Below the pieces are notes generated by a model. That model was not told the origin of the DNA. It saw only the letters and a list, made by a program, of their open reading frames with translations, and made no database searches. The position numbers were made by a program, and so were the translations under genes. From IMG/VR virus record IMGVR_UViG_3300021426_000094, positions 1-64,000 of that record: a DNA stretch of 64,000 nucleotides; one strand, given 5' to 3'. Below, piece after piece: positions 1 to 64,000 of this stretch; positions within the stretch are counted from its first letter, which is position 1; each line of letters begins with the position of its first letter. This stretch comes from a virus.

Positions 1-1184
1 AAAAGTATGACCGATTAACGTCTTCGCACGCTTAGGATGAATGGATATAACATTATCATCTATTGTCTCCATTACCATCATATTATCTAAGTGTTTAATT
101 TCAGCATCTGTTAATCCATCAGTATCTTTTAAATTAAGCTTCCATTCTGATTTCCTTTCAGGTTCAATTACCTGTTCCCCACCAACGGTTCCTGTATAGT
201 ATTCAGCCACAAAATAATACGTTCCATTGATTTCTAATTTGTTATAATCTCTATCTCTAGTTTCCTGATCGACTAAATCTAATTCTAACTCGCCATCTTC
301 ATTGATATGAGCTGTGTAAATATAACTGGTTAAAGTAGTATCTTGAGGTTCAGCTTCTGGAATAACAATTTGCGTTTCGCCTGTATCATCATAATAGTTA
401 CAAATCAACAGTTCTTTGTTATCACGCTTTTCATCCCATTCATCCTGCTTGAGAGTTAAGTTAATAACACCCATAGGATTAAGGTCAACTACTTTCGTAA
501 TTTCATAAACTTTAGGATTTATTTTATTATGAGACATAACAAAACGCTGTTCATGCTCCATATATCGAGTGTCACAAAGATTGAAGCGTTTAAGTCCCTC
601 ATCACCATAAAGATAATGAGTATCAGGCACCCAGCCACTTGTAATGTTATCAAGACCAACTGTATAATCAGCAGCCCAAATACCACTCGTGTATGAGTTA
701 GCGTTCCTGCTACACCCGATAATATGCATTAACTCCATCTTACCATGGACTTTGCATATCCATCTAAAATCCCAATTACACTTTAAAATATTATATCTAA
801 CAAACTGTGCATCATCATTTTTATTAACAATCATCCACAGCTTATTCATATCGAACCCTTCATCTTGAAATGGATCAATAGGCTCAAATTCTTTAAACCC
901 AATATCATCACTCACGTCATCAGGTATAAATACATATAATCCTATTTGATAATGAGTATTAGGTCTAAACTGAAGATAATAGTCAACAGCATCTTTTAAA
1001 ATCGACACTGTTGCGTGTTTAGAATATTTAGCATCTTCATAATGCCATCCTCTTTCAGGATCAAGTATATATACTCGTTTGTATCCTGTATCACCAGTAA
1101 AGGTAGCATTCATGATCATATCTGACTGATTCCGTCTAGCCTGTGACAAATTCCTACCTCTACTGGTCAACATTGATTTATACA
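1..1184 (-). CDS. Hypothetical virion (tail-side) protein, N-terminal ~394 codons. The ORF continues beyond the left edge of the window.
   Basis: A minus-strand ATG at 1184 opens a frame with no stop down to position 1. It is absent from the ORF track only because it is truncated. It lies downstream of the head-completion genes in the late operon. Confidence 0.5.
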
Positions 1185-1206
1185 TATCTTGTGTAATCAA
1201 ACCGCA

Positions 1207-1539
1207 TCAATCCTTTGAATTAATTTTATCCACTAAATTATGCGAGTCTAACACAAACTTTCTATATACTTGATAATCAAACCGCTCAGAACATGCTTCG
1301 TTATAAGCGGCTTGCAGTTTACAACAAATCTCTACAATGGGTTCAGGATAGAAAAGTAATTCGTTCAATCCGTCTATCTCTTTCATTAGATTCACAAAAT
1401 ACTTTTTGAAATCTACATTTGTATATTTATCTGCTGTTTTAGGGTCTTTATAGAGTAATAGCCAAAATAATTTTTTATGGAGTTTTTCTTTAAAATCAGC
1501 AATTTGGGAATCACTGAATGTTCCATAGAGGTATTCCAT
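1207..1539 (-). CDS. Hypothetical protein (head-completion/connector candidate by position)
   Basis: 110-aa ORF. The stop overlaps the next gene's start (ATGA-type coupling). It sits between the major capsid protein and the tail-side gene. Confidence 0.4.
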   Translation of the reverse strand: MEYLYGTFSDSQIADFKEKLHKKLFWLLLYKDPKTADKYTNVDFKKYFVNLMKEIDGLNELLFYPEPIVEICCKLQAAYNEACSERFDYQVYRKFVLDSHNLVDKINSKD

Positions 1540-2105
1540 TAGGATTCACCTCCTCTAAGGAACGATGAAGCTGAAGAACCATCAATATATGAATTATTTG
1601 TAAGTCCTCTATCTCTGATAAGTTTTCTTTGCAGATAAATAGCCTTATCAAGGATTTCATTATTAACGGAATTATGATTAGCTTGTGCATAAAATTTCTC
1701 AGCGCTCGTACCATACATCTGCATCAGATTTACAGTGCTAAACACCAAAGGAGTCATCCACTGGACAATCATTCCATATCCAACTACATCCATAATAAAT
1801 AATTTATCCAAGCTTTCATTAATAGGTCTCACCAATTCATATTCAATATGTCCTTCAATAATAACAGGCTCACCTGTTTCTTCATCTATTACAATCTCTC
1901 CATCTTCGTCCAACTGTTCAGTTGGGTCTACGATAGAAAGACTGTTAAACAATCTGCTTACATACGGATCACTAAGGCTGGAATAAATCAAACCCCATAA
2001 AAATTCATTTCTGTACTCGTCAGTAATCTCTTCTGTAAACAGATTTAAAATCTCCCCCTTCCGAAGAAAGGAGGAGATCAATTCATCGTATGTAATAGTA
2101 GGCAT
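1539..2105 (-). CDS. Hypothetical protein (head-tail joining candidate by position)
   Basis: 188-aa ORF, tightly packed in the late operon. Confidence 0.4.
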   Translation of the reverse strand: MPTITYDELISSFLRKGEILNLFTEEITDEYRNEFLWGLIYSSLSDPYVSRLFNSLSIVDPTEQLDEDGEIVIDEETGEPVIIEGHIEYELVRPINESLDKLFIMDVVGYGMIVQWMTPLVFSTVNLMQMYGTSAEKFYAQANHNSVNNEILDKAIYLQRKLIRDRGLTNNSYIDGSSASSFLRGGES

Positions 2106-2125
2106 GTTAGTTACCTCCTATTTAC

Positions 2126-2692
2126 TTACTGTACATCACTATTCAGTCCAGTCAGAATCGCCAAGTCAGTTCCCCACATGCCATCCAAGGCTCTAATAGT
2201 GGAAATACTGTCAAGTTCACCATTCCTGACCATTTCAGCAGCGATGCTTTTAAGACTGTCTACAACACCAATAGGTAGGTTAGGAATAATAGCCTGAATT
2301 TCCCTTGTCGGTCTTTGAAGCAATTCCCTCAAATCCGATACCGGATAAAGTTTTGTGTAAAATTCTTTCAGTTTAGGAAACTCATCAATAAAATCCTGAT
2401 CCTCGACAACAATCATAGGACGGAACAACAGACTGGTTCCAGCACGCACTTCAGCAACCAAATCCTGATATTCAATCCCAATGATATCGCCCATACCTAA
2501 AAATGTGTAAATCATATTAGTTCTTTTACCAAGAAGATGCGTCTTACCAGTAAGAATAGCCTTGCAAGGAATCCTATCATCAGATGCAAACTTCTTCTTC
2601 TGGGCTGTTTCTTTAACCTCTGGTTCAATCACAACATTCTCAGCAATAGTAGGTGCAGGTATGACCTGCGTTCTTTTAGCACTTCTAGCCAT
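2126..2692 (-). CDS. Hypothetical protein (head-completion candidate by position)
   Basis: 188-aa ORF immediately downstream of the major capsid gene. Confidence 0.4.
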   Translation of the reverse strand: MARSAKRTQVIPAPTIAENVVIEPEVKETAQKKKFASDDRIPCKAILTGKTHLLGKRTNMIYTFLGMGDIIGIEYQDLVAEVRAGTSLLFRPMIVVEDQDFIDEFPKLKEFYTKLYPVSDLRELLQRPTREIQAIIPNLPIGVVDSLKSIAAEMVRNGELDSISTIRALDGMWGTDLAILTGLNSDVQ

Positions 2693-2729
2693 AATTATTT
2701 ACTCCTTTTATTCCATAAAATTAATTTTA

Positions 2730-3833
2730 TCAAGCGGGAAGAGTCCACATACCGAAGTAGCGACCAAGCTGGACGCCGACACCGAAGCCACGGGTCATTT
2801 CATACTTCATAACATCATCCCAACGACCGTTCTCTTCACCCTTCTCGGTGACCTGATAAATCTCGGTCTCACCCTGATCAACAACCTTGACAAACTTATC
2901 TTCCATAACGGGCAGAATAAGCAGAATCTTATCATCAAAAGCTTTCTGAGTCAGGGTCTTGTCAAGGAAACGCTGAGGAATCTCAACCAGTTCAGTACCC
3001 TCATAAGTACCCAGCCTACCAGTATTGGCAACGCTTTCCTTCTGAGACTGTGCTCTCCAATCAACATCAGTCAGAGCATTCAGCTTCTTCAGAGCAGTCT
3101 TTGTACCAACAATAACAGCGGGGCAACCATTGATAGCTTCAACATTAGAAATGATCTCATCAAAGGTGTCCTTAACCAGAGTATTATTACCAATCAGAGT
3201 AGGAGAAGCGGGAAGCTTCTTATATGCATCGCCAAAAGCAGCATAAATCTGATTAATAAGTTCATTCTGGAATGCCTTAGCAACAGCATTAACCAGAGCA
3301 GCCCAATCATCCTGACCTACAAGATAACGGTCAATCTGAGCACCAACAGCAGCACCATAGACTTCCTGTTTAACAGTAAATCTTTCACCTCTGCCAAGTC
3401 TCTGAAGCACGAAATCATGATGCTGACCAGAAACCTTAGCAACACTCAGCAGAGTATCATCATTAGTCACGAACTCAATAACGTCATCATTAGCGATGGA
3501 ACGTCTGTCAACATACTGCATGAAGAAATCATTCTCACGAAGTCCTTCCTCAATCTTCAGGTCAACAACTTCCTCGATAACCTCAAACAGCTCTTCACCA
3601 TGCTTACGCATTGCACGATGCAGAGTGCGTTTAGAGGGCTTCTCTTCATGAATGTCAAGAATCTGATAAACAAACTTTCTCAGCTTGTCATTAGCTTCCT
3701 GCTTGCCAATAATCTTGCCATCATCAACAATATCATTACCCATAGCAAGATCAAACATCAGATTACGAACAGACTCATAAGGAGTCTCCGCAAAGATGCT
3801 TCTCAGATGTTCTGTAGAAAATACCTTAATCAT
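2730..3833 (-). CDS. Major capsid protein candidate
   Basis: 367 aa. Strong RBS (AAAGGAGG) upstream. It follows the decoration/scaffold genes in canonical head-module order. Composition is consistent with an HK97-fold capsid protein. Confidence 0.55.
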   Translation of the reverse strand: MIKVFSTEHLRSIFAETPYESVRNLMFDLAMGNDIVDDGKIIGKQEANDKLRKFVYQILDIHEEKPSKRTLHRAMRKHGEELFEVIEEVVDLKIEEGLRENDFFMQYVDRRSIANDDVIEFVTNDDTLLSVAKVSGQHHDFVLQRLGRGERFTVKQEVYGAAVGAQIDRYLVGQDDWAALVNAVAKAFQNELINQIYAAFGDAYKKLPASPTLIGNNTLVKDTFDEIISNVEAINGCPAVIVGTKTALKKLNALTDVDWRAQSQKESVANTGRLGTYEGTELVEIPQRFLDKTLTQKAFDDKILLILPVMEDKFVKVVDQGETEIYQVTEKGEENGRWDDVMKYEMTRGFGVGVQLGRYFGMWTLPA

Positions 3834-3860
3834 ATCGCTTTATCCTCCTTTCTTAGTCTA

Positions 3861-4328
3861 TTACGCTGCAACGACATACTTGCCGTCTGCAAAAGAAACT
3901 GCCTTGCCAACAGCGGGTTCGCCTTGGAATCCCTCAACAGACATCTCAAAGATATCGCCCTTAACCAGAGAATAACCCTTAACCACGTCACCCTTTTTGT
4001 TCACCCATGCCTTAGGGTCAAGGGTCTGAGGAATAGCCTCATAAGGGGAAATCTCAGGCATCAGAATCCAAAGTGCCTCTGTAGCATCAGTAACCTCAAC
4101 ATACCAATTACCATTAGCAGCCTGCTCAACAATCTTACCTGCAAAAGTATTAGGAGCAGCCGCTTCTTTGTAAGTACCAAGCTTAATATATTCACCACGA
4201 CCAACCAGAACGCCATTGTCATGATCAGCAGTCAGCTCGATATCAAAAATATGTCCACCGCCATTAGCCGCAAGCAGCCTAGAGGGGAACGCTTCATTGT
4301 GTGTAAAAGTGAAAGCAATATCAATCAT
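3861..4328 (-). CDS. Head decoration-like protein candidate
   Basis: 155 aa, Gly/Ala-rich small protein between the scaffold/protease gene and the capsid gene. RBS present. Confidence 0.35.
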   Translation of the reverse strand: MIDIAFTFTHNEAFPSRLLAANGGGHIFDIELTADHDNGVLVGRGEYIKLGTYKEAAAPNTFAGKIVEQAANGNWYVEVTDATEALWILMPEISPYEAIPQTLDPKAWVNKKGDVVKGYSLVKGDIFEMSVEGFQGEPAVGKAVSFADGKYVVAA

Positions 4329-4363
4329 AGCTTTAAATCTCCTTTCTATAAATTTAATTTAAA

Positions 4364-6028
4364 TTAGTCAAAGATATTTCCATATCTCTTACTGGTTTCA
4401 GCACTCTTTCCTTCAGGAACTCTGAAGAAAGAGAATGTATGCTGATTAGTATCTTTTGAAACATGCTCTTTCTTACTATTATTCTTAATATAAGAGAGCA
4501 GAAGAGCATCGCATTTAGCCTGAATCTCATCAGCAGAGAATTCAGTGACCTTTTCCTTAATCTGTGCAAACTCAGCAGAATCAGAAATCAGTTTCCATTC
4601 GTCAGAATTAATAATCTCTTCTTTACGGGAATCTTCAGCGGCTTTCTGATACTTAGCCAGTTCTTCAGATACAGCAGAATACTTAGAGCGAATATTTTCA
4701 ATCTCGGCCTCTTCAGTGTCTGTCACATAAATTGCATGCACAGGAACTCTGTCACCCTTGAGAGAGAACACGCCAGCACGCTCACTATAAGCTTGACGAT
4801 AAGCAGAACCAGCCCATACATCAACCATTACAAGTTCTTTGTCATAAACAAGAACACTGTAATAAGCATTATCAGATTCAGAGTAAGTATCATTTACCAG
4901 TGTACCAAGCGCATAAATCTTATCATTCAGAGACACAGCAAACTCTTTGCCATTAACACTGTAAGTAATAGAATTCTCGACCTTCTTAACGGGTTCATCA
5001 TCCTGAACAGCTGGAGTCTCTTCTTGCAGCTCAGTCTCAGATTCCTCAACTTCAGGCTCGGTGTCTTCCTCTTCAGCTTCAGGCTCGTTGTCAGCTTCAG
5101 CCTCACCACCTTCAGCAGAATCAGAATCAGCTTCATCTTCAAAATTCGATTCAGGAGCAGGATCGGCCTCAGCGCTACCAAACATCTCTTCGAATTTAGC
5201 TTTCAGCTCTTCATCTGTCAGATTCTCATGCTCAAATGTGACATCTTCAGCAGTTACATTGTACTGTTCTAAAAGTTGCTCAAATAAGCCCATTTCATCT
5301 TTTCCTCCTTTCATAGAATTTTGATCTATCTCAAATGTGGCTTTATCCACATTGAAATTTAATAAAGATATGTTAGCACCTTCCATAGCTGGCTCAACTA
5401 CAGAGCCATCTTCATAATAACCAAGAATTGTGATTCCCTTAAATACAAAATCATCAATATTTAATATCTTTTCCTTGGCATCATATGAAAAATCATAGAC
5501 ATCAATTTCAACAGACACTGGGCACTTCCCTTCGGCGTCCATTAAAATGTCAGGTGCCTTTGTATAACCCTCATAAAGATAAGCATCAGTTTCAATATAT
5601 TCCTTATCATTATCAGCGTCATAAACTAATTCAGGCTTTGCATCGGCAGGAACATGACCAACAGGAATCTCGTCATATACGACTTCTCCATTATCACCTT
5701 CATGCATTGCATGCCAACCAAATACATTCTTTTCTTCTCCATCGATTTCCAACTGGTGAATGTACGCTAAAATAGGTCGATTCTTAATACTCTTGAGATT
5801 CTTCTTCATAGAATTATAAGTGATCTGACTTCTATTTCTATTCTTACCAACATGGGCAGCTTGCAGATGCGCCCTTACAAGACCATCTTTAGACGTGTCA
5901 TTGCTAAAAGACAGCGATCCCTCAAGACCGACTGCTACAAATGAGGCACCAAACTCATCTTTAGAAAATTTAAGATTGGTTCCCTTATTTACTAAATAAT
6001 CATAAAAAGCATCTATACTAATAAACAT
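4364..6028 (-). CDS. Putative prohead protease / scaffold fusion protein (highly acidic middle, coiled-coil C-terminus)
   Basis: The start was reset to MFISID (AAGGGG RBS). The track's earlier ATG overlaps the upstream gene. A ~70-aa stretch of D/E/A/S/P (EADPAPESNFEDEADSDSAEGGEAEADNEPEAEEEDTEPEVEESETE) is followed by helical K/E-rich segments typical of scaffolds. It sits between the portal and capsid genes. Confidence 0.4.
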   Translation of the reverse strand: MFISIDAFYDYLVNKGTNLKFSKDEFGASFVAVGLEGSLSFSNDTSKDGLVRAHLQAAHVGKNRNRSQITYNSMKKNLKSIKNRPILAYIHQLEIDGEEKNVFGWHAMHEGDNGEVVYDEIPVGHVPADAKPELVYDADNDKEYIETDAYLYEGYTKAPDILMDAEGKCPVSVEIDVYDFSYDAKEKILNIDDFVFKGITILGYYEDGSVVEPAMEGANISLLNFNVDKATFEIDQNSMKGGKDEMGLFEQLLEQYNVTAEDVTFEHENLTDEELKAKFEEMFGSAEADPAPESNFEDEADSDSAEGGEAEADNEPEAEEEDTEPEVEESETELQEETPAVQDDEPVKKVENSITYSVNGKEFAVSLNDKIYALGTLVNDTYSESDNAYYSVLVYDKELVMVDVWAGSAYRQAYSERAGVFSLKGDRVPVHAIYVTDTEEAEIENIRSKYSAVSEELAKYQKAAEDSRKEEIINSDEWKLISDSAEFAQIKEKVTEFSADEIQAKCDALLLSYIKNNSKKEHVSKDTNQHTFSFFRVPEGKSAETSKRYGNIFD

Positions 6029-6039
6029 AACACACCCCC

Positions 6040-6228
6040 TTACAGACATACCGTTCTTGAGAAGGTGCATTTATCTACAGGGACAGTACTGAACTCCCCA
6101 TTTTCAAAACGACCTATATTAACAAATACAAACTGGCTTCCCTCTTTCTCCATTTCAGGATAACCAGCTTGTCTAAATAACTCAGCCACCTCTTCATCAG
6201 AGGTTTTAATAAACGGCATTTTTTCCAT
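6040..6228 (-). CDS. Small hypothetical protein
   Basis: 62-aa ORF between the portal and the protease/scaffold gene. Confidence 0.3.
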   Translation of the reverse strand: MEKMPFIKTSDEEVAELFRQAGYPEMEKEGSQFVFVNIGRFENGEFSTVPVDKCTFSRTVCL

Positions 6229-6243
6229 TTTTGAAACCTCCTT

Positions 6244-7836
6244 TTATTCGTTTGATCTGTCTCTTTTTTCTCTTGAAATTTCCCCGTCATTGCTCAAATC
6301 TGAGTCGTCAGACTCTGGTCTACCAACCTCACCATCACTATTACCAGAGGACGTATGACTAGATGCAAGAGGACTATTAAACTTTTCAGACAGACCAAGA
6401 ATATTTTCTTCAAGATAATTAGTAGCTAATGACTCATATTCACTAATGCCATTGAGCGCATTAAGTGCAAGTTTTACAGGAAGACCATAAGTACCATTCT
6501 CCAGTAATTCTTTCCTAAAGTCCTCTTTTGTATAAGCACTAATAGGGAAGAACACTACTTTACAAGGTGTACTCAGATTATAAGTTGCATATCTATTAAC
6601 CCATCCCTGAGTCTGTCCAAGTAAAGAACTGATTGCCAATTCTGTATCAACCTTCATTGCCAGTTTCAGACCAGTTGTACCTGTAATAGATATACTATTC
6701 AGTACTTGTCCACCCATACCAGAATTAAGTACATTTTCTGTAGCTTTAGTAACTTTATTGCTATTAGTCGTAGCATCATTATCACTAAATCCAATGGTAT
6801 TTAATTTTCCGGGCACAATAGCAGCAGAAGTATAATCAGGTAATGCCTCTTCACACATTCTATTAAAGTATTGAATAATAATCTCAGGATCAACTTTCCA
6901 GTCGTCTATATTTTTACTGCCAGAGATAGTTTCCATCTCTAACCAGATTAACTTATAAATATCCTGTTCATCTGCAATAGCTTGAAAATCTTTAACATCT
7001 TCCAGATTAATTAATTCTGCAAATAAACCAGAATAATATGGGACAATAACTCTCCAGTCTTCAGTATTTAATTTTAAACATACAGTATATTCTTCTGGAA
7101 ATATCTGCCATCTAAAATCATCACCACCAGATTCATACTGACGATACATACTTTCAAAAGGTTCACCCCAATACTCTAATAAATAATTATAAGTTCCTGT
7201 AAAATATGACATGTCCATAGCAAAGGCGAAATCACCACTTGCAAATCTACCCGCAATCCTACAATAATCGGGATCAAGTGGAAGAATAAATAAGCCATTA
7301 TCGTCATAATATGCGCAACCATAAAATACATCCTGAAGAAAACAGATAAGATATATCATTAAGAATTTCTGTTGAAGATCGAGACTATCAATAAATTTAG
7401 CTGTTTCAGCATATTCTTTTAATATCTTCTTATCATTTTGTGTATTAGCAGTTACATCATAATTTGGTATAATGCGCCTTGCATCCAATTCAAACATAGT
7501 CGCATTATAATTAATAAGTTTCTTATACATCTGTGACCTATAATAAAGATACCAAGAAAGATTCCTGAGGTTCTTTTCATTATTACTGATATTCTTTAAA
7601 TAAGTAAGAAGTTTTTCCTTATTAAACGTAGGAATTGCTTTTCTGGTATTCTTAGTCACATCTGTAATTTGTTTAAATGAATTCTCAGCAGCTTCGAAAT
7701 TCTTTATCTTATTATAATTATCATTATAAAAAGACTGTAATTCTGAAACTGTCTTTACTCCATGCTGAGTATTAATTGACTCTCGTGTCTGGGCTGTGCT
7801 CGACACATTGCGATTTTTTCTTCTTTTACGTGCCAT
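6244..7836 (-). CDS. Portal protein candidate
   Basis: About 530 aa. The start was reset to MARKRRKNRN (GAGGAGG RBS just after the terminase stop). It lies directly downstream of the large terminase. Confidence 0.5.
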   Translation of the reverse strand: MARKRRKNRNVSSTAQTRESINTQHGVKTVSELQSFYNDNYNKIKNFEAAENSFKQITDVTKNTRKAIPTFNKEKLLTYLKNISNNEKNLRNLSWYLYYRSQMYKKLINYNATMFELDARRIIPNYDVTANTQNDKKILKEYAETAKFIDSLDLQQKFLMIYLICFLQDVFYGCAYYDDNGLFILPLDPDYCRIAGRFASGDFAFAMDMSYFTGTYNYLLEYWGEPFESMYRQYESGGDDFRWQIFPEEYTVCLKLNTEDWRVIVPYYSGLFAELINLEDVKDFQAIADEQDIYKLIWLEMETISGSKNIDDWKVDPEIIIQYFNRMCEEALPDYTSAAIVPGKLNTIGFSDNDATTNSNKVTKATENVLNSGMGGQVLNSISITGTTGLKLAMKVDTELAISSLLGQTQGWVNRYATYNLSTPCKVVFFPISAYTKEDFRKELLENGTYGLPVKLALNALNGISEYESLATNYLEENILGLSEKFNSPLASSHTSSGNSDGEVGRPESDDSDLSNDGEISREKRDRSNE

Positions 7837-7846
7837 ATGCACCTCC

Positions 7847-9625
7847 TCAAATAACTCTATTATTTCTTGTACGTCCTCTTCTAATAGGAAGACTATATAC
7901 AAGCTGTTCCACATCAGATATATTAGGTTTTAATTGCAATTCTAATTGTTTCATGCACCAGTAATTATATGACAGAGAAGAGTAACGGTCTTTTCGATTG
8001 CCTTTAGTTTCATATACTTTAAGCTTGCCATCTTTATAGTAGCCTTTTAATTTTACCAACTCAAAAATGGCGGCAGATGTTTCTGCATAAGACTTTAATA
8101 GTTCACTCTTTTCATATACGGTTAATTTCTTATACCCCTTAAACTCTTTAGAAAGATATATTTCCGCATCATTCTCAGATACTAAGAAATCAACATTGCC
8201 ATTCTGGATTGCGTTACGGAGTAAGAGGCAATAAACACTGTTGGAATCAGCCGTTGCTTTTACGGAATAAATAACTTTTTTGGCATCTCTAACTTTACAA
8301 CGTTGTGCCATTTCATCATTATTACAACAATTTAAAGCTTTATATGTTTCACCTGTTTCTGGATCATATTGGTCTTTTACTAAGAAATCAAAAGTAGAAA
8401 GACCCACTCCGTTGGTATCGATGACCATGTATGTACAATGGTATTGATAAAAATACCTCATTACAATAATACCCAATTCATCAGACGTCAGTCCCTCAAA
8501 TGTTTGTCCAAACACAAAATGTGCTTTATATTTTGTATCTGTTGTTCTGATAGCATCATTAATATATATAGCAGAAGCATCATTCCGTTTCTTTTTAGTT
8601 GAAGCCATAAGTGCTATATCAACTGATAATATGCGCTCTCCATTTCTAGGAGCTGATGGTACAGGATTATCTTTAGAGTAAAACTTCAAAGGTAGTAGTC
8701 CTTTTTTATTTACTCTAAGTCGGGTAGCTTCATCAAAACTAAATACACCACCTTCATTATCACCATACCAAAAACAATCATCTTCCATATGAAAAGCAAC
8801 TTCATCAAAATCGTCTTCTGACATACGGTCTTCAACTTCATCTCTCATCAATAATCCTTCAAGAATAGATATCTGATAAGGAAGACCACAAACAAAATAT
8901 TTTCTTTTTGGATTAATAAAATTTTTAAAATACGCTAAAAACTTATCATAACCCCAGCTTGATTTTAACCACGCAGAAGACATGTATATTTCTTTATTAC
9001 GTTCTTGAAGATGGGAATATTCTGGTTTACTAAGGTAGCCCGGTGATCGAGGGGCTTTCAAAAATTCACGAATAACACTATCAATAATACGTTTATCTGT
9101 TTTAACGTATTCGTCTACTATAATAATATTACAGTGAGCGGAACGTGCATTGTCTGTACTAGTAGTTATTTTAATCCAACTATCATTTTTAAAATATACT
9201 GAACCGTCATTCTGCCCTATACTGATTTTAGCTATTTCATTTCTTAAAAAGCTGCTTTGGGGACAAAATTCATCTCTAATTTTTAGCAACGATTCAGCGG
9301 CCTGTTTTAGTACAGGTGCTGTTATTATAACTTTAGAACCGGGATATAAAATACAATATATTGTTGCCACGAGTGCAACTAACATAGTTTTGCCTTGACC
9401 CCTTGCGGCTAAGTAGAGGACGTAATTATTATGCATCATTGCCCATAATAATAATTCCTGAAACCATCGCAACCGAATAGTTTTAAATTGTAACACATCC
9501 TTTACAAATCTTTGTGGATTTGCTCGATAATACCCAGCACGCCAAGCAATGGTTTTCATTAATTTGTTATGCTTTTCTTCTTTAACTTCATCTATACTTC
9601 TAGTTTCTTCTATAAATTCAGCCAT
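7847..9625 (-). CDS. terL: Terminase large subunit
   Basis: 592 aa. A Walker A-like motif (LAARGQGKT) and a Walker B motif (NIIIVDEY) are present. A C-terminal nuclease-sized domain follows, and the gene lies upstream of the portal. Confidence 0.8.
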   Translation of the reverse strand: MAEFIEETRSIDEVKEEKHNKLMKTIAWRAGYYRANPQRFVKDVLQFKTIRLRWFQELLLWAMMHNNYVLYLAARGQGKTMLVALVATIYCILYPGSKVIITAPVLKQAAESLLKIRDEFCPQSSFLRNEIAKISIGQNDGSVYFKNDSWIKITTSTDNARSAHCNIIIVDEYVKTDKRIIDSVIREFLKAPRSPGYLSKPEYSHLQERNKEIYMSSAWLKSSWGYDKFLAYFKNFINPKRKYFVCGLPYQISILEGLLMRDEVEDRMSEDDFDEVAFHMEDDCFWYGDNEGGVFSFDEATRLRVNKKGLLPLKFYSKDNPVPSAPRNGERILSVDIALMASTKKKRNDASAIYINDAIRTTDTKYKAHFVFGQTFEGLTSDELGIIVMRYFYQYHCTYMVIDTNGVGLSTFDFLVKDQYDPETGETYKALNCCNNDEMAQRCKVRDAKKVIYSVKATADSNSVYCLLLRNAIQNGNVDFLVSENDAEIYLSKEFKGYKKLTVYEKSELLKSYAETSAAIFELVKLKGYYKDGKLKVYETKGNRKDRYSSLSYNYWCMKQLELQLKPNISDVEQLVYSLPIRRGRTRNNRVI

Positions 9626-10722
9626 TATTCATCATCCGATTCAAATTCTTGAGCCATTTTATTTCCGAAAATTTCGTCAAAAATAGCTTCTGTATCATCG
9701 CCCTCTTCATATTCAGGACGTGTCACAGTAAATTTGCCAATAAATCTTTCATATATAGAAGAAAAAGCATTTTTTAAATTAAGCATTTTAGCCAAGTGTC
9801 CTTTAAAGAACACATCAATTAACAAACCAATCCTATCCACATCAGCCCATTCACCCTCTGGTTCAGGAATTGGTTTTTCCATCTCCCAAGCTTTAATCAA
9901 TTCACCAAAACTTTTTTGATCAGTCATAGCATCAGTAGAATTCTGTGTGGGTTTAATTCCTAAACTTGTCATAATATCCTGACAAGATTTAATAGCATCT
10001 TTAGGATCTGACCCCTCTTTAGCTAATTGTCTGGCTCTCATATCTTGTATGCACAACTGTTCAAACAAAACCTCTTGAGCCTTAGCTTCGGCAGGATATC
10101 TGGACACCCAGTCTTCATAAGCACTTTCAAGTTGATATAGTTCTTCAGCAGAATAAGCGCCAAATCTTTTACGACCACGTTTAATTATCTCTTGGTCTTC
10201 ATCGACTATATCAATCCTATCTGGTTGCTTAGTAACAAGCTTTTCACCCCATTCAGAGTTCTCCCATGTTTTATCTTTATATGCTGGGAAACTATTTATC
10301 TGAGTCATATATCTTTGGAATGGCATCATTTTTGCTTTACCAGAATCATTAGATTCTTCATTGTTATATGCATTAACACAACTGATATATAAACTTTCAA
10401 TAAAAGGTCTATCCATTTTCCGTAAAACTCTTTGGACAGACAATTTAGTCTCTTTAGGCTGATCCGTGGGCTTCTCTATATTCTCTGCATCTCTAAAGAC
10501 ACACTCTTTACAATATGGATAAAACCCATGTATTGTATTTCTATCTGCATAAAAGTTTTCTCTCTTTGCAGATTTTAATCGTCCACAAGAAGGACACACC
10601 AAATCATCACATTTCGTGATTCTTGTATAGCGTTCTGCAAGAGCATTATATTCGTTTCGCAAATCGCCCACTCTCATTTTTTTTACAGCTTCTTGGCTCT
10701 TAACCTCACGAAGATAAGCCAT
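9625..10722 (-). CDS. Zn-ribbon protein, possible small terminase or DNA-binding partner
   Basis: 365 aa. A CPSCG...CKEC zinc-ribbon is present. Its stop overlaps the terL start. Confidence 0.3.
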   Translation of the reverse strand: MAYLREVKSQEAVKKMRVGDLRNEYNALAERYTRITKCDDLVCPSCGRLKSAKRENFYADRNTIHGFYPYCKECVFRDAENIEKPTDQPKETKLSVQRVLRKMDRPFIESLYISCVNAYNNEESNDSGKAKMMPFQRYMTQINSFPAYKDKTWENSEWGEKLVTKQPDRIDIVDEDQEIIKRGRKRFGAYSAEELYQLESAYEDWVSRYPAEAKAQEVLFEQLCIQDMRARQLAKEGSDPKDAIKSCQDIMTSLGIKPTQNSTDAMTDQKSFGELIKAWEMEKPIPEPEGEWADVDRIGLLIDVFFKGHLAKMLNLKNAFSSIYERFIGKFTVTRPEYEEGDDTEAIFDEIFGNKMAQEFESDDE

Positions 10723-10774
10723 GCAATCACCTTCCTTTTTTATCTGTTTGATTCATTAAAAGTTACATACGAAA

Positions 10775-10851
10775 TAACGGGAGGGGGATTTGAACCCCCG
10801 AATCTCTAGCCCATGAAGCTAGTGAGTTAAACCGAACTTCTCCATCCCGCG
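10775..10851 (-). tRNA. tRNA-Met(CAT) type. It could be elongator Met, initiator-like, or a lysidine Ile2-type tRNA.
   Basis: The minus-strand read gives a cloverleaf with a GGGGG/TTCAAAT/CCCCC T-arm. The anticodon stem is CTAGC/GCTAG with loop TTCATGG, so the anticodon is CAT. The acceptor stem is GCGGGA/TCCCGT with a C1-U72 mismatch. No CCA is encoded. Confidence 0.75.
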
Positions 10852-10861
10852 ATATAATAAA

Positions 10862-10890
10862 GAAGAGACACGTTCACACGCATCTCTTCC
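10862..10890 (-). terminator. Terminator-like hairpin after the metallophosphatase gene
   Basis: A 7-bp stem (GAAGAGA/TCTCTTC) with a 14-nt loop is followed on the minus strand by TTTATTATAT. Confidence 0.3.
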
Positions 10891-10893
10891 TAT

Positions 10894-12117
10894 TTATAAT
10901 ATAAATTTGTATGATTCATTATGACCATAAATATGATGAAAACCAAAAATCTTTACAGCAGGTTTACTACCTTTAAAAATACTATCTGCATAAGGATCAC
11001 ATCCCACAAAACTAGGACACACTAAAACCTCAGTATCATGACAGCATCCTTCAGAACCACTGATTTCTTTACTGGTATGCGTATGCCCAATAATAAGGTA
11101 ATCAACCATCTCATCCTGTTTAACAGACAACATACTTAACGCATTCTCAAAACTCTTAATCTGATGACCATGCATTGCAATTACATTGAATCCAGTCACA
11201 TCAATTTTAGTAAACCATTCCCCCTCTTTAGGGGTATTAACTGTAATCCGCTTATTTGGTACACACAAGTCTTCAATATAATGCCCGATAATATATTCCA
11301 CGTCTTCATCCATCAACTCATTAGGTCTTGTACCAAGCACTCTAAGTTGAGAATGATTAGAAGAGCCTACATGATAATATTTAATATAAGCATATTTAGA
11401 TAATTCTGTTAAGAATGCAGCCACAGTCTTAGATACTTCAACAACAGCAACCACCATAGAAGAATCATTAATCTTTAAATCATTGGCATGAATAAGACCT
11501 TGAACAAAATCACCCAGACCAAGCACTGTCAGTTCTTTAACCTTATGAGAACGAATAAAGTTCACGATATCCACAACCAACAGATCAAATCTATCCTTCA
11601 TAATATCCAATGAATATTCATTAGTTAAAGATGTAAACTTTGCACCTGCATGGATATCTGCAAGACACAAAACGTATGTCTCTTCACTGTTATCATTAAC
11701 TTGAACAGCCTCAAACTCTGGAACAGGAATAGTCTGAGCCAAACTATGAACTTGTTCAAAGAATAATTCCCTACGAGCCTGTTCTCTATCAATCCTGTTG
11801 CGCTCAACATTTAACGTCTGTATTTTAATTCTTTCACGTCTAAGTTCCGCAAGTTGCTTCTGAATGTTAGGATCATATTCAGCATCTGAAATCATAGTAC
11901 TAAATACATTATCATAATACCTTTTAGCAGTTGATACCTGACGTCTATAAGTATCGCTATTTTTCCATTGGCTTTCATCTGTATATAACTGAGCATTTAC
12001 TGTATCAGCCACGTCTTTCCATGAATCAATCAGCCCGTCACCAATATAATGCCCAATTCTCCAAATATATTGTTCTTCTGATTCAGTAGGTAATTTATTT
12101 AATAATTGTTTATCCAT
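10894..12117 (-). CDS. Calcineurin-like metallophosphoesterase (Mre11/SbcD-like)
   Basis: Phosphoesterase motifs are present: ADIHAG, LGDFV, MHGHQ and IIGHTHT. Confidence 0.6.
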   Translation of the reverse strand: MDKQLLNKLPTESEEQYIWRIGHYIGDGLIDSWKDVADTVNAQLYTDESQWKNSDTYRRQVSTAKRYYDNVFSTMISDAEYDPNIQKQLAELRRERIKIQTLNVERNRIDREQARRELFFEQVHSLAQTIPVPEFEAVQVNDNSEETYVLCLADIHAGAKFTSLTNEYSLDIMKDRFDLLVVDIVNFIRSHKVKELTVLGLGDFVQGLIHANDLKINDSSMVVAVVEVSKTVAAFLTELSKYAYIKYYHVGSSNHSQLRVLGTRPNELMDEDVEYIIGHYIEDLCVPNKRITVNTPKEGEWFTKIDVTGFNVIAMHGHQIKSFENALSMLSVKQDEMVDYLIIGHTHTSKEISGSEGCCHDTEVLVCPSFVGCDPYADSIFKGSKPAVKIFGFHHIYGHNESYKFIL

Positions 12118-12126
12118 ATATTATCC

Positions 12127-12768
12127 TCATTCAAAAATATAAGTCAGTTCAACATCCTGCCCAATAATCTTATCTACAACACCCAAGTCCTTACCCTTAT
12201 CAGCAAAGAAGTAATATTCCTTATCAAAAGTCTTATCATAGAACTCTGGATCAATTTTGGTTACAGACAAAATCATTTTCTTGATTCTTTCCTCGGTATA
12301 GTCATTAAAAGCAATGAAATCCTTAACCTTGGAATTAGAACCAGCAATATCGATGGTTCCGTCATGCTGAAGGAATGTTGTATTTTCAAATGCAATTCTG
12401 TCATGCCCGTTAATATAGATATAGTAAGCAGCCGATGCTACAAATCCCATACCTACTGTTCTAATAGGCGTCTTAGATTGTTTAAGAATATCAATAAAAA
12501 ACAGTGTACTAAATAGGTCGCCACCACAACTATTAATAAGGATAGTAATAGGCTTCCTTAAATCAGGAGCGATATTCTTATCCTCTTCATTCCACTTCAA
12601 AATACGAATAGCATAGGATTCAATAATAGTACTATCAATATCTTTATTAAAGATCAGAACCCTTTTACCCGTATAAAATTTCATTAATTCATCGTATACA
12701 TCTGCGCCCATTTCTTCAATATAAGAAAATTCATTTCCCACTTCAGGGAGTAATGCAAGTTCAGCCAT
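12127..12768 (-). CDS. clpP: ClpP-family serine protease
   Basis: INSCGGDLFS resembles ClpP INSPGG. A GMGFVASAAY Ser-loop and an FLQHDG His-loop are also present. Confidence 0.75.
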   Translation of the reverse strand: MAELALLPEVGNEFSYIEEMGADVYDELMKFYTGKRVLIFNKDIDSTIIESYAIRILKWNEEDKNIAPDLRKPITILINSCGGDLFSTLFFIDILKQSKTPIRTVGMGFVASAAYYIYINGHDRIAFENTTFLQHDGTIDIAGSNSKVKDFIAFNDYTEERIKKMILSVTKIDPEFYDKTFDKEYYFFADKGKDLGVVDKIIGQDVELTYIFE

Positions 12769-12792
12769 ACACGTTTCCTCCTTTTAATTCCT

Positions 12793-13599
12793 TTAATCAA
12801 ATAAATCAGCAAACATTTTAGAAGTCTCACTACGCACATCTTCTGACAGATATACACACGCGAAAAGTGGATTTCCTTTAAGTTTTTCGCACATGCGTAA
12901 TAAAGGGTTAAACTCAGTGCTGTCTAACAATGACTGTTTATAATCCCCTGAAAAATATATTTTACTATTTGTGCCCACCCTTGTTCCTACTAATTTAATT
13001 TGCTTTTCTGTCAAGTCCTCTGCTTCATCACAAAGCATGACTGTTTCATTATATGTTGTACCTTTCATATAATAAAGAACAGTAGAATCAATTACCCCTT
13101 GCTGTACTAGGCTTTTATATTCAAACTCTCCTCCATTTAATTGCTGAATAAACGGGAGTTGAAATAAACCTATCTTATCTGAGACATCACCGGGCAGGAA
13201 ACCAATTTCACGTCCTTCTCCCCAAGCTTCACGTACACACAATATTTTTGATTGCGTACCTTTTCTTTTAACACTGTCAAGAGCCATAGCGGTAGCAAGC
13301 ATTGTCTTTCCCGACCCGTATGTTCCTAGCAAAGCAACGGCAGTAATTTTATCATCATTTAATGCATCAAGAGCACACCTCTGTTCTGCATTTTTCCCTT
13401 TTATATATTTGCTGTCAGGAAGTTTAAGATTTACAAACTTGTCACCTGTAAATCTCATTTCAAATTCCTGCCCAGTGTCCGTATTTTTAATAATGGCATA
13501 TTCATTAATACACCAATTTTTATAATTTTCAGGGGAAAGCATTGTATTTATATACTTAGTGTCCCCTTCGATTCTTTTATAACCTTTATAAAAATCCAA
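12793..13599 (-). CDS. phoH: PhoH-like ATPase
   Basis: A Walker A motif (LGTYGSGKT) is present. Length and layout are typical of PhoH. Confidence 0.75.
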   Translation of the reverse strand: MDFYKGYKRIEGDTKYINTMLSPENYKNWCINEYAIIKNTDTGQEFEMRFTGDKFVNLKLPDSKYIKGKNAEQRCALDALNDDKITAVALLGTYGSGKTMLATAMALDSVKRKGTQSKILCVREAWGEGREIGFLPGDVSDKIGLFQLPFIQQLNGGEFEYKSLVQQGVIDSTVLYYMKGTTYNETVMLCDEAEDLTEKQIKLVGTRVGTNSKIYFSGDYKQSLLDSTEFNPLLRMCEKLKGNPLFACVYLSEDVRSETSKMFADLFD

Positions 13600-13620
13600 A
13601 AGAATCCTCCTTTATAATTA

Positions 13621-13652
13621 AGAAAGGAGTCAGCATAAAGCCGACTCCTTTC
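13621..13652 (-). terminator. Candidate hairpin between genes
   Basis: An imperfect inverted repeat (AAGGAGTCAGC ... GCCGACTCCTT) is followed on the minus strand by a T-rich run. Confidence 0.25.
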
Positions 13653-13660
13653 AATAATAA

Positions 13661-14203
13661 TTACTGTTGTTCCAATTTATCTATACATTGCTGGAGCGCT
13701 CTACGCTCTTTCTCAGATGAAACATTGTCCATCATGTCTTCAAGCTTTCCAATCATGCGTTCTTTTTCAGAATCACGACTTACATAGCGTCCAGTCCTTG
13801 CACTACGTCCTCTACGTTCAGAATATTCATTATCCTGAGACGCATCATACGCACCTGCATAAGCACCATCATAAGCATGGTTATAAGTATTGCTCATTTG
13901 ATCCATTGGCATTCTATAAGAATTCCCTTGATGACTCATATCATTGTTATGATACATAAACCAAGGATAATGATTAGAATTACCACCCATGTTATTATAA
14001 GAATCACCTCTGTGACTCATTTCATATTCTTCGCTACCACCAGACTCTTTCATAGCCTTTTCTGTCTCCATGTCAAGCATAATAGCAGACGCTTTATACA
14101 GACTATCAAGTTCCTGAGGAGTAATATCACCTTTTTTCAGAATCTTACAAATCTGATCATCAAGGAGTTCTTTGAGTTGATCATAATGTTTAGAAAGTCC
14201 CAT
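13661..14203 (-). CDS. Low-complexity H/N/M/Y-rich protein
   Basis: 180 aa. The central region (SHRGDSYNNMGGNSNHYPWFMYHNNDMSHQGNSYRMPMDQMSNTYNHAYDGAYAGAY) is flanked by helical K/E ends. Confidence 0.4.
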   Translation of the reverse strand: MGLSKHYDQLKELLDDQICKILKKGDITPQELDSLYKASAIMLDMETEKAMKESGGSEEYEMSHRGDSYNNMGGNSNHYPWFMYHNNDMSHQGNSYRMPMDQMSNTYNHAYDGAYAGAYDASQDNEYSERRGRSARTGRYVSRDSEKERMIGKLEDMMDNVSSEKERRALQQCIDKLEQQ

Positions 14204-14219
14204 ACTCTTGTCCCTCCTT

Positions 14220-14684
14220 TCAAGCCGTTCTGCTAATACTCAAACTACCATCAACCACATTAATTAATGGAGTAGGAGTTGTTGCCGAATCATTAACAGT
14301 GCCATTTACATATTCTACTGAAACCGTAAAACAACATCCACGAGGAACATCTACAGTAGCCCTTGAAGTTACATTCCCATATTCATCAACGGCAGAAGGG
14401 GTAAAAATACTTCTACTGCCATCACGACTTTCCCCTGAGACCACGATAGCGGTCGCTATAGGAGTAATTGCTCCACCTTCAGGAATTGCTATATTACCTG
14501 TAAATTCAACATTATAGCGTGCAAAACATGCGGTAGGATTATTAACGATACCACGCAGAACAAAAATCCCCGTTCCACTTTGGTGAAAAATGTAACCACG
14601 ATTACAGGGGATAGAATCCACAAAAGGAATTGCAGTATTAAGCGCTACGCTTTCAACTGCATCTCTGGTTAAATATTCTGCCAT
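14220..14684 (-). CDS. Hypothetical protein
   Basis: 154-aa ORF. Confidence 0.35.
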   Translation of the reverse strand: MAEYLTRDAVESVALNTAIPFVDSIPCNRGYIFHQSGTGIFVLRGIVNNPTACFARYNVEFTGNIAIPEGGAITPIATAIVVSGESRDGSRSIFTPSAVDEYGNVTSRATVDVPRGCCFTVSVEYVNGTVNDSATTPTPLINVVDGSLSISRTA

Positions 14685-14697
14685 AATTACACCTCCA

Positions 14698-15504
14698 TCA
14701 AGCTACGCCACAACCACATCCACATGTGCCAAAGTTTTGTCCGCAACAATTCGGGTTAGGAACTGTGTATGCAGGAACTGGAGTAGGAGCGAGGTATCTC
14801 TCAAGAGCTGCGGTCTGTGCTTCATTATTAGCCAGAATAGCAGCCGTTTGAGCACCCTGAGACGCAGCCAGATTAGCCATTGTAAGTTGCCTTTCAAGGT
14901 CTGCGATTCTCTCATTCTTAGCATCAATCTTATCCTGACACATAGTATCAAGAATACGCTGAATACCAGCATTCTGATTTTGAAGAATATCACGAATTCC
15001 ATCATTCAGCGCTGTTCTATCTGCACAGTTTTCAGACTGAATAACATTCTGAAGGTTAGCAGAAGCTAATCTATTCTCACAGCAGCAATCTGCAAATTGA
15101 GACGCAAGCTGATTAATGCCCTGAGTTACAGCCGTCTGAGCTGCAAAAGCTTGGTTCATATTAGCCATCTGACGAGCAGTAGCCGCAGTTTCAGCATTAG
15201 CAAAACCCGCACTAACGCCAGCAAATCCATTACAAAGTTGAGTAGAAAGACCAGAAATACCAGACTGAATTCCAGAAACACCAGACATTACAGCAGACTG
15301 ATCAAAACCACGCTGCACCTCTGCGCCCATGGAACCGCCACCATTTCCGTAGCCTCCCCAGCCACCGTTGCCAAATGCAAACAGGAAAAGCAGAATAATC
15401 CACCAGCCTGATTCTCCACCCCAGCCCATGCCAGAGCCGCCATTCCCGTTCATTGGGGTTACAGGCATAACCATATCGTTACCATTTCCATCTGTTAAAC
15501 TCAT
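14698..15504 (-). CDS. Gly-rich membrane protein with a C-terminal Cys cluster
   Basis: AGGAGG RBS. A GNGGSGMGWGG segment is followed by a TM helix (WWIILLFLFAF) and more GGWGGYGNGGG. The protein ends NPNCCGQNFGTCGCGCGVA. Confidence 0.45.
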   Translation of the reverse strand: MSLTDGNGNDMVMPVTPMNGNGGSGMGWGGESGWWIILLFLFAFGNGGWGGYGNGGGSMGAEVQRGFDQSAVMSGVSGIQSGISGLSTQLCNGFAGVSAGFANAETAATARQMANMNQAFAAQTAVTQGINQLASQFADCCCENRLASANLQNVIQSENCADRTALNDGIRDILQNQNAGIQRILDTMCQDKIDAKNERIADLERQLTMANLAASQGAQTAAILANNEAQTAALERYLAPTPVPAYTVPNPNCCGQNFGTCGCGCGVA

Positions 15505-15586
15505 ATTACATTTCCTCCTGACATTTAATTTATGACTGTTTGTAATATTTGAAAACCTTGCGCAATGGTTTTTTAACGAAATATAA

Positions 15587-15838
15587 TTATCTCCTGTTAA
15601 TCAACATATTCTGAATTTGCGTAGCCATCTGTGACAATTGATTGTACTGTGCTTGCGACATCCTACCACTATTTAATAATTGTTGAACTTGTTGTTTAGG
15701 ATCACCATGAAAAGTTTGCCTAAACTGATTTAATTGTGAAAACATATTTGTCATCGGATTCTGCATCTGTTGCTGTCCACCTAGTAAATTAAACAAAGAG
15801 TTCATATCACTCAATCTCCTTCCTTGTAACAAAGCCAC
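15587..15838 (-). CDS. Q-rich small protein
   Basis: 83-aa ORF rich in Gln. Confidence 0.3.
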   Translation of the reverse strand: MALLQGRRLSDMNSLFNLLGGQQQMQNPMTNMFSQLNQFRQTFHGDPKQQVQQLLNSGRMSQAQYNQLSQMATQIQNMLINRR

Positions 15839-16202
15839 TAAGAATCTCAGTAAGTTCTTCTTTCGTTACATATTGAGGAGACGTAGCTGCCTGAGCAATT
15901 TCGGTGGGCGCTCCATTCTGTTGAGTCCGTTCTGTATAGTCAAAAATTCTAAGCGGCATTGGCATACCACTATTGTCTGATGATTTAATATAAAAAGTAT
16001 TTGATTCACTATCCATAAGCATTACACTCTTGCCCGGTGCTACAGCCCAAGATTTTGCACCTGCTTCACCCTGAACCCATAAAATTCCATTTTCATTCGG
16101 TGTGGACGGTACAGGTTGATTTATCTGCGGTTGCACCTGTGTATAACTATAAGGATAATATTGCTGATAATTCATTGGAAATCCATTGTTGTTATAAGCC
16201 AT
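15807..16202 (-). CDS. Hypothetical protein
   Basis: 131-aa ORF. Confidence 0.35.
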   Translation of the reverse strand: MAYNNNGFPMNYQQYYPYSYTQVQPQINQPVPSTPNENGILWVQGEAGAKSWAVAPGKSVMLMDSESNTFYIKSSDNSGMPMPLRIFDYTERTQQNGAPTEIAQAATSPQYVTKEELTEILSGFVTRKEIE

Positions 16203-16586
16203 TTAATCTTCCCTTCTCCAATAATAAATTGGAACTTCATCTCCCGAATCCCAAGTATCAAAATAATTTCCACCTTCACCTACTGCGATAACATGCGTTC
16301 CAGTGGCTAAAATACCTGTTAATTGAGGATTGTCTGCACAAAATTGCCTAACCGTATAACAATCTGGGCATGTGTCAGGAATAATATATCTCCTGAATCC
16401 ATGCTCAAATAAATACCGCCCCCAAACATCGTTTGAGGACGGCATGTCATTCATAGCAAAACCTTGTAACATTAAACCTAAATAAGTATCTTCCCAAGAT
16501 TGTTCAGTCACTTTTGATATGGCTCGTATAACACAATCACCAACTAACTTACGAGCGGGATTCGGATTATAATTTATATAGCCCAT
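16203..16586 (-). CDS. Putative papain-like cysteine peptidase (CHAP/NlpC-like) small protein
   Basis: GDCVIRAIS (Cys) followed by GTHVIAV (His) is a Cys...His spacing typical of CHAP/NlpC-P60. It is adjacent to the endolysin. Confidence 0.35.
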   Translation of the reverse strand: MGYINYNPNPARKLVGDCVIRAISKVTEQSWEDTYLGLMLQGFAMNDMPSSNDVWGRYLFEHGFRRYIIPDTCPDCYTVRQFCADNPQLTGILATGTHVIAVGEGGNYFDTWDSGDEVPIYYWRRED

Positions 16587-16604
16587 ATCTATACCCCCAT
16601 ATCA

Positions 16605-18182
16605 TTACCATTTATCAATTCCAGCAAGGACATTGATTTCTTTTTGCACTACATCATACCAAGTTCCAAGAGTTTTACGTCTTTGTTCGCCAGAACCATA
16701 CTTATGATCAATGGCTTTATCACCAGTATATAAGCCCTTAGCAACCTTATATACCCAATTAACTTTATTCTGTACTGCAACTGCGTCATATCCTGCTTTA
16801 GTTAATTTAGTAAAACGCTCCGATCCATCAACAGCACCATTACCATATTTACCACGATATACGTCTGCAATGATTTCAGGCGTTACTTCTTTCGTATTCT
16901 TCACAATAGCCTTATGAACTACAGGTTTAATATTCTTTTCTACGATTTTTTCAGAAACAACCTGAGATTTAGAACCAGTCTTTTCAACCTCATATTCAAT
17001 CTCAAAAGCTACCTCATCATTCACACATTCAAGAATACCATTCCAAGGATAAGAGTAATACATTCTCAAATGACTTTCACCACGTCCGTATTGCTCATCG
17101 TAGTCACCAATCTGTTTCTGATCTCCAACTTTACCGCCATTTGCTGTGCCTTTTTCATTAATACTAAATTCCATTAACACATCGGGTTCAGCCGACAAAC
17201 ACATAGCTGTATGACATTTCTCATTAAGATAAACATCACCCATTTGAGCAATAAAAGACATAGGACGCCATTTAAAGTTTCCAGTGCTTGTCATACACTG
17301 ACGCATATTGCCAGTATAAGTAGCTCCACCACAACTAATACCAGCAGCCTCAAATGCAGATATAACAGCAGAAGAGCAATCCCTATCTCCAGATTTTATA
17401 GTGTATTTGTGACCATAAATATCTATAGTCTCAGTACCTGTGCCAAATCTTTTGTCCATATCCTGCGTATAGCCGTGATTCTTATGAGTACAAAGATGTC
17501 TCATAATTAAAGCAGCCACTTCTTTCTTATACACACGATATGTTTTCTTTTCCTTAACAGGCTGTGTGTTTGATGTGTCTTTCTTCCTATTATTAAACGG
17601 GACATACCATATAGATTCATCTACATTTCCAGAAATGCCGGGAATATGTGCCCTTGAGGTAAACTGCCAACCATCCATAGGAAACGATGGTTTATATTTA
17701 GCTTCTTGCTTGCCAGAATTTGTGCCATAAGCAGGAATCCATCTACGACATTCAAATCCTTTTAACGGATCACGCCAAAAAGCCTGTCCTGCATAAACTC
17801 CAGAATCATTACCAAATTCTTTAAGCCATGCAGTAGCTGCCTTTTTGTTTAAATGTCTTAAATTCCATTCTTCTAAATCGAGCCAATGTGATACAACATT
17901 CTTTCCTTCTGTCAATCGTTTTTCATGAGCAATTTCACTCTTGATTTGATTCTCATTACCAGCATAACTATAAAGGTATGTTCCATAGGGAATGCCATAT
18001 TTCTCACATTGTTCCACATTATATTTATAATATTTATCATCTTGAGATTTAATATCATCTCCATATCCAGTACGAAGAATAGCACCGTCAATATAATCTT
18101 TAGCACGCTTCCAGTCAATCTTACCTTGATGCTCAGATGCATCAATAATTCTTTCGCTCATAAGCATCCCCTTTCTATACAA
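16605..18182 (-). CDS. Endolysin with an N-terminal GH25 muramidase, a central Cys/His peptidase-like domain and a C-terminal putative binding domain
   Basis: IDASEHQGKIDW matches the GH25 signature (IDVSxxQG.IDW). DCSSAV ... CHTAMC suggests an NlpC/P60-like module. Total length is 525 aa. Confidence 0.75.
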   Translation of the reverse strand: MYRKGMLMSERIIDASEHQGKIDWKRAKDYIDGAILRTGYGDDIKSQDDKYYKYNVEQCEKYGIPYGTYLYSYAGNENQIKSEIAHEKRLTEGKNVVSHWLDLEEWNLRHLNKKAATAWLKEFGNDSGVYAGQAFWRDPLKGFECRRWIPAYGTNSGKQEAKYKPSFPMDGWQFTSRAHIPGISGNVDESIWYVPFNNRKKDTSNTQPVKEKKTYRVYKKEVAALIMRHLCTHKNHGYTQDMDKRFGTGTETIDIYGHKYTIKSGDRDCSSAVISAFEAAGISCGGATYTGNMRQCMTSTGNFKWRPMSFIAQMGDVYLNEKCHTAMCLSAEPDVLMEFSINEKGTANGGKVGDQKQIGDYDEQYGRGESHLRMYYSYPWNGILECVNDEVAFEIEYEVEKTGSKSQVVSEKIVEKNIKPVVHKAIVKNTKEVTPEIIADVYRGKYGNGAVDGSERFTKLTKAGYDAVAVQNKVNWVYKVAKGLYTGDKAIDHKYGSGEQRRKTLGTWYDVVQKEINVLAGIDKW

Positions 18183-18298
18183 AAAATGCCTACCAAGACT
18201 TTGACATCTTGATAGGCTCTATTTATTCGATATTCAATTGTATCTATATACCTATCGTGGTACGCTTATTTTTACAGAGGCGTGATAGGTTTCGTTAT

Positions 18299-18574
18299 TC
18301 AGTTCGCCGCATCCTTGAGTGCCTTGCCAATCTTGGCAGAGACCTTCTTACGTGCGGGAATCTGAATCGTCTCACCAGTCATAGGATTGCGACCGACTCT
18401 TGCAGCAACATCCTTAACAGACAGAGTAAGACCATTCATCAGACGAATATCCTCATGCTCACCCATGACATCAAAGATAACATCCTCCATACCCTGAAGG
18501 AATGCCTTAGTGTCAACCTTTGTGAAGCCAGTCTTCTCTGCAATCTTAGAAATAAAATCCTGCTTATTTACCAT
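18299..18574 (-). CDS. hup: HU/IHF-family DNA-binding protein
   Basis: The start was reset to MVNKQDF (AAAGGAG RBS), giving 91 aa. ARVGRNPMTGETIQIPARKKVSAKIGKALKDA matches the HU arm. Confidence 0.8.
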   Translation of the reverse strand: MVNKQDFISKIAEKTGFTKVDTKAFLQGMEDVIFDVMGEHEDIRLMNGLTLSVKDVAARVGRNPMTGETIQIPARKKVSAKIGKALKDAAN

Positions 18575-18740
18575 AATTTTTTCTCCTTTACTCAATGTAA
18601 TCTATTTGTTTCTATATCTGAAAACGTATATGATATCATATAAGTCTTCTTTCATATATATTTATTTTAGCATATTTAAAAAGTGCTTATAATATAAGGG
18701 TTTTTTGAATGTTAAAAAAATTAAGTCGCTCAATATATAT

Positions 18741-21383
18741 TTAATTACAGCCTTTAAAACATTCTAAAAATTGTTCTGGAGATATTGTGTATAATACTTT
18801 AAGCAATAATGCACGATTATTATTCATCTTACTTGCAACCAATGCTCTGTTCCTTTTTAAATAAGGTGTGATACAAAAAGCACGATCAATTAAAAAAGAC
18901 ATTAATCCTTGATATTTCTTTGTTAAACTAATTTCTTTAATGTCATTAATTAATTCATCAAAATCATTTCTTAATAATAAAATATCTTCATCAGAATCAT
19001 CTACTATATTTTGTTGATATTGTCCCAATTTAAAACTATACTTTTCTATCAGCTTTTCTATTTTCTTACTGCGCCTCACTGGTAAGTCCCTATCATGCCT
19101 AATAAAAAAATAATCCATAGGAATCTCTCTTTCATATGTCATAGCGGGATTAATATCAGCGTTATACAAATAATTCATAGGACAATTCAACGATGGATTA
19201 TAACGTCCTTCTTTAATTTTAGCCATACTCATTCCAAGACGTTTATTATTATATTTTTGAATAGGTTTAAGAAACATGGGATATCCATTTTGTTTAATAT
19301 TCAAATCTCTGCGTATCCTGTCCGTTTCCTCATTTAAATCAATATCATAAGCACGTTTGCTAGAATCTATGTATATCTGAGCAAGTACAGCCAGAATACA
19401 AACATAATCTTTATATTTTTGATCTGGAAATGAATAAGAATAGGAGAGGGCTATTTGTGCCAAGTTACTAGACAATCCAATACCCATCTGACTTGACATT
19501 AATTTATTATCTATATATGATAAATCTAGTGCTGTATTTTTGTAGCGGGTAGTATCTTTTGGAATATTATTCTTCACAGTTGGAAAAGCCGTTTGACAAT
19601 GTTTAGCATGGCCTACAATCGATAAACGATTTAACGTTAAAATTGTATCAGAATCCTGATCGCTTCCATTATTGGCATCTTGAAAATCATTTTGTCTCAT
19701 ATTAATAGCAATACAATTCTCGCCCAAATAAAAATACTTTTTCATCCTCCAATCTAAATGATTATGTAAATATCCCAATGAATTTTGCGAATTAAATGGG
19801 CTACGAAATTCTGCTAAGTATTCTCCATCTTTAAATCTTTCACTATAACACTGGATAGCCAATTCTTCTTGTTCAAAGGTTGGATCACTTTCTGGGTCTT
19901 CTCCAACAGCAAATAACAACTCAGCATAAGGAGACCCAACAATAACCATATTATCTCCCTCATTAATAATTCGCCCTGTTTTCGCCATTTTAGCATATGT
20001 ATTAATAATTAATTTCCTACGATCTCGGAAATAACTAGAATTAATAAAATCTGGATTGTGTTTAACCAAAGCGATCAATACTTCATAATCATTGGAAAAA
20101 TTTTGTCCCTTTTTTAAATAGTCAAGAAACGCCTCGTTGTTTGTTTTTAATTCCTTAATATATTCTTTTGTACATTGGATTACATCTTCCATAATATCTT
20201 CAGACATGCAATTTACATGCTGATAACTCATTTTCTGAACATCACCCAACTTAGATTTCTTCGCCGTCTTAACAATTCCAAAATAACTATCATTATCTTC
20301 AATAACTCGTTGACACCAATAATCATAATTAATTCTATCATTTATAAATTTGCACCATTTCATTGCAGATTCATGGCAAATAATTTTTACGTCTTTAACC
20401 AAATGCTCATGACCAAATATATCTGTCAGCTTCCATGTCTCATAATCAATATCATGATCAGCAGCATAATCTCTAAAAAAACCCTGAATATCTGTGTCAA
20501 AACACGCCATTTTACAAAAGTGATTTCTTAAAAGAACAAATCCATTCGTTTTAGGAAACTGCGCATGAACAAAGTTATGATCAATTAAACCTTGCCCGTC
20601 AAACATTGAATTACCAATTTTAGCATTTTCACGTTTTACTGCATGAACATGTCCATCATCACCCTTTTCAATGCTTATAATATCTTTAAAACAAAAAGAA
20701 TCATAATCATCAAGTACTAATATATCATAGGGATTAACCTTAATCTTCCCAATAATAGTACTAGTTGCCAAAGAAGAATATGCTTCAGCTTCAACCAGAA
20801 GAGGATTTTCATATTCATCTAAATCAATCCCCATATATAAATATTCTTTAGCTATGTCATACAATTCTTCTCTAATAAAATCAACAGTTCCCTTTTTAGC
20901 CTTGCCCGGTGTCCTGAACAACCTCTTATAATGTATTGTCTGTGGTTCCTGATTTTTACGAGCGGCAGGATAAGTCACATCAACACCCTCGGTATAAACC
21001 TTATCCCTTGCTTCAGCCCGATTATATCTAACATACTTGTCCTGATTTTCTTCAGCTCTCACTAATAACTCATTAAAATATTGTATCTTTTGTGTTTTTT
21101 CTTCTTCAGTTAACTTATCATTCTTCTCTGTATCTTTAATGCATTTCTTTAAATGCGCCTTTTCTTGTTCATAGCTACGTGTGCCATATTTAAAATCAAG
21201 AACAATTACGTCTCTGGTTGATGTATCTTTATATATATCAAGCCCATGTTTCTTCATGTAATCAAGAAAAAGACTATTACACAACATGGCGTCCGTCATA
21301 TCAATATGATCACGGACACCAGCATTTTTCTCTAAAAGGCTTCCGACAACGATGTTTTTAATTTTTATTCCGTATTCACCCAT
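18741..21383 (-). CDS. Large (880 aa) enzyme-like hypothetical protein of unknown family
   Basis: Long ORF with D/H-rich motifs (VLDDYD, GDDGHVHAV, DHNFVH, GHEHLVKD, CFDTDIQ). No Walker A motif and no canonical polymerase B or A motifs were recognised. Confidence 0.5.
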   Translation of the reverse strand: MGEYGIKIKNIVVGSLLEKNAGVRDHIDMTDAMLCNSLFLDYMKKHGLDIYKDTSTRDVIVLDFKYGTRSYEQEKAHLKKCIKDTEKNDKLTEEEKTQKIQYFNELLVRAEENQDKYVRYNRAEARDKVYTEGVDVTYPAARKNQEPQTIHYKRLFRTPGKAKKGTVDFIREELYDIAKEYLYMGIDLDEYENPLLVEAEAYSSLATSTIIGKIKVNPYDILVLDDYDSFCFKDIISIEKGDDGHVHAVKRENAKIGNSMFDGQGLIDHNFVHAQFPKTNGFVLLRNHFCKMACFDTDIQGFFRDYAADHDIDYETWKLTDIFGHEHLVKDVKIICHESAMKWCKFINDRINYDYWCQRVIEDNDSYFGIVKTAKKSKLGDVQKMSYQHVNCMSEDIMEDVIQCTKEYIKELKTNNEAFLDYLKKGQNFSNDYEVLIALVKHNPDFINSSYFRDRRKLIINTYAKMAKTGRIINEGDNMVIVGSPYAELLFAVGEDPESDPTFEQEELAIQCYSERFKDGEYLAEFRSPFNSQNSLGYLHNHLDWRMKKYFYLGENCIAINMRQNDFQDANNGSDQDSDTILTLNRLSIVGHAKHCQTAFPTVKNNIPKDTTRYKNTALDLSYIDNKLMSSQMGIGLSSNLAQIALSYSYSFPDQKYKDYVCILAVLAQIYIDSSKRAYDIDLNEETDRIRRDLNIKQNGYPMFLKPIQKYNNKRLGMSMAKIKEGRYNPSLNCPMNYLYNADINPAMTYEREIPMDYFFIRHDRDLPVRRSKKIEKLIEKYSFKLGQYQQNIVDDSDEDILLLRNDFDELINDIKEISLTKKYQGLMSFLIDRAFCITPYLKRNRALVASKMNNNRALLLKVLYTISPEQFLECFKGCN

Positions 21384-21403
21384 GCATCTTTGGCCTCCTT
21401 TGT

Positions 21404-22621
21404 TTATAGCAATTTAAGCTTATTAATTTGAGTTTGTAGACCAAGCACAAACAACTGAAGTTCGTTTTCAGTCACGTCCCTATCCATACTAATACGAATA
21501 GTGCTATTAATCTCTTTTTCTGTTAACCCAATTTCCTGCAATACCTTACTAGGTTCTTTAACCCCCGCATGACAAGCACTACCAGCAGACACTTGGCAAC
21601 CTTCAAAAATATCTAGATTAGTTATCAGCTGTTCATTATCAATACCATTAAAAGTAACATTGACAATATTCGCCAATCCATTATAAGGGCTATTAATCTT
21701 TACATCATATCTTGTCATTAGGAAATCCAACAAAAGACTTCTACACCTTTTCAAATTCCTATTGTCTTCATCAATAGTTTTATATGCTCGATCCATAGCC
21801 CGACCCATCATAATAATAGAGGGCGCATCTTCAGTGCCTGACCGCATTCCTTTTTCCTGACCACCACCATGCAGAAGAGGATTAATTTCAATACCATTTC
21901 GCACATACAAGAAACCGACCCCATGAGGCGCACCAAACTTATGACCAGACACCGACATCATATCAATACCCATATCTTGTACATCAATCTTCACATGCGT
22001 AAAAGCTTGAACTGCATCTACATGCAACACTCCATCATACTTGTGTACAATTTTACTAATTGCCTTAATATCATTAATTGATCCAAGTTCATTATTTGCC
22101 ATCATAATTGACACAAGAATTGGATATTGTTTGACATTTGGCGTATAACGAATACGTTCTTCCAAAGATTCTAAATCAACCGTACCGCTATCATAACATT
22201 TCACTATATTCACACTATTGGCAATCCCCATTTCATAAAGCCATACAGCGGGATTAATAACAGAAGGATGCTCAAGACTTGAAACAAAAATTGATGGTGT
22301 TAAACGATAATAATCAAACATCTTAGAAGATCCACGAGGAGCATTCCAATGATGATACTTCTCACAACACCACCCCTTAATCGCTAGATTATTGGCTTCT
22401 GTACCTCCAGATGTAAAGATAATCTTATCACTTTCTTGACCATTAATACACTTTAAAATATCCTGTCGTACATCCTCAATAGCCTGTCGTGTCTTCATCG
22501 ATCCCTGAGAGATAGAAGAGGGATTCCACCAATATTCCCTACATAAGTAACCATACTCCTGTATTATTTCTTCATCAGGCTGCATCGTAGCAGCATTATC
22601 AAAATAAAGTGACGCTGACAT
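21404..22621 (-). CDS. Cysteine desulfurase (NifS/IscS-like, class-V PLP enzyme)
   Basis: SVSGHKFGAPHGVGFLYV resembles IscS SGHK (PLP-binding Lys). VSAGSACHAG resembles the IscS SSGSAC catalytic Cys loop. Confidence 0.8.
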   Translation of the reverse strand: MSASLYFDNAATMQPDEEIIQEYGYLCREYWWNPSSISQGSMKTRQAIEDVRQDILKCINGQESDKIIFTSGGTEANNLAIKGWCCEKYHHWNAPRGSSKMFDYYRLTPSIFVSSLEHPSVINPAVWLYEMGIANSVNIVKCYDSGTVDLESLEERIRYTPNVKQYPILVSIMMANNELGSINDIKAISKIVHKYDGVLHVDAVQAFTHVKIDVQDMGIDMMSVSGHKFGAPHGVGFLYVRNGIEINPLLHGGGQEKGMRSGTEDAPSIIMMGRAMDRAYKTIDEDNRNLKRCRSLLLDFLMTRYDVKINSPYNGLANIVNVTFNGIDNEQLITNLDIFEGCQVSAGSACHAGVKEPSKVLQEIGLTEKEINSTIRISMDRDVTENELQLFVLGLQTQINKLKLL

Positions 22622-23225
22622 TCAATCACCATGCCTTTCTGCATATCGCTTCCGAATCTTCTGAACTGTTGGTGTCAAATCTACAACAAATTCTTCCCAA
22701 TTATCCTTATTAGGAGACCACCGCCTATACCTACGTGTAAGTGGAAGAGTATGAGGAAACTGTTCTTTGCTAATCTGCTCCCAATATGCATCAGGGTCTT
22801 TATAATTCATCTTTTTAATGCATTCTTTACATACTGGCATAATCCAACCGTCAGTGCTGGGCACATCAAGTTCACCACATACTTCACAGATATAACCACT
22901 TATGGCAGCATAATTCTCAATAATCTCATGGACTCTGCACCTATCAGGACATCCGTTATCATACCAGCGCATTTCACCGAATTTGCTTTTTATCTGTGCA
23001 ATACTATATTCATCTGCGTAATCAAACTTCTCTAACTCTTCTTGAATTTCCTCACAAAGCAATTCCCCGAACGCTTTACGCCAACCTTCAGATAATGCAT
23101 CCAATTCAGTCCATGTGTAGTCATAATCCTTAACCTTTTCTCCACTCCATTGATAATGCGGATAAAGCCAAGGATACTTTTTAATCAATGCTTTATTGTA
23201 CTCAACATTATCCATTTCTTTTTCT
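22622..23225 (-). CDS. Cys-rich hypothetical protein
   Basis: The start was reset to MDNVEY (GGGAGA RBS). Multiple CxxC pairs are present (NGCPDRC, ICEVCGE, PVCKEC). Confidence 0.4.
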
Positions 23226-23399
23226 CCCATACAACCCAAGCACCCACGCCCTAAACATTCCTTCTTTAACATTGTTGCACCAACCAATTCTATGATCATA
23301 ATAATACAGCCCGACCTGTTCACCCTTACGTCTTACCTCGTAATCTCCAGACTGCACACAAAAATCATAGCCATCCAGTTTCGTTTCAAACCAAGTCAT
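23208..23399 (-). CDS. Small hypothetical protein
   Basis: 63 aa. The start overlaps the upstream stop (ATGA). Confidence 0.3.
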   Translation of the reverse strand: MTWFETKLDGYDFCVQSGDYEVRRKGEQVGLYYYDHRIGWCNNVKEGMFRAWVLGLYGRKRNG

Positions 23400-23743
23400 T
23401 CCTCAACCTCCACAGTGTATAATGGTTTTTTAAAATCATGTACAGACGTAAAATGCATATCTATATCTAAATATCGATTTGCTACAATTCTATATATCTT
23501 GTCTCCATGATGATTATAAGCACAATAATCATCTTGATTAACTTCTATCTGTATATCAGGCTCAGCAATAACTTTAGAAGTAAATACCATACCATTTATT
23601 TTTAGTTTCAAATAAAACGGCTTATTTTCACTAACATCAATGGCGCTCATATCAAAATACGAAGTTCCACAATATGGACAAGTGTTTAATTCTGTTTTGT
23701 ATGGTGCCCCGCAATTAGGACAATTCCTCTGATTCATTAACAA
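23396..23743 (-). CDS. Zn-ribbon protein
   Basis: An N-terminal CPNCG...CPYCG motif is present. Length is 115 aa. Confidence 0.4.
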   Translation of the reverse strand: MLMNQRNCPNCGAPYKTELNTCPYCGTSYFDMSAIDVSENKPFYLKLKINGMVFTSKVIAEPDIQIEVNQDDYCAYNHHGDKIYRIVANRYLDIDMHFTSVHDFKKPLYTVEVEE

Positions 23744-24635
23744 CTTCCTCTCTTACAATTTGAAACATATCATCAATGCTCTTATTACCAATAGAATAAT
23801 GAATTTCAGAAAGACTACTTCTTGCGAATGTTCCGCTTACCAAATCAATGTAAAAAGTAACAGTCCCATCTTCACCTGCATAATACAGTTCCCACTCTTC
23901 ATCTGTAAGCTTATCTCTCATATGAAGCTGTTCAAGCGCCAAATTATCAAAGGACACGATTTCAAATTTGTCAGCAAGCTCTACAATCCCAGACTCAAGC
24001 CATGCAATATTATCCAGAATCATTTGGTTATTATCCTTATAATAAGGAAGACCACGACCCTTCTGCTTATATCCCAGAATAAGAATCTTCAAATCATGAT
24101 CACCCAGAGCATTAATATCCTCAGGATTAATAACCCCAGCAATTACATGGATGATAGCATTTGGAAATTCTTTAATGGCTTCAATGAATCCTTCCTGTGT
24201 AGGATCAACCAATGAAATACCAATCCCTTTAATCAGTCCCATCTTCATAAGAAAACGCACAAACTGCCGACCGTAATCGCTCATAAAATGCTTCTGATTA
24301 ATGGTGGCATTCACAAATACATTCTGTGCTTTCATAGTATACAGGAATTCCATCAAATCAGGTGGAGTAGGAAACTGAAGATTGATAGCAATCTCCGTAT
24401 AAGGATGCATGGTATGCAAGAATCTCCAACTGGTCAAATCACCATGCTTACCAGTAGGAGAGCAACCTGCATAACAAAACTCACACCCATTATCACAGCA
24501 CTGTGAGATTTGAATATCACAGGATTCACTGTACTGAAAGCGGAAATCATCATCTTCTGTTACATGAATCTTTGTTCCATCATCGTAAATGGTAGTAATT
24601 GTATTACCATTCTGATATTGTGCTAACTCTTTCAT
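23715..24635 (-). CDS. Radical SAM enzyme
   Basis: C-DNG-C-EF-C-Y is the CxxxCxxC motif followed by an aromatic residue, about 45 aa from the N-terminus. Length is 306 aa. Confidence 0.7.
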   Translation of the reverse strand: MKELAQYQNGNTITTIYDDGTKIHVTEDDDFRFQYSESCDIQISQCCDNGCEFCYAGCSPTGKHGDLTSWRFLHTMHPYTEIAINLQFPTPPDLMEFLYTMKAQNVFVNATINQKHFMSDYGRQFVRFLMKMGLIKGIGISLVDPTQEGFIEAIKEFPNAIIHVIAGVINPEDINALGDHDLKILILGYKQKGRGLPYYKDNNQMILDNIAWLESGIVELADKFEIVSFDNLALEQLHMRDKLTDEEWELYYAGEDGTVTFYIDLVSGTFARSSLSEIHYSIGNKSIDDMFQIVREEVVNESEELS

Positions 24636-25669
24636 TTTTTATACTCCTTAACCACTGCCCAGTTTGCCTCGGCAAGAAACTTATTAATCCTATCATAATC
24701 AGGATTTGCGGGAAGACTTGTATGTTCTTTCCAATATTGTAACTTATTTTCTAAATCATCTACAATATCATAGAATTCTGCGACCGGATGATCTTCATCA
24801 TCAAGATACTTACCATTCCTAATATCCATAAGAAAGTCATGCTCTTTCTCACGATAAGTAATAATCTCGCCTTTTTCAAGAATATCAAAACACATCAGAT
24901 AAAGCCGAACCAGATGCATCATGTGCTTACCTAGCTTACCACGTTCAATTGCTTTACGATTCCTAGCCCCGATTTTTGCATACTCTTTGACAATTGCAAG
25001 CATCTCTGACCACATTGATTTATAATCTCGAAGGGGATAATGCTTTAAATCAACATCCATAAAAATCTCTGTATCATAATCAGGATTTACTGCTTCATCA
25101 AGATATAGCTTAATTGCGTCTTCTGGATGTTCAAAAAACTTTGCGGGGAATGTATATTTAGCATTTTCAATGCTGCGCAAAATAAACTCCTCACGCTTAG
25201 ATTGCTCCATAGTTCTAGCAGCCCGATTCTCTAAACGTCTAAGCTGGCTTCCCGCATAACCTCCAAATGAATGGATGGCACACTTAGAAAGAAACATATC
25301 TCTATTATCAATGAGCGCCTGACCGATATCTGTTACATAGAAATACTGCCAAGGCTCAAGGCCAAGAATCTCAATTGTATTAGGATTACAATTAGAAAGA
25401 AGGTTCACAATCTTTTCAAGAGAATAAATAGTTGTATCAGTTTCCTCGTTAACCACCTGCTCAAATCCTTTACGGGTCAAAATGTCCTGAGCATTATGAG
25501 TAGCTATACCACGAATATCAATATCACTGTCTTCATTGTTAGTACCATAGGCATAACTACCACCAAGTCCTAAAAGAACAATATTTCCCACAAGAGGCTC
25601 TTTGCCAAGAAAACTATAACGTTCATCAAAAGCCAACATATTACCAATATCATCTCTGGTTTTAATCAT
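24632..25669 (-). CDS. Pol-beta superfamily nucleotidyltransferase with a ~200-aa helical C-terminal domain
   Basis: GLGGSYAYGTNNEDSDIDIRGI matches the GS-x9-13-DxD signature of KNTase/MNT-like nucleotidyltransferases. Length is 345 aa. Confidence 0.6.
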   Translation of the reverse strand: MIKTRDDIGNMLAFDERYSFLGKEPLVGNIVLLGLGGSYAYGTNNEDSDIDIRGIATHNAQDILTRKGFEQVVNEETDTTIYSLEKIVNLLSNCNPNTIEILGLEPWQYFYVTDIGQALIDNRDMFLSKCAIHSFGGYAGSQLRRLENRAARTMEQSKREEFILRSIENAKYTFPAKFFEHPEDAIKLYLDEAVNPDYDTEIFMDVDLKHYPLRDYKSMWSEMLAIVKEYAKIGARNRKAIERGKLGKHMMHLVRLYLMCFDILEKGEIITYREKEHDFLMDIRNGKYLDDEDHPVAEFYDIVDDLENKLQYWKEHTSLPANPDYDRINKFLAEANWAVVKEYKK

Positions 25670-26161
25670 TTAATCACACCCTGTCTCCAATCCAACGTAC
25701 TTATTAAAAATAAACTCAACACATGCTTCAGAGTCCCAAAGGTTCACTATACAATTATCATCCCACCAACCGCTACTCAGCTGTTGATGATCAAAATAAT
25801 CATAAGCCCCTTCCCATTTACACTCATCTACTTTAACGCCACGACACAAAACGCCATTGTGTTCTGTTACATACTTGCCGAATGCTTCATTAAAATTATT
25901 GAAAACATATCCCTCATCTCTGATTTTTGCTTTATCAAAATCATAATAAGCATACAACCATGTAACGATATACTTTAATTTAGTTTTTTGATTAAAGAAC
26001 TGTTCTTCATCCTTACCAAAATACTGATCCAAAGTAATATGCACATAGCCGTCTTCATGGATTTTCATATGGCATTTCTCTAATCCTTTTTTATTGAAAC
26101 AGAAACTATGCACACTACTACTATTTGTTTCCCACACACTTAACCTAATCTGCTTTCTCAT
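25670..26161 (-). CDS. Hypothetical protein, paralog A (WETNSSSVHS N-terminus)
   Basis: 163 aa. Shares the N-terminal motif with the next gene. Confidence 0.45.
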   Translation of the reverse strand: MRKQIRLSVWETNSSSVHSFCFNKKGLEKCHMKIHEDGYVHITLDQYFGKDEEQFFNQKTKLKYIVTWLYAYYDFDKAKIRDEGYVFNNFNEAFGKYVTEHNGVLCRGVKVDECKWEGAYDYFDHQQLSSGWWDDNCIVNLWDSEACVEFIFNKYVGLETGCD

Positions 26162-26922
26162 GATTTCACCTTCTTCTCATAAGACTTGCTAACAGAATAT
26201 AAGACCTGAATCGCATCCTTATCTACAAGGCCAGCGTCCATCATAGTGCCAAAGATACAAGTCTCATCACCATCTACTACGACCACGATATCCTTACGAA
26301 TTAAATACTCTTCAATAGTAATTCCATACTTCCTAAGAAACATCTGGAACAAGCCCATGGATTGATGATCGATACTACCAAATTTCGGCACTTCCAGATA
26401 AATCCCCATCTGCTTACGACCGGACTTACAAACTTCCTTATAACGCCCATACTCTTTGGTCTCATCGTAAACCAAATCCTCATAGGGCACTTCTTCATAA
26501 GTCTCGTAATCCTGCTCAACATCATCTGTTACAGTATCACTGTAAACTCTAAAGAACTCAGACTCCATCGGCATTTCAACTTCATCCACACCAACTAACT
26601 TTTTCAACATCGGCTCAAAGGTGTACATAAACTCATTGCCAGCCTTAATATAATTCTTTAAGTTATAGCAGTTTCCAAGCATGGCAGCCATTGCGTAAGA
26701 CAACTTGTCCCTAAATGACGTGAGTACCCTGAATTCTCTACCAAAATCATTGTCCCAAGAATCCAAGCGCAGAATATTTCCACGCTCCTTGTACCAATCT
26801 TCAAGATAGAATTCATCCCTGATCTCTGCCTGAGTCATTGTCTGACGCTTTTTCATAATGAGAAGTGAATGCATGCTGCTACTATTTGTCTCCCAAGCGC
26901 CATTTCTTACCTGAATCTTCAT
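26158..26922 (-). CDS. Hypothetical protein, paralog B (WETNSSSMHS N-terminus)
   Basis: 254 aa. Its stop/start overlaps with paralog A. Confidence 0.45.
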   Translation of the reverse strand: MKIQVRNGAWETNSSSMHSLLIMKKRQTMTQAEIRDEFYLEDWYKERGNILRLDSWDNDFGREFRVLTSFRDKLSYAMAAMLGNCYNLKNYIKAGNEFMYTFEPMLKKLVGVDEVEMPMESEFFRVYSDTVTDDVEQDYETYEEVPYEDLVYDETKEYGRYKEVCKSGRKQMGIYLEVPKFGSIDHQSMGLFQMFLRKYGITIEEYLIRKDIVVVVDGDETCIFGTMMDAGLVDKDAIQVLYSVSKSYEKKVKS

Positions 26923-27104
26923 AACATATGTCTCCTTTTAATCAACCATTCATATTTCATCCATCTAACTACAATTACATCACGACAGAGATAAAAGCGT
27001 GGTCGGATAGACCACAATATCCTGTCAAGTTCTTTGTACAATCTGTTCATACAATCACCTCACATTTAATTATATTCTATCAAACCACGCTTATTTGTCA
27101 AGCT

Positions 27105-27491
27105 TTAATTATCACTTGCGTCAATCTTTTTATTACGTTTCTTAGTCTTCATCTCTTCCTTACGTGCCTCAGCGTATTCACGGTCAAGATCACGCTGAAG
27201 ACGTCCAAACACCTTTGCGTAATGCCGATACTCGTTAGGGTCTCTGTGTTCCTTTTCAGCACGCTTTGCGCGCTCAGTCAGCCACGCCCTAGAATCTTTT
27301 TCATATGGATTCTTCTGATAAGTATATGTCTTACCCTCTTCACGGCGCTTTGCAAAATATGCAAGTTGCTTTTCGTGGCGTTCCTGCTTCTTTACCTTGT
27401 TAACTTCACGCTGTCCACTTGCTTTATAATTCTTGCACCATTCTTTATGCTTACCATGTTTATCCTTAGCCATTTGATCTAACCTCCTCAA
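27105..27491 (-). CDS. Highly basic K/R/E-rich protein (nucleic-acid binding candidate)
   Basis: 128 aa, about 40% K/R/E. Confidence 0.45.
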   Translation of the reverse strand: MRRLDQMAKDKHGKHKEWCKNYKASGQREVNKVKKQERHEKQLAYFAKRREEGKTYTYQKNPYEKDSRAWLTERAKRAEKEHRDPNEYRHYAKVFGRLQRDLDREYAEARKEEMKTKKRNKKIDASDN

Positions 27492-27544
27492 TTACTGGTG
27501 TCACTTCGGGCGCATAATTATAACTCTTGCGCTCAAATTTCATA

Positions 27545-28507
27545 TTAATCACCTTCCTCTGTTGTAAGATTACGTGTGTCTACAATAGGAGTGGAGCTAC
27601 CCTGAATCTGAGGAACAGTACCATTCCACTTTTCAATTTTCTCTTTCTCAATAAGTTCTGGAGTCAACGAACCAGCAACTTTCTTGTTGGCCTCTGCCTC
27701 AGCTTCAGCAGCGATTCTCTTAGCTTCTGCATCACCCTCAGCTTTAATCTTTGCCTTTTCTGCATTAATCTTAGCTGTCTCTTTATCTTTCTCAGCATTA
27801 ATAAGCGCAACTTCCTTTTCCTTTTCAGCATCTACAGAAGCTGTCTGCTTATTAATCTTGGCGACTTCCAAATCCTGCTGAGCCTGAATCTTCTTCTGAA
27901 TTGCCTTATCTGTTTCCTCGTCTACATTGACATCAATCAGTGACGCACTCTCGATGATAATCCCATAAGGCTCAAATTTCTCTTTCAGATATTCAGTAAG
28001 AGCAATATTAACCGCACCACGCTGTTCACCGATGATCTCTGTCATATAATATCTGGGCGTGACTTCCTTAGTCCAAGACATTACATTTGGTCTAATAAAT
28101 GTACGGAGTACTTCCTTACCAGAACGACCCTTGAACCTTGTAAAGATTTCAGCGACCCGTTCAGGATCATACCTGTAAGTAAATGTCTCATCAACCCTCA
28201 GACCTTTACCATCCTTCGAAGGAGCCTCAAAGCTATCATCGCCCTCAGAATCCCCATCGTCTCCAGCAGTAAGATAAGACTGCTCAATACCAATAGAATA
28301 CAGTGTAATCTGTTTAGTAGGTGAAACAACATGCCATCCCTGAGACAAAACCTCGTCATCAATACCACCATTCATCTTATACACGACACCTACATAGCCC
28401 GCAGGAATCCTCTCTGTACATTTGAAACAACAAATAACCACAAGGGCAATTACAATAGCCGAAAAAACGCCACCAACAATACCTTTCATCTCTTTACTCC
28501 TTTTCAT
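27545..28507 (-). CDS. SPFH/band-7 (prohibitin/HflK/C-like) membrane protein
   Basis: An N-terminal TM helix is followed by a PHB-like core and a coiled coil with KINAEK repeats. Confidence 0.7.
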   Translation of the reverse strand: MKRSKEMKGIVGGVFSAIVIALVVICCFKCTERIPAGYVGVVYKMNGGIDDEVLSQGWHVVSPTKQITLYSIGIEQSYLTAGDDGDSEGDDSFEAPSKDGKGLRVDETFTYRYDPERVAEIFTRFKGRSGKEVLRTFIRPNVMSWTKEVTPRYYMTEIIGEQRGAVNIALTEYLKEKFEPYGIIIESASLIDVNVDEETDKAIQKKIQAQQDLEVAKINKQTASVDAEKEKEVALINAEKDKETAKINAEKAKIKAEGDAEAKRIAAEAEAEANKKVAGSLTPELIEKEKIEKWNGTVPQIQGSSTPIVDTRNLTTEEGD

Positions 28508-28634
28508 TCAAACTTCTCTTAATATCATTCCACATATCTAAAAGCACATCTCCAATGATTGGGAAGAAAATATTTAGCGCTCCCCAAAGAAAGATGGCAA
28601 ATAGAATCACTAAAAATATAAATACAGGATTCAT
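28494..28634 (-). CDS. Small hydrophobic membrane peptide (46 aa) translationally coupled to the SPFH gene
   Basis: Not in the ORF track because it is below 60 aa. Its ATG overlaps the upstream stop (ATGA). It ends inside the SPFH gene's RBS. Confidence 0.4.
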   Translation of the reverse strand: MNPVFIFLVILFAIFLWGALNIFFPIIGDVLLDMWNDIKRSLNEKE

Positions 28635-28918
28635 TCGTTATTCCCTTTATTCATTTTATTCCAATCTTCCAATAACTGCCCGTTTAAATCATATATATAA
28701 AAGAACCGATTCCAACTACCGAAATCAACTATCCACAATGGCTTACCCAATGGAGTCTTGTCACAAAGCCAACGCCTATAGCCATATTGGTCATAATTGT
28801 TATCGTCTAAATATCTATTACAAAGCGCAAATAATTCTTCTTGTGTATCCGCTTCACCATAATATTCCATTGTCTGGTCTCTGGTATTATATGCGTTACT
28901 TCCTATTAATAATATCAC
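28631..28918 (-). CDS. Hypothetical protein
   Basis: 95-aa ORF. Confidence 0.4.
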   Translation of the reverse strand: MILLIGSNAYNTRDQTMEYYGEADTQEELFALCNRYLDDNNYDQYGYRRWLCDKTPLGKPLWIVDFGSWNRFFYIYDLNGQLLEDWNKMNKGNNE

Positions 28919-29409
28919 TTAATCCTCAGCCCCCTTGTCTGTACCAGATGAGCGACCCCATCCAGATCAATCCCAGCTTTTAAATCTTTCTTCATAAGTT
29001 CCTTATCAACCTTTGGCTCAACTGGTTTAAGATACCTCTCAGGAATCTTATCAATGTCCACTTCAACCGCCACACTTGGAGGATTATTCTGTACATTGAA
29101 AGAGAAGAGTTCTGTCTTAAATTTTGTCTTACCAGTAGTTTCCATAGCACCCTGAAGCGACTTCTTCATCCGATCAATTTTGTTCTCAATGAACTTCTTC
29201 TTTTCTGTAAAGCGCTTTGCCTCAGCACCGCATGCCTCAGCATCATGCTCAAGCTGTCTAATCATCTTCGCATAGCCATCGGCTTTAATCTCAATCTCGC
29301 CCTCAATTCCTTCAAGAGTGTCAATAAAGACATCCTCTTCAATATCTGGATCTTCAGCCATTTCCATGAGCATCAACCAATCATTTGTCAGTTCATATAA
29401 TGTACTCAC
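28915..29409 (-). CDS. Siphovirus Gp157-like protein
   Basis: GTG start. The N-terminus (LYELTNDW...EDPDIEEDVFIDTLEGIEGEIE) is characteristic of the Sipho_Gp157 family. Confidence 0.55.
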   Translation of the reverse strand: MSTLYELTNDWLMLMEMAEDPDIEEDVFIDTLEGIEGEIEIKADGYAKMIRQLEHDAEACGAEAKRFTEKKKFIENKIDRMKKSLQGAMETTGKTKFKTELFSFNVQNNPPSVAVEVDIDKIPERYLKPVEPKVDKELMKKDLKAGIDLDGVAHLVQTRGLRIK

Positions 29410-29558
29410 GTATCATCACCTTCTTTCAATGTTGCTTCATCCGCCATCTTACGAATATATACTTCCTGTTCCAGAGCCTCAATCCTATCATGCAGCGACC
29501 ACATTTCAGCGCTAAAAATAATATCAATCACAAATAAAATAATTACAGCAATCTTCAT
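29406..29558 (-). CDS. Small membrane peptide (50 aa)
   Basis: AAGGAG RBS. One TM helix. Its stop overlaps the next gene's GTG start. Confidence 0.35.
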   Translation of the reverse strand: MKIAVIILFVIDIIFSAEMWSLHDRIEALEQEVYIRKMADEATLKEGDDT

Positions 29559-29569
29559 TTTATATCTCC

Positions 29570-29797
29570 TTATTTAATAATAATGTGTTTCTCTGGATGA
29601 TCTATAATGTCCTGAATCTTGTCTTCCTGACGAATGCGCTTACAATCATAAATCGTCAGCCATGTAATTGTTTCTTTGAATTTACTCTTTGCTTTACGCC
29701 GATTTGGTGCTAAAACGTAGTAAACTGGTTTATTCTCATTGTTTGGTCGATAATCAGCTGTGATAGCGAAGAGGCATTGGTCTTCATATTTAGCCAT
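29570..29797 (-). CDS. Hypothetical protein
   Basis: 75-aa ORF. Confidence 0.35.
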   Translation of the reverse strand: MAKYEDQCLFAITADYRPNNENKPVYYVLAPNRRKAKSKFKETITWLTIYDCKRIRQEDKIQDIIDHPEKHIIIK

Positions 29798-30412
29798 TTA
29801 AATGTCCTCGTTAATAATGTTCATCTGACAAGATTTCATAGTCATTAATGCTGCTCTATGAAGTTCTGGAGTAGTACCAGCGCAACACGATGCATCAATA
29901 GTGATTTCAGCTTCAGGGAATGCTTGACGAATTGCGAATGCGTTAGAGACCACACAGATATCTGTACAAACACCTATGAATTCAAATTCAAGGTCTTCTC
30001 CCTTATAATCAAGAGGAACATACATATCCAAAAATGAATTCAAAAGATTAACCACCGTTCTCCAAACATTCCCCTCAATTGCGAAATTTTCTTTAACAAT
30101 AGTATTATATCCTTCTTTTCCTTTAATCCATGGATGACGTCCAGTCGCATGAACAGTATCTAAAATATCATTCACGATATTCCACCCTCTATCACTTTGG
30201 CAATGTGGAATTGGTAAATAACGTCCTTCTCTTGTTTGCGGATACTCATCTTCGTCATGCATATCCATCGTAAAAATTAAACGGTCATAATCTTTAACCT
30301 TAATCTTCTCAACAACCTTTGGCACAATCACCTGTGCTTCTGGAGTACCAAGGATGCCAGTGATAAAATCGTTTTGCATATCAATTACCATTAGAATTTT
30401 CGTTTTGTTCAT
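29798..30412 (-). CDS. Isochorismatase-fold cysteine hydrolase (nicotinamidase PncA-like)
   Basis: VIDMQNDF is the family N-terminal motif. GVCTDICV carries the catalytic Cys. Length is 204 aa. Confidence 0.7.
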   Translation of the reverse strand: MNKTKILMVIDMQNDFITGILGTPEAQVIVPKVVEKIKVKDYDRLIFTMDMHDEDEYPQTREGRYLPIPHCQSDRGWNIVNDILDTVHATGRHPWIKGKEGYNTIVKENFAIEGNVWRTVVNLLNSFLDMYVPLDYKGEDLEFEFIGVCTDICVVSNAFAIRQAFPEAEITIDASCCAGTTPELHRAALMTMKSCQMNIINEDI

Positions 30413-30429
30413 TTTTAATTATACCTCAT

Positions 30430-31521
30430 TTAACTTGCATTTGCCCATTGCCATCCAAAACCACCGCATTTTCTCCTTATACCATCACATACCTTCCTAA
30501 TATTTCTTTGTGCGGCTTCAGCACTTTGTCCGGTTTCTTCTGCTACATTGCGCCCAGCATCTGCTATAGAATTAAATGTGCAAATATAACTACCGTTTAT
30601 ATCATATTTATTAACAGGACGCAACATACCAGAATAGTCATCTTTTGATAACGTTGGTGGTTTTTTATCTTTAGTCCACAGAAAGCCACAAGCACTTTGA
30701 ACTTCACCTCTTAAACATTGATATATACGATGTCTTGCGCCTGTATCATTAGTTTCTGTACCTAAATACAGTCTATGCACGGCTTCTCTAACATCATCAT
30801 AAACTCCAATTAATTGTTTGGTATGTACATCCCAACAATACACAATTCCATCATATGGCATCATTTGTTTAATACTAGCCTTATACTTTTTTCGTATTAT
30901 ATTATTTATCCCTTTTATTTCTGATTCAGGGATATCATTTCCATGTGTATCTTTATGATACCGAAATATATATTTACTAGCTCTTAATTGCCGACCTTTA
31001 ACTACTTTTAATATATTAGTTTTTTTAACGCCAGTTATATCTTGTGCTTCATTATATGTCATTGCCGTACCAAGGTATTTACCATTTAAATCAAAGTAAT
31101 CTATTGGAGTTCTTTTAGCTAAATTATGTTTATTATTTCTTAATTTTTCTTTATGATCTTCTGATAGAGGAACACCAACATGTGAATAACCACCATCATC
31201 TCGATTATATCCATAAGAAGGATGTTGCCATCTGTTTAAATTAGTTTTATATTTTTTAATATAATAGCGTTCTCGTTTACAGGCTTGTTCAAAAGAAAGT
31301 TTTTCTTCCAAAATAATATGTTTAAAATTATCCCAACCATATTTTTTTATTGCCCTATAAAATACAGTTTGAGTATGATATCCCTCTCCATTTGCCCATC
31401 TAACTTCAGGCTTTAATGACGTTATACCAATATACCTCTTATCATTGGGGGCTACATGCATATAAACACAATACAACACATCCAAATAATTTTTCCATGT
31501 CTTTTTGGTATCTTCTAACAT
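30430..31521 (-). CDS. GIY-YIG homing endonuclease with C-terminal DNA-binding repeats
   Basis: The N-terminus (YCVYMHV...KRYIGIT) matches the GIY-(x10)-YIG motif. The C-terminal half repeats the FDLNGKYLGTAMTYNEAQDITG-type motif. Confidence 0.7.
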   Translation of the reverse strand: MLEDTKKTWKNYLDVLYCVYMHVAPNDKRYIGITSLKPEVRWANGEGYHTQTVFYRAIKKYGWDNFKHIILEEKLSFEQACKRERYYIKKYKTNLNRWQHPSYGYNRDDGGYSHVGVPLSEDHKEKLRNNKHNLAKRTPIDYFDLNGKYLGTAMTYNEAQDITGVKKTNILKVVKGRQLRASKYIFRYHKDTHGNDIPESEIKGINNIIRKKYKASIKQMMPYDGIVYCWDVHTKQLIGVYDDVREAVHRLYLGTETNDTGARHRIYQCLRGEVQSACGFLWTKDKKPPTLSKDDYSGMLRPVNKYDINGSYICTFNSIADAGRNVAEETGQSAEAAQRNIRKVCDGIRRKCGGFGWQWANAS

Positions 31522-31796
31522 TATTCCCCCACAATCTCATTCCAAATCTCTACATACTCATCACCAAGTTGATGACAGAACTGGCTCAACAGATATTCTT
31601 CCTCAGTATATCTGCTTTCCCAACGCTTCAGATTCTCTAACCAGTTAGTCATAGAATCAGAAGCACGAACCCCTACCGTATAATTGTTAGCAGCGTGCTG
31701 AAAAGAATCACAGGCATACTTATAACAATGTTTAACACTAAGCAAATCATAGCACTTGCTTTTAATAAACGCTTTAAGTCTTTCTTCGTTAATCAT
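31521..31796 (-). CDS. Hypothetical protein
   Basis: 91-aa ORF. Confidence 0.35.
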   Translation of the reverse strand: MINEERLKAFIKSKCYDLLSVKHCYKYACDSFQHAANNYTVGVRASDSMTNWLENLKRWESRYTEEEYLLSQFCHQLGDEYVEIWNEIVGE

Positions 31797-31800
31797 TTAA

Positions 31801-32010
31801 TTACCGCATGCCTTTCCTCTTTTTATAAAGCCGATTAAGTTCCTGCTCATACATTTTTCTCTCCATCGGAGATTTACTGTACTTAATACGTTTTTTTAAG
31901 TCAGATATCGAATATTCGATATCAGGTGGCTTGAGCGCTTCCTTAATGTCCTTGAGGTTTGCATTAGTGTCTTCCAGTGTCTGAATCAAGTTTTTCATTT
32001 CGGTTTCCAT
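31801..32010 (-). CDS. Small helical protein
   Basis: 69-aa ORF. Confidence 0.35.
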   Translation of the reverse strand: METEMKNLIQTLEDTNANLKDIKEALKPPDIEYSISDLKKRIKYSKSPMERKMYEQELNRLYKKRKGMR

Positions 32011-32086
32011 GTTGTTAATACCTCGTATTTAATTATCAACTGTCAAAAACTATTATAGCGGGTTATGTAATAAAGTCAAGCATTTT

Positions 32087-32407
32087 TTAGCAAATAACAA
32101 ATCCAACTGGATATCCTTTATCATATGAATTACCTGAATCCCCCAAAAATCGTCCAAATAACAATCTCATATGTTTACTATTACCATAATATTCGTCTGA
32201 GAGATACAGGGTTTCTCTATCCAAATCCCTAATATAATCGCATTTATTTAAAAATAATTCATCTAAATTATTAAAAGGGGTAATGGTTTCTTGTAAATCA
32301 TATACCGACCCAACCTTACGAAAACAATATTTAAAATCCCCTTCAACACCATTACATAAACACAACCTATTTCTGGTATCACATGTTTCGCATATTTTAT
32401 TAATCAT
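32087..32407 (-). CDS. Cys-rich small protein
   Basis: 106 aa. CETCDTRNRLCLCNG is present. Confidence 0.35.
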   Translation of the reverse strand: MINKICETCDTRNRLCLCNGVEGDFKYCFRKVGSVYDLQETITPFNNLDELFLNKCDYIRDLDRETLYLSDEYYGNSKHMRLLFGRFLGDSGNSYDKGYPVGFVIC

Positions 32408-32744
32408 CGTCTACCTCATCCTCTTCATCGTCATCTTCAATATATGCAGGATACTCAGTCCTAACAGTAGAAATACCATCATCGTTTTCATCTTTGGGTT
32501 TACGTGCTCTGAAAATAACAGATGTCGGATCGTCAGAAAAGATAAGCAAATCAAGGGCGTTTACGTCCTCAGCGGGTGGTTTACCAGTTCGAAAAGGCCA
32601 AAGAGCACACCCTTCTGCTGTACATTTTCTGGATTCTGCCGCACTCAGTGAGCATTGTCTACAACGTGCAATAGCGGCTAATCTCCATGTCAACTTTCTA
32701 AAAGGTTTCTTGTCATCTGCCATATCTATTTCTCCAATCTCCAA
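32400..32744 (-). CDS. Hypothetical protein with an acidic C-terminus
   Basis: 114 aa. Confidence 0.35.
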   Translation of the reverse strand: MEIGEIDMADDKKPFRKLTWRLAAIARCRQCSLSAAESRKCTAEGCALWPFRTGKPPAEDVNALDLLIFSDDPTSVIFRARKPKDENDDGISTVRTEYPAYIEDDDEEDEVDDD

Positions 32745-32958
32745 TCTCCATAATCTTAGCAGCTACATTAAGTCTCAGCCCCACAAAGGGTGGAAGAGTA
32801 CTACCAGAACTATTCTGTGAAAACGTCATAGGATTTGCACGCCATCTTTTAATCATCTCTTCTTTACCCAATTCAATACGGTACTGTTTATTAAATAGCT
32901 TCTTAAAAAAATACTTAATCTTATTAATCAATCTCTTCCTATATACTTCTACTTTCAT
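32713..32958 (-). CDS. Small basic protein
   Basis: 81 aa. Overlaps its neighbours and the start is uncertain. Confidence 0.25.
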   Translation of the reverse strand: MKVEVYRKRLINKIKYFFKKLFNKQYRIELGKEEMIKRWRANPMTFSQNSSGSTLPPFVGLRLNVAAKIMEIGDWRNRYGR

Positions 32959-33457
32959 TTCTTCCCTTCCACCATTTCTTATAATATTCCAATGTCAGGA
33001 ACATTATCAATGTGTTTATACTTACAAATTTCTTATTAAGTTTGTTCTCAATCCAAGGATGAAGCGGTTCAACCAAATCCTGCTCTTCAAAAAATCCAAT
33101 AATTTCTTTCCCTAGTAGCCATGCCAACATAATCTCTTGGCATGTACCTACAGATGTTTTTGCTTTGTTTAGATTCACCACAAAATAATTGCAATTAATA
33201 ATTCCACAAATATCATATTCATGAGCCAACTGCTGAACTTCATCACTTTCGTCCTCAGCATTAAAAACAGTTGGATCAAAGAATTGATAATGACCCATAA
33301 AATGTTTCTCTAGAACTTCTCGCCATTCTGTCTGTTCTTTTTGTGACAATCCTGTCATAGCACCAGACAAAAAAATAGTAGGGCAATCTGCTTCTACCTT
33401 ATATTTCTGAACTAAAACTTCTAATCTATCATTCCTCATTCGCTTCCTCTCTCTCAA
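32939..33457 (-). CDS. Nucleoside 2-deoxyribosyltransferase-like / dNMP N-hydrolase-like protein
   Basis: The N-terminus (IFLSGAMTG...EW) and a later conserved Glu (GTCQEIMLAW) resemble the NDT/Rcl fold. Length is 172 aa. Confidence 0.45.
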   Translation of the reverse strand: MRERKRMRNDRLEVLVQKYKVEADCPTIFLSGAMTGLSQKEQTEWREVLEKHFMGHYQFFDPTVFNAEDESDEVQQLAHEYDICGIINCNYFVVNLNKAKTSVGTCQEIMLAWLLGKEIIGFFEEQDLVEPLHPWIENKLNKKFVSINTLIMFLTLEYYKKWWKGRNESRSI

Positions 33458-33529
33458 GATATATTACAAGACCAACCAACACCCCAACAAATGTTACAAA
33501 TCCCCCACACAAGAATCCAATCATAAAAC

Positions 33530-33727
33530 TCATACTGTCTTCTCCTTTGTTACTGCAATTTCTTCAGTCTCTGCGTTTTCTACATCCCTTAAATAATTAT
33601 CTATTGCTGATACCATTTGCTTAGCAGTTAAATCCCCCTCAATAAGATGTCCTTTTAGAAAATATAAAATAGATTCTACATGCCACTGAGGAATATAAAT
33701 ATTTGGCTTTTTATTCTGATTCTCCAT
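33530..33727 (-). CDS. Small hypothetical protein
   Basis: 65 aa. Confidence 0.3.
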   Translation of the reverse strand: MENQNKKPNIYIPQWHVESILYFLKGHLIEGDLTAKQMVSAIDNYLRDVENAETEEIAVTKEKTV

Positions 33728-33902
33728 TTAGTTTATCTCCAATCTCTGCAACAATTTCATATGTACTGCCCACTAAACGCATAACCACATTTAATGCCTG
33801 AATCATTTTATATTCAGGCAGGTTCCATGCATTAGCAGTTGCTTTCTGAATCTGATCATACGCATAATCCATATCACGCTCATACCGCTCTTTATACGTC
33901 AT
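33711..33902 (-). CDS. Small hypothetical protein
   Basis: 63 aa. Confidence 0.3.
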   Translation of the reverse strand: MTYKERYERDMDYAYDQIQKATANAWNLPEYKMIQALNVVMRLVGSTYEIVAEIGDKLNGESE

Positions 33903-34150
33903 TCTGTAACCCCCTCAAGATTCTTGTTCCACCAATCAATTGCTTTCTTAATTGAACGGAACTTGTGCGCATCCAGAGCATGATAACTATCCGTAGATGG
34001 ATCATATTCACCTACTTCAATTTCATACCATGCGTCATCCTTACACACATTAAAATAGAAAAGAAGAGTAGCCTCTTTATTACCCTCAAAATGTTTAGAA
34101 TACAGCGTGATATCCTGAATTCCATTCTTAATATCCTCAATAGTTAACAT
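33899..34150 (-). CDS. Small hypothetical protein
   Basis: 83 aa. Confidence 0.3.
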   Translation of the reverse strand: MLTIEDIKNGIQDITLYSKHFEGNKEATLLFYFNVCKDDAWYEIEVGEYDPSTDSYHALDAHKFRSIKKAIDWWNKNLEGVTE

Positions 34151-34518
34151 AGGCCATTCCTTTCTGCTTCCGCTTCAGCACGCATGTCACATGCAATTTT
34201 AATTGCCTGTTCTGGAGTATCAGCATAAATAATGAAGAAGCCGGGGTACTCCATTACATTTTCATAATAATAATCATAGAATCCATCATAATCATATTCG
34301 CAGACAGGGGCATTTTTCACATTAAAATCTACAGTGTATCGCAACTTCTGTGTCTGAAATTGATCTGTATCATATGGCGTATAAGTCGCGCTGTTTTTAA
34401 AAATTAATCGTCCCCCTTCAATTGCCTTGCAAATTTCTTTTGCTTTATCTTCACTATCCGTCACGCCAACCACATGACGATCACTGTATTGCCCCGTTTC
34501 TATTACATATACTAACAT
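34144..34518 (-). CDS. Hypothetical protein
   Basis: 124 aa. Confidence 0.35.
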   Translation of the reverse strand: MLVYVIETGQYSDRHVVGVTDSEDKAKEICKAIEGGRLIFKNSATYTPYDTDQFQTQKLRYTVDFNVKNAPVCEYDYDGFYDYYYENVMEYPGFFIIYADTPEQAIKIACDMRAEAEAERNGLC

Positions 34519-34523
34519 TTTAA

Positions 34524-34694
34524 TTATCTCCTGTCAATTAAAGATTTCCAACATTTTTCACATAAAATAAAGGAGAATTTGTAGGTTGTCTTATCATTAA
34601 TAATGTCTGTCTTTATAGCAGCACCGTTTGCTTTACCACACGAATCACATGTTGCAAATTTAGTAAGATAAAACTTTGAAGACATTTTAAACAT
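34524..34694 (-). CDS. Small Zn-ribbon protein
   Basis: The start was reset to MFKMSSKF (AGGGGG RBS). CDSCG...CEKC is present. Confidence 0.3.
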   Translation of the reverse strand: MFKMSSKFYLTKFATCDSCGKANGAAIKTDIINDKTTYKFSFILCEKCWKSLIDRR

Positions 34695-34707
34695 AGCTGC
34701 CCCCTGA

Positions 34708-35052
34708 TCAATTAAAGAAGTCCAGTGATGTTGTTGCGTTATTTGTATGTTCAAAAATAACGGTAACGCCATCTTCCCAATCTCGACTTGGACGGATTAC
34801 CGTTCTAGATGGAATAAATCCTTCAATAATAATCACATCCTTCTCATTAATAATAGCGGTATGCATAGCGCTCTTAATGGTTAGACGATCAATCTCATCG
34901 TCATAATAAATATCCTTAGAATGTTCATTAATTAAATTATGAGGGTTTAGCGTCTTACCCCAGATATCCAGTTCTTCTTTTGGAGTTACATGTTCTATAT
35001 GCACACACTCGTATTTTTTTATTAGTGCTTCAAGTTGATCTGAAATTATCAT
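34708..35052 (-). CDS. Hypothetical protein
   Basis: 114 aa. Confidence 0.35.
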   Translation of the reverse strand: MIISDQLEALIKKYECVHIEHVTPKEELDIWGKTLNPHNLINEHSKDIYYDDEIDRLTIKSAMHTAIINEKDVIIIEGFIPSRTVIRPSRDWEDGVTVIFEHTNNATTSLDFFN

Positions 35053-35091
35053 ATATCATCCCCCTTGTTCGTTCGACTAAATTTAATATTA

Positions 35092-35919
35092 TTAAGTGTC
35101 AATTTGTTCGTTCGACTCATTCCTCATTTTCTCAAGGACTTTAGCAAGTTCGAGAAATGTGCGTCCGGTTTTTTTCCAGAACTGTGCATGTGCTTTGATC
35201 CATATTCCGTCCTGACAAAAAATAGTCAACATCACATCATCTTCATCTTCAATGTCAATGCTGGTAACAACTCCTCTAAAATTTCCTTTGTTTATCACCT
35301 CGTCCCAAACCTTGATTTCTTCCTTCTCCTGCTCATGAGCTTTCAGCACTTCGATAACCTCAGAGGCAGTTAAATCTCTGATAATGCCTGAACGAGTTCC
35401 CGAGCCAAACGCAGTACCAATGAAATTTATATCATCAAATACAATCTTCCTCGCCGCCTCCCAAGCATCGGACAAGCCCTTCTGATAAGCATTATTATGA
35501 CAAACCTTTGGAAGAGGGCATAATTCTTTTCCGTCCTCAAATCCTTTGTCATATGCCTCTTTCCTAATTTCATTAAACTTTGATTCTGCATCAGAGTAGC
35601 CATGTGCGTATGCCCTATCCGATTCTTCCTTTACTTCAGGGTTTTGTAAATAATCGTTCATTCCTTCGCTGTATCCATCTTGATAACCTTCGCCGTACCC
35701 ATTTGTGTGAGCCTTTTCCTTTATTAACTCAAGATTGGATTCAGTATAAGGCGTTAGCATATTCAATCCATTCCAATCGAACACAAGACTGTTAAACCCT
35801 TTTACCCTAAAAAGTTTTTCGGATGTGAAACCGTCTTTACTCAACAGCTCAAACGGTTTGTCTTCCACCTCTATAATATATTTTGTTCCCATATCACACC
35901 TCAATGTACCACTACACAA
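35092..35919 (-). CDS. Hypothetical protein
   Basis: 275 aa. Confidence 0.4.
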   Translation of the reverse strand: MCSGTLRCDMGTKYIIEVEDKPFELLSKDGFTSEKLFRVKGFNSLVFDWNGLNMLTPYTESNLELIKEKAHTNGYGEGYQDGYSEGMNDYLQNPEVKEESDRAYAHGYSDAESKFNEIRKEAYDKGFEDGKELCPLPKVCHNNAYQKGLSDAWEAARKIVFDDINFIGTAFGSGTRSGIIRDLTASEVIEVLKAHEQEKEEIKVWDEVINKGNFRGVVTSIDIEDEDDVMLTIFCQDGIWIKAHAQFWKKTGRTFLELAKVLEKMRNESNEQIDT

Positions 35920-36080
35920 TCAATGATGTTCAAATTATAAAATGCGATCCATGCTTCATTCTTCTTTACGACAAAAAGCCCGTCATTTACTTCATAATCA
36001 TCCCAATATTTCTGTGGAATAATATCAGACTTACCATCATAAAAATAAATCTTAATTTTCTGCTTCTTCTTTTTTGCCAT
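35900..36080 (-). pseudogene. Small ORF disrupted by a frameshift in an A6 run, or a homopolymer sequencing error
   Basis: AGGGGG RBS plus ATG at 36080, then GCA AAAAAG...TAA after 9 codons. Removing one A joins it to a clean 59-codon frame (KKIKIYFYDGKSDIIPQKYWDDYEVNDGLFVVKKNEAWIAFYNLNIIDCVVVH) ending at 35900. Confidence 0.3.
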
Positions 36081-36417
36081 ATGTTACCCCCTATTATTTA
36101 ATACTAAATTAATAATTGCCAATACAATAACACCTGTATGCATTAGAATTCCTGCCAAATTATCTTTTTCTCTAAAATTTAAACACCACAGATTAAGCAC
36201 AATTATAATAAACATGACTAAATCCCAGCTTTTAGTACTCATATATTTCTCTCCTTATTTTTCACTATGTGCTAATGCACCCGCAGCCACAATTGCAAGA
36301 GCCAGAACTTGTGTATTCTGAGACGGGAATTTAGTAGAATGACAGAACATAATCAACATAATAACCGAAAATAGCCACATAGCTATTATTGCTTTAAGAA
36401 ATTCCATGTTTTACCTC

Positions 36418-36639
36418 TTATTTCTCTTTGTGAATCATCAGTGTTCCATCCACATTATATCGTGGACAGACGCCCACACCATGAGACACACGTACTACCA
36501 CATATTCAACGTTGGTTGCTTCATCGACAAAAACTATGATATCATCATTCCTGCTCCATCCATATTCAGCATCTTTCCATCCGCAGAGAGATAGAACAAG
36601 TAAGATAGATGCAATGATTGTTATAATAGTTTTCTTCAT
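36418..36639 (-). CDS. Small lipoprotein
   Basis: Signal peptide with a lipobox (MKKTIITIIASILLVLSLC-G). Confidence 0.45.
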   Translation of the reverse strand: MKKTIITIIASILLVLSLCGWKDAEYGWSRNDDIIVFVDEATNVEYVVVRVSHGVGVCPRYNVDGTLMIHKEK

Positions 36640-36650
36640 GCTCTTGCTCC

Positions 36651-36857
36651 TTATCTATTGTTCATTCTTTTAATATTAATATTTACCACATGCGGATCGG
36701 GACATTCATGTGGTCTTACTTCTCCATAAAACCCCTGTATTGAAGTAATATAATATTCTTCTCCATTTTCATTTGTAACCGTTATTACCGCATCTTGATA
36801 AAGGGTTTCCATATCTTTTAATTGCTTAATCAACTTTTTTAATGTCATATTTCTCAC
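36651..36857 (-). CDS. Small hypothetical protein
   Basis: 68 aa. Confidence 0.3.
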   Translation of the reverse strand: MRNMTLKKLIKQLKDMETLYQDAVITVTNENGEEYYITSIQGFYGEVRPHECPDPHVVNINIKRMNNR

Positions 36858-36875
36858 TCCTCCCTCTCACTATAC

Positions 36876-37031
36876 TTATCCATCGGTTTCCTCTTCATAC
36901 TTGTCACACTCTATGTAAAATCGCCAGCTCCCGTTTTTGCATGAAACAAGGTGATTACCACCCATATCAAGTCCCCACGTTTTGAGGTTTTGGCAGGACT
37001 TACACTGCTCTGGAAGGTCATTATATCTCAT
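36876..37031 (-). CDS. Small Cys-containing protein (51 aa)
   Basis: GGAGAGGAG RBS. Not in the ORF track because it is below 60 aa. Confidence 0.3.
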   Translation of the reverse strand: MRYNDLPEQCKSCQNLKTWGLDMGGNHLVSCKNGSWRFYIECDKYEEETDG

Positions 37032-37049
37032 GCTTATCACTCCTCTCCA

Positions 37050-37265
37050 TCATGTGATCGCCAGACACACTGCAACTACAAAGCACGCAAGTGCCCAGAC
37101 ACAAGTTTTCGGACGGACTTCTGACACAGCGTCCCACATCAACGCACCAGCTACAAATCCAATTATTGTATGGGCGTGTGATGCTATAAAAACAGTAATA
37201 TCCATGCTTCTCACTCCTCTCTTAAAAATTTTATAAGCATAAAAGGGATACCCCATATCGGACAT
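37050..37265 (-). CDS. Small two-TM membrane protein
   Basis: 71 aa, hydrophobic. Confidence 0.35.
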   Translation of the reverse strand: MSDMGYPFYAYKIFKRGVRSMDITVFIASHAHTIIGFVAGALMWDAVSEVRPKTCVWALACFVVAVCLAIT

Positions 37266-37402
37266 GTGCCAATTAGTATAACTTCAATCAATACTAAAAT
37301 CGGCAATGAACCTATACAAAAACAAAAATCGAGAAATGGAATATCAATACTATTATTTATACAGTCCCACCGATTTTTATACCATGCTTTAAAATTATCC
37401 AT
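37211..37402 (-). CDS. Small membrane protein
   Basis: The start was reset to MDNFKAW (AAGGAG RBS). Confidence 0.3.
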   Translation of the reverse strand: MDNFKAWYKNRWDCINNSIDIPFLDFCFCIGSLPILVLIEVILIGTCPIWGIPFMLIKFLREE

Positions 37403-37599
37403 GCTTTCACTCCTTACATGCAAAAAACTGCAAAGGTAATGCCATATATTATAGACCCCATAAACCACGCAAATATGCCCCAGTCATTTTTATCAAAATC
37501 AGTTATTACACCGCCACAACATGCTGTTACAAATGCAAAAGAGAGTGCTGATGTAATAAATAATCCGATTGCGGTAAAAACATCATTACTCAATCCTGC

Positions 37600-37911
37600 T
37601 CACTCCTCTCCCTGTGAGTCCATCTTTGCTCCGCAGTGGCAGTACGGATAATGTTTGGCAACCATCTTTAATCCGTCCGCAATATCCACAAGAAGCCTTC
37701 CGCACTCTGAACATTTGTATGTATTGTTATACGATACAATCAGCAACCATCTGCCATGCACCACTGGAACAACATCTGCGGCGGGAATAGCTTTGATAAC
37801 CCCCATATCACTTTCAACAGCCAACATCCACTCGTCATCACCACGACTCTTATTATGTGACAACTGTATAATTGCTGCTTGTCTGCTGATATAGTCGTTC
37901 ATTCTGTTCAC
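37600..37911 (-). CDS. Zn-ribbon small protein, PV..G.W family member 1
   Basis: AADVVPVVHGRWL followed by CSECG...YCHCG. Confidence 0.4.
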   Translation of the reverse strand: MNRMNDYISRQAAIIQLSHNKSRGDDEWMLAVESDMGVIKAIPAADVVPVVHGRWLLIVSYNNTYKCSECGRLLVDIADGLKMVAKHYPYCHCGAKMDSQGEE

Positions 37912-37915
37912 CCCC

Positions 37916-38230
37916 TCATCTTTGCACTGTCATGTAAGAGCCACAATGCCAACAATACGGAACTATCGCACTTTTAGAGTGTAAGTCTTTAGATTTACAC
38001 TCTGAGCATTCGTAAAGGTAGTTGTCGTTTACCACATCGTTAAGATCCTGTTTGTCGCATAGAATCCACTGTCCATATCTCACAGGTTCTACGTTTTCAG
38101 TTGGCGCATATTCTATAAAAGACTTCCACGCTTTAAGAGCATTAACGACATCATTGTTGCCACTGTCATCTCTCTGGATGATTTTGTCTACGCACTCAAT
38201 GGCAAAACTCTTTTTGATGTAATCAGCCAT
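37916..38230 (-). CDS. Zn-ribbon small protein, PV..G.W family member 2
   Basis: ENVEPVRYGQWIL followed by CSECK...YCWHCG. Confidence 0.4.
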   Translation of the reverse strand: MADYIKKSFAIECVDKIIQRDDSGNNDVVNALKAWKSFIEYAPTENVEPVRYGQWILCDKQDLNDVVNDNYLYECSECKSKDLHSKSAIVPYCWHCGSYMTVQR

Positions 38231-38480
38231 CGGTTTCCTCCTTCACAGGAATTTCTGATATAGCATCCCATAAATCGCTGTAATCGTTATACCCAATACC
38301 ATTTCTATTTCTGATTTCATCTAATATTCGCAAAACGTATTCTTTTTCACTCATATTACTCTCTTTTTTCTTCGTTAAACATCTCTTTACCATTTTCGCA
38401 GTAAAAGCATTACAATAAATATCATGCCCATCTTGTTGAATAGCAATATTCAGTTCTTCAATAAAATCAGATAATGTCAT
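38223..38480 (-). CDS. Small hypothetical protein
   Basis: 85 aa. Confidence 0.3.
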   Translation of the reverse strand: MTLSDFIEELNIAIQQDGHDIYCNAFTAKMVKRCLTKKKESNMSEKEYVLRILDEIRNRNGIGYNDYSDLWDAISEIPVKEETDG

Positions 38481-38764
38481 CCTTCTTTACCTCTTTTTTG
38501 ATTATTTATCAGTTCAAACATTGCATAAAAACCATCACACATCTTGTCAAAAAGAATTTTATCTTTCTCTGGTAAATTTTCAACTTTATCACTCACTTCT
38601 TTTATTGGGCACCACTTAGGTCTTGAATCTAAAGATACTTCAAAAGCAGTAATATCAAGTATTTCTTTTTCTTTAGACATAGGCATTCCGCAGATAAACA
38701 AATCATTATTTATCTGTTTCCTACTGGCGCATAAACCGCAATTAACTGGGACTTCAAATTTCAT
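38477..38764 (-). CDS. Small Cys-containing protein
   Basis: The start was reset to MKFEVPVNCGLC (GGAAGGAG RBS). The track's longer form overlaps the upstream gene. Confidence 0.35.
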   Translation of the reverse strand: MKFEVPVNCGLCASRKQINNDLFICGMPMSKEKEILDITAFEVSLDSRPKWCPIKEVSDKVENLPEKDKILFDKMCDGFYAMFELINNQKRGKEG

Positions 38765-39083
38765 ATGCGCTCTCCTTCCTTTCGCCGTAACTGCAAAAAT
38801 CATTTTTACCCCATGCATGCCCAAAACCTTGTCCGTCTTTGGCATAGCAATAACCGTAATTACCATCATTATCCTGCCAATATTCACACTCTCCACATCT
38901 GACCACAGGAGCCACAGCTGCGGCGGGAATGTCATGCAGTCCTTTATAAACATCTTTTGCTTTATACAAGCCTGTATCCGAGTTTGCTCCGTCAACAAGC
39001 TGTCCTATTCTGTTTACCTGATACCATGTCATGCTCTCGAAGAAGTTAATGGCATCCTCTCTGCTAATATAATCACTCTGCAT
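38754..39083 (-). CDS. Zn-ribbon small protein, PV..G.W family member 3
   Basis: The start was reset to MQSDYIS (GGGGAGGA RBS). AAAVAPVVRCGECEYW...YGYC is present. Confidence 0.4.
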   Translation of the reverse strand: MQSDYISREDAINFFESMTWYQVNRIGQLVDGANSDTGLYKAKDVYKGLHDIPAAAVAPVVRCGECEYWQDNDGNYGYCYAKDGQGFGHAWGKNDFCSYGERKESAYEI

Positions 39084-39321
39084 AATACAATCCTCCCCAA
39101 TGTGTTTCATCTTCTTGTACAAGCACTCTGTCAACTTTTATACCTCTCGGTATTGTAATTGTCAGTGTTCCGTCAGACTTAATTGAATATGGAATAACAC
39201 CTATTGCGGGAAGAGTTTTAATAGTAGGCATTGATTTAACAAGATTTGCTATCCGTTCACGGCTATCAAGTCTATTTCTCCATACATGCTCTATAAGTTC
39301 GTCAGCATCGATAACTCTCAT
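39073..39321 (-). CDS. Small hypothetical protein
   Basis: 82 aa. Confidence 0.3.
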   Translation of the reverse strand: MRVIDADELIEHVWRNRLDSRERIANLVKSMPTIKTLPAIGVIPYSIKSDGTLTITIPRGIKVDRVLVQEDETHWGGLYYAE

Positions 39322-39327
39322 AAATTC

Positions 39328-39591
39328 TTACTTCTTTCCACAAGCACAATAAAAATCAGGTTTTACTATTCCAGCCATAAACGGGTGTTCACACCAGTCA
39401 GAATATAAATCTTCATCATAAATATGGTATTTACAGTCTTTACATTTCACGATATTAATAGTTTCTATCTTCTCAATATCTTCTACATCTACTGCTTCTA
39501 CACCGCTAGGATAAGGATTTTGTACAGTATATCTATCACCATGCCAGTATGCTCCATCAAGTACGTCTTCCTTTTTTATATATTCAGCCAT
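39328..39591 (-). CDS. Zn-ribbon small protein, family member 4
   Basis: VDVEDIEKIETINIVKCKDCKYH...WCEHP...YCACG. Confidence 0.4.
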   Translation of the reverse strand: MAEYIKKEDVLDGAYWHGDRYTVQNPYPSGVEAVDVEDIEKIETINIVKCKDCKYHIYDEDLYSDWCEHPFMAGIVKPDFYCACGKK

Positions 39592-39997
39592 TTTCCTCTA
39601 ATTCCTCACATTCAATACTAAAAAGGCCGCTCCACATATTTGCATCTAGATTATCCCAATTATTTGGATTAGTCACTCGCTTTACTGTATTATATTCAGC
39701 TTTTGTAAGCATCATCGTTCCGCATGTGAAATCTTCAGCAGACAGGCACAAGTCACATTTATACTTATCATTTGTCCGCTCAGCCAGACCATATCCTAAT
39801 TCATCAAGCTGCTGGATAGCTACATCACGTTCCCAAACAACCTGACCTAGTACACACAATGCATTAATTGCCTGATCAAGTGCCTCAATTTTAGGATATG
39901 GTGGGTTCTTATATAACAGCGGATTAGATCGATATTCCAACATCAGGTCTTGTCTTAAATCATTTAACAATTTAATTGTATCTTGTTTATTTTTCAT
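39584..39997 (-). CDS. Hypothetical protein
   Basis: 137 aa. Confidence 0.35.
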   Translation of the reverse strand: MKNKQDTIKLLNDLRQDLMLEYRSNPLLYKNPPYPKIEALDQAINALCVLGQVVWERDVAIQQLDELGYGLAERTNDKYKCDLCLSAEDFTCGTMMLTKAEYNTVKRVTNPNNWDNLDANMWSGLFSIECEELEENG

Positions 39998-39998
39998 G

Positions 39999-40358
39999 TT
40001 AATAGCTGTCCTTTACTCTATATTTCCACATAATTCGTATAATACCGTATCTCTCGATATAATCATCTTCTGTAACTATCTTTAAATAAATAGTACGCCA
40101 TGTCACACCATGTTTAAAATCGTTATGTTCTTTTTGAATACGTGCGACAATCTTATTAGCAATTTTCATAGCCAATTCTTTATCAGTTGTATCAATATAG
40201 AAATCAAATACTTCTGTATAATGATAATGTTCATAATCCACACGGACGCCATCTACCATTAGCACTAAGCCAGTGGGCACCGTAATATTAGGTGGAATAT
40301 AAAATTGAATGTCATCTGCTTTAGTATCATGTTGCATATATTTTTCCCTCGTTTTCAT
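39999..40358 (-). CDS. Hypothetical protein
   Basis: 119 aa. Confidence 0.35.
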   Translation of the reverse strand: MKTREKYMQHDTKADDIQFYIPPNITVPTGLVLMVDGVRVDYEHYHYTEVFDFYIDTTDKELAMKIANKIVARIQKEHNDFKHGVTWRTIYLKIVTEDDYIERYGIIRIMWKYRVKDSY

Positions 40359-40557
40359 CTAATACGCCACGATCACAAAATCCTGCATCTACTGTATTAT
40401 CATGTATTATCCAGTCATGTTCCAAATAACCATCATCATCCCATTCCACATATTCTTCAAAACACATAGGACAATTATCTGTACATCTATTTTTACAATT
40501 TCTGCAATACACAATGTTCAAAACTTTATTTCTCCCTTTTTTAAGCGCCGACCACAA
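40327..40557 (-). CDS. Small Cys-rich protein
   Basis: CRNCKNRCTDNCPMC. Confidence 0.3.
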   Translation of the reverse strand: MWSALKKGRNKVLNIVYCRNCKNRCTDNCPMCFEEYVEWDDDGYLEHDWIIHDNTVDAGFCDRGVLDENEGKIYAT

Positions 40558-40826
40558 ATAGGACAGTAGTGAATATCTCTAATATAGTCAAAACCGATAC
40601 CACCATCCCAATCATTCATTTCATATAAAGTGTCACCATCTTCATGATTTGCGCAAAACTCACAATAATGATGTTTGTCTGTTTCAACATCAATAGTTGG
40701 TAATGAGCGGAATCGCTTGATATCTGCACATTCTTCATCAATTACACAAGGAGAAGGAGCGTAGCCACATTCAATCGAACAAAACATTTTAATAACATCA
40801 TCGAGTTTAACATATTTATCGGACAT
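40518..40826 (-). CDS. Zn-finger small protein
   Basis: CSIEC...CEFC...CPICG. Confidence 0.35.
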   Translation of the reverse strand: MSDKYVKLDDVIKMFCSIECGYAPSPCVIDEECADIKRFRSLPTIDVETDKHHYCEFCANHEDGDTLYEMNDWDGGIGFDYIRDIHYCPICGRRLKKGEIKF

Positions 40827-40869
40827 TTAATTATCACCTCTCATAATATAGCATATTTTTATGCTCATT

Positions 40870-41112
40870 TCAAGCCCTTTTATATTTCCCAATTGACCCA
40901 TCTTCAAATTCAATCATAATATATTCAGGATACTTTTGTTCTTTATAAAACTTATATCCTGTAATTGGTTTCCTTGCTTTTGGTAAGATGTGTGCAGCCT
41001 CACATTTTTCTGCGGCAGACCGATCTCTATATACAATGCCACAGATTTCACACTGATATTGATTAAGTTCTTTCATATTATATATCCTCATTACCACCTT
41101 ATAATAACCCAC
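40870..41112 (-). CDS. Small Cys protein
   Basis: CEICG...CEAAH. Confidence 0.3.
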   Translation of the reverse strand: MGYYKVVMRIYNMKELNQYQCEICGIVYRDRSAAEKCEAAHILPKARKPITGYKFYKEQKYPEYIMIEFEDGSIGKYKRA

Positions 41113-41318
41113 GGCTGATTGTACTGATTTCCTGTCTGCACATCATAGCCCAATTCTTTAAGCTTCTTTATCTGAAGAGCGGTCAATGATCCTTCAAAAG
41201 AATATTCAAATTCCCCTTGTTTTGCGCATTCTTCCATCCGTTCTACCATTTCTCCAATATGAGAATCAATAAATTTTTCTGCTATTTCTCGCATCATGGC
41301 AGCTGTTTTAAAACTCAT
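41091..41318 (-). CDS. LGY...W small-protein family, member 1
   Basis: 75 aa. Ends KELGYDVQTGNQYNQPWVIIRW. Confidence 0.45.
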   Translation of the reverse strand: MSFKTAAMMREIAEKFIDSHIGEMVERMEECAKQGEFEYSFEGSLTALQIKKLKELGYDVQTGNQYNQPWVIIRW

Positions 41319-41327
41319 ATCTTCACC

Positions 41328-41555
41328 TCACCATTCAACTACAAACCAATGATTTTCAGCGTTCTGTCCGGTTGTTACCTTAAATCCTAACAATTTTAAC
41401 AATTTATTTTCATCCTTTGTAAGAATGTCATAGCAAGCATAGTTGTAATACCCGTTTAATGCGCGCTCTTTAATTTCTTTTAAAATATTATCACCTTCTT
41501 CATATTCATTAACTATATCAGCTACCCTTCTTAAATTTTCTGCTGTAACACTCAT
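41328..41555 (-). CDS. LGY...W family, member 2
   Basis: 75 aa. Ends KLLGFKVTTGQNAENHWFVVEW. Confidence 0.45.
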   Translation of the reverse strand: MSVTAENLRRVADIVNEYEEGDNILKEIKERALNGYYNYACYDILTKDENKLLKLLGFKVTTGQNAENHWFVVEW

Positions 41556-41564
41556 ATCGATACC

Positions 41565-41816
41565 TCACCACCCAATCTTCGTAAAGGTCTTATCGCATAT
41601 CTTTCGCACATCAACTATATAGCCCATTCTTCTTAATTGCTCTATAGTCGGTTCGCTTAGTTCACCCTGAAAGCCATATACAAAATTACCTTGCTTTGCC
41701 TGTTTATAGATACCCTCAAGCACGTAATCTTCAAATTCATGCGGCTCAATATATGAAGAGGCCAATTCGTGCATTCTGTTAGCTGACTCTAATCTCACCA
41801 TTCGATCACCACCCAT
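41565..41816 (-). CDS. LGY...W family, member 3
   Basis: 83 aa. Ends RRMGYIVDVRKICDKTFTKIGW. Confidence 0.45.
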   Translation of the reverse strand: MGGDRMVRLESANRMHELASSYIEPHEFEDYVLEGIYKQAKQGNFVYGFQGELSEPTIEQLRRMGYIVDVRKICDKTFTKIGW

Positions 41817-42031
41817 CTAACATCACTTTGGCTCTCAGTTACCGTATAGCCCAGTATTCTTAATGCAGCAATTGTTTCAGGTGAAATATGACTCGTTACA
41901 TAATAAGAATACTCATCAAGTGCTCGTTTCCTAATATTATTATAAATACTAGTATCTATAAGCTGTGTTTTCATTACTTTAGTTACTGCATGCATATCTC
42001 GTGCATTTAATACATTATCTTTCAAACTCAT
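41795..42031 (-). CDS. LGY...W family, member 4
   Basis: 78 aa. Ends RILGYTVTESQSDVRWVVIEW. Confidence 0.45.
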   Translation of the reverse strand: MSLKDNVLNARDMHAVTKVMKTQLIDTSIYNNIRKRALDEYSYYVTSHISPETIAALRILGYTVTESQSDVRWVVIEW

Positions 42032-42335
42032 CTTGTAACTCCCATCTGTTTGTCTTAATTATTCTATCCCAATTGTCCTCGACCACAGGTCGGATCACAT
42101 GTATCTGTTCATTGGTCAGGTGACGCTTAAAATTAAATAAGAATCCGTGTTCTTTAAATGTCACACAATGAATTTCACACCAGCCCATATCAAGCAGCGT
42201 CTCTTCAGGATGTGGCGTCCATTCTCCAATTAATTCGTCAGCGGTCGCTAGGTGTTCCATGTAATCACATGGGTAAAAATCACCGTTCGGTGCAAGCCAG
42301 CCTGTGTCCAATTCTGTAAAAGGTTGTTTATTCAA
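42015..42335 (-). CDS. Hypothetical protein
   Basis: 106 aa. Confidence 0.35.
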   Translation of the reverse strand: MNKQPFTELDTGWLAPNGDFYPCDYMEHLATADELIGEWTPHPEETLLDMGWCEIHCVTFKEHGFLFNFKRHLTNEQIHVIRPVVEDNWDRIIKTNRWELQDEFER

Positions 42336-42777
42336 TGTGTAAATTCTCCTTCATCCACTGATCATTTTCTTCTTGTTTCGCCGCTAAATCTCGCTGTAAT
42401 TCTTTGATTAAATTTGCCTGAATTTCCGTCCGTTTCATTTTTTCTTTCTGCTTTTTGTAGCGTTTAATAAATTTTCTATATTTACAATAATCAAAATATG
42501 TTTTAAATGAAACGCCCTTATATTTGTAATTAACACTAAATTCATTTAACCCAAAATTTTCTGGCATTATACTATATAAAGAATAAAATTCTTTAAATGT
42601 CAATTCAGGATTATCCCAATTTTTTATATAACGTTCCCAATCATGTATAGAATTGCGCAACTTAACTGTTAAAATAATTGCGCCTATTATTAACAACCAT
42701 AACCACCACAGTTCAATTTTGCAAAAAACAGCTAATAATAACATAATTTCTATAATAAGTAATATGTTTATTTTCAT
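42328..42777 (-). CDS. Membrane protein, cassette copy 1
   Basis: The start was reset to MKINILL (GAGG RBS). Two TM helices are followed by a basic, coiled-coil tail. It is a paralog of 43963..44403. Confidence 0.45.
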   Translation of the reverse strand: MKINILLIIEIMLLLAVFCKIELWWLWLLIIGAIILTVKLRNSIHDWERYIKNWDNPELTFKEFYSLYSIMPENFGLNEFSVNYKYKGVSFKTYFDYCKYRKFIKRYKKQKEKMKRTEIQANLIKELQRDLAAKQEENDQWMKENLHIE

Positions 42778-42788
42778 GTTAACCTCAT

Positions 42789-43472
42789 TTACATCCAATA
42801 ATTAATAGCCTCTTGCTGTTCCATAAAAAAGTGAATGCCGGGCGCACATTCATGCCAGCGATTTTCATCAAAGTCTGGAACCGTCACAATTTTTCGTGGT
42901 TCGTAAGTAAATCCATAATCATAACTCGAAAATGCTTTACCTACATAATTACCATCTAATGTACGAATATCCAGAACTTGTGCTTTACTACATCTACATT
43001 TACGAGAAAAACCGCTACTACGTCTTGCTTCTGTCGGTATCAATAACTTAATAATACAAGGTCGCATTTCATATGTGCCATCAATGGTGCCATCAATGTG
43101 TAACTGAGGATACAATCCCATTTTCCATCCTATAAAAGCACCTTTTGTTGGGCATACAGTAGGTACATAAGGTTCTGATCCAATAAAATGACAGTTGTTT
43201 ACATATGCATCAAAAATTCCTATATAAGTACAATTACGAAAAATGCAATTTCTAAAAATTAAAGATGTATTATTTTGATTAAAAACGCAATACTCAAAAA
43301 TACAATATCTAAAAATAATGGAACAATTTCTATCAAGAAGAGCGCATATATCTGTTGTAAATGAGCCAAAATTGAAACCTATAAAATGGCATTTATCATA
43401 TAACGTATCAATTGAAGTATTCTTGAATGCGTGTGAATAAGAAGGAAATATCGTTTTGTTTTTAATAATCAT
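42789..43472 (-). CDS. Pentapeptide-repeat-like (CxFxxCxF) protein, cassette copy 1
   Basis: Repeats such as NCSIIFRYCIFEYCVFNQNNTSLIFRNCIFRNCTY are present. A conserved GIHFFMEQQEAINYW C-terminus is shared with its paralog 44400..45002. Confidence 0.5.
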   Translation of the reverse strand: MIIKNKTIFPSYSHAFKNTSIDTLYDKCHFIGFNFGSFTTDICALLDRNCSIIFRYCIFEYCVFNQNNTSLIFRNCIFRNCTYIGIFDAYVNNCHFIGSEPYVPTVCPTKGAFIGWKMGLYPQLHIDGTIDGTYEMRPCIIKLLIPTEARRSSGFSRKCRCSKAQVLDIRTLDGNYVGKAFSSYDYGFTYEPRKIVTVPDFDENRWHECAPGIHFFMEQQEAINYWM

Positions 43473-43475
43473 AAT

Positions 43476-43777
43476 TTAATTATAACTCCTTTCAGGTAGC
43501 GCCAACAGCCTTGAGATCGACATCGTTGCCCAATGTCTATAATTATTCGAACCTCCGCAATCCTCGTCAGGCCATACAATAGGACAGTGTTCACATATCT
43601 CAGATGCATATTCACATAGAAAACAATAATTACATAAATTATTAAATCCATGATCGATGCACCAGTTCGCTTTATATTGCACCCTATCAGACGGCGATGG
43701 ACAGTCACCCAAATCCCGTTGCATGTCGCCCCACATCTGACGGTGATAGGAGAGTGCTTGCTCTTTAGTTAATTTCA
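43476..43777 (-). CDS. Cys-rich protein between the cassette copies
   Basis: The start was reset to MKLTKEQ (AGAGGGG RBS). CNYCFLCEYASEICEHC is present. Confidence 0.4.
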
Positions 43778-43782
43778 TTTCA

Positions 43783-43962
43783 TCACCCCTCTGCAGCCGC
43801 TTCAACGATTAGTACCATATATTGTATTACTATGCCAAATAATATTGGAAAGAAAATAGCAAAAAAGTCTCTAACGTCTTTTGGGTTTATAAATACTATA
43901 TTTGATATCACCCATGCCAAAATAATAGTTGCCGTCATAAATTCAATATGTATTCGTTTCAT
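43783..43962 (-). CDS. Small two-TM membrane peptide (59 aa)
   Basis: Not in the ORF track. Its ATG is adjacent to the upstream stop, and a hydrophobic core is present. Confidence 0.35.
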   Translation of the reverse strand: MKRIHIEFMTATIILAWVISNIVFINPKDVRDFFAIFFPILFGIVIQYMVLIVEAAAEG

Positions 43963-44403
43963 TTAATTTAGATGCTCCTTCATAAAGTAATCAATGTCTG
44001 CTTGCTCTCGTGCTAGTCCTCGCTGAAGATTGGCTATTAGCTCTGTCTGACGTTCAAGCTGCTCCTGCTGAATCTGACGTTTCTCAATATTTTTATGAAA
44101 ATGTCGATACCGCATTACATCAATAAACGTCTTGAAGTCTACAGCGCTATCACTATATCTTATGTCATAATCATTAAGTATAAAATCTTCTGGCATTACA
44201 TGATATAAAGCAATGAACTGGCGGTAGGTGATTTTCGGAGTGGTGGAGCAGACTATATTCCACCAACTTGTATAAAACCATAATAGCACTAGATCAATGA
44301 CCCAAATTATAATCATCATTAAAAGTGCAAACCCATTACCCGTACAAAGGGTAAGAACTGCGGGTGCTATAAAAAAGAATACGAATATAATTATAGCTAT
44401 CAT
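43963..44403 (-). CDS. Membrane protein, cassette copy 2
   Basis: The start was reset to MIAIIIF (AAGGAG RBS). It is a paralog of 42328..42777 (YRQFIALYHVMPEDF versus FKEFYSLYSIMPENF). Confidence 0.45.
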   Translation of the reverse strand: MIAIIIFVFFFIAPAVLTLCTGNGFALLMMIIIWVIDLVLLWFYTSWWNIVCSTTPKITYRQFIALYHVMPEDFILNDYDIRYSDSAVDFKTFIDVMRYRHFHKNIEKRQIQQEQLERQTELIANLQRGLAREQADIDYFMKEHLN

Positions 44404-45002
44404 AGATTCTCCTTGTAATAATTCACTGCTTCTTGCCGCTCCATAAAGAAATGAATACCATGTGAACATGCGTAGCTCCTGTCATCATCAAATTGATCAG
44501 GATACACCCATTCGTTAATTTTATAATAAAAATCAGGCGACCACCGAGAACAAGTAACCTCATTCTCTGCTGGTGTCCCATCCATATTTTGAATCTCCAA
44601 TACAAATGCCTTATCACATCGGCATTTGCGCTCTCCATAAGGCGAAACTCGCCTTGCATCAGCTGGGATCAGCAGCTTAATTAACTGCCCATTACAATCT
44701 ACTTTCCAACCGATAAATGCACCCTCAACTGGACAGACATAGGGAATATAAGGTTGATTACCAAGAAAGTCACAGTCTATTACATGGGCGTTAAATGTAT
44801 TCTTAAATGTGCAATTTATAAAAATACAGTTCATAAAAAATATAGGAAACGATTCATCGAATGTACAATATTCAAATACACAAGATGAAAAAGTAAATGG
44901 CAGATACCATTTCCTAAAATGAACTCCAATAAAATGACAATGCGTATAAGTATCAGGTATATAAGGATAAGTACCCGGAAAATATTTCTTATCTGTTATC
45001 AT
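44400..45002 (-). CDS. Pentapeptide-repeat-like protein, cassette copy 2
   Basis: A paralog of 42789..43472. It shares LIKLLIP(T/A)(E/D)ARR...RKCRC...GIHFFME(Q/R)QEA(I/V)NY. Confidence 0.5.
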   Translation of the reverse strand: MITDKKYFPGTYPYIPDTYTHCHFIGVHFRKWYLPFTFSSCVFEYCTFDESFPIFFMNCIFINCTFKNTFNAHVIDCDFLGNQPYIPYVCPVEGAFIGWKVDCNGQLIKLLIPADARRVSPYGERKCRCDKAFVLEIQNMDGTPAENEVTCSRWSPDFYYKINEWVYPDQFDDDRSYACSHGIHFFMERQEAVNYYKENL

Positions 45003-45017
45003 TTAATTTATGCCCCC

Positions 45018-45254
45018 TTATTCCCAACTAATACAATATTCTGGCATATTATATTGATTACCTGTAACAATATCATAGCCCAGTTCTTCCAATTTTTTTC
45101 GAACTGCTGGTCGCAACACCCCATCCCCATAATATTTATAATATCCCTGAGCCGAATCTTTATCGATGTTTTCCATTATTTCATTAAATTGGGACTGTTC
45201 ATATTTAGATATAGCTGCTTTTGCACGCTGACGTGCCTGTTCTGCTGTTATCAT
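45018..45254 (-). CDS. LGY...W family, member 5
   Basis: 78 aa. Ends EELGYDIVTGNQYNMPEYCISWE. Confidence 0.45.
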   Translation of the reverse strand: MITAEQARQRAKAAISKYEQSQFNEIMENIDKDSAQGYYKYYGDGVLRPAVRKKLEELGYDIVTGNQYNMPEYCISWE

Positions 45255-45269
45255 TTATTTTTACCCCTC

Positions 45270-45524
45270 CTACCATATAATATATGTTACATAACCACTG
45301 TCTGTCCAAGATGACGAATGTGTGGTTATTGTATAACCAAGGTCTTCAAATGTACTTTTTACAAAAGGAGAAAGTTCATCATAATATTCACACGATGTTT
45401 CACCTTTAACAACAGCTTCTCCAATTTTATTATTAACGGTTTCGATCTCGTCCTTATAACGATATATCATTGAATATTCTCGTGCTTTTTCTGCGCTGTA
45501 CAATTCGTTCATACTTTCTCCCAA
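45270..45524 (-). CDS. LGY...W family, member 6
   Basis: 84 aa. Ends EDLGYTITTHSSSWTDSGYVTYIIW. Confidence 0.45.
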   Translation of the reverse strand: MGESMNELYSAEKAREYSMIYRYKDEIETVNNKIGEAVVKGETSCEYYDELSPFVKSTFEDLGYTITTHSSSWTDSGYVTYIIW

Positions 45525-45739
45525 TTAATATATGTAATACAACCACTGTGCAAACTAATAATTCCTACATTATAACCCATGTCTATTAATATCTGTTCAG
45601 TGGCTTCGCTGATCTCTTCTTCGATTAGACAACATGTCGTGTGCTTTTCTGCTGCAGTCCTGATTTTGTCTTCAATATATTTTAATTCTTCTGGATCAAC
45701 ACCTTGTGCGATTTTATATGCGTCTATTGCTGATAGCAT
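45509..45739 (-). CDS. LGY...W family, member 7
   Basis: 76 aa. Ends IDMGYNVGIISLHSGCITYINWEKV. Confidence 0.45.
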   Translation of the reverse strand: MLSAIDAYKIAQGVDPEELKYIEDKIRTAAEKHTTCCLIEEEISEATEQILIDMGYNVGIISLHSGCITYINWEKV

Positions 45740-45854
45740 TTTATTTACCCCCCCCCTATCATCTTATTTACCATCGAGTACAGAATTCGTTTGCTAAACA
45801 AATAATAATTAAATAACGATGCTGATAGTATGGTAGCGTAAAATGCGCCCACTG

Positions 45855-46820
45855 TCAAGTACTTTTAATATAAGTATCTGCACACAGATTTATGAGTGGT
45901 GACTTAATCGGCTTACTCGTTGCCAGTGCCCAGCTATTAGCCCATGCCACCATCATTTGGTTCAATGATACCCCGGCCTCTTCAAGCTTGCGGGTATCCC
46001 GCTCAATCTGCCGCTCCATTCCCTCTTTTGTAAATACTATTTTGATGCAGTCAAATATTTGAAGGTCTGGGTCTGCCGACAGATGATGCAGCCGATAAAG
46101 CTGTGCCGCACACTCTTTATAGAAGCGGTCGTATAGATCAGACCTAAATACCAATTGTCCCAGATTATCCAACCCCAGTCGATCAAGTTCATTTCGCCGC
46201 ACCCCCATTATAATGTCGGCCTCATCATCAGTCGCAATTCGTGTAGTCCCGAACTCTTTAATAAGAAAACAATCAGAATATAAAATAAAAGACTGCTGTT
46301 GAAGACGGACTAGCGCACGCCTGAATATATTATTTAATTGCGAGTACGACTGACGGAAGAATGTCTGTATATTATATTGAATAACATCTTCAGGCAGTTT
46401 CCCAAATGGATAAAGTGGTGTCAGATCGACTGAAGCTGGAAATTGAGTGGTCTTATGAGAAAGTGACAGGTATTCAGGGTTGACCATATTAAGCTGCTCC
46501 CACCATTTCTTACGTCCCAGAACGGCTGTATTATTTTCCTGTTGAAGAAGATAATTTAGGAGCAATATTTTAATCAACTTATCATATTTAGTGCTGCGCT
46601 CATCTGGAAGAGGATGAGAATATATTTCAGTTATATAATAGAGGCAGTCCTTGGGATCATAGACAAAGGACGCAAACTGGGACAGACGTCTGTTAAATGC
46701 TGTTCTGGAGTTACCGCCTAATTTTGGCTGATCAAATACTTTATAAATTTCAGTAGAAGAGTAGATAGTGTCAGGGATTAATTTTTGGACAGTTTCTTGT
46801 GTAATGTTATAATCTTTCAT
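45855..46820 (-). CDS. First gene of the leftward unit. Hypothetical 321-aa protein, regulator candidate by position.
   Basis: The start was reset to MKDYNITQE (AAAGGAG RBS). It is adjacent to the divergent control region. Confidence 0.45.
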   Translation of the reverse strand: MKDYNITQETVQKLIPDTIYSSTEIYKVFDQPKLGGNSRTAFNRRLSQFASFVYDPKDCLYYITEIYSHPLPDERSTKYDKLIKILLLNYLLQQENNTAVLGRKKWWEQLNMVNPEYLSLSHKTTQFPASVDLTPLYPFGKLPEDVIQYNIQTFFRQSYSQLNNIFRRALVRLQQQSFILYSDCFLIKEFGTTRIATDDEADIIMGVRRNELDRLGLDNLGQLVFRSDLYDRFYKECAAQLYRLHHLSADPDLQIFDCIKIVFTKEGMERQIERDTRKLEEAGVSLNQMMVAWANSWALATSKPIKSPLINLCADTYIKST

Positions 46821-46932
46821 ATTTTTATTACTCCTTTCGTTTGTATTGTACAAAATAAGGTAAAGGGCGTGAATCACCTTATTTTAATTAGTGTTTTTAT
46901 ATGGACACTCAAAAAGTCCAATGTTTTCAGTA

Positions 46933-46994
46933 GGGGGTGTACAAAATTTGAATATAGTAAATACTCTTACTATATTCATTTTTCGTACACCCCC
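46933..46994. promoter_or_regulatory. Large imperfect palindrome/hairpin (28-bp arms) followed by a GGGTTTTTT run
   Basis: GGGGGTGTACAAAATTTGAATATAGTAA-ATACTC-TTACTATATTCATTTTTCGTACACCCCC. Candidate operator, origin element or plus-oriented terminator in the divergent intergenic region. Confidence 0.4.
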
Positions 46995-47170
46995 CTCCGT
47001 AAAATAAGGGTTTTTTGATGGTCGGATTGTACTACAATTTTAAGGCTAATAAATATAAGGGGAATTCCTATATGGAAGGTCTCCACTCCCACAATGATAG
47101 TATAACAGGTATGTGTCAAGGCGTCAATAGATAATTAAATATATGGGGAAAATGATTGGAATGGGGGAAA

Positions 47171-47415
47171 TGTGGATAAGTGAATGGGTATCAGGGAATT
47201 GGGTAAGAAAATACTGGGGAAAATGATGTGGATAAAATGAGGATAAAGATATGCGTGTAAATTATTTATTGAGGTATGGTTTATGGGAGAGAAAATGGGG
47301 TAAAGGGTAATATGCATATAAATTATTTAATGGAGAGATGGGGAAAATAAGAAATGAGAAGAAAGGAGGGTAGGTAAAATGGAGGGAGGAGTATAAAAAT
47401 AGTGTGTGTGGATAA
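47171..47415. promoter_or_regulatory. Three perfect DnaA boxes (TTATCCACA, read as TGTGGATAA on plus) in a C-depleted, G/A/T-only, iteron-like stretch. Candidate replication origin.
   Basis: TGTGGATAA occurs at 47171-47179, 47227-47235 and 47407-47415. Repeated ATGGGGAAAATGA and ATGC(G/A)T(G/A)TAAATTATTTA(T/A)TG motifs lie in between. Almost no C is present on the plus strand for about 300 bp. Confidence 0.45.
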
Positions 47416-47589
47416 AGCACGTGTCCCTGCCAGGGCTTCAGATCAACCTGGAATCGGTTCGAACCACCCCGCCATTTTTCACATGCCTATATATACTGTA
47501 AATCATAGTTTATGCTATAGTAGTAGTGTGATATCTGGCTTCCGGATATCCGCCCTATACACATTCACAATTAAGCCATTCATTAAGCG

Positions 47590-47680
47590 GTTCCCGAATG
47601 GGAACAGCCTAATATTCGGATTTAGTCCCGAATGGGACTATCTATAATCCGAATGGCGGAATATCGTTTTTTGAATGGCT
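47590..47680 (+). promoter_or_regulatory. Candidate rightward early promoter (TATAAT at 47643-47648) with four (C/T)GAATGG operator-like repeats
   Basis: TTCCCGAATGGGAA, GTCCCGAATGGGAC, CCGAATGGCGG and TTGAATGGCT flank a perfect -10 hexamer. The -35 is weak (TTTAGT). Confidence 0.35.
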
Positions 47681-47754
47681 TAAAAGCTGAACCGTTTTCT
47701 TTGTATCCGGTTCAGCAGGCGAAAATTCATTTTCATGAGAGAGGAGAAAACACC

Positions 47755-48516
47755 ATGAAAAAATTCGAAACCTACGCTATCACGACTCCCACATTCGAAA
47801 AAGCTGAAGACGGCCGGATTGATTTTAACATCAATGAGCCGACTAACTCCCGTGACTACGCAAAATTGGCTTGTGTTACAAATCAGGCCGATTTTGCAAA
47901 GGATGTTCAGCGTTACGTGGATATGGCCTATTCCAACAAGTTCAGTTGGATGGCCGAAAAGTGCATTGTATCCGCAAACAAAGGGAATGTTGTCGCCGGT
48001 GATAACGCCATCGTTTATAATGAGATGGCGAATTATTTCGAACCGGCAAACAAAAAGCAGGAAATGACATTAGCACATGTAATTGCTTTTACCATCTGCA
48101 AAGAATGCCGGATTTACTACTATTGCGATGGGGAAAAGTACAAAAAGTGTGATGTTACATTCGGGGCCGATGGCATTCAGATGTTTGAGGCATTTCAGGC
48201 CGTTTCCGACAAGGCCGTTTCCGACAAGGCCGTTTCCGAATTGAAAGAACGTCTTACAACGTGGTTCCAGTCCATCATTGCAAGCGACCCCAATTGCAAA
48301 GAATGGGATTGCAAAGGTATCACGGCAAAAATCACATTAGAGCTTATTCATGAGGCTGGCCGGATTTTTGAGCGGTATAATCACAAAGGTATCAGCGACA
48401 ATAGCAAGCGGACATCCGTTTCCGAATGGACAAATCAGGCATTGCTTAAGTGCCTGAAAAAGGTTCTTAAGTTCGAACCGCATGTTGAATATGAACATGT
48501 GCATGTTATTCAGTAA
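47755..48516 (+). CDS. Hypothetical protein, first rightward gene, GC-rich
   Basis: The start was reset to MKKFETY (GAGAGGAG RBS). Contains an in-frame AVSDK tandem repeat. Confidence 0.5.
   Translation: MKKFETYAITTPTFEKAEDGRIDFNINEPTNSRDYAKLACVTNQADFAKDVQRYVDMAYSNKFSWMAEKCIVSANKGNVVAGDNAIVYNEMANYFEPANKKQEMTLAHVIAFTICKECRIYYYCDGEKYKKCDVTFGADGIQMFEAFQAVSDKAVSDKAVSELKERLTTWFQSIIASDPNCKEWDCKGITAKITLELIHEAGRIFERYNHKGISDNSKRTSVSEWTNQALLKCLKKVLKFEPHVEYEHVHVIQ
48199..48240 (+). repeat. 15-bp tandem repeat (GCCGTTTCCGACAAG x2.8) inside the CDS, in frame
   Basis: Direct reading of the sequence. It encodes AVSDKAVSDKAVSE. Confidence 0.6.
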
Positions 48517-48553
48517 CTATTAAGTGCCGGATATATCCGGCGAACACAACAAA

Positions 48554-48590
48554 GACTATACAGAACAATTGTTCTGTATAGTCTTTTTTT
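48554..48590 (+). terminator. Rho-independent terminator
   Basis: A perfect 30-nt palindrome (GACTATACAGAACAATTGTTCTGTATAGTC) is followed by TTTTTTT. A second palindrome (GCCGGATATATCCGGC) at 48526-48541 precedes it. Confidence 0.6.
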
Positions 48591-48782
48591 AGTGCAGCAA
48601 TTCAGGATTATGAATTTATTCCAGGCTCCAGGATTCTTGATCCGGCATGGGCACACTGGAATAAATTCATAAGTCTGAATTCCAGGCTTGTTTACACGCC
48701 ACTAATAAAGCGCACGCAAAATCTACCCATGTATATGCACATACGGGTATAGTGCGCTCTTTTTTAAAATGAGGATAATACT

Positions 48783-49586
48783 ATGAAGATTTTTGGAAAA
48801 ATGACACGGCAGCAATTTGTCGATGGGCATTTGATCCCCACAAATGCCTTTTATGGTCGGCTCCAATTAAAGTATACCGACCGGATTTTTACGGGTAAAG
48901 TCCGCCCAATTTTTGACAAAGACGGATACCCGATTTTTCGACCGGATGGACTCCAGGCGACACGCAAAGTCTATAAGCGTGTCGATAAAAGTGTAGAAGT
49001 CACGTATTCACTGGAAGACTTGTTTCCGGTGTCCGTGGGCAATCACACCTATTTTAAGGCGTGGTATAAAGTCGGACGTGACGGCGCATGGCGGGACGAG
49101 TCCGTTTTAAATCATAATGGACTGGAAATCACACTGAACAACTTTATTGTGCGCAAAGTGCAGGAATATTGCGCACAGAATCACTGCGGTCTGTTTGATC
49201 TCTGTACAGGGGTCGAACGTCCGCATTTGAACCACACACGTCAGACCGCACAGAGCGCAGCAGGACGCCGTGAAGTGCAAAAACGCTACATCTACAGTGG
49301 CGGTGAACGTTCCCTTATGGGCGCTCAATTTATCCTGACAGACGGTGTGCGCATGGATGCGCCTATGGGCAAGTCCGTGATTGCGTCTCATAAAGGCGCA
49401 TTTAACGGTAAAGGCGGTGAAGAGGCGGGCAAGCCCTACACGTCCCATGTCGGTAAATGTAAGGCTAAAATGGTCGGTAAAGAGCCGACTTTCCACAAAA
49501 CTATCAGCACACCTACAGGTATCATGCGGTTTTACAATGAGCACGAATATAACGACTATATGAGCGCTCTAAATACAATCCGTTAA
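48783..49586 (+). CDS. Hypothetical protein (GC-rich island)
   Basis: 267 aa. RBS present. GC is about 50% versus about 35% in the flanks. Confidence 0.5.
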   Translation: MKIFGKMTRQQFVDGHLIPTNAFYGRLQLKYTDRIFTGKVRPIFDKDGYPIFRPDGLQATRKVYKRVDKSVEVTYSLEDLFPVSVGNHTYFKAWYKVGRDGAWRDESVLNHNGLEITLNNFIVRKVQEYCAQNHCGLFDLCTGVERPHLNHTRQTAQSAAGRREVQKRYIYSGGERSLMGAQFILTDGVRMDAPMGKSVIASHKGAFNGKGGEEAGKPYTSHVGKCKAKMVGKEPTFHKTISTPTGIMRFYNEHEYNDYMSALNTIR

Positions 49587-49600
49587 CCCACAGCCCCACA

Positions 49601-49634
49601 GCCTGACGCCACTATAAAGCGTCAGGCTTTTTTT
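49601..49634 (+). terminator. Rho-independent terminator
   Basis: GCCTGACGC-loop-GCGTCAGGC followed by TTTTTTT. Confidence 0.6.
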
Positions 49635-49735
49635 ATGCCACAAGCCCAAAGCCCAGGTTCCGTTATAAGGTGAGGCGTCAACGTCCGCTTTATGCCGTGA
49701 TAGGGGCACACGTATAACACATGAAAGGAGTCATT

Positions 49736-49990
49736 ATGAAAAGATTTACAGGGTTTGCAGGGACTTTCAAAGTCTCTAAAAAATGTCACGCTGATTTCCC
49801 CGATTCAGACATTATCGTAACTGGCAGCCCGTCTGATATCCGTAAGGTCTGCCGTGATATCGAAACAGTAGGTTATTACAACCTGTATGAAAACGCCCCA
49901 ATTATGAGAGAGGGGCGCATTTACAGTGTCCGTTTTCCCGAAACACCCAGCATTGGGAACCGTGAATATGTGGTTTCCCGTAAATTTTAA
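49736..49990 (+). CDS. Small hypothetical protein
   Basis: The start was reset to the second ATG (GAAAGGAG RBS). Confidence 0.4.
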   Translation: MKRFTGFAGTFKVSKKCHADFPDSDIIVTGSPSDIRKVCRDIETVGYYNLYENAPIMREGRIYSVRFPETPSIGNREYVVSRKF

Positions 49991-50005
49991 GGGGGGAGGT
50001 CAATT

Positions 50006-50299
50006 ATGTTTAGAGTGACAATTCCAACTTATAAATTCCCCTATCGCAAATGTCAGGGGATTATGCAGACAAGAGGTGAGGCAGAATTACTTGCCTATTT
50101 CAATGGCGATAGTGCGCAGATTGACGAGATTGACGAGAACCTGCGCTTTATCCTGCATTGTGGGACGCAGGCAGCTCTCCAACTGGAATATCATAAAACA
50201 GCTGACAGGAATATCTGCAAATACATCGAAGCATGTAACAGCGAAGATGAGATTACTAAAATCCTCTGTAACGCACGCAGAAAGGGGGAGAGGGCATGA
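50006..50299 (+). CDS. Small hypothetical protein
   Basis: GGGGGAGG RBS. 97 aa. Confidence 0.4.
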   Translation: MFRVTIPTYKFPYRKCQGIMQTRGEAELLAYFNGDSAQIDEIDENLRFILHCGTQAALQLEYHKTADRNICKYIEACNSEDEITKILCNARRKGERA

Positions 50300-50442
50300 A
50301 TCATAACGAATGGTTCTGGGATGTTTCCCCCAAATACTGGACGCTTTTCCAGTGGGGAGTTATGTTACTGGCAATTACCATTATGATTGCCGTCATTATA
50401 TTTGGATGCGGTATTGAATCCTTTATAGATTTGATCCTGTAA
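50296..50442 (+). CDS. Small membrane peptide (48 aa)
   Basis: Its ATG overlaps the upstream stop (ATGA). GGGGGAGAGGG RBS. One TM helix. Confidence 0.35.
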   Translation: MNHNEWFWDVSPKYWTLFQWGVMLLAITIMIAVIIFGCGIESFIDLIL

Positions 50443-50585
50443 ATTCATCACTATAAACCTGTGCTATCGGGTATACGGGCACTATATATTTATAAATAGA
50501 CATAGGCGCAATTCTCCAGTTCAGGTGAAATGCGCCTATTTGTGTTTATAAATAATTCAATTATTCCCTAAAGGGGAGAAAGGAA

Positions 50586-51407
50586 ATGGTTATGTCTAAT
50601 CCCGTTTTGGCACTCATTAGCACTGACAGTGAAGACGATTTTATCCGTGACGTAGTGGAAGCATACTTTGCGAACCCTATCCATGTCCGCAAAGTCCTGA
50701 CGGAAGACTGCATTGAGTCCTGTCTTGACGCATACATGGGCAATCAGACCGTAGAACTCGACCTGTCTGATCTCCCTGAAAATCAGGATGGATTCACCAA
50801 GCCGTCCCGTGCAAAGCGTGGACGCAAGAAGTCCAACAGAAACAACAAGAAGTCTAAGGCCGACCGTTTCCACGGCAGCCGGAAAGCGTACTGGAAACAC
50901 CAGTACAAGAAGTGGGGCGCTAATGAGCGCCGTCAGGCACTGGATAGAAACGGATTTGGAGCAGTTCATGCGTCCCACAGAATCCATACTGAGGGCGCTA
51001 TGCCTGTATCATTCGTCCACGATACAGACGATAACAATCTGACGCTAACATGCAACTGCAAAGACGGAAGCACGCTGTCCTGCACAATGTCCATGGAGGC
51101 ATGGCTGGCTCCTATCTGGGATGAAACAGAGCAGAAGTCTACAGCAGCAATGAGCGATTGGGTAGAGGTTGAGGAGCGTGAAGAAATCCCAGCCTTTAAC
51201 ATCTTTACAGAAGACGATGAGTACACCGATTCCGACAGCTATGAGGATGATTACGATGAGGATGATGAAATCATCGAAATTGAAGAAGACGACTATGTCC
51301 CGTCCTGCGAATTCACCGCTATTGAAATGGCTAATATGTCCATGAAGATGGCGACCGCAACGGCAGAACAGCGGGCAAAGATCCGCAAATTCTTCCGGAC
51401 GCTTTAA
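50586..51407 (+). CDS. Hypothetical protein with a basic middle and a strongly acidic C-terminal region
   Basis: 273 aa. GGGGAGAAAGG RBS. Confidence 0.45.
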   Translation: MVMSNPVLALISTDSEDDFIRDVVEAYFANPIHVRKVLTEDCIESCLDAYMGNQTVELDLSDLPENQDGFTKPSRAKRGRKKSNRNNKKSKADRFHGSRKAYWKHQYKKWGANERRQALDRNGFGAVHASHRIHTEGAMPVSFVHDTDDNNLTLTCNCKDGSTLSCTMSMEAWLAPIWDETEQKSTAAMSDWVEVEEREEIPAFNIFTEDDEYTDSDSYEDDYDEDDEIIEIEEDDYVPSCEFTAIEMANMSMKMATATAEQRAKIRKFFRTL

Positions 51408-51446
51408 GACCAGGCGCCACATGGGTTAGGGCGAAAAAATGACAAC

Positions 51447-51584
51447 AGAAAATTTTCCGTTATCGGCTCAAGGGAAACATGGGCTTTTTCAAAAACCCTT
51501 ATTCCAACGATAACGGAAAATTTTTTATTCTGGTCAAGCGAAATAAAAGGCACTTTCCTTATTCCAACGATAACAGAAACGATT
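51447..51584. promoter_or_regulatory. Direct and inverted repeat array (GATAAC(G/A)GAAA core) upstream of the 51654 operon
   Basis: CCTTATTCCAACGATAACGGAAAATTTT (51496-51523) and CCTTATTCCAACGATAACAGAAACGATT (51557-51584) are direct copies. An inverted copy, GAAAATTTTCCGTTATCGG, lies at 51447-51465. An internal palindrome (ATAACAGAA/TTCTGTTAT) is also present. Confidence 0.4.
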
Positions 51585-51653
51585 CTGTTATACAAGGGAA
51601 AAGGGAAATCATTTCCTAAAAAAGAGAAAACGAAAAAAGAAAGGGGGTGCAGT

Positions 51654-51887
51654 ATGGCTCTGCATAATAATAATGGCAAGGGGTGGAAGAATATCACCGA
51701 CCTGATTGCCGCAATCCTCAAAGTGACTGACCTGTTTTCCGAAAAGGAAATCAGGTCTGCAATCACGGAAATGCACAAAAAGGGATATGTTTTTAACGAT
51801 CCCCAAAAGGGAAACGTAACTCTGATTGTGTGTGATAAGTCCCGCAATTCGGGTTACTATTTCGGTCTGGAAGGGATTGAGTGCTAA
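51654..51887 (+). CDS. Small hypothetical protein
   Basis: AAAGGGGG RBS. 77 aa. Confidence 0.4.
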   Translation: MALHNNNGKGWKNITDLIAAILKVTDLFSEKEIRSAITEMHKKGYVFNDPQKGNVTLIVCDKSRNSGYYFGLEGIEC

Positions 51888-51906
51888 AAAGAAAGGAGCA
51901 AAGCAA

Positions 51907-52119
51907 ATGAAAAGAGCGAAACAAACTCAGATAATTGTTGACAGTGTAAACGACTATCTGCGCAATAACCACGTCAAAACGGAAAGCGATCCCGTTTTCG
52001 TGGTCATGCAGCACGCCCTGAGCCGTGCAAACGTCTATTACGGCTACAACTATTTCACTGCCGAAGGTTTTCTGTCTGGTGGTAATAATGAGAAATTCGA
52101 TCATTTAGAGTTTCATTAA
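51907..52119 (+). CDS. Small hypothetical protein
   Basis: The start was reset to MKRAKQTQ (AAAGGAG RBS). The track's longer form overlaps the upstream gene. Confidence 0.4.
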   Translation: MKRAKQTQIIVDSVNDYLRNNHVKTESDPVFVVMQHALSRANVYYGYNYFTAEGFLSGGNNEKFDHLEFH

Positions 52120-52129
52120 GGGGGAAGCC

Positions 52130-52240
52130 ATGGCAGAACAGAAACACGAAGTCCATATTGTCCTCCGTGACTGGAGCAAAGCCAAACAGGGAAATGCCCC
52201 AGTTGCGGAGATTCACACAAAGGAGACTAAAAAGAAATGA
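52130..52240 (+). CDS. Small peptide (36 aa)
   Basis: GGGGGAAG RBS. Its stop overlaps the next gene's start. Confidence 0.25.
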   Translation: MAEQKHEVHIVLRDWSKAKQGNAPVAEIHTKETKKK

Positions 52241-52449
52241 CCACAGAAGAAAGAATTATCACGGCAAACAAGGACTATGAAGAAGCGAAACGACTTCTCT
52301 ATGTCCAGTATGCCGAAAAGTTTGAAAACCTTCCCGTCTCCGAGTGCGGTGAAGTGTATGCTCAAGATGTTCTCGCCCTGAATGAATGGGCTGAGAATGA
52401 AAAGAAGAGAATATTAAATGCATGGAAAAATAAGGTTGCTCATGCCTAA
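52237..52449 (+). CDS. Small hypothetical protein
   Basis: 70 aa. Confidence 0.35.
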   Translation: MTTEERIITANKDYEEAKRLLYVQYAEKFENLPVSECGEVYAQDVLALNEWAENEKKRILNAWKNKVAHA

Positions 52450-52464
52450 AAGAAAGGAGTACCA

Positions 52465-52704
52465 ATGTTTAAGGCAATCAGAGAAGTCATTAATAAATTC
52501 GGTGAAGATTCCCTGTCCGAGATTATCCCTTACGGAAACACTTTCCGATGTGTCCGCAAAGACGGTGCGGTGATTGCCGAGGGAAAAGAACTCAAGGGAT
52601 ATATGGGAGACATTATCCGAACCATGTATACCGGCTGGGAATATGCAAGCGGCGATTATGTACTTATGTCTGATAGGCACGGAATGATCTGCAAATTTAA
52701 ATAA
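52465..52704 (+). CDS. Small hypothetical protein
   Basis: AAAGGAG RBS. 79 aa. Confidence 0.35.
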   Translation: MFKAIREVINKFGEDSLSEIIPYGNTFRCVRKDGAVIAEGKELKGYMGDIIRTMYTGWEYASGDYVLMSDRHGMICKFK

Positions 52705-52721
52705 AGGAAAGGAGACTAATT

Positions 52722-52853
52722 ATGTCCAACATGGAAATCAAAACCGCAACCATCAACGAATACCGCTGGCTGTACAGAATCGCCGTGAACAATGAGGACT
52801 GGTTCATGGCTGAGTATTATGACGGCCTTATCAGAGAGGAGACAGAGAAATGA
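52722..52853 (+). CDS. Small peptide (43 aa)
   Basis: AAAGGAG RBS. Its stop overlaps the next ATG. Confidence 0.25.
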   Translation: MSNMEIKTATINEYRWLYRIAVNNEDWFMAEYYDGLIREETEK

Positions 52854-53047
52854 AAATTAAACATTGTCCAAAATGTGGGTCTGAAGCAAAAGTAAACGAC
52901 ATTATGGATTGTGTCACAGTACAGTGTACTAATCCAGAATGCCGACACCATACAAGCTGGTATCATTTATATACACCATGGGGCGATTGCCCCTATGCAA
53001 TAGAAGACGCTATCAATGAATGGAATGAGGAGGCGAAAGAGAAATGA
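52850..53047 (+). CDS. Zn-ribbon small protein
   Basis: CPKCGSE...CTNPECRHH. Confidence 0.35.
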   Translation: MKIKHCPKCGSEAKVNDIMDCVTVQCTNPECRHHTSWYHLYTPWGDCPYAIEDAINEWNEEAKEK

Positions 53048-53298
53048 CCAATATCACACAGAAACAACTGGAAATCCTGACAGACCTGTACAACGATACA
53101 CAGAAATCATATGATCGCCTTATGGATTATTCCATAAAGGAAAAAGATCCTACGAAAAGGAAACACATTGTCATGTCGCGCTATGGCAGATTGTGTCAGA
53201 TTAAAATGTTTGAGAAAATCTGCAATGCTTTAGGTCTGGAAGTGGACTACGATGTAGAAACCGACAAACATATTATCAAGGAATTAATTGAGTCCTAA
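53044..53298 (+). CDS. Small hypothetical protein
   Basis: 84 aa. Confidence 0.35.
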   Translation: MTNITQKQLEILTDLYNDTQKSYDRLMDYSIKEKDPTKRKHIVMSRYGRLCQIKMFEKICNALGLEVDYDVETDKHIIKELIES

Positions 53299-53426
53299 TC
53301 ACATCCCACGCATACAACCCACAAGAGAAAGTAGAATGGATTGTGTGCGTTAATGTGGATAGGACTTCCACAGAAACAAATTATAATTATTTTATCTATC
53401 GGGCATAGCCCAGAAAGGAAGTTATT

Positions 53427-54575
53427 ATGGCAATGTACAATCCTGCAACCATCAACGCAACTGAGATTTCCGCAAATGTTATTGACGGTGACTTCCGTGT
53501 TCCCGAAATTCACGAGGCAAAGGGAACCAGAATTATCACTCTCCACGAGGCAAAGGGCGGTCTGTTCCCTGACCGTTCTTGGTCTGCTAACCGCTGGGAT
53601 AATCGCACACTTCCGTGGGAGGGTATTGGTAAGGACGTTTCGCACTGCTTGACCACAAAGGAAATGGCTGAGTTATCTGGTGTCGGTTTCAAGATTGCCA
53701 AAGTCCATGGTTACATCGAAGCCGACCTTGGCAATGGAGTCATGGACTACCTTGAAATGCCGAACAAGGCATTTTTCCTGAGAGTTGACAAATCAATCAA
53801 TCCTGACGGAAGGGAAGTGTTCAAGACTTTCCTGTTGGGTGACGGTTCTGCGAACATGACGCCCATCGAAAACACGGACATGCTGGCGCTGTGTGAACAG
53901 CTGCGTCAGATGGGCTTCCGTTATGAGAATGCAGGTATTTTTGATCAGGGACGCATCACGTATGTCAGCATGGTCTGGGACGATAACCAGATTGTGGCAG
54001 AAGAGAAGTTAAATTACTATGTGGTTATCGTCAACAGCTTTGATGGTTCAAAGCCGTTCGGTGTATACATCACTCCTGTCAGAGTTGTGTGCAAGAATAC
54101 GCTTGCCCTTGCCATCAAAAAGGCAGATCGTTTCTGGAAGATTCGCCACACCAGAAACGCACCTTTCAAGGTAGACGAGATTCGCCGTGGTCTGGAAGTC
54201 CTTAATTATTACAGACAGGGACTTGAAAGCCACATCAACAAGGCAAAACTCTTGACCATGGACAGGGACGCTGTTCGGGGATTTGTGAACACTCTGTTCC
54301 CTATCAATGAGTCCATGACACAGAGAGTGATTGCAAATATTGAAAGACAGAGAAGTGAAATGCTTTTGAGGTATGATGCCCCTGACCTGATTGACATGGA
54401 GCCAAGCGTCTGGCGTGTTGAGTCCATGCTGACTGACTACTATAGTCCTAATCACGTTGAACCCAGCCGTAAGACTGAGGGAGCGAAAGCAAATGCTTTT
54501 AAGAATAGTCTGGGCGGTAACGCAGACTTGGATAAGGCAATGGGAATCTTGAGCAGTCGGTATGACCTGTTCTGA
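53427..54575 (+). CDS. DUF932-like phage/plasmid-associated protein
   Basis: 382 aa. TPVRVVCKNTLALAI matches the RVVCxNT hallmark of DUF932. Confidence 0.55.
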   Translation: MAMYNPATINATEISANVIDGDFRVPEIHEAKGTRIITLHEAKGGLFPDRSWSANRWDNRTLPWEGIGKDVSHCLTTKEMAELSGVGFKIAKVHGYIEADLGNGVMDYLEMPNKAFFLRVDKSINPDGREVFKTFLLGDGSANMTPIENTDMLALCEQLRQMGFRYENAGIFDQGRITYVSMVWDDNQIVAEEKLNYYVVIVNSFDGSKPFGVYITPVRVVCKNTLALAIKKADRFWKIRHTRNAPFKVDEIRRGLEVLNYYRQGLESHINKAKLLTMDRDAVRGFVNTLFPINESMTQRVIANIERQRSEMLLRYDAPDLIDMEPSVWRVESMLTDYYSPNHVEPSRKTEGAKANAFKNSLGGNADLDKAMGILSSRYDLF

Positions 54576-54590
54576 TTCAACGCAAATCAA

Positions 54591-54640
54591 TGTCCACTAT
54601 TATTAACCGAGTGTCCATATTGTGTTAATAATAGTGGACA
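54591..54640 (+). terminator. Hairpin (17-bp perfect arms) after the DUF932 gene
   Basis: TGTCCACTATTATTAAC-16 nt-GTTAATAATAGTGGACA. No clean T-run follows, so it may be a regulatory site rather than a terminator. Confidence 0.4.
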
Positions 54641-54715
54641 TTAATTAAAACTGAATAAGGTAAACAAGATATAATTAAAACAAATATTTTTAAAAAGAAA
54701 GGAAGGTATAACTTA

Positions 54716-55630
54716 ATGACCACTATCACTGCTAACTTCTCCAACGCAACTATCTACAACCTTGTTATGGCAAACGCACAGAAAATTGGAAACAAGACAT
54801 TTGCTTTCGTTCCTGTTCAGCTTCTGGCTTTTGATCCCGCTTATCAGAGACATGAGGATGTATCTGTTCGCAAGATAAAGAATCTGGAAAAGAACTGGAA
54901 TGACAATCTTTGTGACGCATTACAGGTATCTCCTCATCCTGAAGAAGGAAAGTTTTATGTATTTAATGGATACCATCGCTTCACTGTTGCGACAGAAGCA
55001 TTTGGAAGAGATAACATGGTTTGTGAAATCATGACAGAACTTTCTGATCTTTCTCCAGAAGACAGAAGACGTGAAGAAGCGAAACTGTTCAGTAAACAGT
55101 CTGATGCGGTGGATCGGTTGTCAGCAGTTCAGCGCCACAACGCAAACGTAATTATTGGCAATCCTGCGGATGTACTGGTGGAAGCACTGTGTAAGAAATA
55201 TGGGGTTAAAGTTAAACCTGATGATTCCCGTGGTCTGAGCAAAAAGGCAAATACCCTGACAGGTATTGTAACTGCTCTGCGAATCGCCAAAAATCCACAG
55301 AATTATCTTGACAATATCTTTAATGTGATTTGCTCTGCTGGATGGAATAAAGGAACTACAGGATTCACTTCTGATGTAATCGATGGCATAAACCTGATTT
55401 TTACCAATCACCCCGACAAGAGAGATGAAATTAGCAGCGAACTGATTAAATGGTTTAGGACTCTGGAGCCGACTACAGTACAGGCAATGGGTGAAGCAAA
55501 TTATCCCATGAGACACAAACGTATGCAGATGGCACTTGAGATTGAAGACTACCTGCATAAAACAATCAATCTTCCTTATACCTATACAGAAAAAACAACC
55601 TCTAAGAGAAGCAAAAAGAAAACCGCATAA
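54716..55630 (+). CDS. ParB-like nuclease domain protein
   Basis: VQLLAFDPAYQR and YVFNGYHRF match ParB N-terminal domain motifs. Length is 304 aa. Confidence 0.6.
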   Translation: MTTITANFSNATIYNLVMANAQKIGNKTFAFVPVQLLAFDPAYQRHEDVSVRKIKNLEKNWNDNLCDALQVSPHPEEGKFYVFNGYHRFTVATEAFGRDNMVCEIMTELSDLSPEDRRREEAKLFSKQSDAVDRLSAVQRHNANVIIGNPADVLVEALCKKYGVKVKPDDSRGLSKKANTLTGIVTALRIAKNPQNYLDNIFNVICSAGWNKGTTGFTSDVIDGINLIFTNHPDKRDEISSELIKWFRTLEPTTVQAMGEANYPMRHKRMQMALEIEDYLHKTINLPYTYTEKTTSKRSKKKTA

Positions 55631-55649
55631 AGAAAGGAGCATGAATTAA

Positions 55650-55793
55650 ATGAGAAACATTATTAAATACATCGCAACAGAACTGGACTACAGAAACGAA
55701 TTCACCACAAAGGAATTCGTTCTCTACACGATCCTTGCCACAGCGTGTCTGGTAATCGCATGCTGTGGCGAGAGTATTATAAACATGATGTAA
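55650..55793 (+). CDS. Small membrane peptide (47 aa)
   Basis: AAAGGAG RBS. One TM helix. Confidence 0.3.
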   Translation: MRNIIKYIATELDYRNEFTTKEFVLYTILATACLVIACCGESIINMM

Positions 55794-55816
55794 TTAAATG
55801 AAAGGAGCAAAAAGAA

Positions 55817-56023
55817 ATGAATAATATTTACAATCTGGATAACAATATGATGACAGCGTTTGAAGCGCTGTCTACATCGTTACCAATCTTCAAACAGATT
55901 GACAACAAAGATCATACGTTTGAAGGTGCAATACTCACATTGATTACAGAGTATGCAAAAGAAAGAGGAGAAGACAGAAAGGAAATCATTTCCAATCTGT
56001 ATGAGGCAGTGATGTCGATTTAA
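55817..56023 (+). CDS. Small hypothetical protein
   Basis: 68 aa. Confidence 0.35.
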   Translation: MNNIYNLDNNMMTAFEALSTSLPIFKQIDNKDHTFEGAILTLITEYAKERGEDRKEIISNLYEAVMSI

Positions 56024-56042
56024 AAGAAAGAGAGGGAAACAA

Positions 56043-56408
56043 ATGGTAGCATACAAATTACTGAGATTACTTAGAAACGGGGAACTCCATCCCCTGTTTA
56101 TTAACAAATCCGTCCATACACCAATAGGGAAATGGATGGACGCCGAATGCCATCCCACAAAAGGATTTGCAGTTAGGTGTGGATGGCATTGTTGCTTTAT
56201 TCCATACGCTCCGCACCTGAAGCTGACTCTTGCCAACGGAGAAACAAGGGTGTGGTGTGAAGTCGAAATCGAAGATTGGTCTTCATATGATCGCCCTGAA
56301 TCACAAGGTGGTGCATGGATTCTCGCACAGAAAATGAAAGTAAACCGGATACTGACGATTGGAGAAGTCATTGACCTTCTCAAGGAAAACGGAAAGGAAG
56401 TGGCGTAA
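56043..56408 (+). CDS. Hypothetical protein
   Basis: 121 aa. Confidence 0.35.
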   Translation: MVAYKLLRLLRNGELHPLFINKSVHTPIGKWMDAECHPTKGFAVRCGWHCCFIPYAPHLKLTLANGETRVWCEVEIEDWSSYDRPESQGGAWILAQKMKVNRILTIGEVIDLLKENGKEVA

Positions 56409-56608
56409 TGACCATTGATAAATTAATCGATAAAAGCGCAAGCCCTGTGGACATTGTTATTATCGAATTCGAAAATGGAACAAATGAAGAGTTTGACATG
56501 TGGGACGTAAACGAGTACCACAAACTTGAAGAACATCGATATAAAGAAGTTGATAGTTTTGATATGTATGACCGTGACATGGGCAAAGTACTTCAGGTCT
56601 GGTTATAA
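56408..56608 (+). CDS. Small hypothetical protein
   Basis: 66 aa. Confidence 0.35.
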   Translation: MTIDKLIDKSASPVDIVIIEFENGTNEEFDMWDVNEYHKLEEHRYKEVDSFDMYDRDMGKVLQVWL

Positions 56609-56628
56609 GAGAAAGAGAGGGAAATTAA

Positions 56629-57162
56629 ATGACAAAGGCAAAAGCAAAAGAACACATCATCTGGCAGAATTATTATTTTGACCTGTCTGACTATCGGGAA
56701 TTCCTTGAAGAAGAATATCCTGATGTAACGGATACAACTGAACAGTATCATCTGGTAAGCATCATGAATGATGAATATTTGGATGATGAACGTTCAAACT
56801 TCAGTTGCATTGACCGCCTTAACGAAAACATTATTATCATTGCTGACATCGCACTGTGGAATAGGCGTGTTAAGGGATACAAAGAAATTTACTCACAGTC
56901 TGCTTCTGATTGTCTCAAATTTGAAGAAGATTGTGAATATGCGGAGTGGTATGTAGATGAGCGAAACGATCTTCGTGCTCGTCAGTCTCATCATGACGGA
57001 ACAAACCTACTTCTGTATCGGAGTTGGAAAGAGGGTATTTCCGACAAACAGAAACAGAACTTCCGCGACAAGATATGTCGCGGAAAAGTAACACGTAGAG
57101 ACATTACCCGATACACGGATAGTATCGGTGTAAAAGTGAAAGAACTTTATGGTTGGTCTTAA
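56629..57162 (+). CDS. Hypothetical protein
   Basis: 177 aa. Confidence 0.4.
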   Translation: MTKAKAKEHIIWQNYYFDLSDYREFLEEEYPDVTDTTEQYHLVSIMNDEYLDDERSNFSCIDRLNENIIIIADIALWNRRVKGYKEIYSQSASDCLKFEEDCEYAEWYVDERNDLRARQSHHDGTNLLLYRSWKEGISDKQKQNFRDKICRGKVTRRDITRYTDSIGVKVKELYGWS

Positions 57163-57199
57163 TCACAATACAACGGAAAGAAAGAGAGGTAATTAAATT

Positions 57200-57973
57200 A
57201 TGGCAAAGAGGTTTGTAGTTTTTTCACGCAAGGCAATCAACAACCGTATGGCACAGATGCGCATCAAGAGAGATGCGATCATTGCAGACGGAGTTGAAAA
57301 GTATCATGTCCGTCTGATGAACGGAAACAGCAAGACAGGTATCAATTGCCGTACCTGTTCCCTGATTCCCGGAGTTGATTGTCACAATTGTGTTGGTGAC
57401 AACGGAGAGGGTGGTTGTCTGTATGGTGGATGCTACGATATACAGAACGTCTGCTGGCTTCCTGATGTACAGGAGACAAGGGCAATCAATTCTGCAATTC
57501 ACAAAGAAGATCCCGAACGCTATTGGACAGAAATGTCCTTACAGATTCGAGCACAGTTCGTAACAGAGTTGCGCTTGAATGTCGGTGGTGACCTGACAAA
57601 CGAAGATTTTTTCTACATCGAAAAAATGGCAAAAGAAAATCTCGCTTGTCACATCCTGTTCTTCACAAAAAACTACAAGGGAATTGCAAAATTCATTGAG
57701 GCGTGTGGCGGTCTTGAGAGCACGCAGTACTTCAAGAATGTACATCCCGTACTGTCTGCATGGCCTAACATGGAAATGTATAATCCATATCATCTCCCTG
57801 TAGCACATGTTAAGTTCCCCAATGGAGATTGCACCGCTGAAGATTGGGAACCGATCTATCTGTGTGGTGGCAATTGCTCTGAATGCTTCTATCATTATGT
57901 AGGTCACAACAAAAAGGCAAGTGGTTGTTGGGGACTGAAATGTGGTGAAGCTGTTTTGTTCGATGCACACTGA
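57200..57973 (+). CDS. Cys-rich protein (metal/Fe-S binding candidate)
   Basis: CRTCSLIPGVDCHNCVGDNGEGGCLYGGC is followed by C-terminal CGGNCSECFYH...GCWGLKCG. Confidence 0.4.
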   Translation: MAKRFVVFSRKAINNRMAQMRIKRDAIIADGVEKYHVRLMNGNSKTGINCRTCSLIPGVDCHNCVGDNGEGGCLYGGCYDIQNVCWLPDVQETRAINSAIHKEDPERYWTEMSLQIRAQFVTELRLNVGGDLTNEDFFYIEKMAKENLACHILFFTKNYKGIAKFIEACGGLESTQYFKNVHPVLSAWPNMEMYNPYHLPVAHVKFPNGDCTAEDWEPIYLCGGNCSECFYHYVGHNKKASGCWGLKCGEAVLFDAH

Positions 57974-57990
57974 AGATAATTAAATCAACC

Positions 57991-58037
57991 ACAGAAATGT
58001 TCACAAAATGTTCACAACTGCGTAAGCGTTTCTGTGG
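57991..58037 (+). promoter_or_regulatory. Hairpin (CCACAGAAA/TTTCTGTGG) enclosing an ATGTTCACAA direct repeat
   Basis: Read directly from the sequence. It lies in the intergenic spacer after the Cys-rich gene. Confidence 0.3.
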
Positions 58038-58089
58038 TATGATTAATAGACAAGTGAAAATTAAATCAAAATGAAAGGAGCGAAAACAA

Positions 58090-58359
58090 ATGATTCTGAG
58101 ATTCAGATACGGAACTGATTACTTATCCATCAATACGGAAAACAAAAAATTCACAACATCAGGACGCATCACAGCCGAGTATGATGATATGCGCCACTTC
58201 ATGCCACATGTAATTCACCTTGAATTTGAAGGCGACCTGTGGGACATGAAACAGGAGTTAGAATATAACGGCTACACGGAAACGGATGAGTCGTATGTAT
58301 TCTATGACGGAAATGATACGTGTACCGAGTTTGTAACTGACGATCTGCCGTTCAACTAA
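58090..58359 (+). CDS. Small hypothetical protein
   Basis: 89 aa. Confidence 0.35.
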   Translation: MILRFRYGTDYLSINTENKKFTTSGRITAEYDDMRHFMPHVIHLEFEGDLWDMKQELEYNGYTETDESYVFYDGNDTCTEFVTDDLPFN

Positions 58360-58378
58360 AAGAGGAGAGCGAAACAAA

Positions 58379-58516
58379 ATGAATTGCGAAAAATGCATGT
58401 GCAAGAACTGCGCACACCATAACAGAGGATGTGCCGACTGTGATATCTGTGAAGACGGAGATATGACTGTCTGGGGTTGTAACCAGTATGAAAAGGAGGA
58501 CAACGCAAATGATTAA
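58379..58516 (+). CDS. Small Cys-rich peptide (45 aa)
   Basis: CEKCMCKNCAHHNRGCADCDICEDG. GAGGAG RBS. Confidence 0.3.
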   Translation: MNCEKCMCKNCAHHNRGCADCDICEDGDMTVWGCNQYEKEDNAND

Positions 58517-58682
58517 ATTAGAATTAAACTTGACAGCAACGGAAGCAAACACTTTATGTACAATCCTCTCCATGGCAATTGATCACTATACATATTGTAT
58601 AGAAGAAACAGTTAATCCCAAATGGATTTGGGGATTGATGGGTGATTTGAGTAAAGCAGTTGTAGAAAGCGAGGAAGAATAA
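58509..58682 (+). CDS. Small hypothetical protein
   Basis: The start was reset to MIKLELN (AAAGGAGG RBS). Confidence 0.3.
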   Translation: MIKLELNLTATEANTLCTILSMAIDHYTYCIEETVNPKWIWGLMGDLSKAVVESEEE

Positions 58683-58939
58683 TGGTTACTATTTCAAAAA
58701 TGACAGGTTCGTTTATGTATTCCGATAACAACAAAATGGGCATCCTTATCGTTGCTCTGGATAAGGCAAAGGAAGGAGAGATTTACGCAGTAGCATCCAA
58801 GGCATACAGAGATTGGATGTCCTGTGAAAATGATTCAGAATATTATGCAATCGGTGATTGGGTAATGAAACAGTTGGCGATTGCTGGATTCAAAAAGGAA
58901 GAAGATTATTACATGCTGTATGACAGCGATTGGGATTGA
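58682..58939 (+). CDS. Small hypothetical protein
   Basis: 85 aa. Confidence 0.35.
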   Translation: MVTISKMTGSFMYSDNNKMGILIVALDKAKEGEIYAVASKAYRDWMSCENDSEYYAIGDWVMKQLAIAGFKKEEDYYMLYDSDWD

Positions 58940-58955
58940 GAGAAAGGGGTATGTA

Positions 58956-59144
58956 ATGAGCAAAAGATACATGATTGAATATGGAAATGACATTTTGAGA
59001 AGAAAAAAAGAATTGCTTTTTTCTAAAGAAAGTCTCACAGAAATGGAGACAAGAATTAACAAAGTCATAAAATTATATGATAGAGGTTATGTTACGGTAA
59101 CAGAAACAATGAGAGCGCTTGTCGATATCGATAATGATTATTGA
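58956..59144 (+). CDS. Small hypothetical protein
   Basis: The start was reset to MSKRYMIEYG (GAAAGGGG RBS). Confidence 0.3.
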   Translation: MSKRYMIEYGNDILRRKKELLFSKESLTEMETRINKVIKLYDRGYVTVTETMRALVDIDNDY

Positions 59145-59157
59145 AGGGAGATGCACA

Positions 59158-59349
59158 ATGGGTAATGGATACAGAATTAACGTAGCACACAATGGAAGAC
59201 ATTTCTTTGCCACCGATCCTGAGTCGGCATGGACTAAGGAAAAAGCAAAAGAATTGTATGAAATCATTAAAAAGAAATTCCCTGAATCTGAGGGATATAC
59301 AATCATGGTAACTTATTGGCATTCAATTGGAGAGCATGTTGAGTTTTAA
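59158..59349 (+). CDS. Small hypothetical protein
   Basis: The start was reset to MGNGYRIN (GAAGGGAG RBS). Confidence 0.3.
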   Translation: MGNGYRINVAHNGRHFFATDPESAWTKEKAKELYEIIKKKFPESEGYTIMVTYWHSIGEHVEF

Positions 59350-59367
59350 AAGAAAGGAGATACGACC

Positions 59368-59679
59368 ATGGAAAAGAAAATGTACAAAGCAGTTATCGAA
59401 GAAACACGCCGTAAAGTAATCTTCATCGAAGCGCCTGATGAAGAACTCGCTATAAGCCAGTACGATGCTGGCGTGTTTGGCGATCTTCCTGAAAAAGATA
59501 ATAAGAAATTCATTTTCACAGATACTGATGATGGTGTTGAATACGCAAACCGTTTAGTCAGCATTAAAGAAGCTGACATGGAAAAGGAAGAAGAATATGC
59601 CGAAAGATATTATGAATATCCCGAAGTAGTATATTGGGATGATGAAATGAACTGCCAGACAAGCGATTGGAATAAATAA
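59368..59679 (+). CDS. Hypothetical acidic protein
   Basis: 103 aa. Confidence 0.35.
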   Translation: MEKKMYKAVIEETRRKVIFIEAPDEELAISQYDAGVFGDLPEKDNKKFIFTDTDDGVEYANRLVSIKEADMEKEEEYAERYYEYPEVVYWDDEMNCQTSDWNK

Positions 59680-59699
59680 AAGAAAGTGAGGTAAAAGAA

Positions 59700-60095
59700 A
59701 TGAGCGAACTGGAAAGAATCCTGAAACCTCTGATGGAAATTGCAGACGATGAAACGTTCTGCACTCAGGAATATGACGCCATCAAAGACTACATTGAAGA
59801 GAAAGATTTTATCAATGTAACCACTGATGACTGGCAGGAGATTGCTGCCCGTGGCTATGATGTAGGTTGGTTGATTGAATGCTACGTTCCTGAACTTCCA
59901 AAGGAAAAGAAATTAAATATGGCTAAACAGATTTGGAAAGAACTTGCAGATGTGCCCACAGTAGAAGACAAATGGAATCTGCTTATTGACGCAGATTTCA
60001 GATGTTGGCATAAGGGAGTGACCGTTGAGGAATTGTGGCAGGACATTGAACACTGGTTTGGGATTAGCATTGCGGTTGATTTGATGAATATATAA
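59700..60095 (+). CDS. Hypothetical protein (DW.EI..RGYD motif family)
   Basis: 131 aa. TTDDWQEIAARGYDVGW is present. Confidence 0.35.
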   Translation: MSELERILKPLMEIADDETFCTQEYDAIKDYIEEKDFINVTTDDWQEIAARGYDVGWLIECYVPELPKEKKLNMAKQIWKELADVPTVEDKWNLLIDADFRCWHKGVTVEELWQDIEHWFGISIAVDLMNI

Positions 60096-60109
60096 AAGAG
60101 GTAAATAAA

Positions 60110-61009
60110 ATGAGTGACTTTACAGAAACGCTTACAAAAATTGAAGCAATCAAAAATACACATGAACGTGTAGATGTAAGTAACTTCTATGTGAGCAATC
60201 ATGTAAGAGAAAATGATTGCTGTATTCCATCAGAGGATTGGGAAATGATTCTGTATTATGATTTCGATCCTTGGTGTTTGATTGACGACATTACAGAATA
60301 CTGGACACCAGAGCTGAAACGAAAAGTAGCTAAGATTTGGTGGGAAGAATTTAAAAAGGTAAACACAGATGACTATGGTCAAACAACAGAACCGTTTATG
60401 TTCTGGCCTGAGGGAACTGATCAATTCGACATCATGGAAGCATTTAAAGACTTCTTTGATATTGATGTAATTACAGATAAAGATTTTCTTGGAATGAAAA
60501 GTATTGAGGAGGGATTTAATATGCCAGAAAAAGAAATTACTTATATTTTTGAAAACGGAAATCGTGCAGATGTTTTCCGTCATGGACATAATGATTATTC
60601 CGTATATTTTCATGACGAGGATTATTCTGTTCGTGGCAGCTGGCTGGAAATTGCAACAGAGGTAAAAGACTACGAAGCAAAACAGGTTAGTATTATCGAT
60701 CAGATTAATAAAACATGGAACAAGAAAAAGGAAGATGAAATGGTATCGACTTCATGTGGAAGATACATGAATATCTGGGCAACGGATGGTGCATATGATT
60801 GTTTTATTAGGTTCCATGAAGCAGAAGATAACGAAAAAGTTAATAAAGCCATCGAAGCAACAGAAAGCGTCTGCCATGATATTATGCAAAACAAATATAT
60901 GAAAACCGAAGCAAAAAGGAAACTTATTGATGATCTGTTAGATACATATACTGAATTTGGTGTAGGCGTAATTATCGTTAAAGACGAAACACAGAAAGGA
61001 GCGAAATAA
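60110..61009 (+). CDS. Hypothetical protein (N-terminus related to the DW.E motif family)
   Basis: 299 aa. PSEDWEMILYYDFDPW is present. Confidence 0.4.
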   Translation: MSDFTETLTKIEAIKNTHERVDVSNFYVSNHVRENDCCIPSEDWEMILYYDFDPWCLIDDITEYWTPELKRKVAKIWWEEFKKVNTDDYGQTTEPFMFWPEGTDQFDIMEAFKDFFDIDVITDKDFLGMKSIEEGFNMPEKEITYIFENGNRADVFRHGHNDYSVYFHDEDYSVRGSWLEIATEVKDYEAKQVSIIDQINKTWNKKKEDEMVSTSCGRYMNIWATDGAYDCFIRFHEAEDNEKVNKAIEATESVCHDIMQNKYMKTEAKRKLIDDLLDTYTEFGVGVIIVKDETQKGAK

Positions 61010-61251
61010 TGAATTTTGGCAAAGAAGAAATGTATAGTCTGGGTGAAGTAATCTTTGATATGACGCTGGCGGTTCGGTTTTATATGCCTGAACATGCAGA
61101 CATAGATTCCAGAGAAATCTACGATAATATTTATAATTGGGCAACAGAATTTGAAGAGATGTCTCTTCACAGTGACGATGATTATTATGATACCGTTGAT
61201 GAATTCACAGCAGAAAAAGTTAGTGAAACATATCCCGATTGGTTCGATTGA
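61009..61251 (+). CDS. Small acidic protein
   Basis: 80 aa. Confidence 0.35.
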   Translation: MNFGKEEMYSLGEVIFDMTLAVRFYMPEHADIDSREIYDNIYNWATEFEEMSLHSDDDYYDTVDEFTAEKVSETYPDWFD

Positions 61252-61273
61252 GAAAGGAAGTGATAATTAAATA

Positions 61274-61606
61274 ATGGCTATTCTTACAAAACATGCTTCA
61301 ATGAGAATGATGCAAAGATGTGGTGTACAAAAGAAAGCGCAAGCAAAAATTATTCGCCGTGTATGGAGGCATGGCGTTACACACTCTGAAACAACAGAAA
61401 GCATTAATTTAAAGAAATGGGTCGATGGCTTGTATTTATCACAACGTAAGCCAAACAAAATCCTGCTTTACGGAAACGGCGCTTATCTGTTTAAGGATGA
61501 GACGCTGATTACAGTAATTAATATTCCCGATAATCTGCAAGCTGAAGTAAACAGATTAAGAGGATTAAAAGGAAATCATATTAACGGAAAGGAGTATACA
61601 ACATGA
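61274..61606 (+). CDS. Hypothetical protein
   Basis: 110 aa. Confidence 0.35.
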   Translation: MAILTKHASMRMMQRCGVQKKAQAKIIRRVWRHGVTHSETTESINLKKWVDGLYLSQRKPNKILLYGNGAYLFKDETLITVINIPDNLQAEVNRLRGLKGNHINGKEYTT

Positions 61607-61881
61607 GAATGTATGATTGCACAGCAGTTGCCAACTTCATCGAACGCTACAGGAGAGAATGCGAAGCTGTTCACAAGGAACCTAATATCGTCACACTTCA
61701 GGAAGGAACGCTTGGTTACGGAAATATGGTTCTGATGTGTGACGGATTCAAGACTGTAATCATTCAGGAACGTTATTTAAACTGTTGGTCAAGTGGTCAC
61801 ACGATCCGCTTATATAATAAAACGCCCAAAAAATATTTGGTACTGATTAAGAGAAAGGAAGAAGAATATGGAGATAATTAA
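61603..61881 (+). CDS. Hypothetical protein
   Basis: 92 aa. Confidence 0.35.
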   Translation: MRMYDCTAVANFIERYRRECEAVHKEPNIVTLQEGTLGYGNMVLMCDGFKTVIIQERYLNCWSSGHTIRLYNKTPKKYLVLIKRKEEEYGDN

Positions 61882-62248
61882 TATCAAGACACGACTGCCC
61901 AATAACGGACGTTTATGTTCCACAACAAAAAAATTAAATTTGGAACAACAACTTGAATATGATGAACGTCAGCCTTGGGAGGATTTAGCCAACGGAATTG
62001 TTAAACAGGCTACCGATGAGTATAAAAAAGCGTTAGAGCGAATTAAAAAAACAAACCATTATGGATGGAAGTTGAATGCAGCACAAGAAATACATTCTCT
62101 AAATCGTTGGTTTCGGGGTGATTGGTTTTCTATGTTAACTCAGGTTGATCCTGAATATATTATAGAGAACTTAAATAAATACTACGGAAGTGCAGAAATA
62201 ACAGATTTTATTAATAACAGTACAGTATACGAAAAAGAAAGGATTTGA
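61868..62248 (+). CDS. Hypothetical protein
   Basis: 126 aa. Confidence 0.35.
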   Translation: MEIINIKTRLPNNGRLCSTTKKLNLEQQLEYDERQPWEDLANGIVKQATDEYKKALERIKKTNHYGWKLNAAQEIHSLNRWFRGDWFSMLTQVDPEYIIENLNKYYGSAEITDFINNSTVYEKERI

Positions 62249-62616
62249 ACATGACAGAAAGACTTATGAGTATCTGGAAACACGTTGACCGCATTGGTGA
62301 TCCTGACCTTGCGGATGCGATTGAAGCATCACTGGTTAATGAATACCTTGAAGAGAAATACTACATTATCCCTGAAGAAGATTGGGATGAAATTCAGACA
62401 AGAGGATATGATATTGAGCAAATGTGTGCTAATGCAGATGAAGCACATGAAGAAGATACTGCTTGGATCGAGACGGTATGCGATAGTTTGTTTGATTATA
62501 TGAGCGAAACGGAACCTACATATCTGACAGATTTTTGGCGAGGATATAACGCAGGAACAGAAATCTTTGATATTTCAATTCCTGCTTTAGGAATAGATGG
62601 CGAGTGTCTGTGCTAA
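62245..62616 (+). CDS. Hypothetical acidic protein (DW.EI..RGYD motif family)
   Basis: 123 aa. PEEDWDEIQTRGYDIEQM is present. Confidence 0.35.
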   Translation: MNMTERLMSIWKHVDRIGDPDLADAIEASLVNEYLEEKYYIIPEEDWDEIQTRGYDIEQMCANADEAHEEDTAWIETVCDSLFDYMSETEPTYLTDFWRGYNAGTEIFDISIPALGIDGECLC

Positions 62617-62632
62617 GAGAAAAGGAGTACAT

Positions 62633-62833
62633 ATGAGAGAAATCAAAATTAAAATCAGTGACGATGATTATAAGAGATTGCTGAGAATTGCCACACTTGA
62701 CGCCATTGAATGCGGAAATGAAGTTGCTCATAAAGCAGAAGAAGATAGAATCCAGTTCGCTGGCAAGTACGCAATTGATTGCGCACTAGAATCTGGTGAA
62801 AGCTACTGGGGGAATTACGAGGAGGATTATTAA
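62633..62833 (+). CDS. Small hypothetical protein
   Basis: The start was reset to MREIKIK (AAAAGGAG RBS). Confidence 0.3.
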   Translation: MREIKIKISDDDYKRLLRIATLDAIECGNEVAHKAEEDRIQFAGKYAIDCALESGESYWGNYEEDY

Positions 62834-63478
62834 ATGAAAGTATTAGAATTGTTCGCTGGTACACAGTCAATCGGAAAAGAATTCAAGGCAAGAGGACATG
62901 AAGTGTTCTCCGTAGAATGGGATAAAGATTTTGAAAACATCAGTTTATATGCAGATATCAGTAAACTAACTGCAACAGAAATCCTTGAAAAGTTTGGTCA
63001 TCCAGATGTGATTTGGGCGTCACCTGATTGTACAACATTCAGTGTGGCTGCTATCAGTAAACACAGAAAGCGCAATCCTGAAAACGGAAACCTTGAACCG
63101 ATTTCAGATTATGCAAAATTCTGCGATGCCACTGATCAGCATGTGCTTGATTTGATAAGGGAATTGAATCCTACATTTTTCTTTATTGAGAATCCTAGAG
63201 GGGCAATGAGGAAAATGAAATGGATGCAGGACATCCCTCGATATACAATTACTTATTGTCAATATGGAGATAGTCGAATGAAACCCACCGACATCTGGAC
63301 TAATCATCCTGACCCGCAGTTTAAACCACCGTGTAAGAACGGAGATCCTTGTCATATGAGAGCACCAAGAGGTTCAAGAACAGGAACACAAGGGCTTAAA
63401 GGTGCAAAGGAAAGGGCAAGGATTCCTGAACAGTTCTGTAAACATATTGTTGATATTTGTGAAGCATACATTAATTAA
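62834..63478 (+). CDS. Short C5-cytosine methyltransferase-like protein (orphan, 214 aa)
   Basis: Motif I LELFAGTQS (FxGxG). Motif IV SPDCTTFS (PC catalytic Cys). Motif VI FFIENPRG (ENV-like). A C-terminal IPEQF motif X-like segment is present. No obvious large target-recognition domain. Confidence 0.6.
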   Translation: MKVLELFAGTQSIGKEFKARGHEVFSVEWDKDFENISLYADISKLTATEILEKFGHPDVIWASPDCTTFSVAAISKHRKRNPENGNLEPISDYAKFCDATDQHVLDLIRELNPTFFFIENPRGAMRKMKWMQDIPRYTITYCQYGDSRMKPTDIWTNHPDPQFKPPCKNGDPCHMRAPRGSRTGTQGLKGAKERARIPEQFCKHIVDICEAYIN

Positions 63479-63493
63479 ATAAGGAGATTAATT

Positions 63494-63778
63494 ATGATGA
63501 ACAAAATGGATTTGTATGTGGTGACTTTTGAAACTGACTGTACACAGTTTATTGTAAACACTGCAAGGGAAGAGAACCCTGAAAAGTACGCTTTAAAGCG
63601 TGCAATGGAAGTTAACCATTATCCCGAGTTAGGCGGCATCGAAGAAATTAAAGAAGAAGTTGATGATCCTTCCAATTACACAATCGAACCTATTGATATG
63701 GAAACGCTTGGTGACATGTTGTTGAATGGCGGTGCATATGGTGGTACGTTTGTTGATACGATGGTAATTCATAATTAA
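63494..63778 (+). CDS. Small hypothetical protein
   Basis: AAGGAG RBS. 94 aa. Confidence 0.35.
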   Translation: MMNKMDLYVVTFETDCTQFIVNTAREENPEKYALKRAMEVNHYPELGGIEEIKEEVDDPSNYTIEPIDMETLGDMLLNGGAYGGTFVDTMVIHN

Positions 63779-63798
63779 TTAATAAAGGAGACGAACGC

Positions 63799-64000
63799 TA
63801 TGACAAAAGAAGAAGCTATTAGTTATCTGCTGAAGAACAACATCTTTACTGCAAGCAGTGAGGGAACTCCGGCAATGGAATTTTATATTAAAAATCTGAT
63901 GGAATCAACAGATAGTATATATGACATTGATTGTTATGCTCATTTAAATACTCTGTTTGGTTACGACATTGGATTTAATAATGCCATGAGAATTGATATG
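63799..64000 (+). CDS. Hypothetical protein, 5' part. The ORF runs off the right edge.
   Basis: AAAGGAG RBS plus ATG at 63799. The frame is open to the end of the window. Confidence 0.35.

What the first reader, a model, noticed from the sequence alone, without database searches (positions are those of the whole stretch)
29798..30412. Isochorismatase-fold (nicotinamidase-like) cysteine hydrolase in a phage accessory block
The VIDMQNDF N-terminal motif and the GVCTDICV nucleophile loop place this 204-aa protein in the PncA / isochorismatase / YcaC hydrolase family. If it is a nicotinamidase, the phage could manipulate NAD salvage during infection. Thoeris, SIR2 and DSR-type defences deplete NAD and release nicotinamide. 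Phage NAD-reconstitution pathways are known, but they use other enzymes. The gene sits next to a GIY-YIG homing endonuclease and a Sipho_Gp157 gene, which is a typical anti-defence or moron neighbourhood.
Basis: partly seen in the sequence, partly recalled or inferred. Interest (0 to 1): 0.55.

Follow-up and report, generated by a model that had tools for sequence, protein, structure and literature searches.

The report
Phage-encoded nicotinamidase (PncA-type) gene
A gut or rumen phage related to Bacillus phage SPbeta carries a conserved gene for an enzyme that very probably turns nicotinamide into nicotinic acid; this would help rebuild the cofactor NAD during infection, and it is a plausible but untested way to blunt bacterial defences that destroy NAD.

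Summary
The ORF is real: 29798-30412 on the minus strand, 204 aa, with a GAGG ribosome-binding site. It is under purifying selection (dN/dS 0.08-0.48). It belongs to the isochorismatase superfamily (Pfam E=7e-12). Within it, it sits in the nicotinamidase branch:
- The Asp11-Lys107-Cys153 triad and the PncA metal ligands Asp50/His52/His70 are conserved in 42 homologues.
- The ten best solved-structure matches to the family profile are all nicotinamidases.
- The AlphaFold model has pLDDT 92.

The subfamily has an invariant SCCAGTTPE motif. It is common in Clostridia, where it sometimes lies beside nadE or pncB. It also occurs in at least 530 IMG/VR viral stretches.

In 58 of 79 viral loci it directly precedes homologues of the phage NAD-reconstitution pair Adps+Namat (NARP1), often with NadE and a macro domain. 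All 64 of those Namat homologues have lost the amide-binding Asp215. In contrast, 80 canonical Namat loci keep Asp/Glu and have no PncA or NadE nearby. This suggests a nicotinate-based NARP1 variant.

The window's own phage clade has none of these partners in about 82 kb examined, so this PncA stands alone. The adjacent GIY-YIG gene is a polymorphic insertion.

Verdict: a new member of a known kind. Enzyme activity and any counter-defence role are untested.

The parts
29798..30412 (-). pncA-like gene: 204-aa metal-dependent cysteine amidohydrolase, a predicted nicotinamidase
   Evidence: ORF. Pfam PF00857 E=7e-12. The family profile hits PDB nicotinamidases 1im5 (9e-20), 2h0r, 5zn8, 6kua, 3s2s and 3o90. 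AF2 model pLDDT 92.2; Foldseek top hit is B. subtilis PncA 5zn8. dN/dS 0.08-0.48.
30380..30382 (-). codon of Asp11, the catalytic triad acid in the VIDMQNDF motif
   Evidence: Conserved in at least 90% of 42 homologues. Aligns with Asp10 of P. horikoshii PncA. Codon read.
30092..30094 (-). codon of Lys107, the catalytic triad lysine
   Evidence: Invariant. Aligns with the Lys of the KxxYSAF motif (chain residue 103) of B. subtilis PncA 5zn8. Lies at the end of predicted strand 101-107.
29954..29956 (-). codon of Cys153, the nucleophile in the GVCTDICV loop
   Evidence: Invariant. Aligns with the Cys of GLCTDICV in 5zn8 and of GVATEYCV in 1im5.
30203..30265 (-). segment encoding the metal-site ligands Asp50, His52 and His70 (D-x-H ... 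H-C)
   Evidence: Asp50 is invariant; His52 and His70 are conserved in at least 90%. They align with Asp52/His54/His71 of P. horikoshii PncA, counted from the alignment.
29876..29896 (-). segment encoding S175-C176-C177-A178-G179-T180-T181, the start of the SCCAGTTPExH subfamily motif
   Evidence: C176, C177, A178, G179, T181, P182, E183 and H185 are invariant in 42 homologues. The motif was used as the search pattern and retrieved 530 viral and 463 bacterial relatives. Its role is unknown.
30424..30427 (-). Shine-Dalgarno GAGG of the pncA-like gene
   Evidence: Read directly from the sequence; 11 nt upstream of the ATG at 30410-30412.
30430..31521 (-). free-standing GIY-YIG/NUMOD homing endonuclease inserted immediately upstream; not functionally part of the enzyme
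   Evidence: Pfam GIY-YIG 1.7e-6, plus NUMOD1 and I-HmuI NUMOD-like. In L009 and L010 the flanks join directly, so the insertion is missing there; the L002-L005 gene lists and blastp show no copy either. A different HEG (45% identity) occurs in L008 and L011. GC 32.1% against 36.6% for the surroundings.
29570..29797 (-). 75-aa ORF starting directly after the pncA stop codon (TAAATG); function unknown
   Evidence: ORF. No significant Pfam or PHROG hit. Present only in part of the clade: L008, L009, L010.

Best explanation
The gene encodes a functional, metal-dependent nicotinamidase (EC 3.5.1.19-type).

Chemistry, inferred by homology to solved PncA enzymes: a divalent metal held by Asp50/His52/His70 positions the pyridine nitrogen of nicotinamide. 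Cys153, assisted by Asp11 and Lys107, attacks the carboxamide. Ammonia leaves, and the thioester is hydrolysed to nicotinate.

Role in infection, inferred: the enzyme converts nicotinamide into nicotinate. Nicotinamide is the pyridine released whenever NAD+ is cleaved by SIR2/TIR-type defence NADases or by ADP-ribosyl transferases. Nicotinate is the form that the Preiss-Handler route (PncB, NadD, NadE) of Clostridia-type hosts can use. The phage would thereby speed NAD+ resynthesis for its own replication.

In this SPbeta-like phage the gene stands alone, so it must feed host enzymes.

In most related phages the same subfamily heads a pncA-adps-namat(-macro)-nadE cluster. There the Namat homologue lacks the amide-recognising Asp215. 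This points to a nicotinate-based version of NARP1: Nam -> NA; ADPR -> ADPR-PP; NA + ADPR-PP -> deamido-NAD; NadE -> NAD+.

Shown here: the gene, fold, catalytic and metal residues, conservation, and genomic associations. Inferred: substrate, direction of flux, counter-defence benefit.
For: Gene and constraint:
- ORF with an SD sequence.
- dN/dS 0.08-0.48 across the clade.

Family:
- Pfam PF00857.
- D11, K107, C153, D50, H52 and H70 are invariant or conserved in at least 90% of 42 homologues down to 46% identity.
- A profile search of the PDB ranks ten nicotinamidases first, 1im5 at 9e-20 through 3pl1 at 1e-9, before any other enzyme.
- AF2 model pLDDT 92, pTM 0.90. Foldseek top hit is B. subtilis PncA.

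Context in bacteria: the only recurrent neighbours are NadE (at +1 in 8 loci) and a bona fide PncB with NAPRTase_N + NAPRTase domains (6 loci).

Context in viruses:
- 58 of 79 loci have an Adps-like and a Namat-like gene directly downstream; 40 have NadE; 23 have a macro domain.
- After dereplication at 90%, 21 of 34 viral clusters have Adps and/or Namat.
- The L001 partner matches SPbetaL1 Namat (PDB 9w5x) at 2.4e-103, against about 1e-40 for human NAMPT (identity of 9w5x from PMC12774641).
- The Prs-like partner is 34-39% identical (E about 1e-48) to Adps genes next to canonical Namat, against 9e-14 for B. subtilis Prs.

Specificity switch:
- All 64 PncA-linked Namat homologues have Ala or Ser at Asp215 and Ser at Ala242.
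- All 80 canonical Namat loci have Asp or Glu at 215 and Ala at 242; none has PncA or NadE nearby.
- Asp215 hydrogen-bonds nicotinamide in Namat (PMC12774641). The equivalent Asp219 defines the substrate specificity of NAMPT (PMC7096376, citing Khan et al.).
Against: - No member of this SCCAG subfamily has been characterised. Identity to solved nicotinamidases is only about 20-24%.
- The curated E. coli-type PncA equivalog model is not met: 15 bits against a cut-off of 174.
- Foldseek also ranks non-nicotinamidase family members (3hb7, 3eef, maleamate amidase) almost as high. The fold alone therefore does not fix the substrate.
- I could not inspect model coordinates, so the triad and metal geometry rest on sequence alignment.
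- The window phage has no Adps, Namat, NadE, macro or PncB in 64 kb plus about 18 kb of flanks. The NARP1 association therefore does not apply directly to it.
- Hosts of this kind usually carry their own PncA of the same subfamily, so the added value of a phage copy is unproven.
- A host-dependent four-step route may be too slow to outrun a defence NADase.
Confidence: 0.6

Rival explanations
1. It is a nicotinamidase, but its benefit is removal of nicotinamide rather than NAD+ resynthesis. Nicotinamide is a product inhibitor of sirtuins, ADP-ribosyl transferases and other NAD-consuming enzymes. Clearing it, as yeast Pnc1 does for Sir2 (my own knowledge), would keep a phage or host NAD-consuming enzyme active.
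For: The enzyme assignment rests on the same evidence. The gene stands alone in this phage with no NAD-building partner.
Against: - No NAD-consuming enzyme (ART, sirtuin, macro domain) was detected among the 38 window ORFs scanned with Pfam, and an HMM scan of all six frames found no macro domain.
- Removing nicotinamide would also relieve product inhibition of the defence NADases, which would harm the phage.
- In relatives and in bacteria the gene is tied to NAD-synthesis genes (NadE, PncB, Adps/Namat), not to NAD consumers.
Confidence: 0.1
2. It is an isochorismatase-family amidohydrolase acting on a different amide and has nothing to do with NAD. Candidates are a nucleobase or nucleoside amide linked to the conserved NDT-like gene at 32939-33457, a carbamoyl compound, or a maleamate-like compound.
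For: - Foldseek gives near-equal scores to carbamoylsarcosine amidase-like 3eef, 3hb7 and maleamate amidases.
- The subfamily has an invariant SCCAG motif and clade-specific insertions not seen in characterised PncAs.
- A nucleoside 2-deoxyribosyltransferase-like gene is co-conserved with it in the window clade.
- PHROG 19305 is labelled 'unknown function'.
Against: - The Asp/His/His metal site, which to my knowledge distinguishes nicotinamidases from the other branches, is conserved.
- The sequence profile ranks ten nicotinamidases first.
- The recurrent neighbours in both bacteria and viruses are all NAD-pathway genes.
- The Asp215 loss in linked Namat homologues fits nicotinate production.
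Confidence: 0.12
3. It is a passenger or relic: a leftover of a NARP1-type cluster that this clade lost, or a recently acquired host gene. It is carried without a selected role in infection.
For: The partner genes present in most related phages are missing here. Viral and bacterial sequences are interleaved in the tree, which implies frequent transfer.
Against: - The window clade is a distinct, long-branched viral lineage spanning 61-100% identity. All catalytic residues are intact, and dN/dS is 0.08-0.48.
- GC equals that of the surrounding phage genes.
- The exact protein recurs on independent metagenome contigs with the same gene order.
Confidence: 0.05

Closest known systems
Bacterial and archaeal nicotinamidase/pyrazinamidase PncA (P. 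horikoshii PH999 1IM5; B. subtilis PncA 5ZN8; S. pneumoniae 3O90; M. tuberculosis 3PL1; yeast Pnc1 2H0R)
   Same: Isochorismatase fold, Asp-Lys-Cys triad, Asp/His/His metal site, G-x-x-T-D/E-x-C-V nucleophile loop, and size (about 180-215 aa). These are the best profile matches in the PDB.
   Different: - Only about 16-24% identical.
- Invariant SCCAGTTPExH C-terminal motif.
- Two clade-specific insertions (about residues 85-105 and 113-140).
- Phage-encoded.
- No biochemical data exist for the subfamily.
- The E. coli-type equivalog cut-off is not met.
NARP1 (Adps + Namat), the phage NAD+ reconstitution pathway (bioRxiv 10.1101/2024.02.11.579819; PMC12774641)
   Same: Same biological theme, and a physical link: in 58 of 79 related viral loci this PncA subfamily sits directly upstream of Adps and Namat homologues. 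The window phage is SPbeta-like, like SPbetaL1, whose NARP1 was characterised.
   Different: The window has no Adps or Namat. Published NARP1 uses nicotinamide directly and needs no deamidase. The PncA-linked Namat homologues lack Asp215 and usually come with NadE. I did not find this variant described.
NARP2 (NAMPT + NMNAT, KVP40 type) and NARP3 (PnuC + NadR; PMC13464706)
   Same: Phage-encoded salvage enzymes that rebuild NAD+ from breakdown products or precursors to escape NAD-depleting immunity.
   Different: They use amidated routes (nicotinamide or nicotinamide riboside). They encode the committing enzymes themselves, and neither includes a nicotinamidase.
Preiss-Handler gene clusters (pncB-nadD-nadE) in gut jumbo phages (PMC11662467); annotation-level PncA in phage G (PMC12484599) and phAss-1 (PMC10607447; OQ749652, 37% identity)
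   Same: Phage-borne genes of the deamidated NAD route. Phage pncA is already mentioned or annotated there.
   Different: Those reports are purely annotation-level. Here the gene is alone in a phage that I infer to be about 115-160 kb, from related contigs of 118.5 and 157 kb; it is not a jumbo phage. None of those papers, as far as I read them, links PncA to Adps/Namat.

Membership tests
Isochorismatase-like hydrolase superfamily (PF00857) | Significant match to the family model above its curated cut-off | tested here: met
   E=7e-12, 46.2 bits against a cut-off of 27.
Isochorismatase-like hydrolase superfamily (PF00857) | Three-layer alpha/beta fold with a parallel sheet | tested here: met
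   AF2 model pLDDT 92.2, pTM 0.90, alternating strand/helix order. 87 PDB matches with E<=1e-3; the top 50 listed all belong to this superfamily.
Nicotinamidase / PncA | Catalytic triad Asp-Lys-Cys | tested here: met
   D11, K107 and C153 are invariant or nearly so in 42 homologues. They align with the corresponding motif residues of 1im5 and 5zn8.
Nicotinamidase / PncA | Divalent-metal site: Asp-x-His plus a downstream His (Asp52/His54/His71 in PH999) | tested here: met
   D50 is invariant; H52 and H70 are conserved in at least 90%. They align column for column with D52/H54/H71 of 1im5.
Nicotinamidase / PncA | Closer to characterised nicotinamidases than to other branches of the superfamily | tested here: met
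   The profile-HMM search of the PDB returns nicotinamidases at ranks 1-10. Foldseek is less discriminating.
Nicotinamidase / PncA | cis-peptide / oxyanion-hole geometry in the nucleophile loop | not testable with these tools
   The loop sequence GVCTDICV is compatible, but bond geometry cannot be read from the outputs available.
Nicotinamidase / PncA | Hydrolysis of nicotinamide to nicotinate | not testable with these tools
   Requires an enzyme assay.
Nicotinamidase / PncA | Genomic association with Preiss-Handler or NAD-synthesis genes | tested here: met
   This holds for the subfamily only: nadE at +1 in 8 bacterial loci, pncB in 6, and NARP1-like plus nadE in most viral loci. It does not hold for the window itself.
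E. coli-type PncA equivalog (NCBIfam NF008623) | Score above the curated equivalog cut-off | tested here: not met
   15 bits against a cut-off of 174. The protein is not an orthologue of the enterobacterial enzyme.
NARP1 (phage NAD reconstitution pathway 1) | Adps (PRPS-like) and Namat (NAMPT-like) genes present | tested here: not met
   No tblastn or HMM hit in the window or its flanks L246 and L332; best E>0.2. Both genes are present next to homologues in other phages.
Phage Preiss-Handler cluster (pncB-nadD-nadE) | pncB and nadE encoded by the phage | tested here: not met
   No hit in about 82 kb examined. nadD was not searched with a dedicated model.
GIY-YIG homing endonuclease (neighbouring gene 30430-31521) | GIY-YIG catalytic domain plus NUMOD DNA-binding modules; presence/absence polymorphism at the site | tested here: met
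   Pfam. In L009 and L010 the flanks are joined without the insertion; the L002-L005 gene lists show no copy.

The most novel reading that the evidence does not exclude
This PncA subfamily marks a deamidated branch of phage NAD+ reconstitution that I did not find described. In many gut and rumen Clostridia phages, PncA, Adps, a nicotinate-specific Namat (Asp215 to Ala/Ser) and NadE would rebuild NAD+ from ADPR plus nicotinamide via nicotinate and deamido-NAD. In the window's SPbeta-like clade the pathway would be reduced to PncA alone. Plugged into the host's PncB/NadD/NadE, that single enzyme would suffice to blunt NAD-depleting defences: a one-gene, host-dependent NARP.
Probability: 0.3. Interest if true: 0.65.

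Novelty: new member of a known kind. Interest (0 to 1): 0.45.

Why it matters
NAD+ depletion is one of the commonest bacterial anti-phage strategies. Three phage NAD-rebuilding pathways (NARP1-3) have been described, and all start from amidated precursors.

A phage nicotinamidase would add the deamidated (Preiss-Handler) route to the conflict. That is the route that dominant gut Clostridia rely on. The comparative data give a directly testable prediction: Namat homologues with Ala/Ser215 use nicotinate and need PncA upstream and NadE downstream.

The subfamily is abundant in gut and rumen viromes (at least 530 IMG/VR stretches). It could therefore also affect the community's nicotinamide/nicotinate balance, which matters for host-microbiome NAD metabolism.

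For this particular window the gene itself is an ordinary, well-conserved enzyme. Its interest lies in the context it opens up.

Tried and rejected
- Megablast of 27-34 kb against 50,697 GenBank phage records found nothing. The protein search found only 7 records at 30-44% identity, one of them annotated 'nicotinamidase'.
- The NCBIfam equivalog for E. coli PncA is far below its cut-off.
- I looked for NAD partners in the window by tblastn and by HMMs built from the partner clusters, run with all filters off. Nothing turned up.
- I tried to follow the rest of the phage genome. The 157-kb IMG/VR contig is 97.6% identical around pncA. But for a methylase gene near the window's right end, the best IMG/VR contigs are other phages only 72-91% identical. 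A full walk was therefore not possible. I could add only about 10 kb at the right end (integrase, MrpR) and about 8 kb at the left end (tail genes).
- I considered that the HEG and the gene form a mobile unit, and rejected it. The HEG is absent from close relatives that keep pncA.
- I considered a pseudogene or relic, and rejected it on conservation and dN/dS.
- The BFVD fold search found only giant-virus nicotinamidase-like proteins, which was not informative for phages.
- I could not check the 3D geometry of the triad and metal site because model coordinates are not exposed.
- I did not resolve the role of the SCCAG double-cysteine motif.

Full report
**Observation.** The translation carries MVIDMQNDF (residues 8-16) and GVCTDICV (147-154). 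I read the key codons in the raw sequence, along with a GAGG ribosome-binding site 11 nt upstream of the ATG. The stop codon abuts the ATG of a 75-aa downstream ORF (TAAATG). Pfam places the protein in the Isochorismatase family (E=7e-12, 46 bits, cut-off 27). The large protein database holds 6829 homologues with E<=1e-3. Within the phage clade, dN/dS is 0.08-0.48, and the gene's GC (36.6%) equals that of its surroundings.

**Which branch of the superfamily.** I aligned 42 homologues down to 46% identity.
- The catalytic triad is invariant or nearly so: Asp11, Lys107, Cys153.
- So is a second set of residues: Asp50, His52, His70.
- In the HMM alignment to P. horikoshii PncA (1IM5), these three fall on Asp52/His54/His71, the metal ligands of that enzyme. 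Asp11 falls on Asp10, and Cys153 on the Cys of the nucleophile loop.
- Lys107 aligns with the Lys of the KxxYSAF motif of B. subtilis PncA.

A profile built from the alignment ranks ten nicotinamidases first in the PDB: 1im5 at 9e-20, then 2h0r, 5zn8/6a8l, 6kua, 3s2s, 3o90, 29iv, 3o94, 3pl1. Only after those comes any other enzyme. The AlphaFold2 model is confident (pLDDT 92.2, pTM 0.90), and its best Foldseek match is B. subtilis PncA. Other family members (3hb7, 3eef, maleamate amidase) score almost as well, so the fold alone does not fix the substrate. The E. coli-type PncA equivalog model is not met (15 against 174 bits). I could not read model coordinates, so the triad and metal geometry rest on alignment.

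**A distinct subfamily.** All homologues share an invariant C-terminal motif, D-A-S-C-C-A-G-T/V-T-P-E-x-H, with two adjacent cysteines (C176, C177). It is absent from characterised PncAs, and its role is unknown. With this motif as the pattern, 463 relatives were confirmed in GTDB species genomes. Nearly all are Clostridia: Lachnospiraceae, Oscillospiraceae, Acutalibacteraceae, Eubacterium, Ruminococcus. PHROGs files the protein under an 'unknown function' family. GenBank phage records hold only seven relatives, one of them annotated nicotinamidase (phAss-1).

**Context of homologues.** I called ORFs in 165 fetched loci and clustered the genes within six positions of the PncA-like gene.

In bacterial loci that lack phage-type genes, only two neighbours recur:
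- NAD synthase NadE, at +1 in 8 loci.
- A bona fide nicotinate phosphoribosyltransferase (NAPRTase_N + NAPRTase), in 6 loci.

This is classical genomic evidence for a Preiss-Handler nicotinamidase.

In viral loci the picture is more striking. Of 79 loci:
- 58 have, directly downstream, a roughly 274-aa PRPP-synthetase-like gene and a roughly 491-aa NAMPT-like gene.
- 40 have NadE.
- 23 have a macro-domain gene.

After dereplication at 90% identity, 21 of 34 viral clusters have Adps and/or Namat. The NAMPT-like partner matches PDB 9w5x/9w5w at 2.4e-103, against about 1e-40 for human NAMPT. Those entries are the SPbetaL1 Namat structures (PMC12774641). The PRPS-like partner is 34-39% identical (E about 1e-48) to the genes sitting upstream of canonical Namat, against 9e-14 for B. 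subtilis Prs. These partners are therefore Adps and Namat, that is, NARP1 (bioRxiv 10.1101/2024.02.11.579819).

**A specificity switch that fits a nicotinamidase.** In Namat, Asp215 hydrogen-bonds nicotinamide (PMC12774641). The equivalent Asp219 defines the substrate specificity of human NAMPT (PMC7096376, citing Khan et al.).
- All 64 PncA-linked Namat homologues have Ala (48) or Ser (16) at this position, and Ser instead of Ala242.
- As a control I fetched the 80 IMG/VR loci closest to SPbetaL1 Namat. All have Asp (70) or Glu (10) at 215 and Ala at 242. Of these, 74 have Adps, and none has a PncA-like gene or NadE within 8 kb.

The PncA-linked set was ascertained through PncA. The residue change and the NadE co-occurrence were not. 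The simplest reading is a nicotinate-based NARP1 variant:
- PncA converts nicotinamide to nicotinate.
- Adps converts ADPR to ADPR-PP.
- The altered Namat joins nicotinate and ADPR-PP into deamido-NAD.
- NadE amidates it to NAD+.

Full-text searches found no paper that links Namat or Adps with PncA or NadE. The published NARP1, NARP2 and NARP3 do not use a nicotinamidase. This is inference from sequence, not biochemistry.

**The window's own situation.** The phage is SPbeta-like:
- Tail genes at and beyond the window's left end belong to the YonB/YonD/YonG/YonJ/YomU families.
- The endolysin is GH25 plus CW_7 repeats, which suggests a Gram-positive host.
- An integrase and an MrpR-type recombinase lie just past the right end.

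In the NJ tree the window's PncA and its relatives (61-100% identity; L002-L011) form a separate, long-branched viral clade. None of them has Adps, Namat, NadE, a macro domain or PncB nearby. HMMs built from those partner families find nothing in the 64-kb window or in about 18 kb of flanking sequence from contigs that carry identical end genes; the best E exceeds 0.2. I could not recover the rest of the genome. The 157-kb IMG/VR contig is 97.6% identical around pncA, but for a methylase gene near the right end of the window the best IMG/VR contigs are other phages, only 72-91% identical in patches.

Here, then, PncA stands alone. It lies in a co-directional block of small early genes between an NDT-like gene and the Gp157/SPFH genes. 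The exact protein and gene order recur on independent metagenome contigs.

The GIY-YIG gene is a polymorphic insertion. In L009 and L010 the pncA gene and the 91-aa upstream gene are directly adjacent. The gene lists of L002-L005 show no HEG. L008 and L011 carry a different HEG (45% identity). Its GC is 32%, against 36.6% for the surroundings.

**Mechanism proposed.** I take the protein to be an active nicotinamidase (about 0.8). I propose that in this phage it feeds nicotinamide released from NAD+ cleavage into the host's PncB-NadD-NadE route. Counter-defence against NAD-depleting systems is the most likely selective benefit (about 0.4-0.5). My overall confidence in the statement is 0.6.

Arguments against:
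- No member of the subfamily has been characterised.
- Similarity to solved PncAs is low.
- Hosts usually have their own copy.
- A lone deamidase may be too slow to matter.
- Removing nicotinamide also relieves product inhibition of NADases.

Rivals:
- Nicotinamide scavenging for another purpose (0.10).
- A different amide substrate (0.12).
- A relic (0.05).

**Novelty and score.** Phage pncA is already mentioned or annotated in phage G, in phAss-1 and in the gut jumbo-phage survey. Phage NAD salvage is also well established. The gene in this window is therefore a new member of a known kind, and I score interest at 0.45. What this follow-up adds, and what I did not find in the literature I could search, concerns the relatives rather than the window:
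- The systematic link between this PncA subfamily and NARP1 genes.
- The matching loss of Asp215 in Namat.
- The recruitment of NadE.

Noticed in passing
L001:6001-10085; also L012-L085 (IMG/VR loci): A conserved cluster, pncA-like / Adps-like / Namat-like (Asp215 to Ala or Ser, Ala242 to Ser) / macro domain / NadE, occurs in many gut and rumen phages. It looks like a nicotinate-based variant of NARP1. 80 canonical Namat loci keep Asp/Glu215 and have no PncA or NadE.
   Followed up: yes
window 30430-31521: The GIY-YIG/NUMOD homing endonuclease is a presence/absence polymorphism exactly between pncA and the 91-aa upstream gene. A different HEG (45% identity) sits near pncA in L008 and L011, so this locus is hit repeatedly.
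   Followed up: partly
window 29876-29896 (residues 175-181): An invariant SCCAGTTPExH motif with two adjacent cysteines defines this PncA subfamily in Clostridia and their phages. It has no counterpart in solved nicotinamidases, and its role (second metal site, redox switch or other) is unknown.
   Followed up: no
window 21404-25669: A run of three genes: a class-V aminotransferase/cysteine-desulfurase-like gene (21404-22621), a 'Fe-S oxidoreductase' PHROG (23715-24635), and an RlaP-like nucleotidyltransferase (24632-25669). RlaP-like and RtcB RNA-ligase genes also recur near pncA in NARP1-bearing relatives. This may be an RNA-repair or modification module.
   Followed up: partly
window 32939-33457: A gene resembling a nucleoside 2-deoxyribosyltransferase (PF05014, just below cut-off; PHROG 355) is co-conserved with pncA in the window clade (also L002-L004, L006, L007, L009-L011); elsewhere there is only a weak 26% match in L058. 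A functional link is possible but untested.
   Followed up: partly
window 27545-28507: A phage-encoded SPFH/Band-7 membrane protein (E=2e-25). Homologues at 55-63% identity also lie near pncA in a dozen NARP1-bearing viral loci.
   Followed up: no
window 42789-43472 and 44400-45002: Two paralogous DUF5758 proteins (E=5e-29 and 5e-34) about 1 kb apart on the minus strand.
   Followed up: no
window 1-12117 and L332:1-20567: The tail and structural genes belong to SPbeta-type families (YonB, YonD, YonG, YonJ, YomU tube), so this is an SPbeta-like siphovirus. The endolysin at 16605-18182 is GH25 + CW_7, which suggests a Gram-positive host.
   Followed up: partly
L246:14981-19694 (4.3-9 kb past the window's right end): A tyrosine integrase and an MrpR-type recombinase plus a YodL-like gene. 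They suggest a temperate or episomal lifestyle.
   Followed up: no
window 62834-63478: A 214-aa ORF matches only the N-terminal part (profile positions 1-117 of 324) of a C5 cytosine DNA methylase. It is very widespread in IMG/VR (97 relatives at 58-98% identity). It may be a split or truncated methylase.
   Followed up: no

Follow-up and report, generated by a model that had tools for sequence, protein, structure and literature searches.

Paralogous pentapeptide-repeat/DUF5758 proteins and their membrane-protein neighbours in an early-type operon of a gut-type phage

The proteins A1 and A2, encoded in the 64,000-nucleotide stretch of viral DNA analysed here (the window, to which all positions refer), are divergent members of a large, mostly phage-borne family in which pentapeptide repeats precede a DUF5758 domain (PF19062). 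The family is already known and functionally uncharacterised. DUF5758 is its defining domain and probably the functional one. Each A gene adjoins a gene for a membrane protein, M1 or M2, and the two pairs represent an old duplication, older than the divergence of the phage clade that carries them. We give about an even chance to an explanation in which the A proteins are early accessory proteins engaged in conflict, with DUF5758 as the working module, the helix as a protein-binding surface and a facultative pairing with M.

Gene arrangement and the M proteins

The element is a phage, as proposed in the earlier note, with genes for terminase, portal and endolysin. It is a large gut-type phage of approximately 140-157 kb, SPbeta-like as judged by the terminase, and no near-identical DNA was found among cultured phages. 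Strand and GC-skew both switch at around 46-47 kb. A leftward operon starts at the divergent intergenic region located at 46.9-47.6 kb, for which an Rfam scan returned microRNA-like chance matches on a hairpin and nothing else. The A/M block lies 2-5 kb into this operon, surrounded by small accessory genes, and gene spacing is tight throughout. The block sits in an early-type operon, within a fast-changing accessory region.

All four open reading frames of the A and M proteins were confirmed, and the whole block is encoded on the minus strand. In the direction of transcription, the first pair consists of A2 (44400..45002), a 200-residue cytoplasmic protein identified by its open reading frame and its PF19062 match, and M2 (43963..44403, 146 residues). 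Between the pairs were noted a membrane peptide and a Cys-rich protein, and both are indeed present: p59 (43783..43962), a two-TM peptide of 59 residues, and C109 (43476..43805), a protein of 109 residues with 8 Cys and 4 His. The second pair is formed by A1 (42789..43472, 227 residues), the paralogue of A2, and M1 (42328..42777, 149 residues), the paralogue of M2. The conserved 106-residue protein p106 (42015..42335) ends the syntenic block in all loci extending that far. The stop codon of A2 and the start codon of M2 overlap in an ATGA, with AAGGAG 7 nt upstream. The 11-nt gap between A1 and M1 contains a GAGG, 6 nt before the M1 ATG at 42777.

C109 is probably metal-binding and had no match in Pfam or PHROG; it is syntenic in relatives and duplicated in some of them (two copies in L003/L004). 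The p59 gene is syntenic in most clade loci (L001, L003/L004, L009, L010 and L011), and the 59-residue open reading frame that follows M2 in L007 is not hydrophobic.

M1 and M2 are 41% identical across their C-terminal 91 residues (E 1e-24) and share the motif recognized in the earlier note (TFKEFYSLYSIMPENF in M1, TYRQFIALYHVMPEDF in M2). Both begin with a hydrophobic stretch of about 45 residues (residues 1-48 in M2) that is read as two TM segments, followed by a soluble domain of about 100 residues ending in a charged helix. The M2 start Met is shared by homologues of 147 residues. Alignments contain the signature W..P.(I/L)(T/S)(F/Y)..F...Y...P ... (D/E)FK(T/S)..D..RY between the N-terminal TM region and the charged C-terminal helix, and 316 cluster representatives were collected at E <= 1e-3. 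No PHROG match and no common Pfam family was found among the members, three of which gave single-member Pfam matches (E 2e-4 to 9e-4). The family of small membrane-anchored proteins that includes M1 and M2 is thus unannotated. The soluble domain is rich in K/R and is therefore predicted to be cytoplasmic by the positive-inside rule, in the same compartment as the A proteins. A match of M2 to the PADLOC profile PDC-M45C (E 0.014) was rejected as fortuitous, since a single one of the 48 members of the M family gave it.

A short beta-helix in front of DUF5758

The paralogy of A1 and A2 proposed in the earlier note is upheld by 39% identity (BLASTP, E 2e-49), and the resemblances on which it had been based were located in the proteins. 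The C-termini are nearly identical (GIHFFMEQQEAINY in A1, GIHFFMERQEAVNY in A2). CxFxxCxF runs are found twice in A2 (CVFEYCTF and CIFINCTF) and once in A1 (CIFEYCVF), where a second run, CIFRNCTY, ends with Tyr. That the conserved C-terminus corresponds to a known Pfam family, DUF5758, had been overlooked.

In A2, the repeat region (44757..44951, minus strand, residues ~18-82) contains about nine pentads of the form [ACSTV]x[FLIMV]xx making approximately 3 coils; residues 22-81 comprise nine overlapping matches, or about eight distinct pentads, with register breaks. Register breaks also interrupt the 16 matches of A1, whose beta-helix covers residues ~25-98. In both proteins the pentads follow one another in tandem, the i-2 residue being small and residue i Leu or Phe, and a right-handed quadrilateral beta-helix is predicted, as the earlier note had anticipated (AF2 model of A2, pLDDT 83.5). 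This helix is of the Cys/Phe type, SV2-like and short (~65 residues, ~3 coils). The Cys residues of the repeats occupy the inward-pointing i-2 position, which makes of them core residues and not zinc-finger ligands, the other role considered for them. Pentapeptide-repeat profiles remained silent or below cut-off for A1 and A2 (PF00805, no match; PF13576, E 0.43-0.66; PF13599, E 0.022), as they did for the close relative P0010, and the LD_SV2 profile scored 21.1 bits, below its 29-bit cut-off. SV2 luminal domains were the sole matches of A2 in a sequence search of the PDB, via the repeat part.

The DUF5758 domain of A2 (44418..44753, minus strand, residues 84-195) matches PF19062 with 117 bits (E 4.5e-34), and that of A1 (residues ~101-225) with 100.9 bits (E 4.6e-29) in two stretches, for a gathering cut-off of 26.9 bits. 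By hmmalign, A1 carries an insertion of about 17 residues after the first strand. Among 210 family members, R118, C127, R128, Y160, R175, GIHFF (182-186) and A192 (A2 numbering) are fully or almost fully conserved (at least 99.5%), and all of these are present in A1 and A2.

The family search recovered 2934 homologues, most of them with PF00805 + PF19062; 526 DUF5758 loci were found in IMG/VR, and thousands of the proteins in metagenomes. Most of the matches in mycobacteriophages bear the annotation 'pentapeptide repeat protein'. The DUF5758 fold is small, rich in beta-strands and without a solved relative. A search of the PDB with the family profile retrieved pentapeptide-repeat proteins only, through the repeat part. 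In BFVD, giant viruses and phages have the same fold following pentapeptide, MORN, HEAT or RING regions. The proteins are very common in gut and soil phages, and giant viruses share their fold. In Mycobacterium phage Inca, gp55 comes third in a rightward operon beginning just beyond a divergently oriented immunity repressor. Elsewhere, DUF5758 genes lie among genes labelled by Pfam as RusA, SSB, dUTPase and DUF551, and some neighbours, judged from their sequences, are presumably DNA methyltransferases. No shared partner emerged across 79 viral loci, the most frequent neighbour family being present in 7. Enterococcus raffinosus also has a member of the family on a chromid, outside a phage context, which leaves room for a housekeeping role such as topoisomerase protection. 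A1, A2 and M1 matched no PADLOC profile, NCBIfam and PADLOC gave no link with defence or counter-defence, and literature searches found no paper on DUF5758 and nothing specific on pentapeptide repeats in phage, anti-defence, mycobacteriophage or giant-virus settings.

The earlier note suggested a DNA-mimic inhibitor. The helix would imitate B-form DNA, as in Qnr, MfpA and AlbG, and either act on gyrase, by blocking or protecting it, or block restriction enzymes or other defence enzymes that target DNA. The family profile does match Qnr and MfpA sequences via the repeat region, the genes occupy early positions, and a putative DNA cytosine methyltransferase, read from sequence, lies within 3 genes in 6 of the 79 loci. 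The genus Enterococcus, where the chromid copy was found, possesses an intrinsic Qnr-like protein. However, each monomer of MfpA or Qnr has about 8 coils and the proteins work as dimers, a length that the A1/A2 helix is far from reaching. Its net charge, computed from sequence and not from the surface, is -2 in A2 and +1 in A1, and the family median of approximately -2 per 100 residues is likewise not DNA-like. By structure as well as by sequence, SV2C, a protein-binding domain, matches best. Across the family, from none to more than 30 pentads stand in front of a near-constant DUF5758, and about 60 clusters of orthologues in the A1 slot consist of DUF5758 only. DNA mimicry or gyrase modulation by A1 and A2 is thus unlikely in our view, and finding a pentapeptide beta-helix in a phage protein does not by itself argue for mimicry.

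DUF5758 could instead act directly on DNA or RNA as a zinc-stabilised, nucleic-acid-binding or catalytic domain in which Cys and His are the key residues. In favor of this, C90, C127, C129, C179 and H184 are co-present in 188 of the 210 members, three Arg and one Tyr are invariant in the same set, and one phage record labels a homologue 'RNA-binding protein'. Nonetheless, neither Inca gp55 nor Bifidobacterium pMP7017 retains C90 or C129, and Enterococcus has Ser in place of C179, so that a four-ligand site is not universal. The domain is also mildly acidic overall (median net charge -3). Such a function appears improbable, slightly less so than DNA mimicry.

An old duplication in a variable block

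The tandem duplication described in the earlier note holds as far as two diverged copies of a gene pair are concerned; it is not recent. The paralogues have reached saturation at synonymous sites (pS 0.75-0.76), and both paralogue lineages are present in L001, L003/L004, L009, L010 and L011, i.e. in all related loci spanning the block (L007 stops short of the second pair). Because of this saturation, the dN/dS between the two copies, although computed as had been advised, is uninformative.

No other part of the operon varies as much as the A/M block. Orthologues of A2 are 93% identical on phage contigs of 139-157 kb. Between the window and L009, protein identity is 98-100% for most flanking genes, compared to 91.5% for A2, about 91% for M2, 81% for C109, 90-93% for M1 and only 55-57% for A1. 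In L001, A1 is absent, the spacing between C109 and M1 is reduced to 66 bp, and M1 is retained at about 90% identity. Overall, M1 orthologues are 89-93% identical where A1 is missing or replaced. Contigs with and without A1 coexist in the sample ERZ12302813. The A1 sequence itself forms an exact-sequence cluster on several contigs, the next alleles being 56% and 48% identical. Phages that are otherwise 98-100% identical can thus differ in the A1 slot, which is filled, empty or occupied by a 56%-identical allele. In most of the clade the slot is taken by a helix-less protein of about 150 residues consisting of DUF5758 only (~60 clusters). The first pair is reversed in L003, L010 and L011, with M2 before A.

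Diversifying selection, as suggested earlier, is not borne out by the gene-wide dN/dS, which is 0.2-0.4 in the block: above the 0.00-0.09 of the four neighbours p340, p106, s78b and s83, and below 1. The p106 protein is 98% identical in L001 and L009 and 58-65% in distant relatives (dN/dS 0.01-0.02). Substitutions between close A2 orthologues displayed no clear bias when split by domain. The variability may come from relaxed constraint and recombination rather than from an arms race.

The same comparisons bear on an obligate two-component membrane module, in which each A protein would bind its cognate M at the inner membrane, for instance for superinfection exclusion or in a toxin/antidote-like manner, and which would have been duplicated as a cassette. 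A and M genes adjoin or are one small gene apart in most clade loci, in either order; the ATGA overlap of A2/M2 with its internal Shine-Dalgarno and the GAGG-containing gap of A1/M1 point the same way. A and M paralogues have diverged to a similar extent, as expected if they were duplicated as a unit, and the M soluble domain is predicted on the same side of the membrane as A. Tight spacing carries little weight, however, because it is the rule in the whole operon. M1 persists without A1 in L001, it stays 90-93% identical in L009 where A1 was swapped for another allele, and the 2.4 kb contig of a distant M homologue (L012) carries no DUF5758 gene. Among the 79 DUF5758 loci of other phages, 75 have no M homologue and the 4 that do all come from this phage clade. 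A TM gene adjoins the DUF5758 gene in 8 of the 79, which is no excess because about 10% of the genes there are TM genes. The membrane partner, with which the earlier note paired a phage version, is thus not a family trait but restricted to the clade, and dispensable for A1, and an obligate module is rather doubtful, if somewhat less improbable than a nucleic-acid-directed domain.

In the explanation that we favor, A1 and A2, possibly with M, would be early accessory proteins of phage-host or phage-phage conflict, acting in counter-defence, host takeover or exclusion. DUF5758 would be the constant working module, and the beta-helix an exchangeable protein-binding surface, presented to a ligand much as SV2 presents its helix and not mimicking DNA. 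In this clade, M may bring the A proteins to the inner face of the membrane or aid them there. The pairing would be facultative, with no obligate 1:1 complex, as the close relative L001 has M1 without A1. The conflict role is our best guess, drawn from position and variability. The phages that are nearly identical except mainly for the A1 slot (full-length, 56% allele or absent) make a host-range or counter-defence role directly testable.

The A2/M2 overlap and the proximity of A and M, directly or with one small gene between them in most clade loci, would also fit a real complex.

A broader proposal is that DUF5758 is a pan-viral effector or anchoring domain carried behind interchangeable repeat scaffolds (pentapeptide, MORN, HEAT, RING) and directed at a cellular component conserved from bacteria to amoebae. 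The block would then be a duplicated, membrane-anchored and hypervariable counter-defence or exclusion module whose A1 alleles, present, absent, swapped or helix-less, set the host range. We consider this an unlikely extension.

Comparison with known systems

The DNA-mimicking proteins Qnr, MfpA, AlbG and McbG have about 8 coils or more, are dimeric and electronegative, and are devoid of DUF5758. A1 and A2, on the contrary, have about 3 near-neutral coils and a large C-terminal domain of another fold.

The helix is closer to the luminal domain of SV2A/B/C (LD_SV2; PDB 4JRA, 5JMC), which is comparably short and is made of like pentads with a central Phe and Cys/Ser/Thr/Val at i-2 (CTFDD, CTFID). 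Unlike A1 and A2, the SV2 domain is eukaryotic and forms the part of a transporter that lies in the vesicle lumen. The likeness is one of repeat type and gives no reason to infer common descent.

The C-terminal domain finds its structural counterparts in giant-virus proteins (BFVD: Edafosvirus, Harvfovirus, Hyperionvirus, Klosneuvirus; mimivirus L87 and L812), where the same predicted fold also follows a repeat region (Foldseek E down to 1e-8, TM-scores ~0.7-0.8, 20-34% identity). These proteins differ by their N-terminal MORN, HEAT, RING or pentapeptide regions and by their eukaryotic hosts.

The closest system is that of the phage PF00805 + PF19062 proteins (Mycobacterium phage Inca gp55, the cluster E 'pentapeptide repeat protein', phrog_9562). 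They share with A1 and A2 the DUF5758 domain with all its invariant residues, the order of repeat beta-helix then DUF5758, and a similar genomic position among early/accessory phage genes. The repeats of A1 and A2 are C-x-F-x-x instead of the canonical A(D/N)LxG, too few and irregular for a PF00805 score, and both proteins lack the N-terminal cap (KIxIK..G.VLFEYE..NNTIKDT..EAVK.G) that is conserved in the canonical family. In contrast with the canonical family, the phage studied here encodes two paralogues per genome, each adjoining a clade-specific membrane protein.

Layout of the duplicated block

The block consists of seven minus-strand genes, which encode in transcription order A2 (44400-45002, 200 aa), M2 (43963-44403, 146 aa), the two-TM peptide p59 (43783-43962, 59 aa), C109 (43476-43805, 109 aa with 8 Cys), A1 (42789-43472, 227 aa), M1 (42328-42777, 149 aa) and p106 (42015-42335). 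The large proteins A1 and A2, composed of a short beta-helix and a DUF5758 domain, are 39% identical (E 2e-49), and identity between the membrane proteins M1 and M2 is 41% across their C-terminal 91 residues (E 1e-24). The duplicated two-gene cassette proposed in an earlier note was thereby upheld, with all its quoted motifs found. The A2 stop and M2 start share ATGA, with AAGGAG close upstream; the 11-nt gap between A1 and M1 contains GAGG.

C109, lying between both pairs, has 8 Cys and 4 His (CPSPS...C..H...C..C..C...C..C), matches no known family and is tandemly duplicated in more distant relatives (L003 7581-8237). The block is flanked by seven paralogous minus-strand proteins of 75-84 aa, four downstream (41091-42031) and three upstream (45018-45739). 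They end in ...LGY.V....W, with only A4, G55 and W73 invariant; Pfam gave no match for them and PHROG weak ones only, and they differ in copy number and identity among related phages. Directly downstream of this array, p76, p102 and p80 (40327-41112, minus) are three further small Cys-rich proteins with CxxC pairs, similar in appearance to accessory proteins of the zinc-ribbon type.

Terminase, portal and endolysin genes identify the window as phage DNA. The closest terminases (41.5% identity) come from Bacillus phages of the SPbeta-like type, about 125-135 kb in size, and related contigs measure 139-157 kb. From position 1 to about 46.9 kb, almost every gene is encoded on the minus strand. 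Gene strand and GC skew both switch at an intergenic region of 750 bp (46.9-47.6 kb), which places the block 2-5 kb into a leftward operon, an early-type position. This non-coding region (46880-47630) may act as a divergent early promoter or as an origin of replication. It contains direct repeats rich in purines (TGGGGAAAATGAT in three copies; ATGTGGATAA in two, plus a third, TGTGGATAAA) as well as a long, imperfect hairpin with 57-nt arms (46904-47023); Rfam returned only chance matches there. A tRNA-Met gene (10774-10852, minus) has an exonuclease-like gene on one side and, on the other, the gene that lies downstream of the terminase. Mycobacteriophage Inca carries its DUF5758 homologue as the third gene in a rightward operon starting just past a divergently oriented immunity repressor. 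In other phages the DUF5758 gene is found among RusA, SSB, dUTPase and DUF551 genes, and some of its neighbours resemble DNA methyltransferases.

Membrane proteins and their association with A proteins

In M1 and M2, the first 45 aa or so are hydrophobic and were interpreted as two TM segments; the soluble domain that follows, roughly 100 aa long, ends in a charged helix. Since this domain is K/R-rich, it should be cytoplasmic according to the positive-inside rule. The close M family comprises 137 proteins, and 316 of 1.84 billion cluster representatives matched in a profile search at E <= 1e-3, the best 150 being mostly 110-200 aa long. Many aligned homologues have a shorter hydrophobic N-terminus, apparently with a single TM segment. 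The 48 members scanned had no PHROG match and no Pfam or PADLOC family in common, only scattered single-member matches to the latter two.

The window shares the order A2-M2-p59-C109-A1-M1-p106 with L009, a contig of 157 kb from nearly the same phage. L001 reads A2-M2-p59-C109-M1-p106, with a 66 bp gap and without A1. L003 and L004 read M2-A-p59-x-C109-C109'-A1short-M1-p106, L010 and L011 M2-A-p59-C109-A1short-M1-p106 with a single C109 match apiece, and L007 M2-x-A-A'... A and M genes are therefore always near each other in this clade, in variable order, and M1 is kept without A1. That A and M form an obligate complex is a weakened proposal, L001 and L009 counting against it. An M homologue was found in four of 79 viral DUF5758 loci, all four within this clade. 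An adjacent TM gene occurs in 8/79, which is no excess because TM genes make up about 10% of these loci. The 445 neighbour proteins formed 292 clusters, the most frequent of which was present in seven loci, and L012, carrying a distant M homologue, has no DUF5758 neighbour within its 2.4 kb contig. DUF5758 proteins were thus shown to have no general membrane partner. The partner is a facultative association specific to this clade, and the membrane-partnered cassette is mostly unsupported as a functional reading.

Old duplication and hypervariable slot

The duplication is old, since synonymous sites are saturated between the paralogues (pS 0.75-0.76) and both lineages are present in every clade locus spanning the block. 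When the window is set against L009, the proteins of most flanking genes show 98-100% identity, compared with 91.5% for A2, about 91% for M2, 90-93% for M1, 81% for C109 and just 55-57% for A1 (dS 1.2), a divergence that indicates allele replacement at A1. Database-wide, A1 forms a single exact cluster, the next alleles being 56% and 48% identical, and in relatives its slot is filled by DUF5758-only proteins of 150 aa, which form about 60 clusters. Sample ERZ12302813 contained both a high-coverage contig that lacks A1 (L001) and a low-coverage one with the exact allele (L154), which points to presence/absence polymorphism inside one community. This natural polymorphism is part of the value of the case. 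Gene-wide dN/dS was 0.2-0.4 for A2, M2, C109, A1 and M1, against 0.00-0.09 for p106 and the neighbouring p340, s78b and s83. The block values are raised, still below 1, and the diversifying selection previously suggested is mostly unsupported.

Family, fold and possible function of the A proteins

The near-identical C-terminus of A1 and A2 corresponds to Pfam DUF5758 (PF19062; 100.9 and 117 bits, respectively, cut-off 26.9), and their PHROG match is phrog_9562, whose function is listed as unknown. Both belong to a known, uncharacterised phage family, within which they are divergent members. In 210 members, R118, C127, R128, Y160, R175, G182-I-H-F-F186 and A192 are at least 99.5% conserved; C90 (97%), C129 (93%) and C179 (99%) are not universal. 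A search of predicted viral structures recovered the DUF5758 fold repeatedly (TM-scores around 0.7-0.8), after pentapeptide, MORN, HEAT or RING regions in giant viruses and also in phages, of which Acidovorax phage ACP17 has several paralogues. DUF5758 is also present in 152 mycobacteriophage records, annotated mostly as 'pentapeptide repeat protein'. A literature search found it mentioned in no paper, and such a widespread viral domain without known function adds to the interest of the case.

Bacterial genomes with a homologue are chiefly gut and rumen Clostridia and Bacteroidales MAGs. Full pentapeptide and DUF5758 proteins are also encoded on the Enterococcus raffinosus chromid pCX012922 (L151 4989-5621) and the Bifidobacterium breve megaplasmid pMP7017 (L150 4779-5585), outside any obvious prophage. 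The Enterococcus gene adjoins GNAT, PadR and Spx genes in a non-phage region, and its product has Ser for C179; the Bifidobacterium protein lacks C90 and C129.

The predicted beta-helix was borne out, though it is short and irregular (about 65 aa, about three coils), and no pentapeptide Pfam model reached its cut-off. Side chains at i-2 and i are established to face the helix core in this class of repeat protein, so the cysteines of the repeats serve in packing, and a role as metal ligands was rejected. Both domains are mildly acidic. The A proteins may be early accessory proteins in phage-host conflict, in which DUF5758 would be the constant working module and the beta-helix an exchangeable surface for protein binding. 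The proposal that they act instead by DNA mimicry is unlikely, because the helix is short and near neutral in charge (-2 in A2 and +1 in A1), repeat number in the family ranges from none to dozens, and the A1 slot is dominated by helix-less orthologues; a DNA-mimic function is mostly unsupported.

Family membership and the beta-helix fold were both shown. By phmmer, SV2 luminal domains were matched (E 5e-4), with the pentads CTFDD and CTFID in common. In the majority of 2934 homologues from the database search, DUF5758 occurs together with canonical pentapeptide repeats (PF00805), and in the alignment their architecture is a conserved N-terminal cap, A(D/N)LxG pentads in widely varying number, then DUF5758. 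In contrast with this canonical family, A1, A2 and the proteins closely related to them carry a short C-x-F-x-x region in place of the cap and canonical repeats.

Follow-up and report, generated by a model that had tools for sequence, protein, structure and literature searches.

A cytosine-excluded spacer carrying DnaA boxes at the divergence point of a large rumen phage genome: a probable host-coupled replication start or early-gene control region

Background

Theta-type replication origins that combine iterons with DnaA boxes include those of P1 (oriR), pSC101, F and RK2. In Ceduovirus phages, the origins occupy a non-coding gap between divergent gene blocks, have an early promoter on each flank, depend on a non-coding transcript and exist as exchangeable types (PMC7150918). 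Clusters of DnaA boxes at sda, ywlC and yydA of Bacillus subtilis are intergenic and regulate neighbouring promoters rather than serving as origins (PMC2533591), and phage T5 has a conserved DnaA-box array at a distance from its mapped origins (10.1101/866236).

The locus described here is a 934-bp non-coding gap in a member of a family of ~157-kb rumen phages, putatively of Firmicutes hosts. It extends from the ATG at 46820 of a leftward gene (an earlier reading had started this gene at 46877) to the ATG at 47755 of a rightward gene, is the sole large non-coding region in the window (the whole 64-kb stretch of DNA that was analysed) and lies where the leftward and rightward transcription arms diverge. 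Its features are listed in Table 1. We tentatively regard the gap as the phage's central control region, with a core that may offer the host initiator DnaA an array of docking sites. The cytosine-excluded spacer within it, which is found in 14 related loci, probably serves as a replication start coupled to the host or as a control region for early genes.

The gap resembles the origin of Ceduovirus phage c2 in being a non-coding region between divergent gene blocks with early promoters at its borders, in lacking any ORF or RBS and in existing as exchangeable sequence types; c2 replication is transcription-mediated through its non-coding transcript (PMC7150918). A pair of same-direction promoters of the Ceduovirus type might also exist here: the downstream member, P_R, is backed by covarying leader hairpins, and the upstream member would be the top strand of a symmetric extended -10 without a -35, which, unlike its c2 counterpart, is predicted only. 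The two regions share no sequence similarity, however, and c2 was rejected as a compositional analogue, since it lacks both DnaA boxes and base exclusion (G makes up 24% and C 15% of its transcript).

Lactococcus phage AM1 and Butyrivibrio phage Arian likewise have co-oriented consensus boxes beside repeated motifs in non-coding DNA. No paper on these box/iteron regions was found in the literature and they are candidate origins only; AM1 has about nine regular 30-bp iterons and Arian six iterons flanked by boxes, whereas the window has two iterons, 61 bp apart. The locus also differs from iteron-type theta origins in having no AT-rich region and no recognisable rep gene next to it. In the first-step-transfer (FST) untranslated region (injection stop signal) of T5, conserved boxes lie in a large, repeat- and palindrome-rich UTR beside early genes, and groups of boxes are about five helical turns apart, as they are here (the T5 spacer measures 52 bp, and box starts in this locus are 56 bp apart). 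In contrast, the T5 boxes form pairs 3 bp apart inside the inverted repeats IRC and IRD and face both ways, whereas those described here have one orientation; the T5 region also sits in a terminal repeat, in a phage of a Gram-negative host, and its function is hypothetical there too. The B. subtilis clusters share dense consensus or one-mismatch boxes in intergenic regions, but they are chromosomal rather than viral, and strand-specific base exclusion has not been described for them. High-affinity boxes are also a feature of the basal unwinding system (BUS) of bacterial oriC, although the DnaA-trios and AT-rich element of a BUS were tested for in the spacer and found to be absent.

Table 1. 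Features in and around the 934-bp gap, with coordinates in the window
Feature	Position	Strand	Details
First gene of leftward arm, 321 aa	45855..46820	-	ATG at 46820, RBS read
Small variable hairpin, just 5' of RBS, leftward leader	46852..46885	-	inverted repeat
Long hairpin, 5' leader RNA of leftward gene	46904..47023	-	57-nt arms, core 46926-46991
Predicted leftward promoter P_L	47095..47127	-	-35 TTGACG 47127-47122, 17-bp spacer, TGt-TATACT, -10 at 47104-47099
Cytosine-excluded spacer	47126..47417	+	4 C in 292 nt; 74% purine on + strand
DnaA box 1	47171..47179	-	TTATCCACA on minus strand
DnaA box 2 (exact) and box 2' (TGAGGATAA, 8/9)	47227..47246	-	47227-47235 and 47238-47246
Two iterons, 21-23 bp	47249-47271, 47310-47332	+	ATGYRTRTAAATTATTTAWTG; copies ATATGCGTGTAAATTATTTATTG / ATATGCATATAAATTATTTAATG
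Terminal motif	47406..47418	+	GTGTGGAT(A/G)AAGC, holds DnaA box 3 (47407-47415)
GC-rich junction, local palindromes	47419..47473	.	fixed length, variable sequence; ends GGTTnnAA...CCCC
Predicted rightward promoter P_R	47513..47521	+	extended -10 TGc-TATAGT, no good -35
5'-terminal stem-loop, rightward transcript	47530..47548	+	compensatory double changes in 4/10 pairs, 4 loci
Structured leader core	47571..47683	+	long-range stem 47571-47589 / 47665-47683; two 6-bp GAAU-loop hairpins
Pre-RBS hairpin	47687..47716	+	conserved loop GTTTCT(A/T)TGTAT; compensatory double changes in 8/9 pairs, 5 loci
First gene of rightward arm, 253 aa	47755..48516	+	no Pfam, PHROG or PDB match

Results

Cytosine is selected against in a non-coding spacer

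An earlier note on this DNA had reported a stretch of about 300 bp with almost no C on the plus strand. This depletion was confirmed, and no other single-base-exclusion segment in the window comes near the spacer (A 41%, G 33%, T 25%), which scores 240 as compared with 49 for the next best segment for C. The C-poor spacer is kept in the 14 relative loci at lengths of 196-402 bp and with 1-3% C. Exclusion of C is under selection, because substitutions between relatives rarely involve this base (8% in the spacer vs 36% in the adjacent leader); among 238 spacer substitutions, 144 exchange A and G and 11 exchange C and T. The spacer is non-coding. A hidden ORF is ruled out by the indels between close relatives, which are mostly not multiples of three (among them 1, 2, 5, 10, 11 and 14 nt), and the ORF at 47135-47317 is spurious, as the earlier note had supposed, with selection acting on base content and not on codons. 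The selected exclusion of C points to a role as single-stranded nucleic acid. RNA of the spacer folds no better than shuffled sequences (z +0.48). No consistent 10-11-bp periodicity of phased A-tracts or curvature was seen in the spacers, and G-runs are present, but canonical short-loop four-run G-quadruplex motifs are not conserved as judged by eye.

The spacer contains conserved, co-oriented DnaA boxes

The three exact copies of TGTGGATAA that had been pointed out at 47171, 47227 and 47407 all fall within the 292-bp spacer, where 0.028 would be expected, and 0 of 2000 dinucleotide shuffles of the stretch reached three. They are exact matches to the high-affinity consensus. A fourth box, matching at eight of nine positions, starts at 47238, 11 bp after the start of box 2 and separated from it by 2 bp, and all of the spacer boxes have the same orientation, with none reversed. 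Elsewhere in the 64 kb there is a single further exact box (5343, opposite orientation); counting boxes with at most one mismatch, the spacer holds four in 292 bp vs 1.66 per kb in the window, which is eight times the density. Binding of DnaA to these boxes would be expected from their sequence. The C-free strand is the one carrying 5'-TGTGGATAA-3', and in B. subtilis the strand with this sequence also holds the DnaA-trios.

Conservation in related phages, which the earlier note had proposed as a check, was found for box number, orientation and spacing. No other 9-mer is shared among the spacers as widely as TGTGGATAA (23 copies in 11 of the 14 loci), and the orientation of the boxes and the 56-bp distance from box 1 to box 2, the latter seen in most relatives that have both boxes (9 loci), are kept though the surrounding sequence diverges. 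The start of box 1 is 41-45, 54 or 65 bp from the -35 of P_L in the relatives; box 1 therefore stays on the same helix face, as these distances step by about one helical turn.

Repeats and the right edge of the spacer

The repeated motifs noted previously in the C-poor stretch were recovered as a direct repeat, TGGGGAAAATGAT, at 47144 and 47215 with an 85% copy at 47339, and as the two iteron copies in Table 1. Pairs of iterons in the same orientation, 59-62 bp apart, occur in seven loci, and in the relatives L002, L003 and L010 the second copy adjoins P_R. An iteron array, with at least three to five regularly spaced copies of 17-22 bp, was not found in the gap, which has two copies and no tandem array.

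The terminal motif forms the right edge of the C-free spacer and is nearly invariant across loci. It is also present in a distant cassette, L227, in which the cassette recurs with unrelated flanking genes. In IMG/VR, the terminal 15-mer marked known relatives only, the 53 other matches having no C-poor flank, and there was no DNA match to the cassette among GenBank phages. A short ORF from the ATG inside the terminal motif is not credible, its length varying from 8 to 35 codons. The adjoining junction is the most stable duplex of the gap; 13 sequences align there over about 80 nt almost without gaps, and no conserved RNA structure was found in these sequences at the junction or right spacer edge. 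An attP site was considered and rejected, as ARAGORN finds no tRNA or tmRNA fragment at 47440-47475 and the flanking 321-aa protein is not an integrase.

Divergent promoters and structured leaders

P_L scored 10/12 plus TG in the promoter scan, and AGTATA-N17-NGTCAA, with its 17-bp spacer, is found in 12 of 14 loci. The -10 region of P_L, TGATAGTATAACA (47095-47107), is symmetric (TGnTAnnnTAnCA), and its top-strand partner, TGa-TAGTAT, could fire rightward; the promoter scan found no -35 for this partner. P_L is predicted to be strong and to drive the leftward arm through a 270-nt leader (fold z = -8.4) containing the long hairpin, which lies 70-190 nt downstream of the transcript start predicted near 47092.

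This hairpin is the long palindrome of the earlier note, which exists and is more extensive than its core, and which had been taken for an operator. That interpretation was not upheld: the palindrome is in the leader downstream of the conserved P_L, and several of its G-U pairs work solely in minus-strand RNA. Thirty-seven pairs are kept in 15 loci, with one pair switching from AU to GC (9 vs 6 loci), while the loop varies in sequence and length; in L019 the site has a different sequence and still forms a hairpin. No intrinsic terminator was called at the palindrome. The smaller hairpin before the RBS varies in sequence among relatives with its self-complementarity kept, and is absent in L012 and L013.

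The rightward arm is predicted to be driven by the extended -10 promoter P_R (counterparts TGgTATGAT / TTATAAT in L008 and L015) through a structured 230-nt leader, in which a covarying hairpin begins 2-4 nt past the start predicted near 47527. The fold of the leader core has a z of -6.97 (MFE). Four (C/T)GAATGG repeats (47595, 47629, 47650 and 47672) and a TATAAT (47643) are present as the earlier note had described, but their assignment as operator and promoter elements did not stand. The GAATGG motifs are loops and arms of hairpins in the leader RNA, including the GAAU-loop hairpins at 47590-47605 and 47624-47639; they are specific to this phage, with other repeats at the same place in relatives, and the TATAAT is not conserved. 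Both leaders are structured at the level of RNA. Against Rfam 15 the gap gave only chance hairpin matches to miRNA models, far below threshold, and in the whole window a tRNA-Met outside the gap was alone in reaching the gathering score.

Flanking genes and genome setting

The 321-aa protein belongs to a tiny family, PHROG 36702 (unknown function), and has no Pfam domain; its AlphaFold model was not usable (pLDDT 55), and no relative was found in bacterial genomes, so that it offers no pointer to the host. For neither flanking protein was a family, PDB or usable fold assignment obtained. The first gene of the rightward arm is exchanged together with its leader, as a specificity cassette would be, and in the relatives its place is taken by members of at least four unrelated protein families. 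The rightward arm carries genes of early/anti-defence type (DUF932, ParB-like and C5-methylase). Phages of ~157 kb often bring their own replication proteins. The 64-kb window yielded no recognisable gene for an initiator, a helicase loader or any other replication function, and a further 10 kb rightward in one relative gave only a tyrosine recombinase. Cumulative G-C has its minimum at 46274 in the window, less than 1 kb from the gap. The skew inflection suggested as a check is thus present near the locus; it is not separable as evidence for an origin because it is confounded with the switch in gene orientation at the same place.

Discussion

The earlier note had proposed a DnaA-dependent or DnaA-titrating replication origin. 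Its boxes are real and conserved and a skew inflection is present, but no unwinding element, DnaA-trios, iteron array or initiator gene accompanies them, and the replication-origin reading is plausible but unproven. An oriC-type BUS has one or two boxes with at most two mismatches, and the spacer has three exact boxes and one of 8/9. It also has at least three DnaA-trios (NAN, consensus 3'-GAT-5') within 0-16 bp of a box (PMC8287927). Here, shuffled flanks gave trio runs as long as those 5' of every box in 12 loci (P 0.06-1.0). An AT-rich unwinding element is absent: by nearest-neighbour calculation the spacer duplex is of ordinary stability (60-89th percentile of the window), with no extreme stability minimum beside the boxes.

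The reading that we prefer, at a probability of roughly 0.35, is a replication start assisted by DnaA and activated by transcription; its position would match that of the Ceduovirus c2 origin, and its use of DnaA that of plasmid origins. Host DnaA-ATP would bind the spacer boxes, and divergent transcription, to which a rightward C-free transcript begun at the symmetric -10 might contribute, would generate negative supercoiling or an RNA-DNA hybrid. The spacer would then be opened or marked for helicase loading. Once separated, a pair of C-free and G-free strands cannot form G-C hairpins and would suit single-strand transactions. The same bound DnaA would probably also tune P_L. DnaA binding, transcription of the spacer, its unwinding and the initiation of replication are steps that we infer. 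In favour of this reading are the location of the spacer in the sole large non-coding gap, at the divergence of the arms and near the G-C minimum; the T5 array that lies away from the origins, and the habit of phages of this size of bringing replication proteins of their own, speak against it.

The phasing of box 1 to P_L fits DnaA-controlled transcription at least as well as it fits an origin. Only slightly less likely than the preferred reading is that the boxes, like the B. subtilis clusters, only couple the divergent early promoters to the level of host DnaA-ATP, as activator or repressor sites upstream of P_L or as orientation-specific roadblocks to rightward transcription, and that replication starts elsewhere. 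Such a role would suit boxes that sit between two promoters with box 1 on a constant helix face, and would agree with the missing unwinding element and trios; four boxes in 292 bp also fits the B. subtilis density criterion for stable DnaA binding (PMC2533591). However, only three classes of spacing among related loci underlie the phasing, the distance from boxes 2 and 3 to either promoter is 100-370 bp, and neither the exclusion of C over 200-660 bp irrespective of sequence nor the fixed-length junction of the cassette is explained by gating of transcription.

We consider it improbable that the spacer is chiefly an RNA element to which the DnaA boxes are secondary. A rightward, C-free and purine-rich transcript from the symmetric -10 might be an unstructured, Rho-invisible, GGA/GGGG-rich leader or protein sponge; alternatively, a leftward G-free, C-rich RNA might be an ideal loading site for Rho that insulates the two arms. 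Selected base exclusion is a single-strand property, the symmetric -10 makes bidirectional firing plausible, the hypothetical RNA is unstructured, and the plus strand shares its purine richness (66-74%) with the sense strands of the two arms, while the minus strand (C 33%, G 1%) is textbook rut-like. On the other hand, the rightward partner has no -35, the RNA would have no conserved terminator or 3'-edge structure and no Rfam family, and it would have to be a coincidence that the top repeated motif matches the DnaA box at all nine positions. GGA is not enriched beyond composition (an estimated ~13 expected, ~15 seen), for which reason a CsrA sponge was rejected.

There is a slim chance that the boxes are a sink or anchor, as proposed for T5, that titrates membrane-associated DnaA or tethers it to incoming or amplified phage DNA, serving host takeover or DNA positioning with no action on phage replication or promoters. 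T5-like phages keep about eight DnaA boxes beside their pre-early genes, away from origins (10.1101/866236). The early/anti-defence-type genes of the rightward arm and the restriction-alleviation-like genes carried by L019 offer a comparable setting, and same-orientation perfect arrays of 5-13 boxes lie near such genes in many viral contigs. Three or four boxes per genome would nevertheless make a weak sink, and the boxes here are direct repeats rather than pairs inside inverted repeats; neither C exclusion nor promoter phasing would be explained, and the T5 model is itself hypothetical. That the spacer is nothing functional, as a chance cluster in an odd composition or the antisense of the leftward ORF, has a negligible probability: a G-poor minus strand without TAG or TGA stops does yield ORFs of 60-110 aa in several loci, but the shuffles, the persistence of the feature in 14 loci, the indels and the substitution spectrum refute it.

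Should DnaA indeed act at this locus, these ~157-kb rumen phages would couple the start of their replication or their early programme to the host initiator, which would give them a direct read-out of host growth state. We give a low probability to the C-free zone being a new functional element in its own right, in which one strand is selected to lack one base and the separated strands or transcript are free of G-C structure; together with DnaA boxes it might then replace the usual AT-rich unwinding element, as a hairpin-free pad for loading of DnaA or helicase, a persistent R-loop zone or a Rho-invisible RNA. Selected base exclusion over hundreds of bp is a simple, searchable feature, and uncultured phages could be screened with it for single-strand-active elements (origins, R-loop zones or Rho-proof RNAs).

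What is unusual about the locus is its cytosine-free zone, whereas arrays of DnaA boxes are themselves common in phage non-coding DNA, including that of T5. Same-orientation arrays of perfect boxes were found in 77 viral contigs, in the Lactococcus 949 group, in Butyrivibrio phages and in gut Microviridae, and are widespread though hardly described outside T5.

Genomic context

The window is part of the genome of a large Firmicutes-type siphophage. Genes for the portal, large terminase, endolysin and exonuclease, along with many small genes, run leftward from about 46.8 kb, and a second small-gene block, including DUF932, ParB-like and C5-methylase-like proteins, runs rightward from 47.75 kb. 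At 25-30% identity, the portal is a distant relative of those of Brevibacillus, SPbeta-like and Lactococcus 949-group phages. The nearest relatives are uncultured rumen-type phages on contigs of 114-159 kb, and the bacterial genome collection contained no relative of the 321-aa product of the first leftward gene. Between the ATG of that gene (46820) and the ATG of the first rightward gene (47755) lies a 934-bp gap, the sole large non-coding region within the 64 kb. All features that the earlier note described between 46880 and 47750 were found at their positions, and the principal ones are listed in the table.

Features of the window and their coordinates
Feature	Position	Strand or direction	Remarks
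Portal	6244-7914	leftward	
Large terminase	7847-9625	leftward	
tRNA-Met gene	10774-10852		
GIY-YIG/HNH-type homing endonuclease gene	30430-31521		
DUF5758 paralogues	42789-43472, 44400-45002		
P_L, strong leftward promoter	47095-47127	minus	TTGACG, 17 bp, TGt-TATACT; conserved block
C-poor core (spacer)	47126-47417		292 nt, 4 C; 41% A, 33% G, 25% T
Exact DnaA boxes 1, 2 and 3	47171, 47227, 47407	minus	TGTGGATAA
Additional box	47238	minus	8/9 match
P_R, extended -10 promoter	47513-47521	rightward	TGc-TATAGT; conserved in relatives having this module
Perfect 15-bp tandem repeat	48197-48239		AGGCCGTTTCCGACA x 2.9; inside first rightward gene
C5-cytosine-methylase-like gene	62834-63478		

DnaA boxes in a cytosine-free spacer

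The boxes of the gap share a single orientation, and only one further exact box occurs elsewhere in the window. Their clustering is above chance, as had been claimed: 0.028 exact boxes were expected against three seen, and none of 2000 dinucleotide-preserving shuffles of the stretch reached three. The 321-aa protein was used to gather 17 related loci, and conservation of the C-poor stretch was judged in the 14 having enough upstream sequence. When k-mers were counted without bias across these stretches, TGTGGATAA was the top 9-mer (23 copies in 11 of 14 loci) and ATGTGGATAA the top 10-mer. Most relatives having both box 1 and box 2 (9 loci) space them 56 bp apart. Box 2 is followed, 11-13 or 22 bp on, by a third and weaker box, and the right end of the stretch is closed by a nearly invariant GTGTGGATGAAGC. 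The earlier note had named lack of box conservation in related phages among the grounds for rejecting its finding; the boxes are kept there and are thus real features. Given their identity to the consensus, DnaA very probably binds at the cluster.

The C-poor core was confirmed, and no other segment of the window comes close to it in base exclusion. A counterpart of 196-402 bp with 1-3% C occupies the identical position in 14/14 loci and is otherwise hard to align. Among 238 spacer substitutions from six close pairs of loci, 144 were A<->G and only 11 C<->T; C was involved in 8%, versus 36% in the adjacent leader (C<->T 59/230). A, G and T thus interchange freely in the spacer while C is not tolerated on the plus strand, and the exclusion is selected. 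Indels of 1, 2, 5, 10, 11 and 14 nt between close relatives show that the spacer is non-coding and not, as had been considered, the antisense of a hidden leftward ORF; minus-strand ORFs occur there solely for want of TAG and TGA stops on a strand poor in G. Duplex-binding proteins would hardly account for such a sequence-independent base-content rule, which points to a single-strand role, as RNA or unwound DNA.

The rare retained C's recur directly behind some boxes (TGTGGATAAC) and, some 15 bp past box 1, in a GATCA(G/T) motif. The latter is present in 10 relatives, and the window has TATCAG at 47190-47198. It resembles the I2 site of E. coli oriC (TGGGATCAG), which is specific for ATP-DnaA; alternatively, it could be a methylation site. 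The strongest G-exclusion segments lie in the leftward arm, where the plus strand is without G for about 150 nt (32842-32993) and 74 nt (28470-28543).

Promoters and structured leaders

The predicted promoter P_L has its 17-bp spacer in 12/14 loci, and from its position the long palindrome lies inside the ~270-nt 5' leader of the leftward gene. Shuffled sequences fold far less well than this leader (z = -8.4). The hairpin keeps 37/37 pairs in 15 loci, one pair alternating between A-U and G-C (9 vs 6 loci), and four positions form G-U pairs possible only in minus-strand RNA; a relative with 65% identity forms the hairpin from a different sequence. The palindrome is thus an RNA hairpin of the minus-strand leader and not the operator first suggested; it may serve as a site for RNase III or as a stability element. 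A role as rightward terminator was rejected, as no terminator was called. The leader also carries a conserved ATTGTACTACAAT dyad (47026-47038) and recurrent TGTACA motifs (46847, 46901, 46938, 46985), which may be protein-binding sites overlapping the RNA structure.

On the right, the 230-nt leader is strongly structured throughout (z = -6.97). Compensatory changes affect 4/10 pairs of the 5'-terminal stem-loop immediately after P_R and 8/9 pairs of the pre-RBS hairpin. The GAATGG repeats, previously proposed as operators, instead supply GAAU loops and arms of hairpins within the leader and are peculiar to this phage, relatives having other short repeats at the equivalent place; the TATAAT at 47643, proposed as a promoter element, lacks conservation. 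The first rightward gene and its leader swap together, with at least four unrelated protein families at that position. DNA identity of 96% to the related locus L001 extends from 44000 to 47246 and ends abruptly inside the spacer; this break marks 47246 as a mosaic junction where the left and right modules meet.

Related arrays in other phages

Scanning IMG/VR for two ATGTGGATAA 46-66 bp apart returned 77 contigs (loci L156-L231, including L180, L185, L177, L204, L169 and L226), where chance would give a handful by rough estimate. Many contain 5-13 perfect same-orientation boxes, and the arrays adjoin early-type genes (ERF, DUF932, RNA ligase, SprT-like, RelA/SpoT). Matches to this pattern include gut Microviridae. 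Strict C-exclusion is confined to the small rumen group and L227, perhaps also L159. L227 (IMGVR_UViG_3300021255_001979, reverse strand, about 1180-1850) is a more distant copy of the cassette with unrelated flanking genes; about 660 bp of it are C-poor, with three exact boxes, a terminal GCGTGTGGATGTATCACGTCCCCC and a strong leftward TTGACA-18-TATAAT promoter at the left edge.

Similar unannotated arrays were found in GenBank in Lactococcus 949-group phages, Butyrivibrio phages and gut Microviridae. Two of these non-coding regions have an origin-like layout: Lactococcus phage AM1 (L233; NC_049854, 22648-23411) has four perfect boxes in one orientation, ~21 bp apart, after about nine iterons of 30 bp, and Butyrivibrio phage Arian (L234; MN882551, about 14400-14950) has six TTCCAAAATACAACAT iterons with box clusters on both sides. 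Apart from the T5 analysis, we found no description of such box arrays in the literature. DnaA boxes in phage and plasmid origins and control regions are known; what is new is that they lie in a zone under selection to exclude one base, which has a junction of fixed length and lacks a classical unwinding element.

Possible functions of the box cluster

The cluster is well established, conserved and out of the ordinary; its function is inferred. Our main reading, at a probability of roughly one in three, is that the cluster is a DnaA-assisted, transcription-activated replication start that also tunes P_L. In its favor, the consensus boxes are conserved, they occupy the one large non-coding gap where both arms diverge, selection acts on a single-strand property, and the cassette recurs among unrelated neighbors in L227. 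AM1, Arian and the Ceduovirus origins offer analogues; the last occupy the same kind of gap, have early promoters on either side, depend on a non-coding transcript and fall into exchangeable types (PMC7150918). The c2 origin itself, however, has neither DnaA boxes nor base exclusion, unlike this spacer. The DnaA-dependent origin proposed earlier fits in box conservation and gap position, but the cluster has no AT-rich unwinding element, DnaA-trio runs show no excess over shuffles, the gap has only two iteron copies, and the window contains no replication or initiator gene. Likewise, cumulative G-C skew has its minimum at 46274, but the switch is inseparable from that of gene orientation. The symmetric extended -10 (TGATAGTATAACA) could fire rightward and would then yield a C-free, purine-rich, unstructured transcript, which might escape Rho and readily form stable hybrids with its C-rich template.

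Bound DnaA might instead purely gate early transcription, as at the B. subtilis box clusters that control adjacent promoters and not replication start (PMC2533591). Box 1 starts 41-45, 54 or 65 bp from the P_L -35, in steps of one helical turn, and is centered near -83, -93 or -104 in the related loci, a geometry typical of upstream transcription factors; we rate this explanation only slightly less probable than the replication start. That the C-free stretch acts mainly through RNA, one of the two single-strand roles consistent with its base content, seems improbable. In T5, a conserved box array lies away from mapped origins (10.1101/866236), which speaks against an origin here; a DnaA sink or anchor of the T5 kind is nevertheless very unlikely.

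Other observations

The 15-bp repeat in the first rightward gene encodes AVSDK three times and, by analogy with lambda O, may represent iterons within an initiator gene. Close relatives of the methylase-like gene (70-98% identity) turn up in ~100 viral contigs, many of which come from gut and rumen samples and measure 100-180 kb. L021:16884-17981, on the same contig as L002 and ~7 kb past the right end of the window, encodes a tyrosine recombinase (Phage_integrase family), which could mean that the phage is temperate or that it resolves dimers. In some relatives (L019:6645-7420 and the upstream regions of L003 and L002), 700-800 nt of GC-rich non-coding DNA lie downstream of the rightward promoter. 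This DNA contains repeats of the CCCGGTTGCCCGG type as well as long-range inverted repeats, in phages that are otherwise AT-rich.
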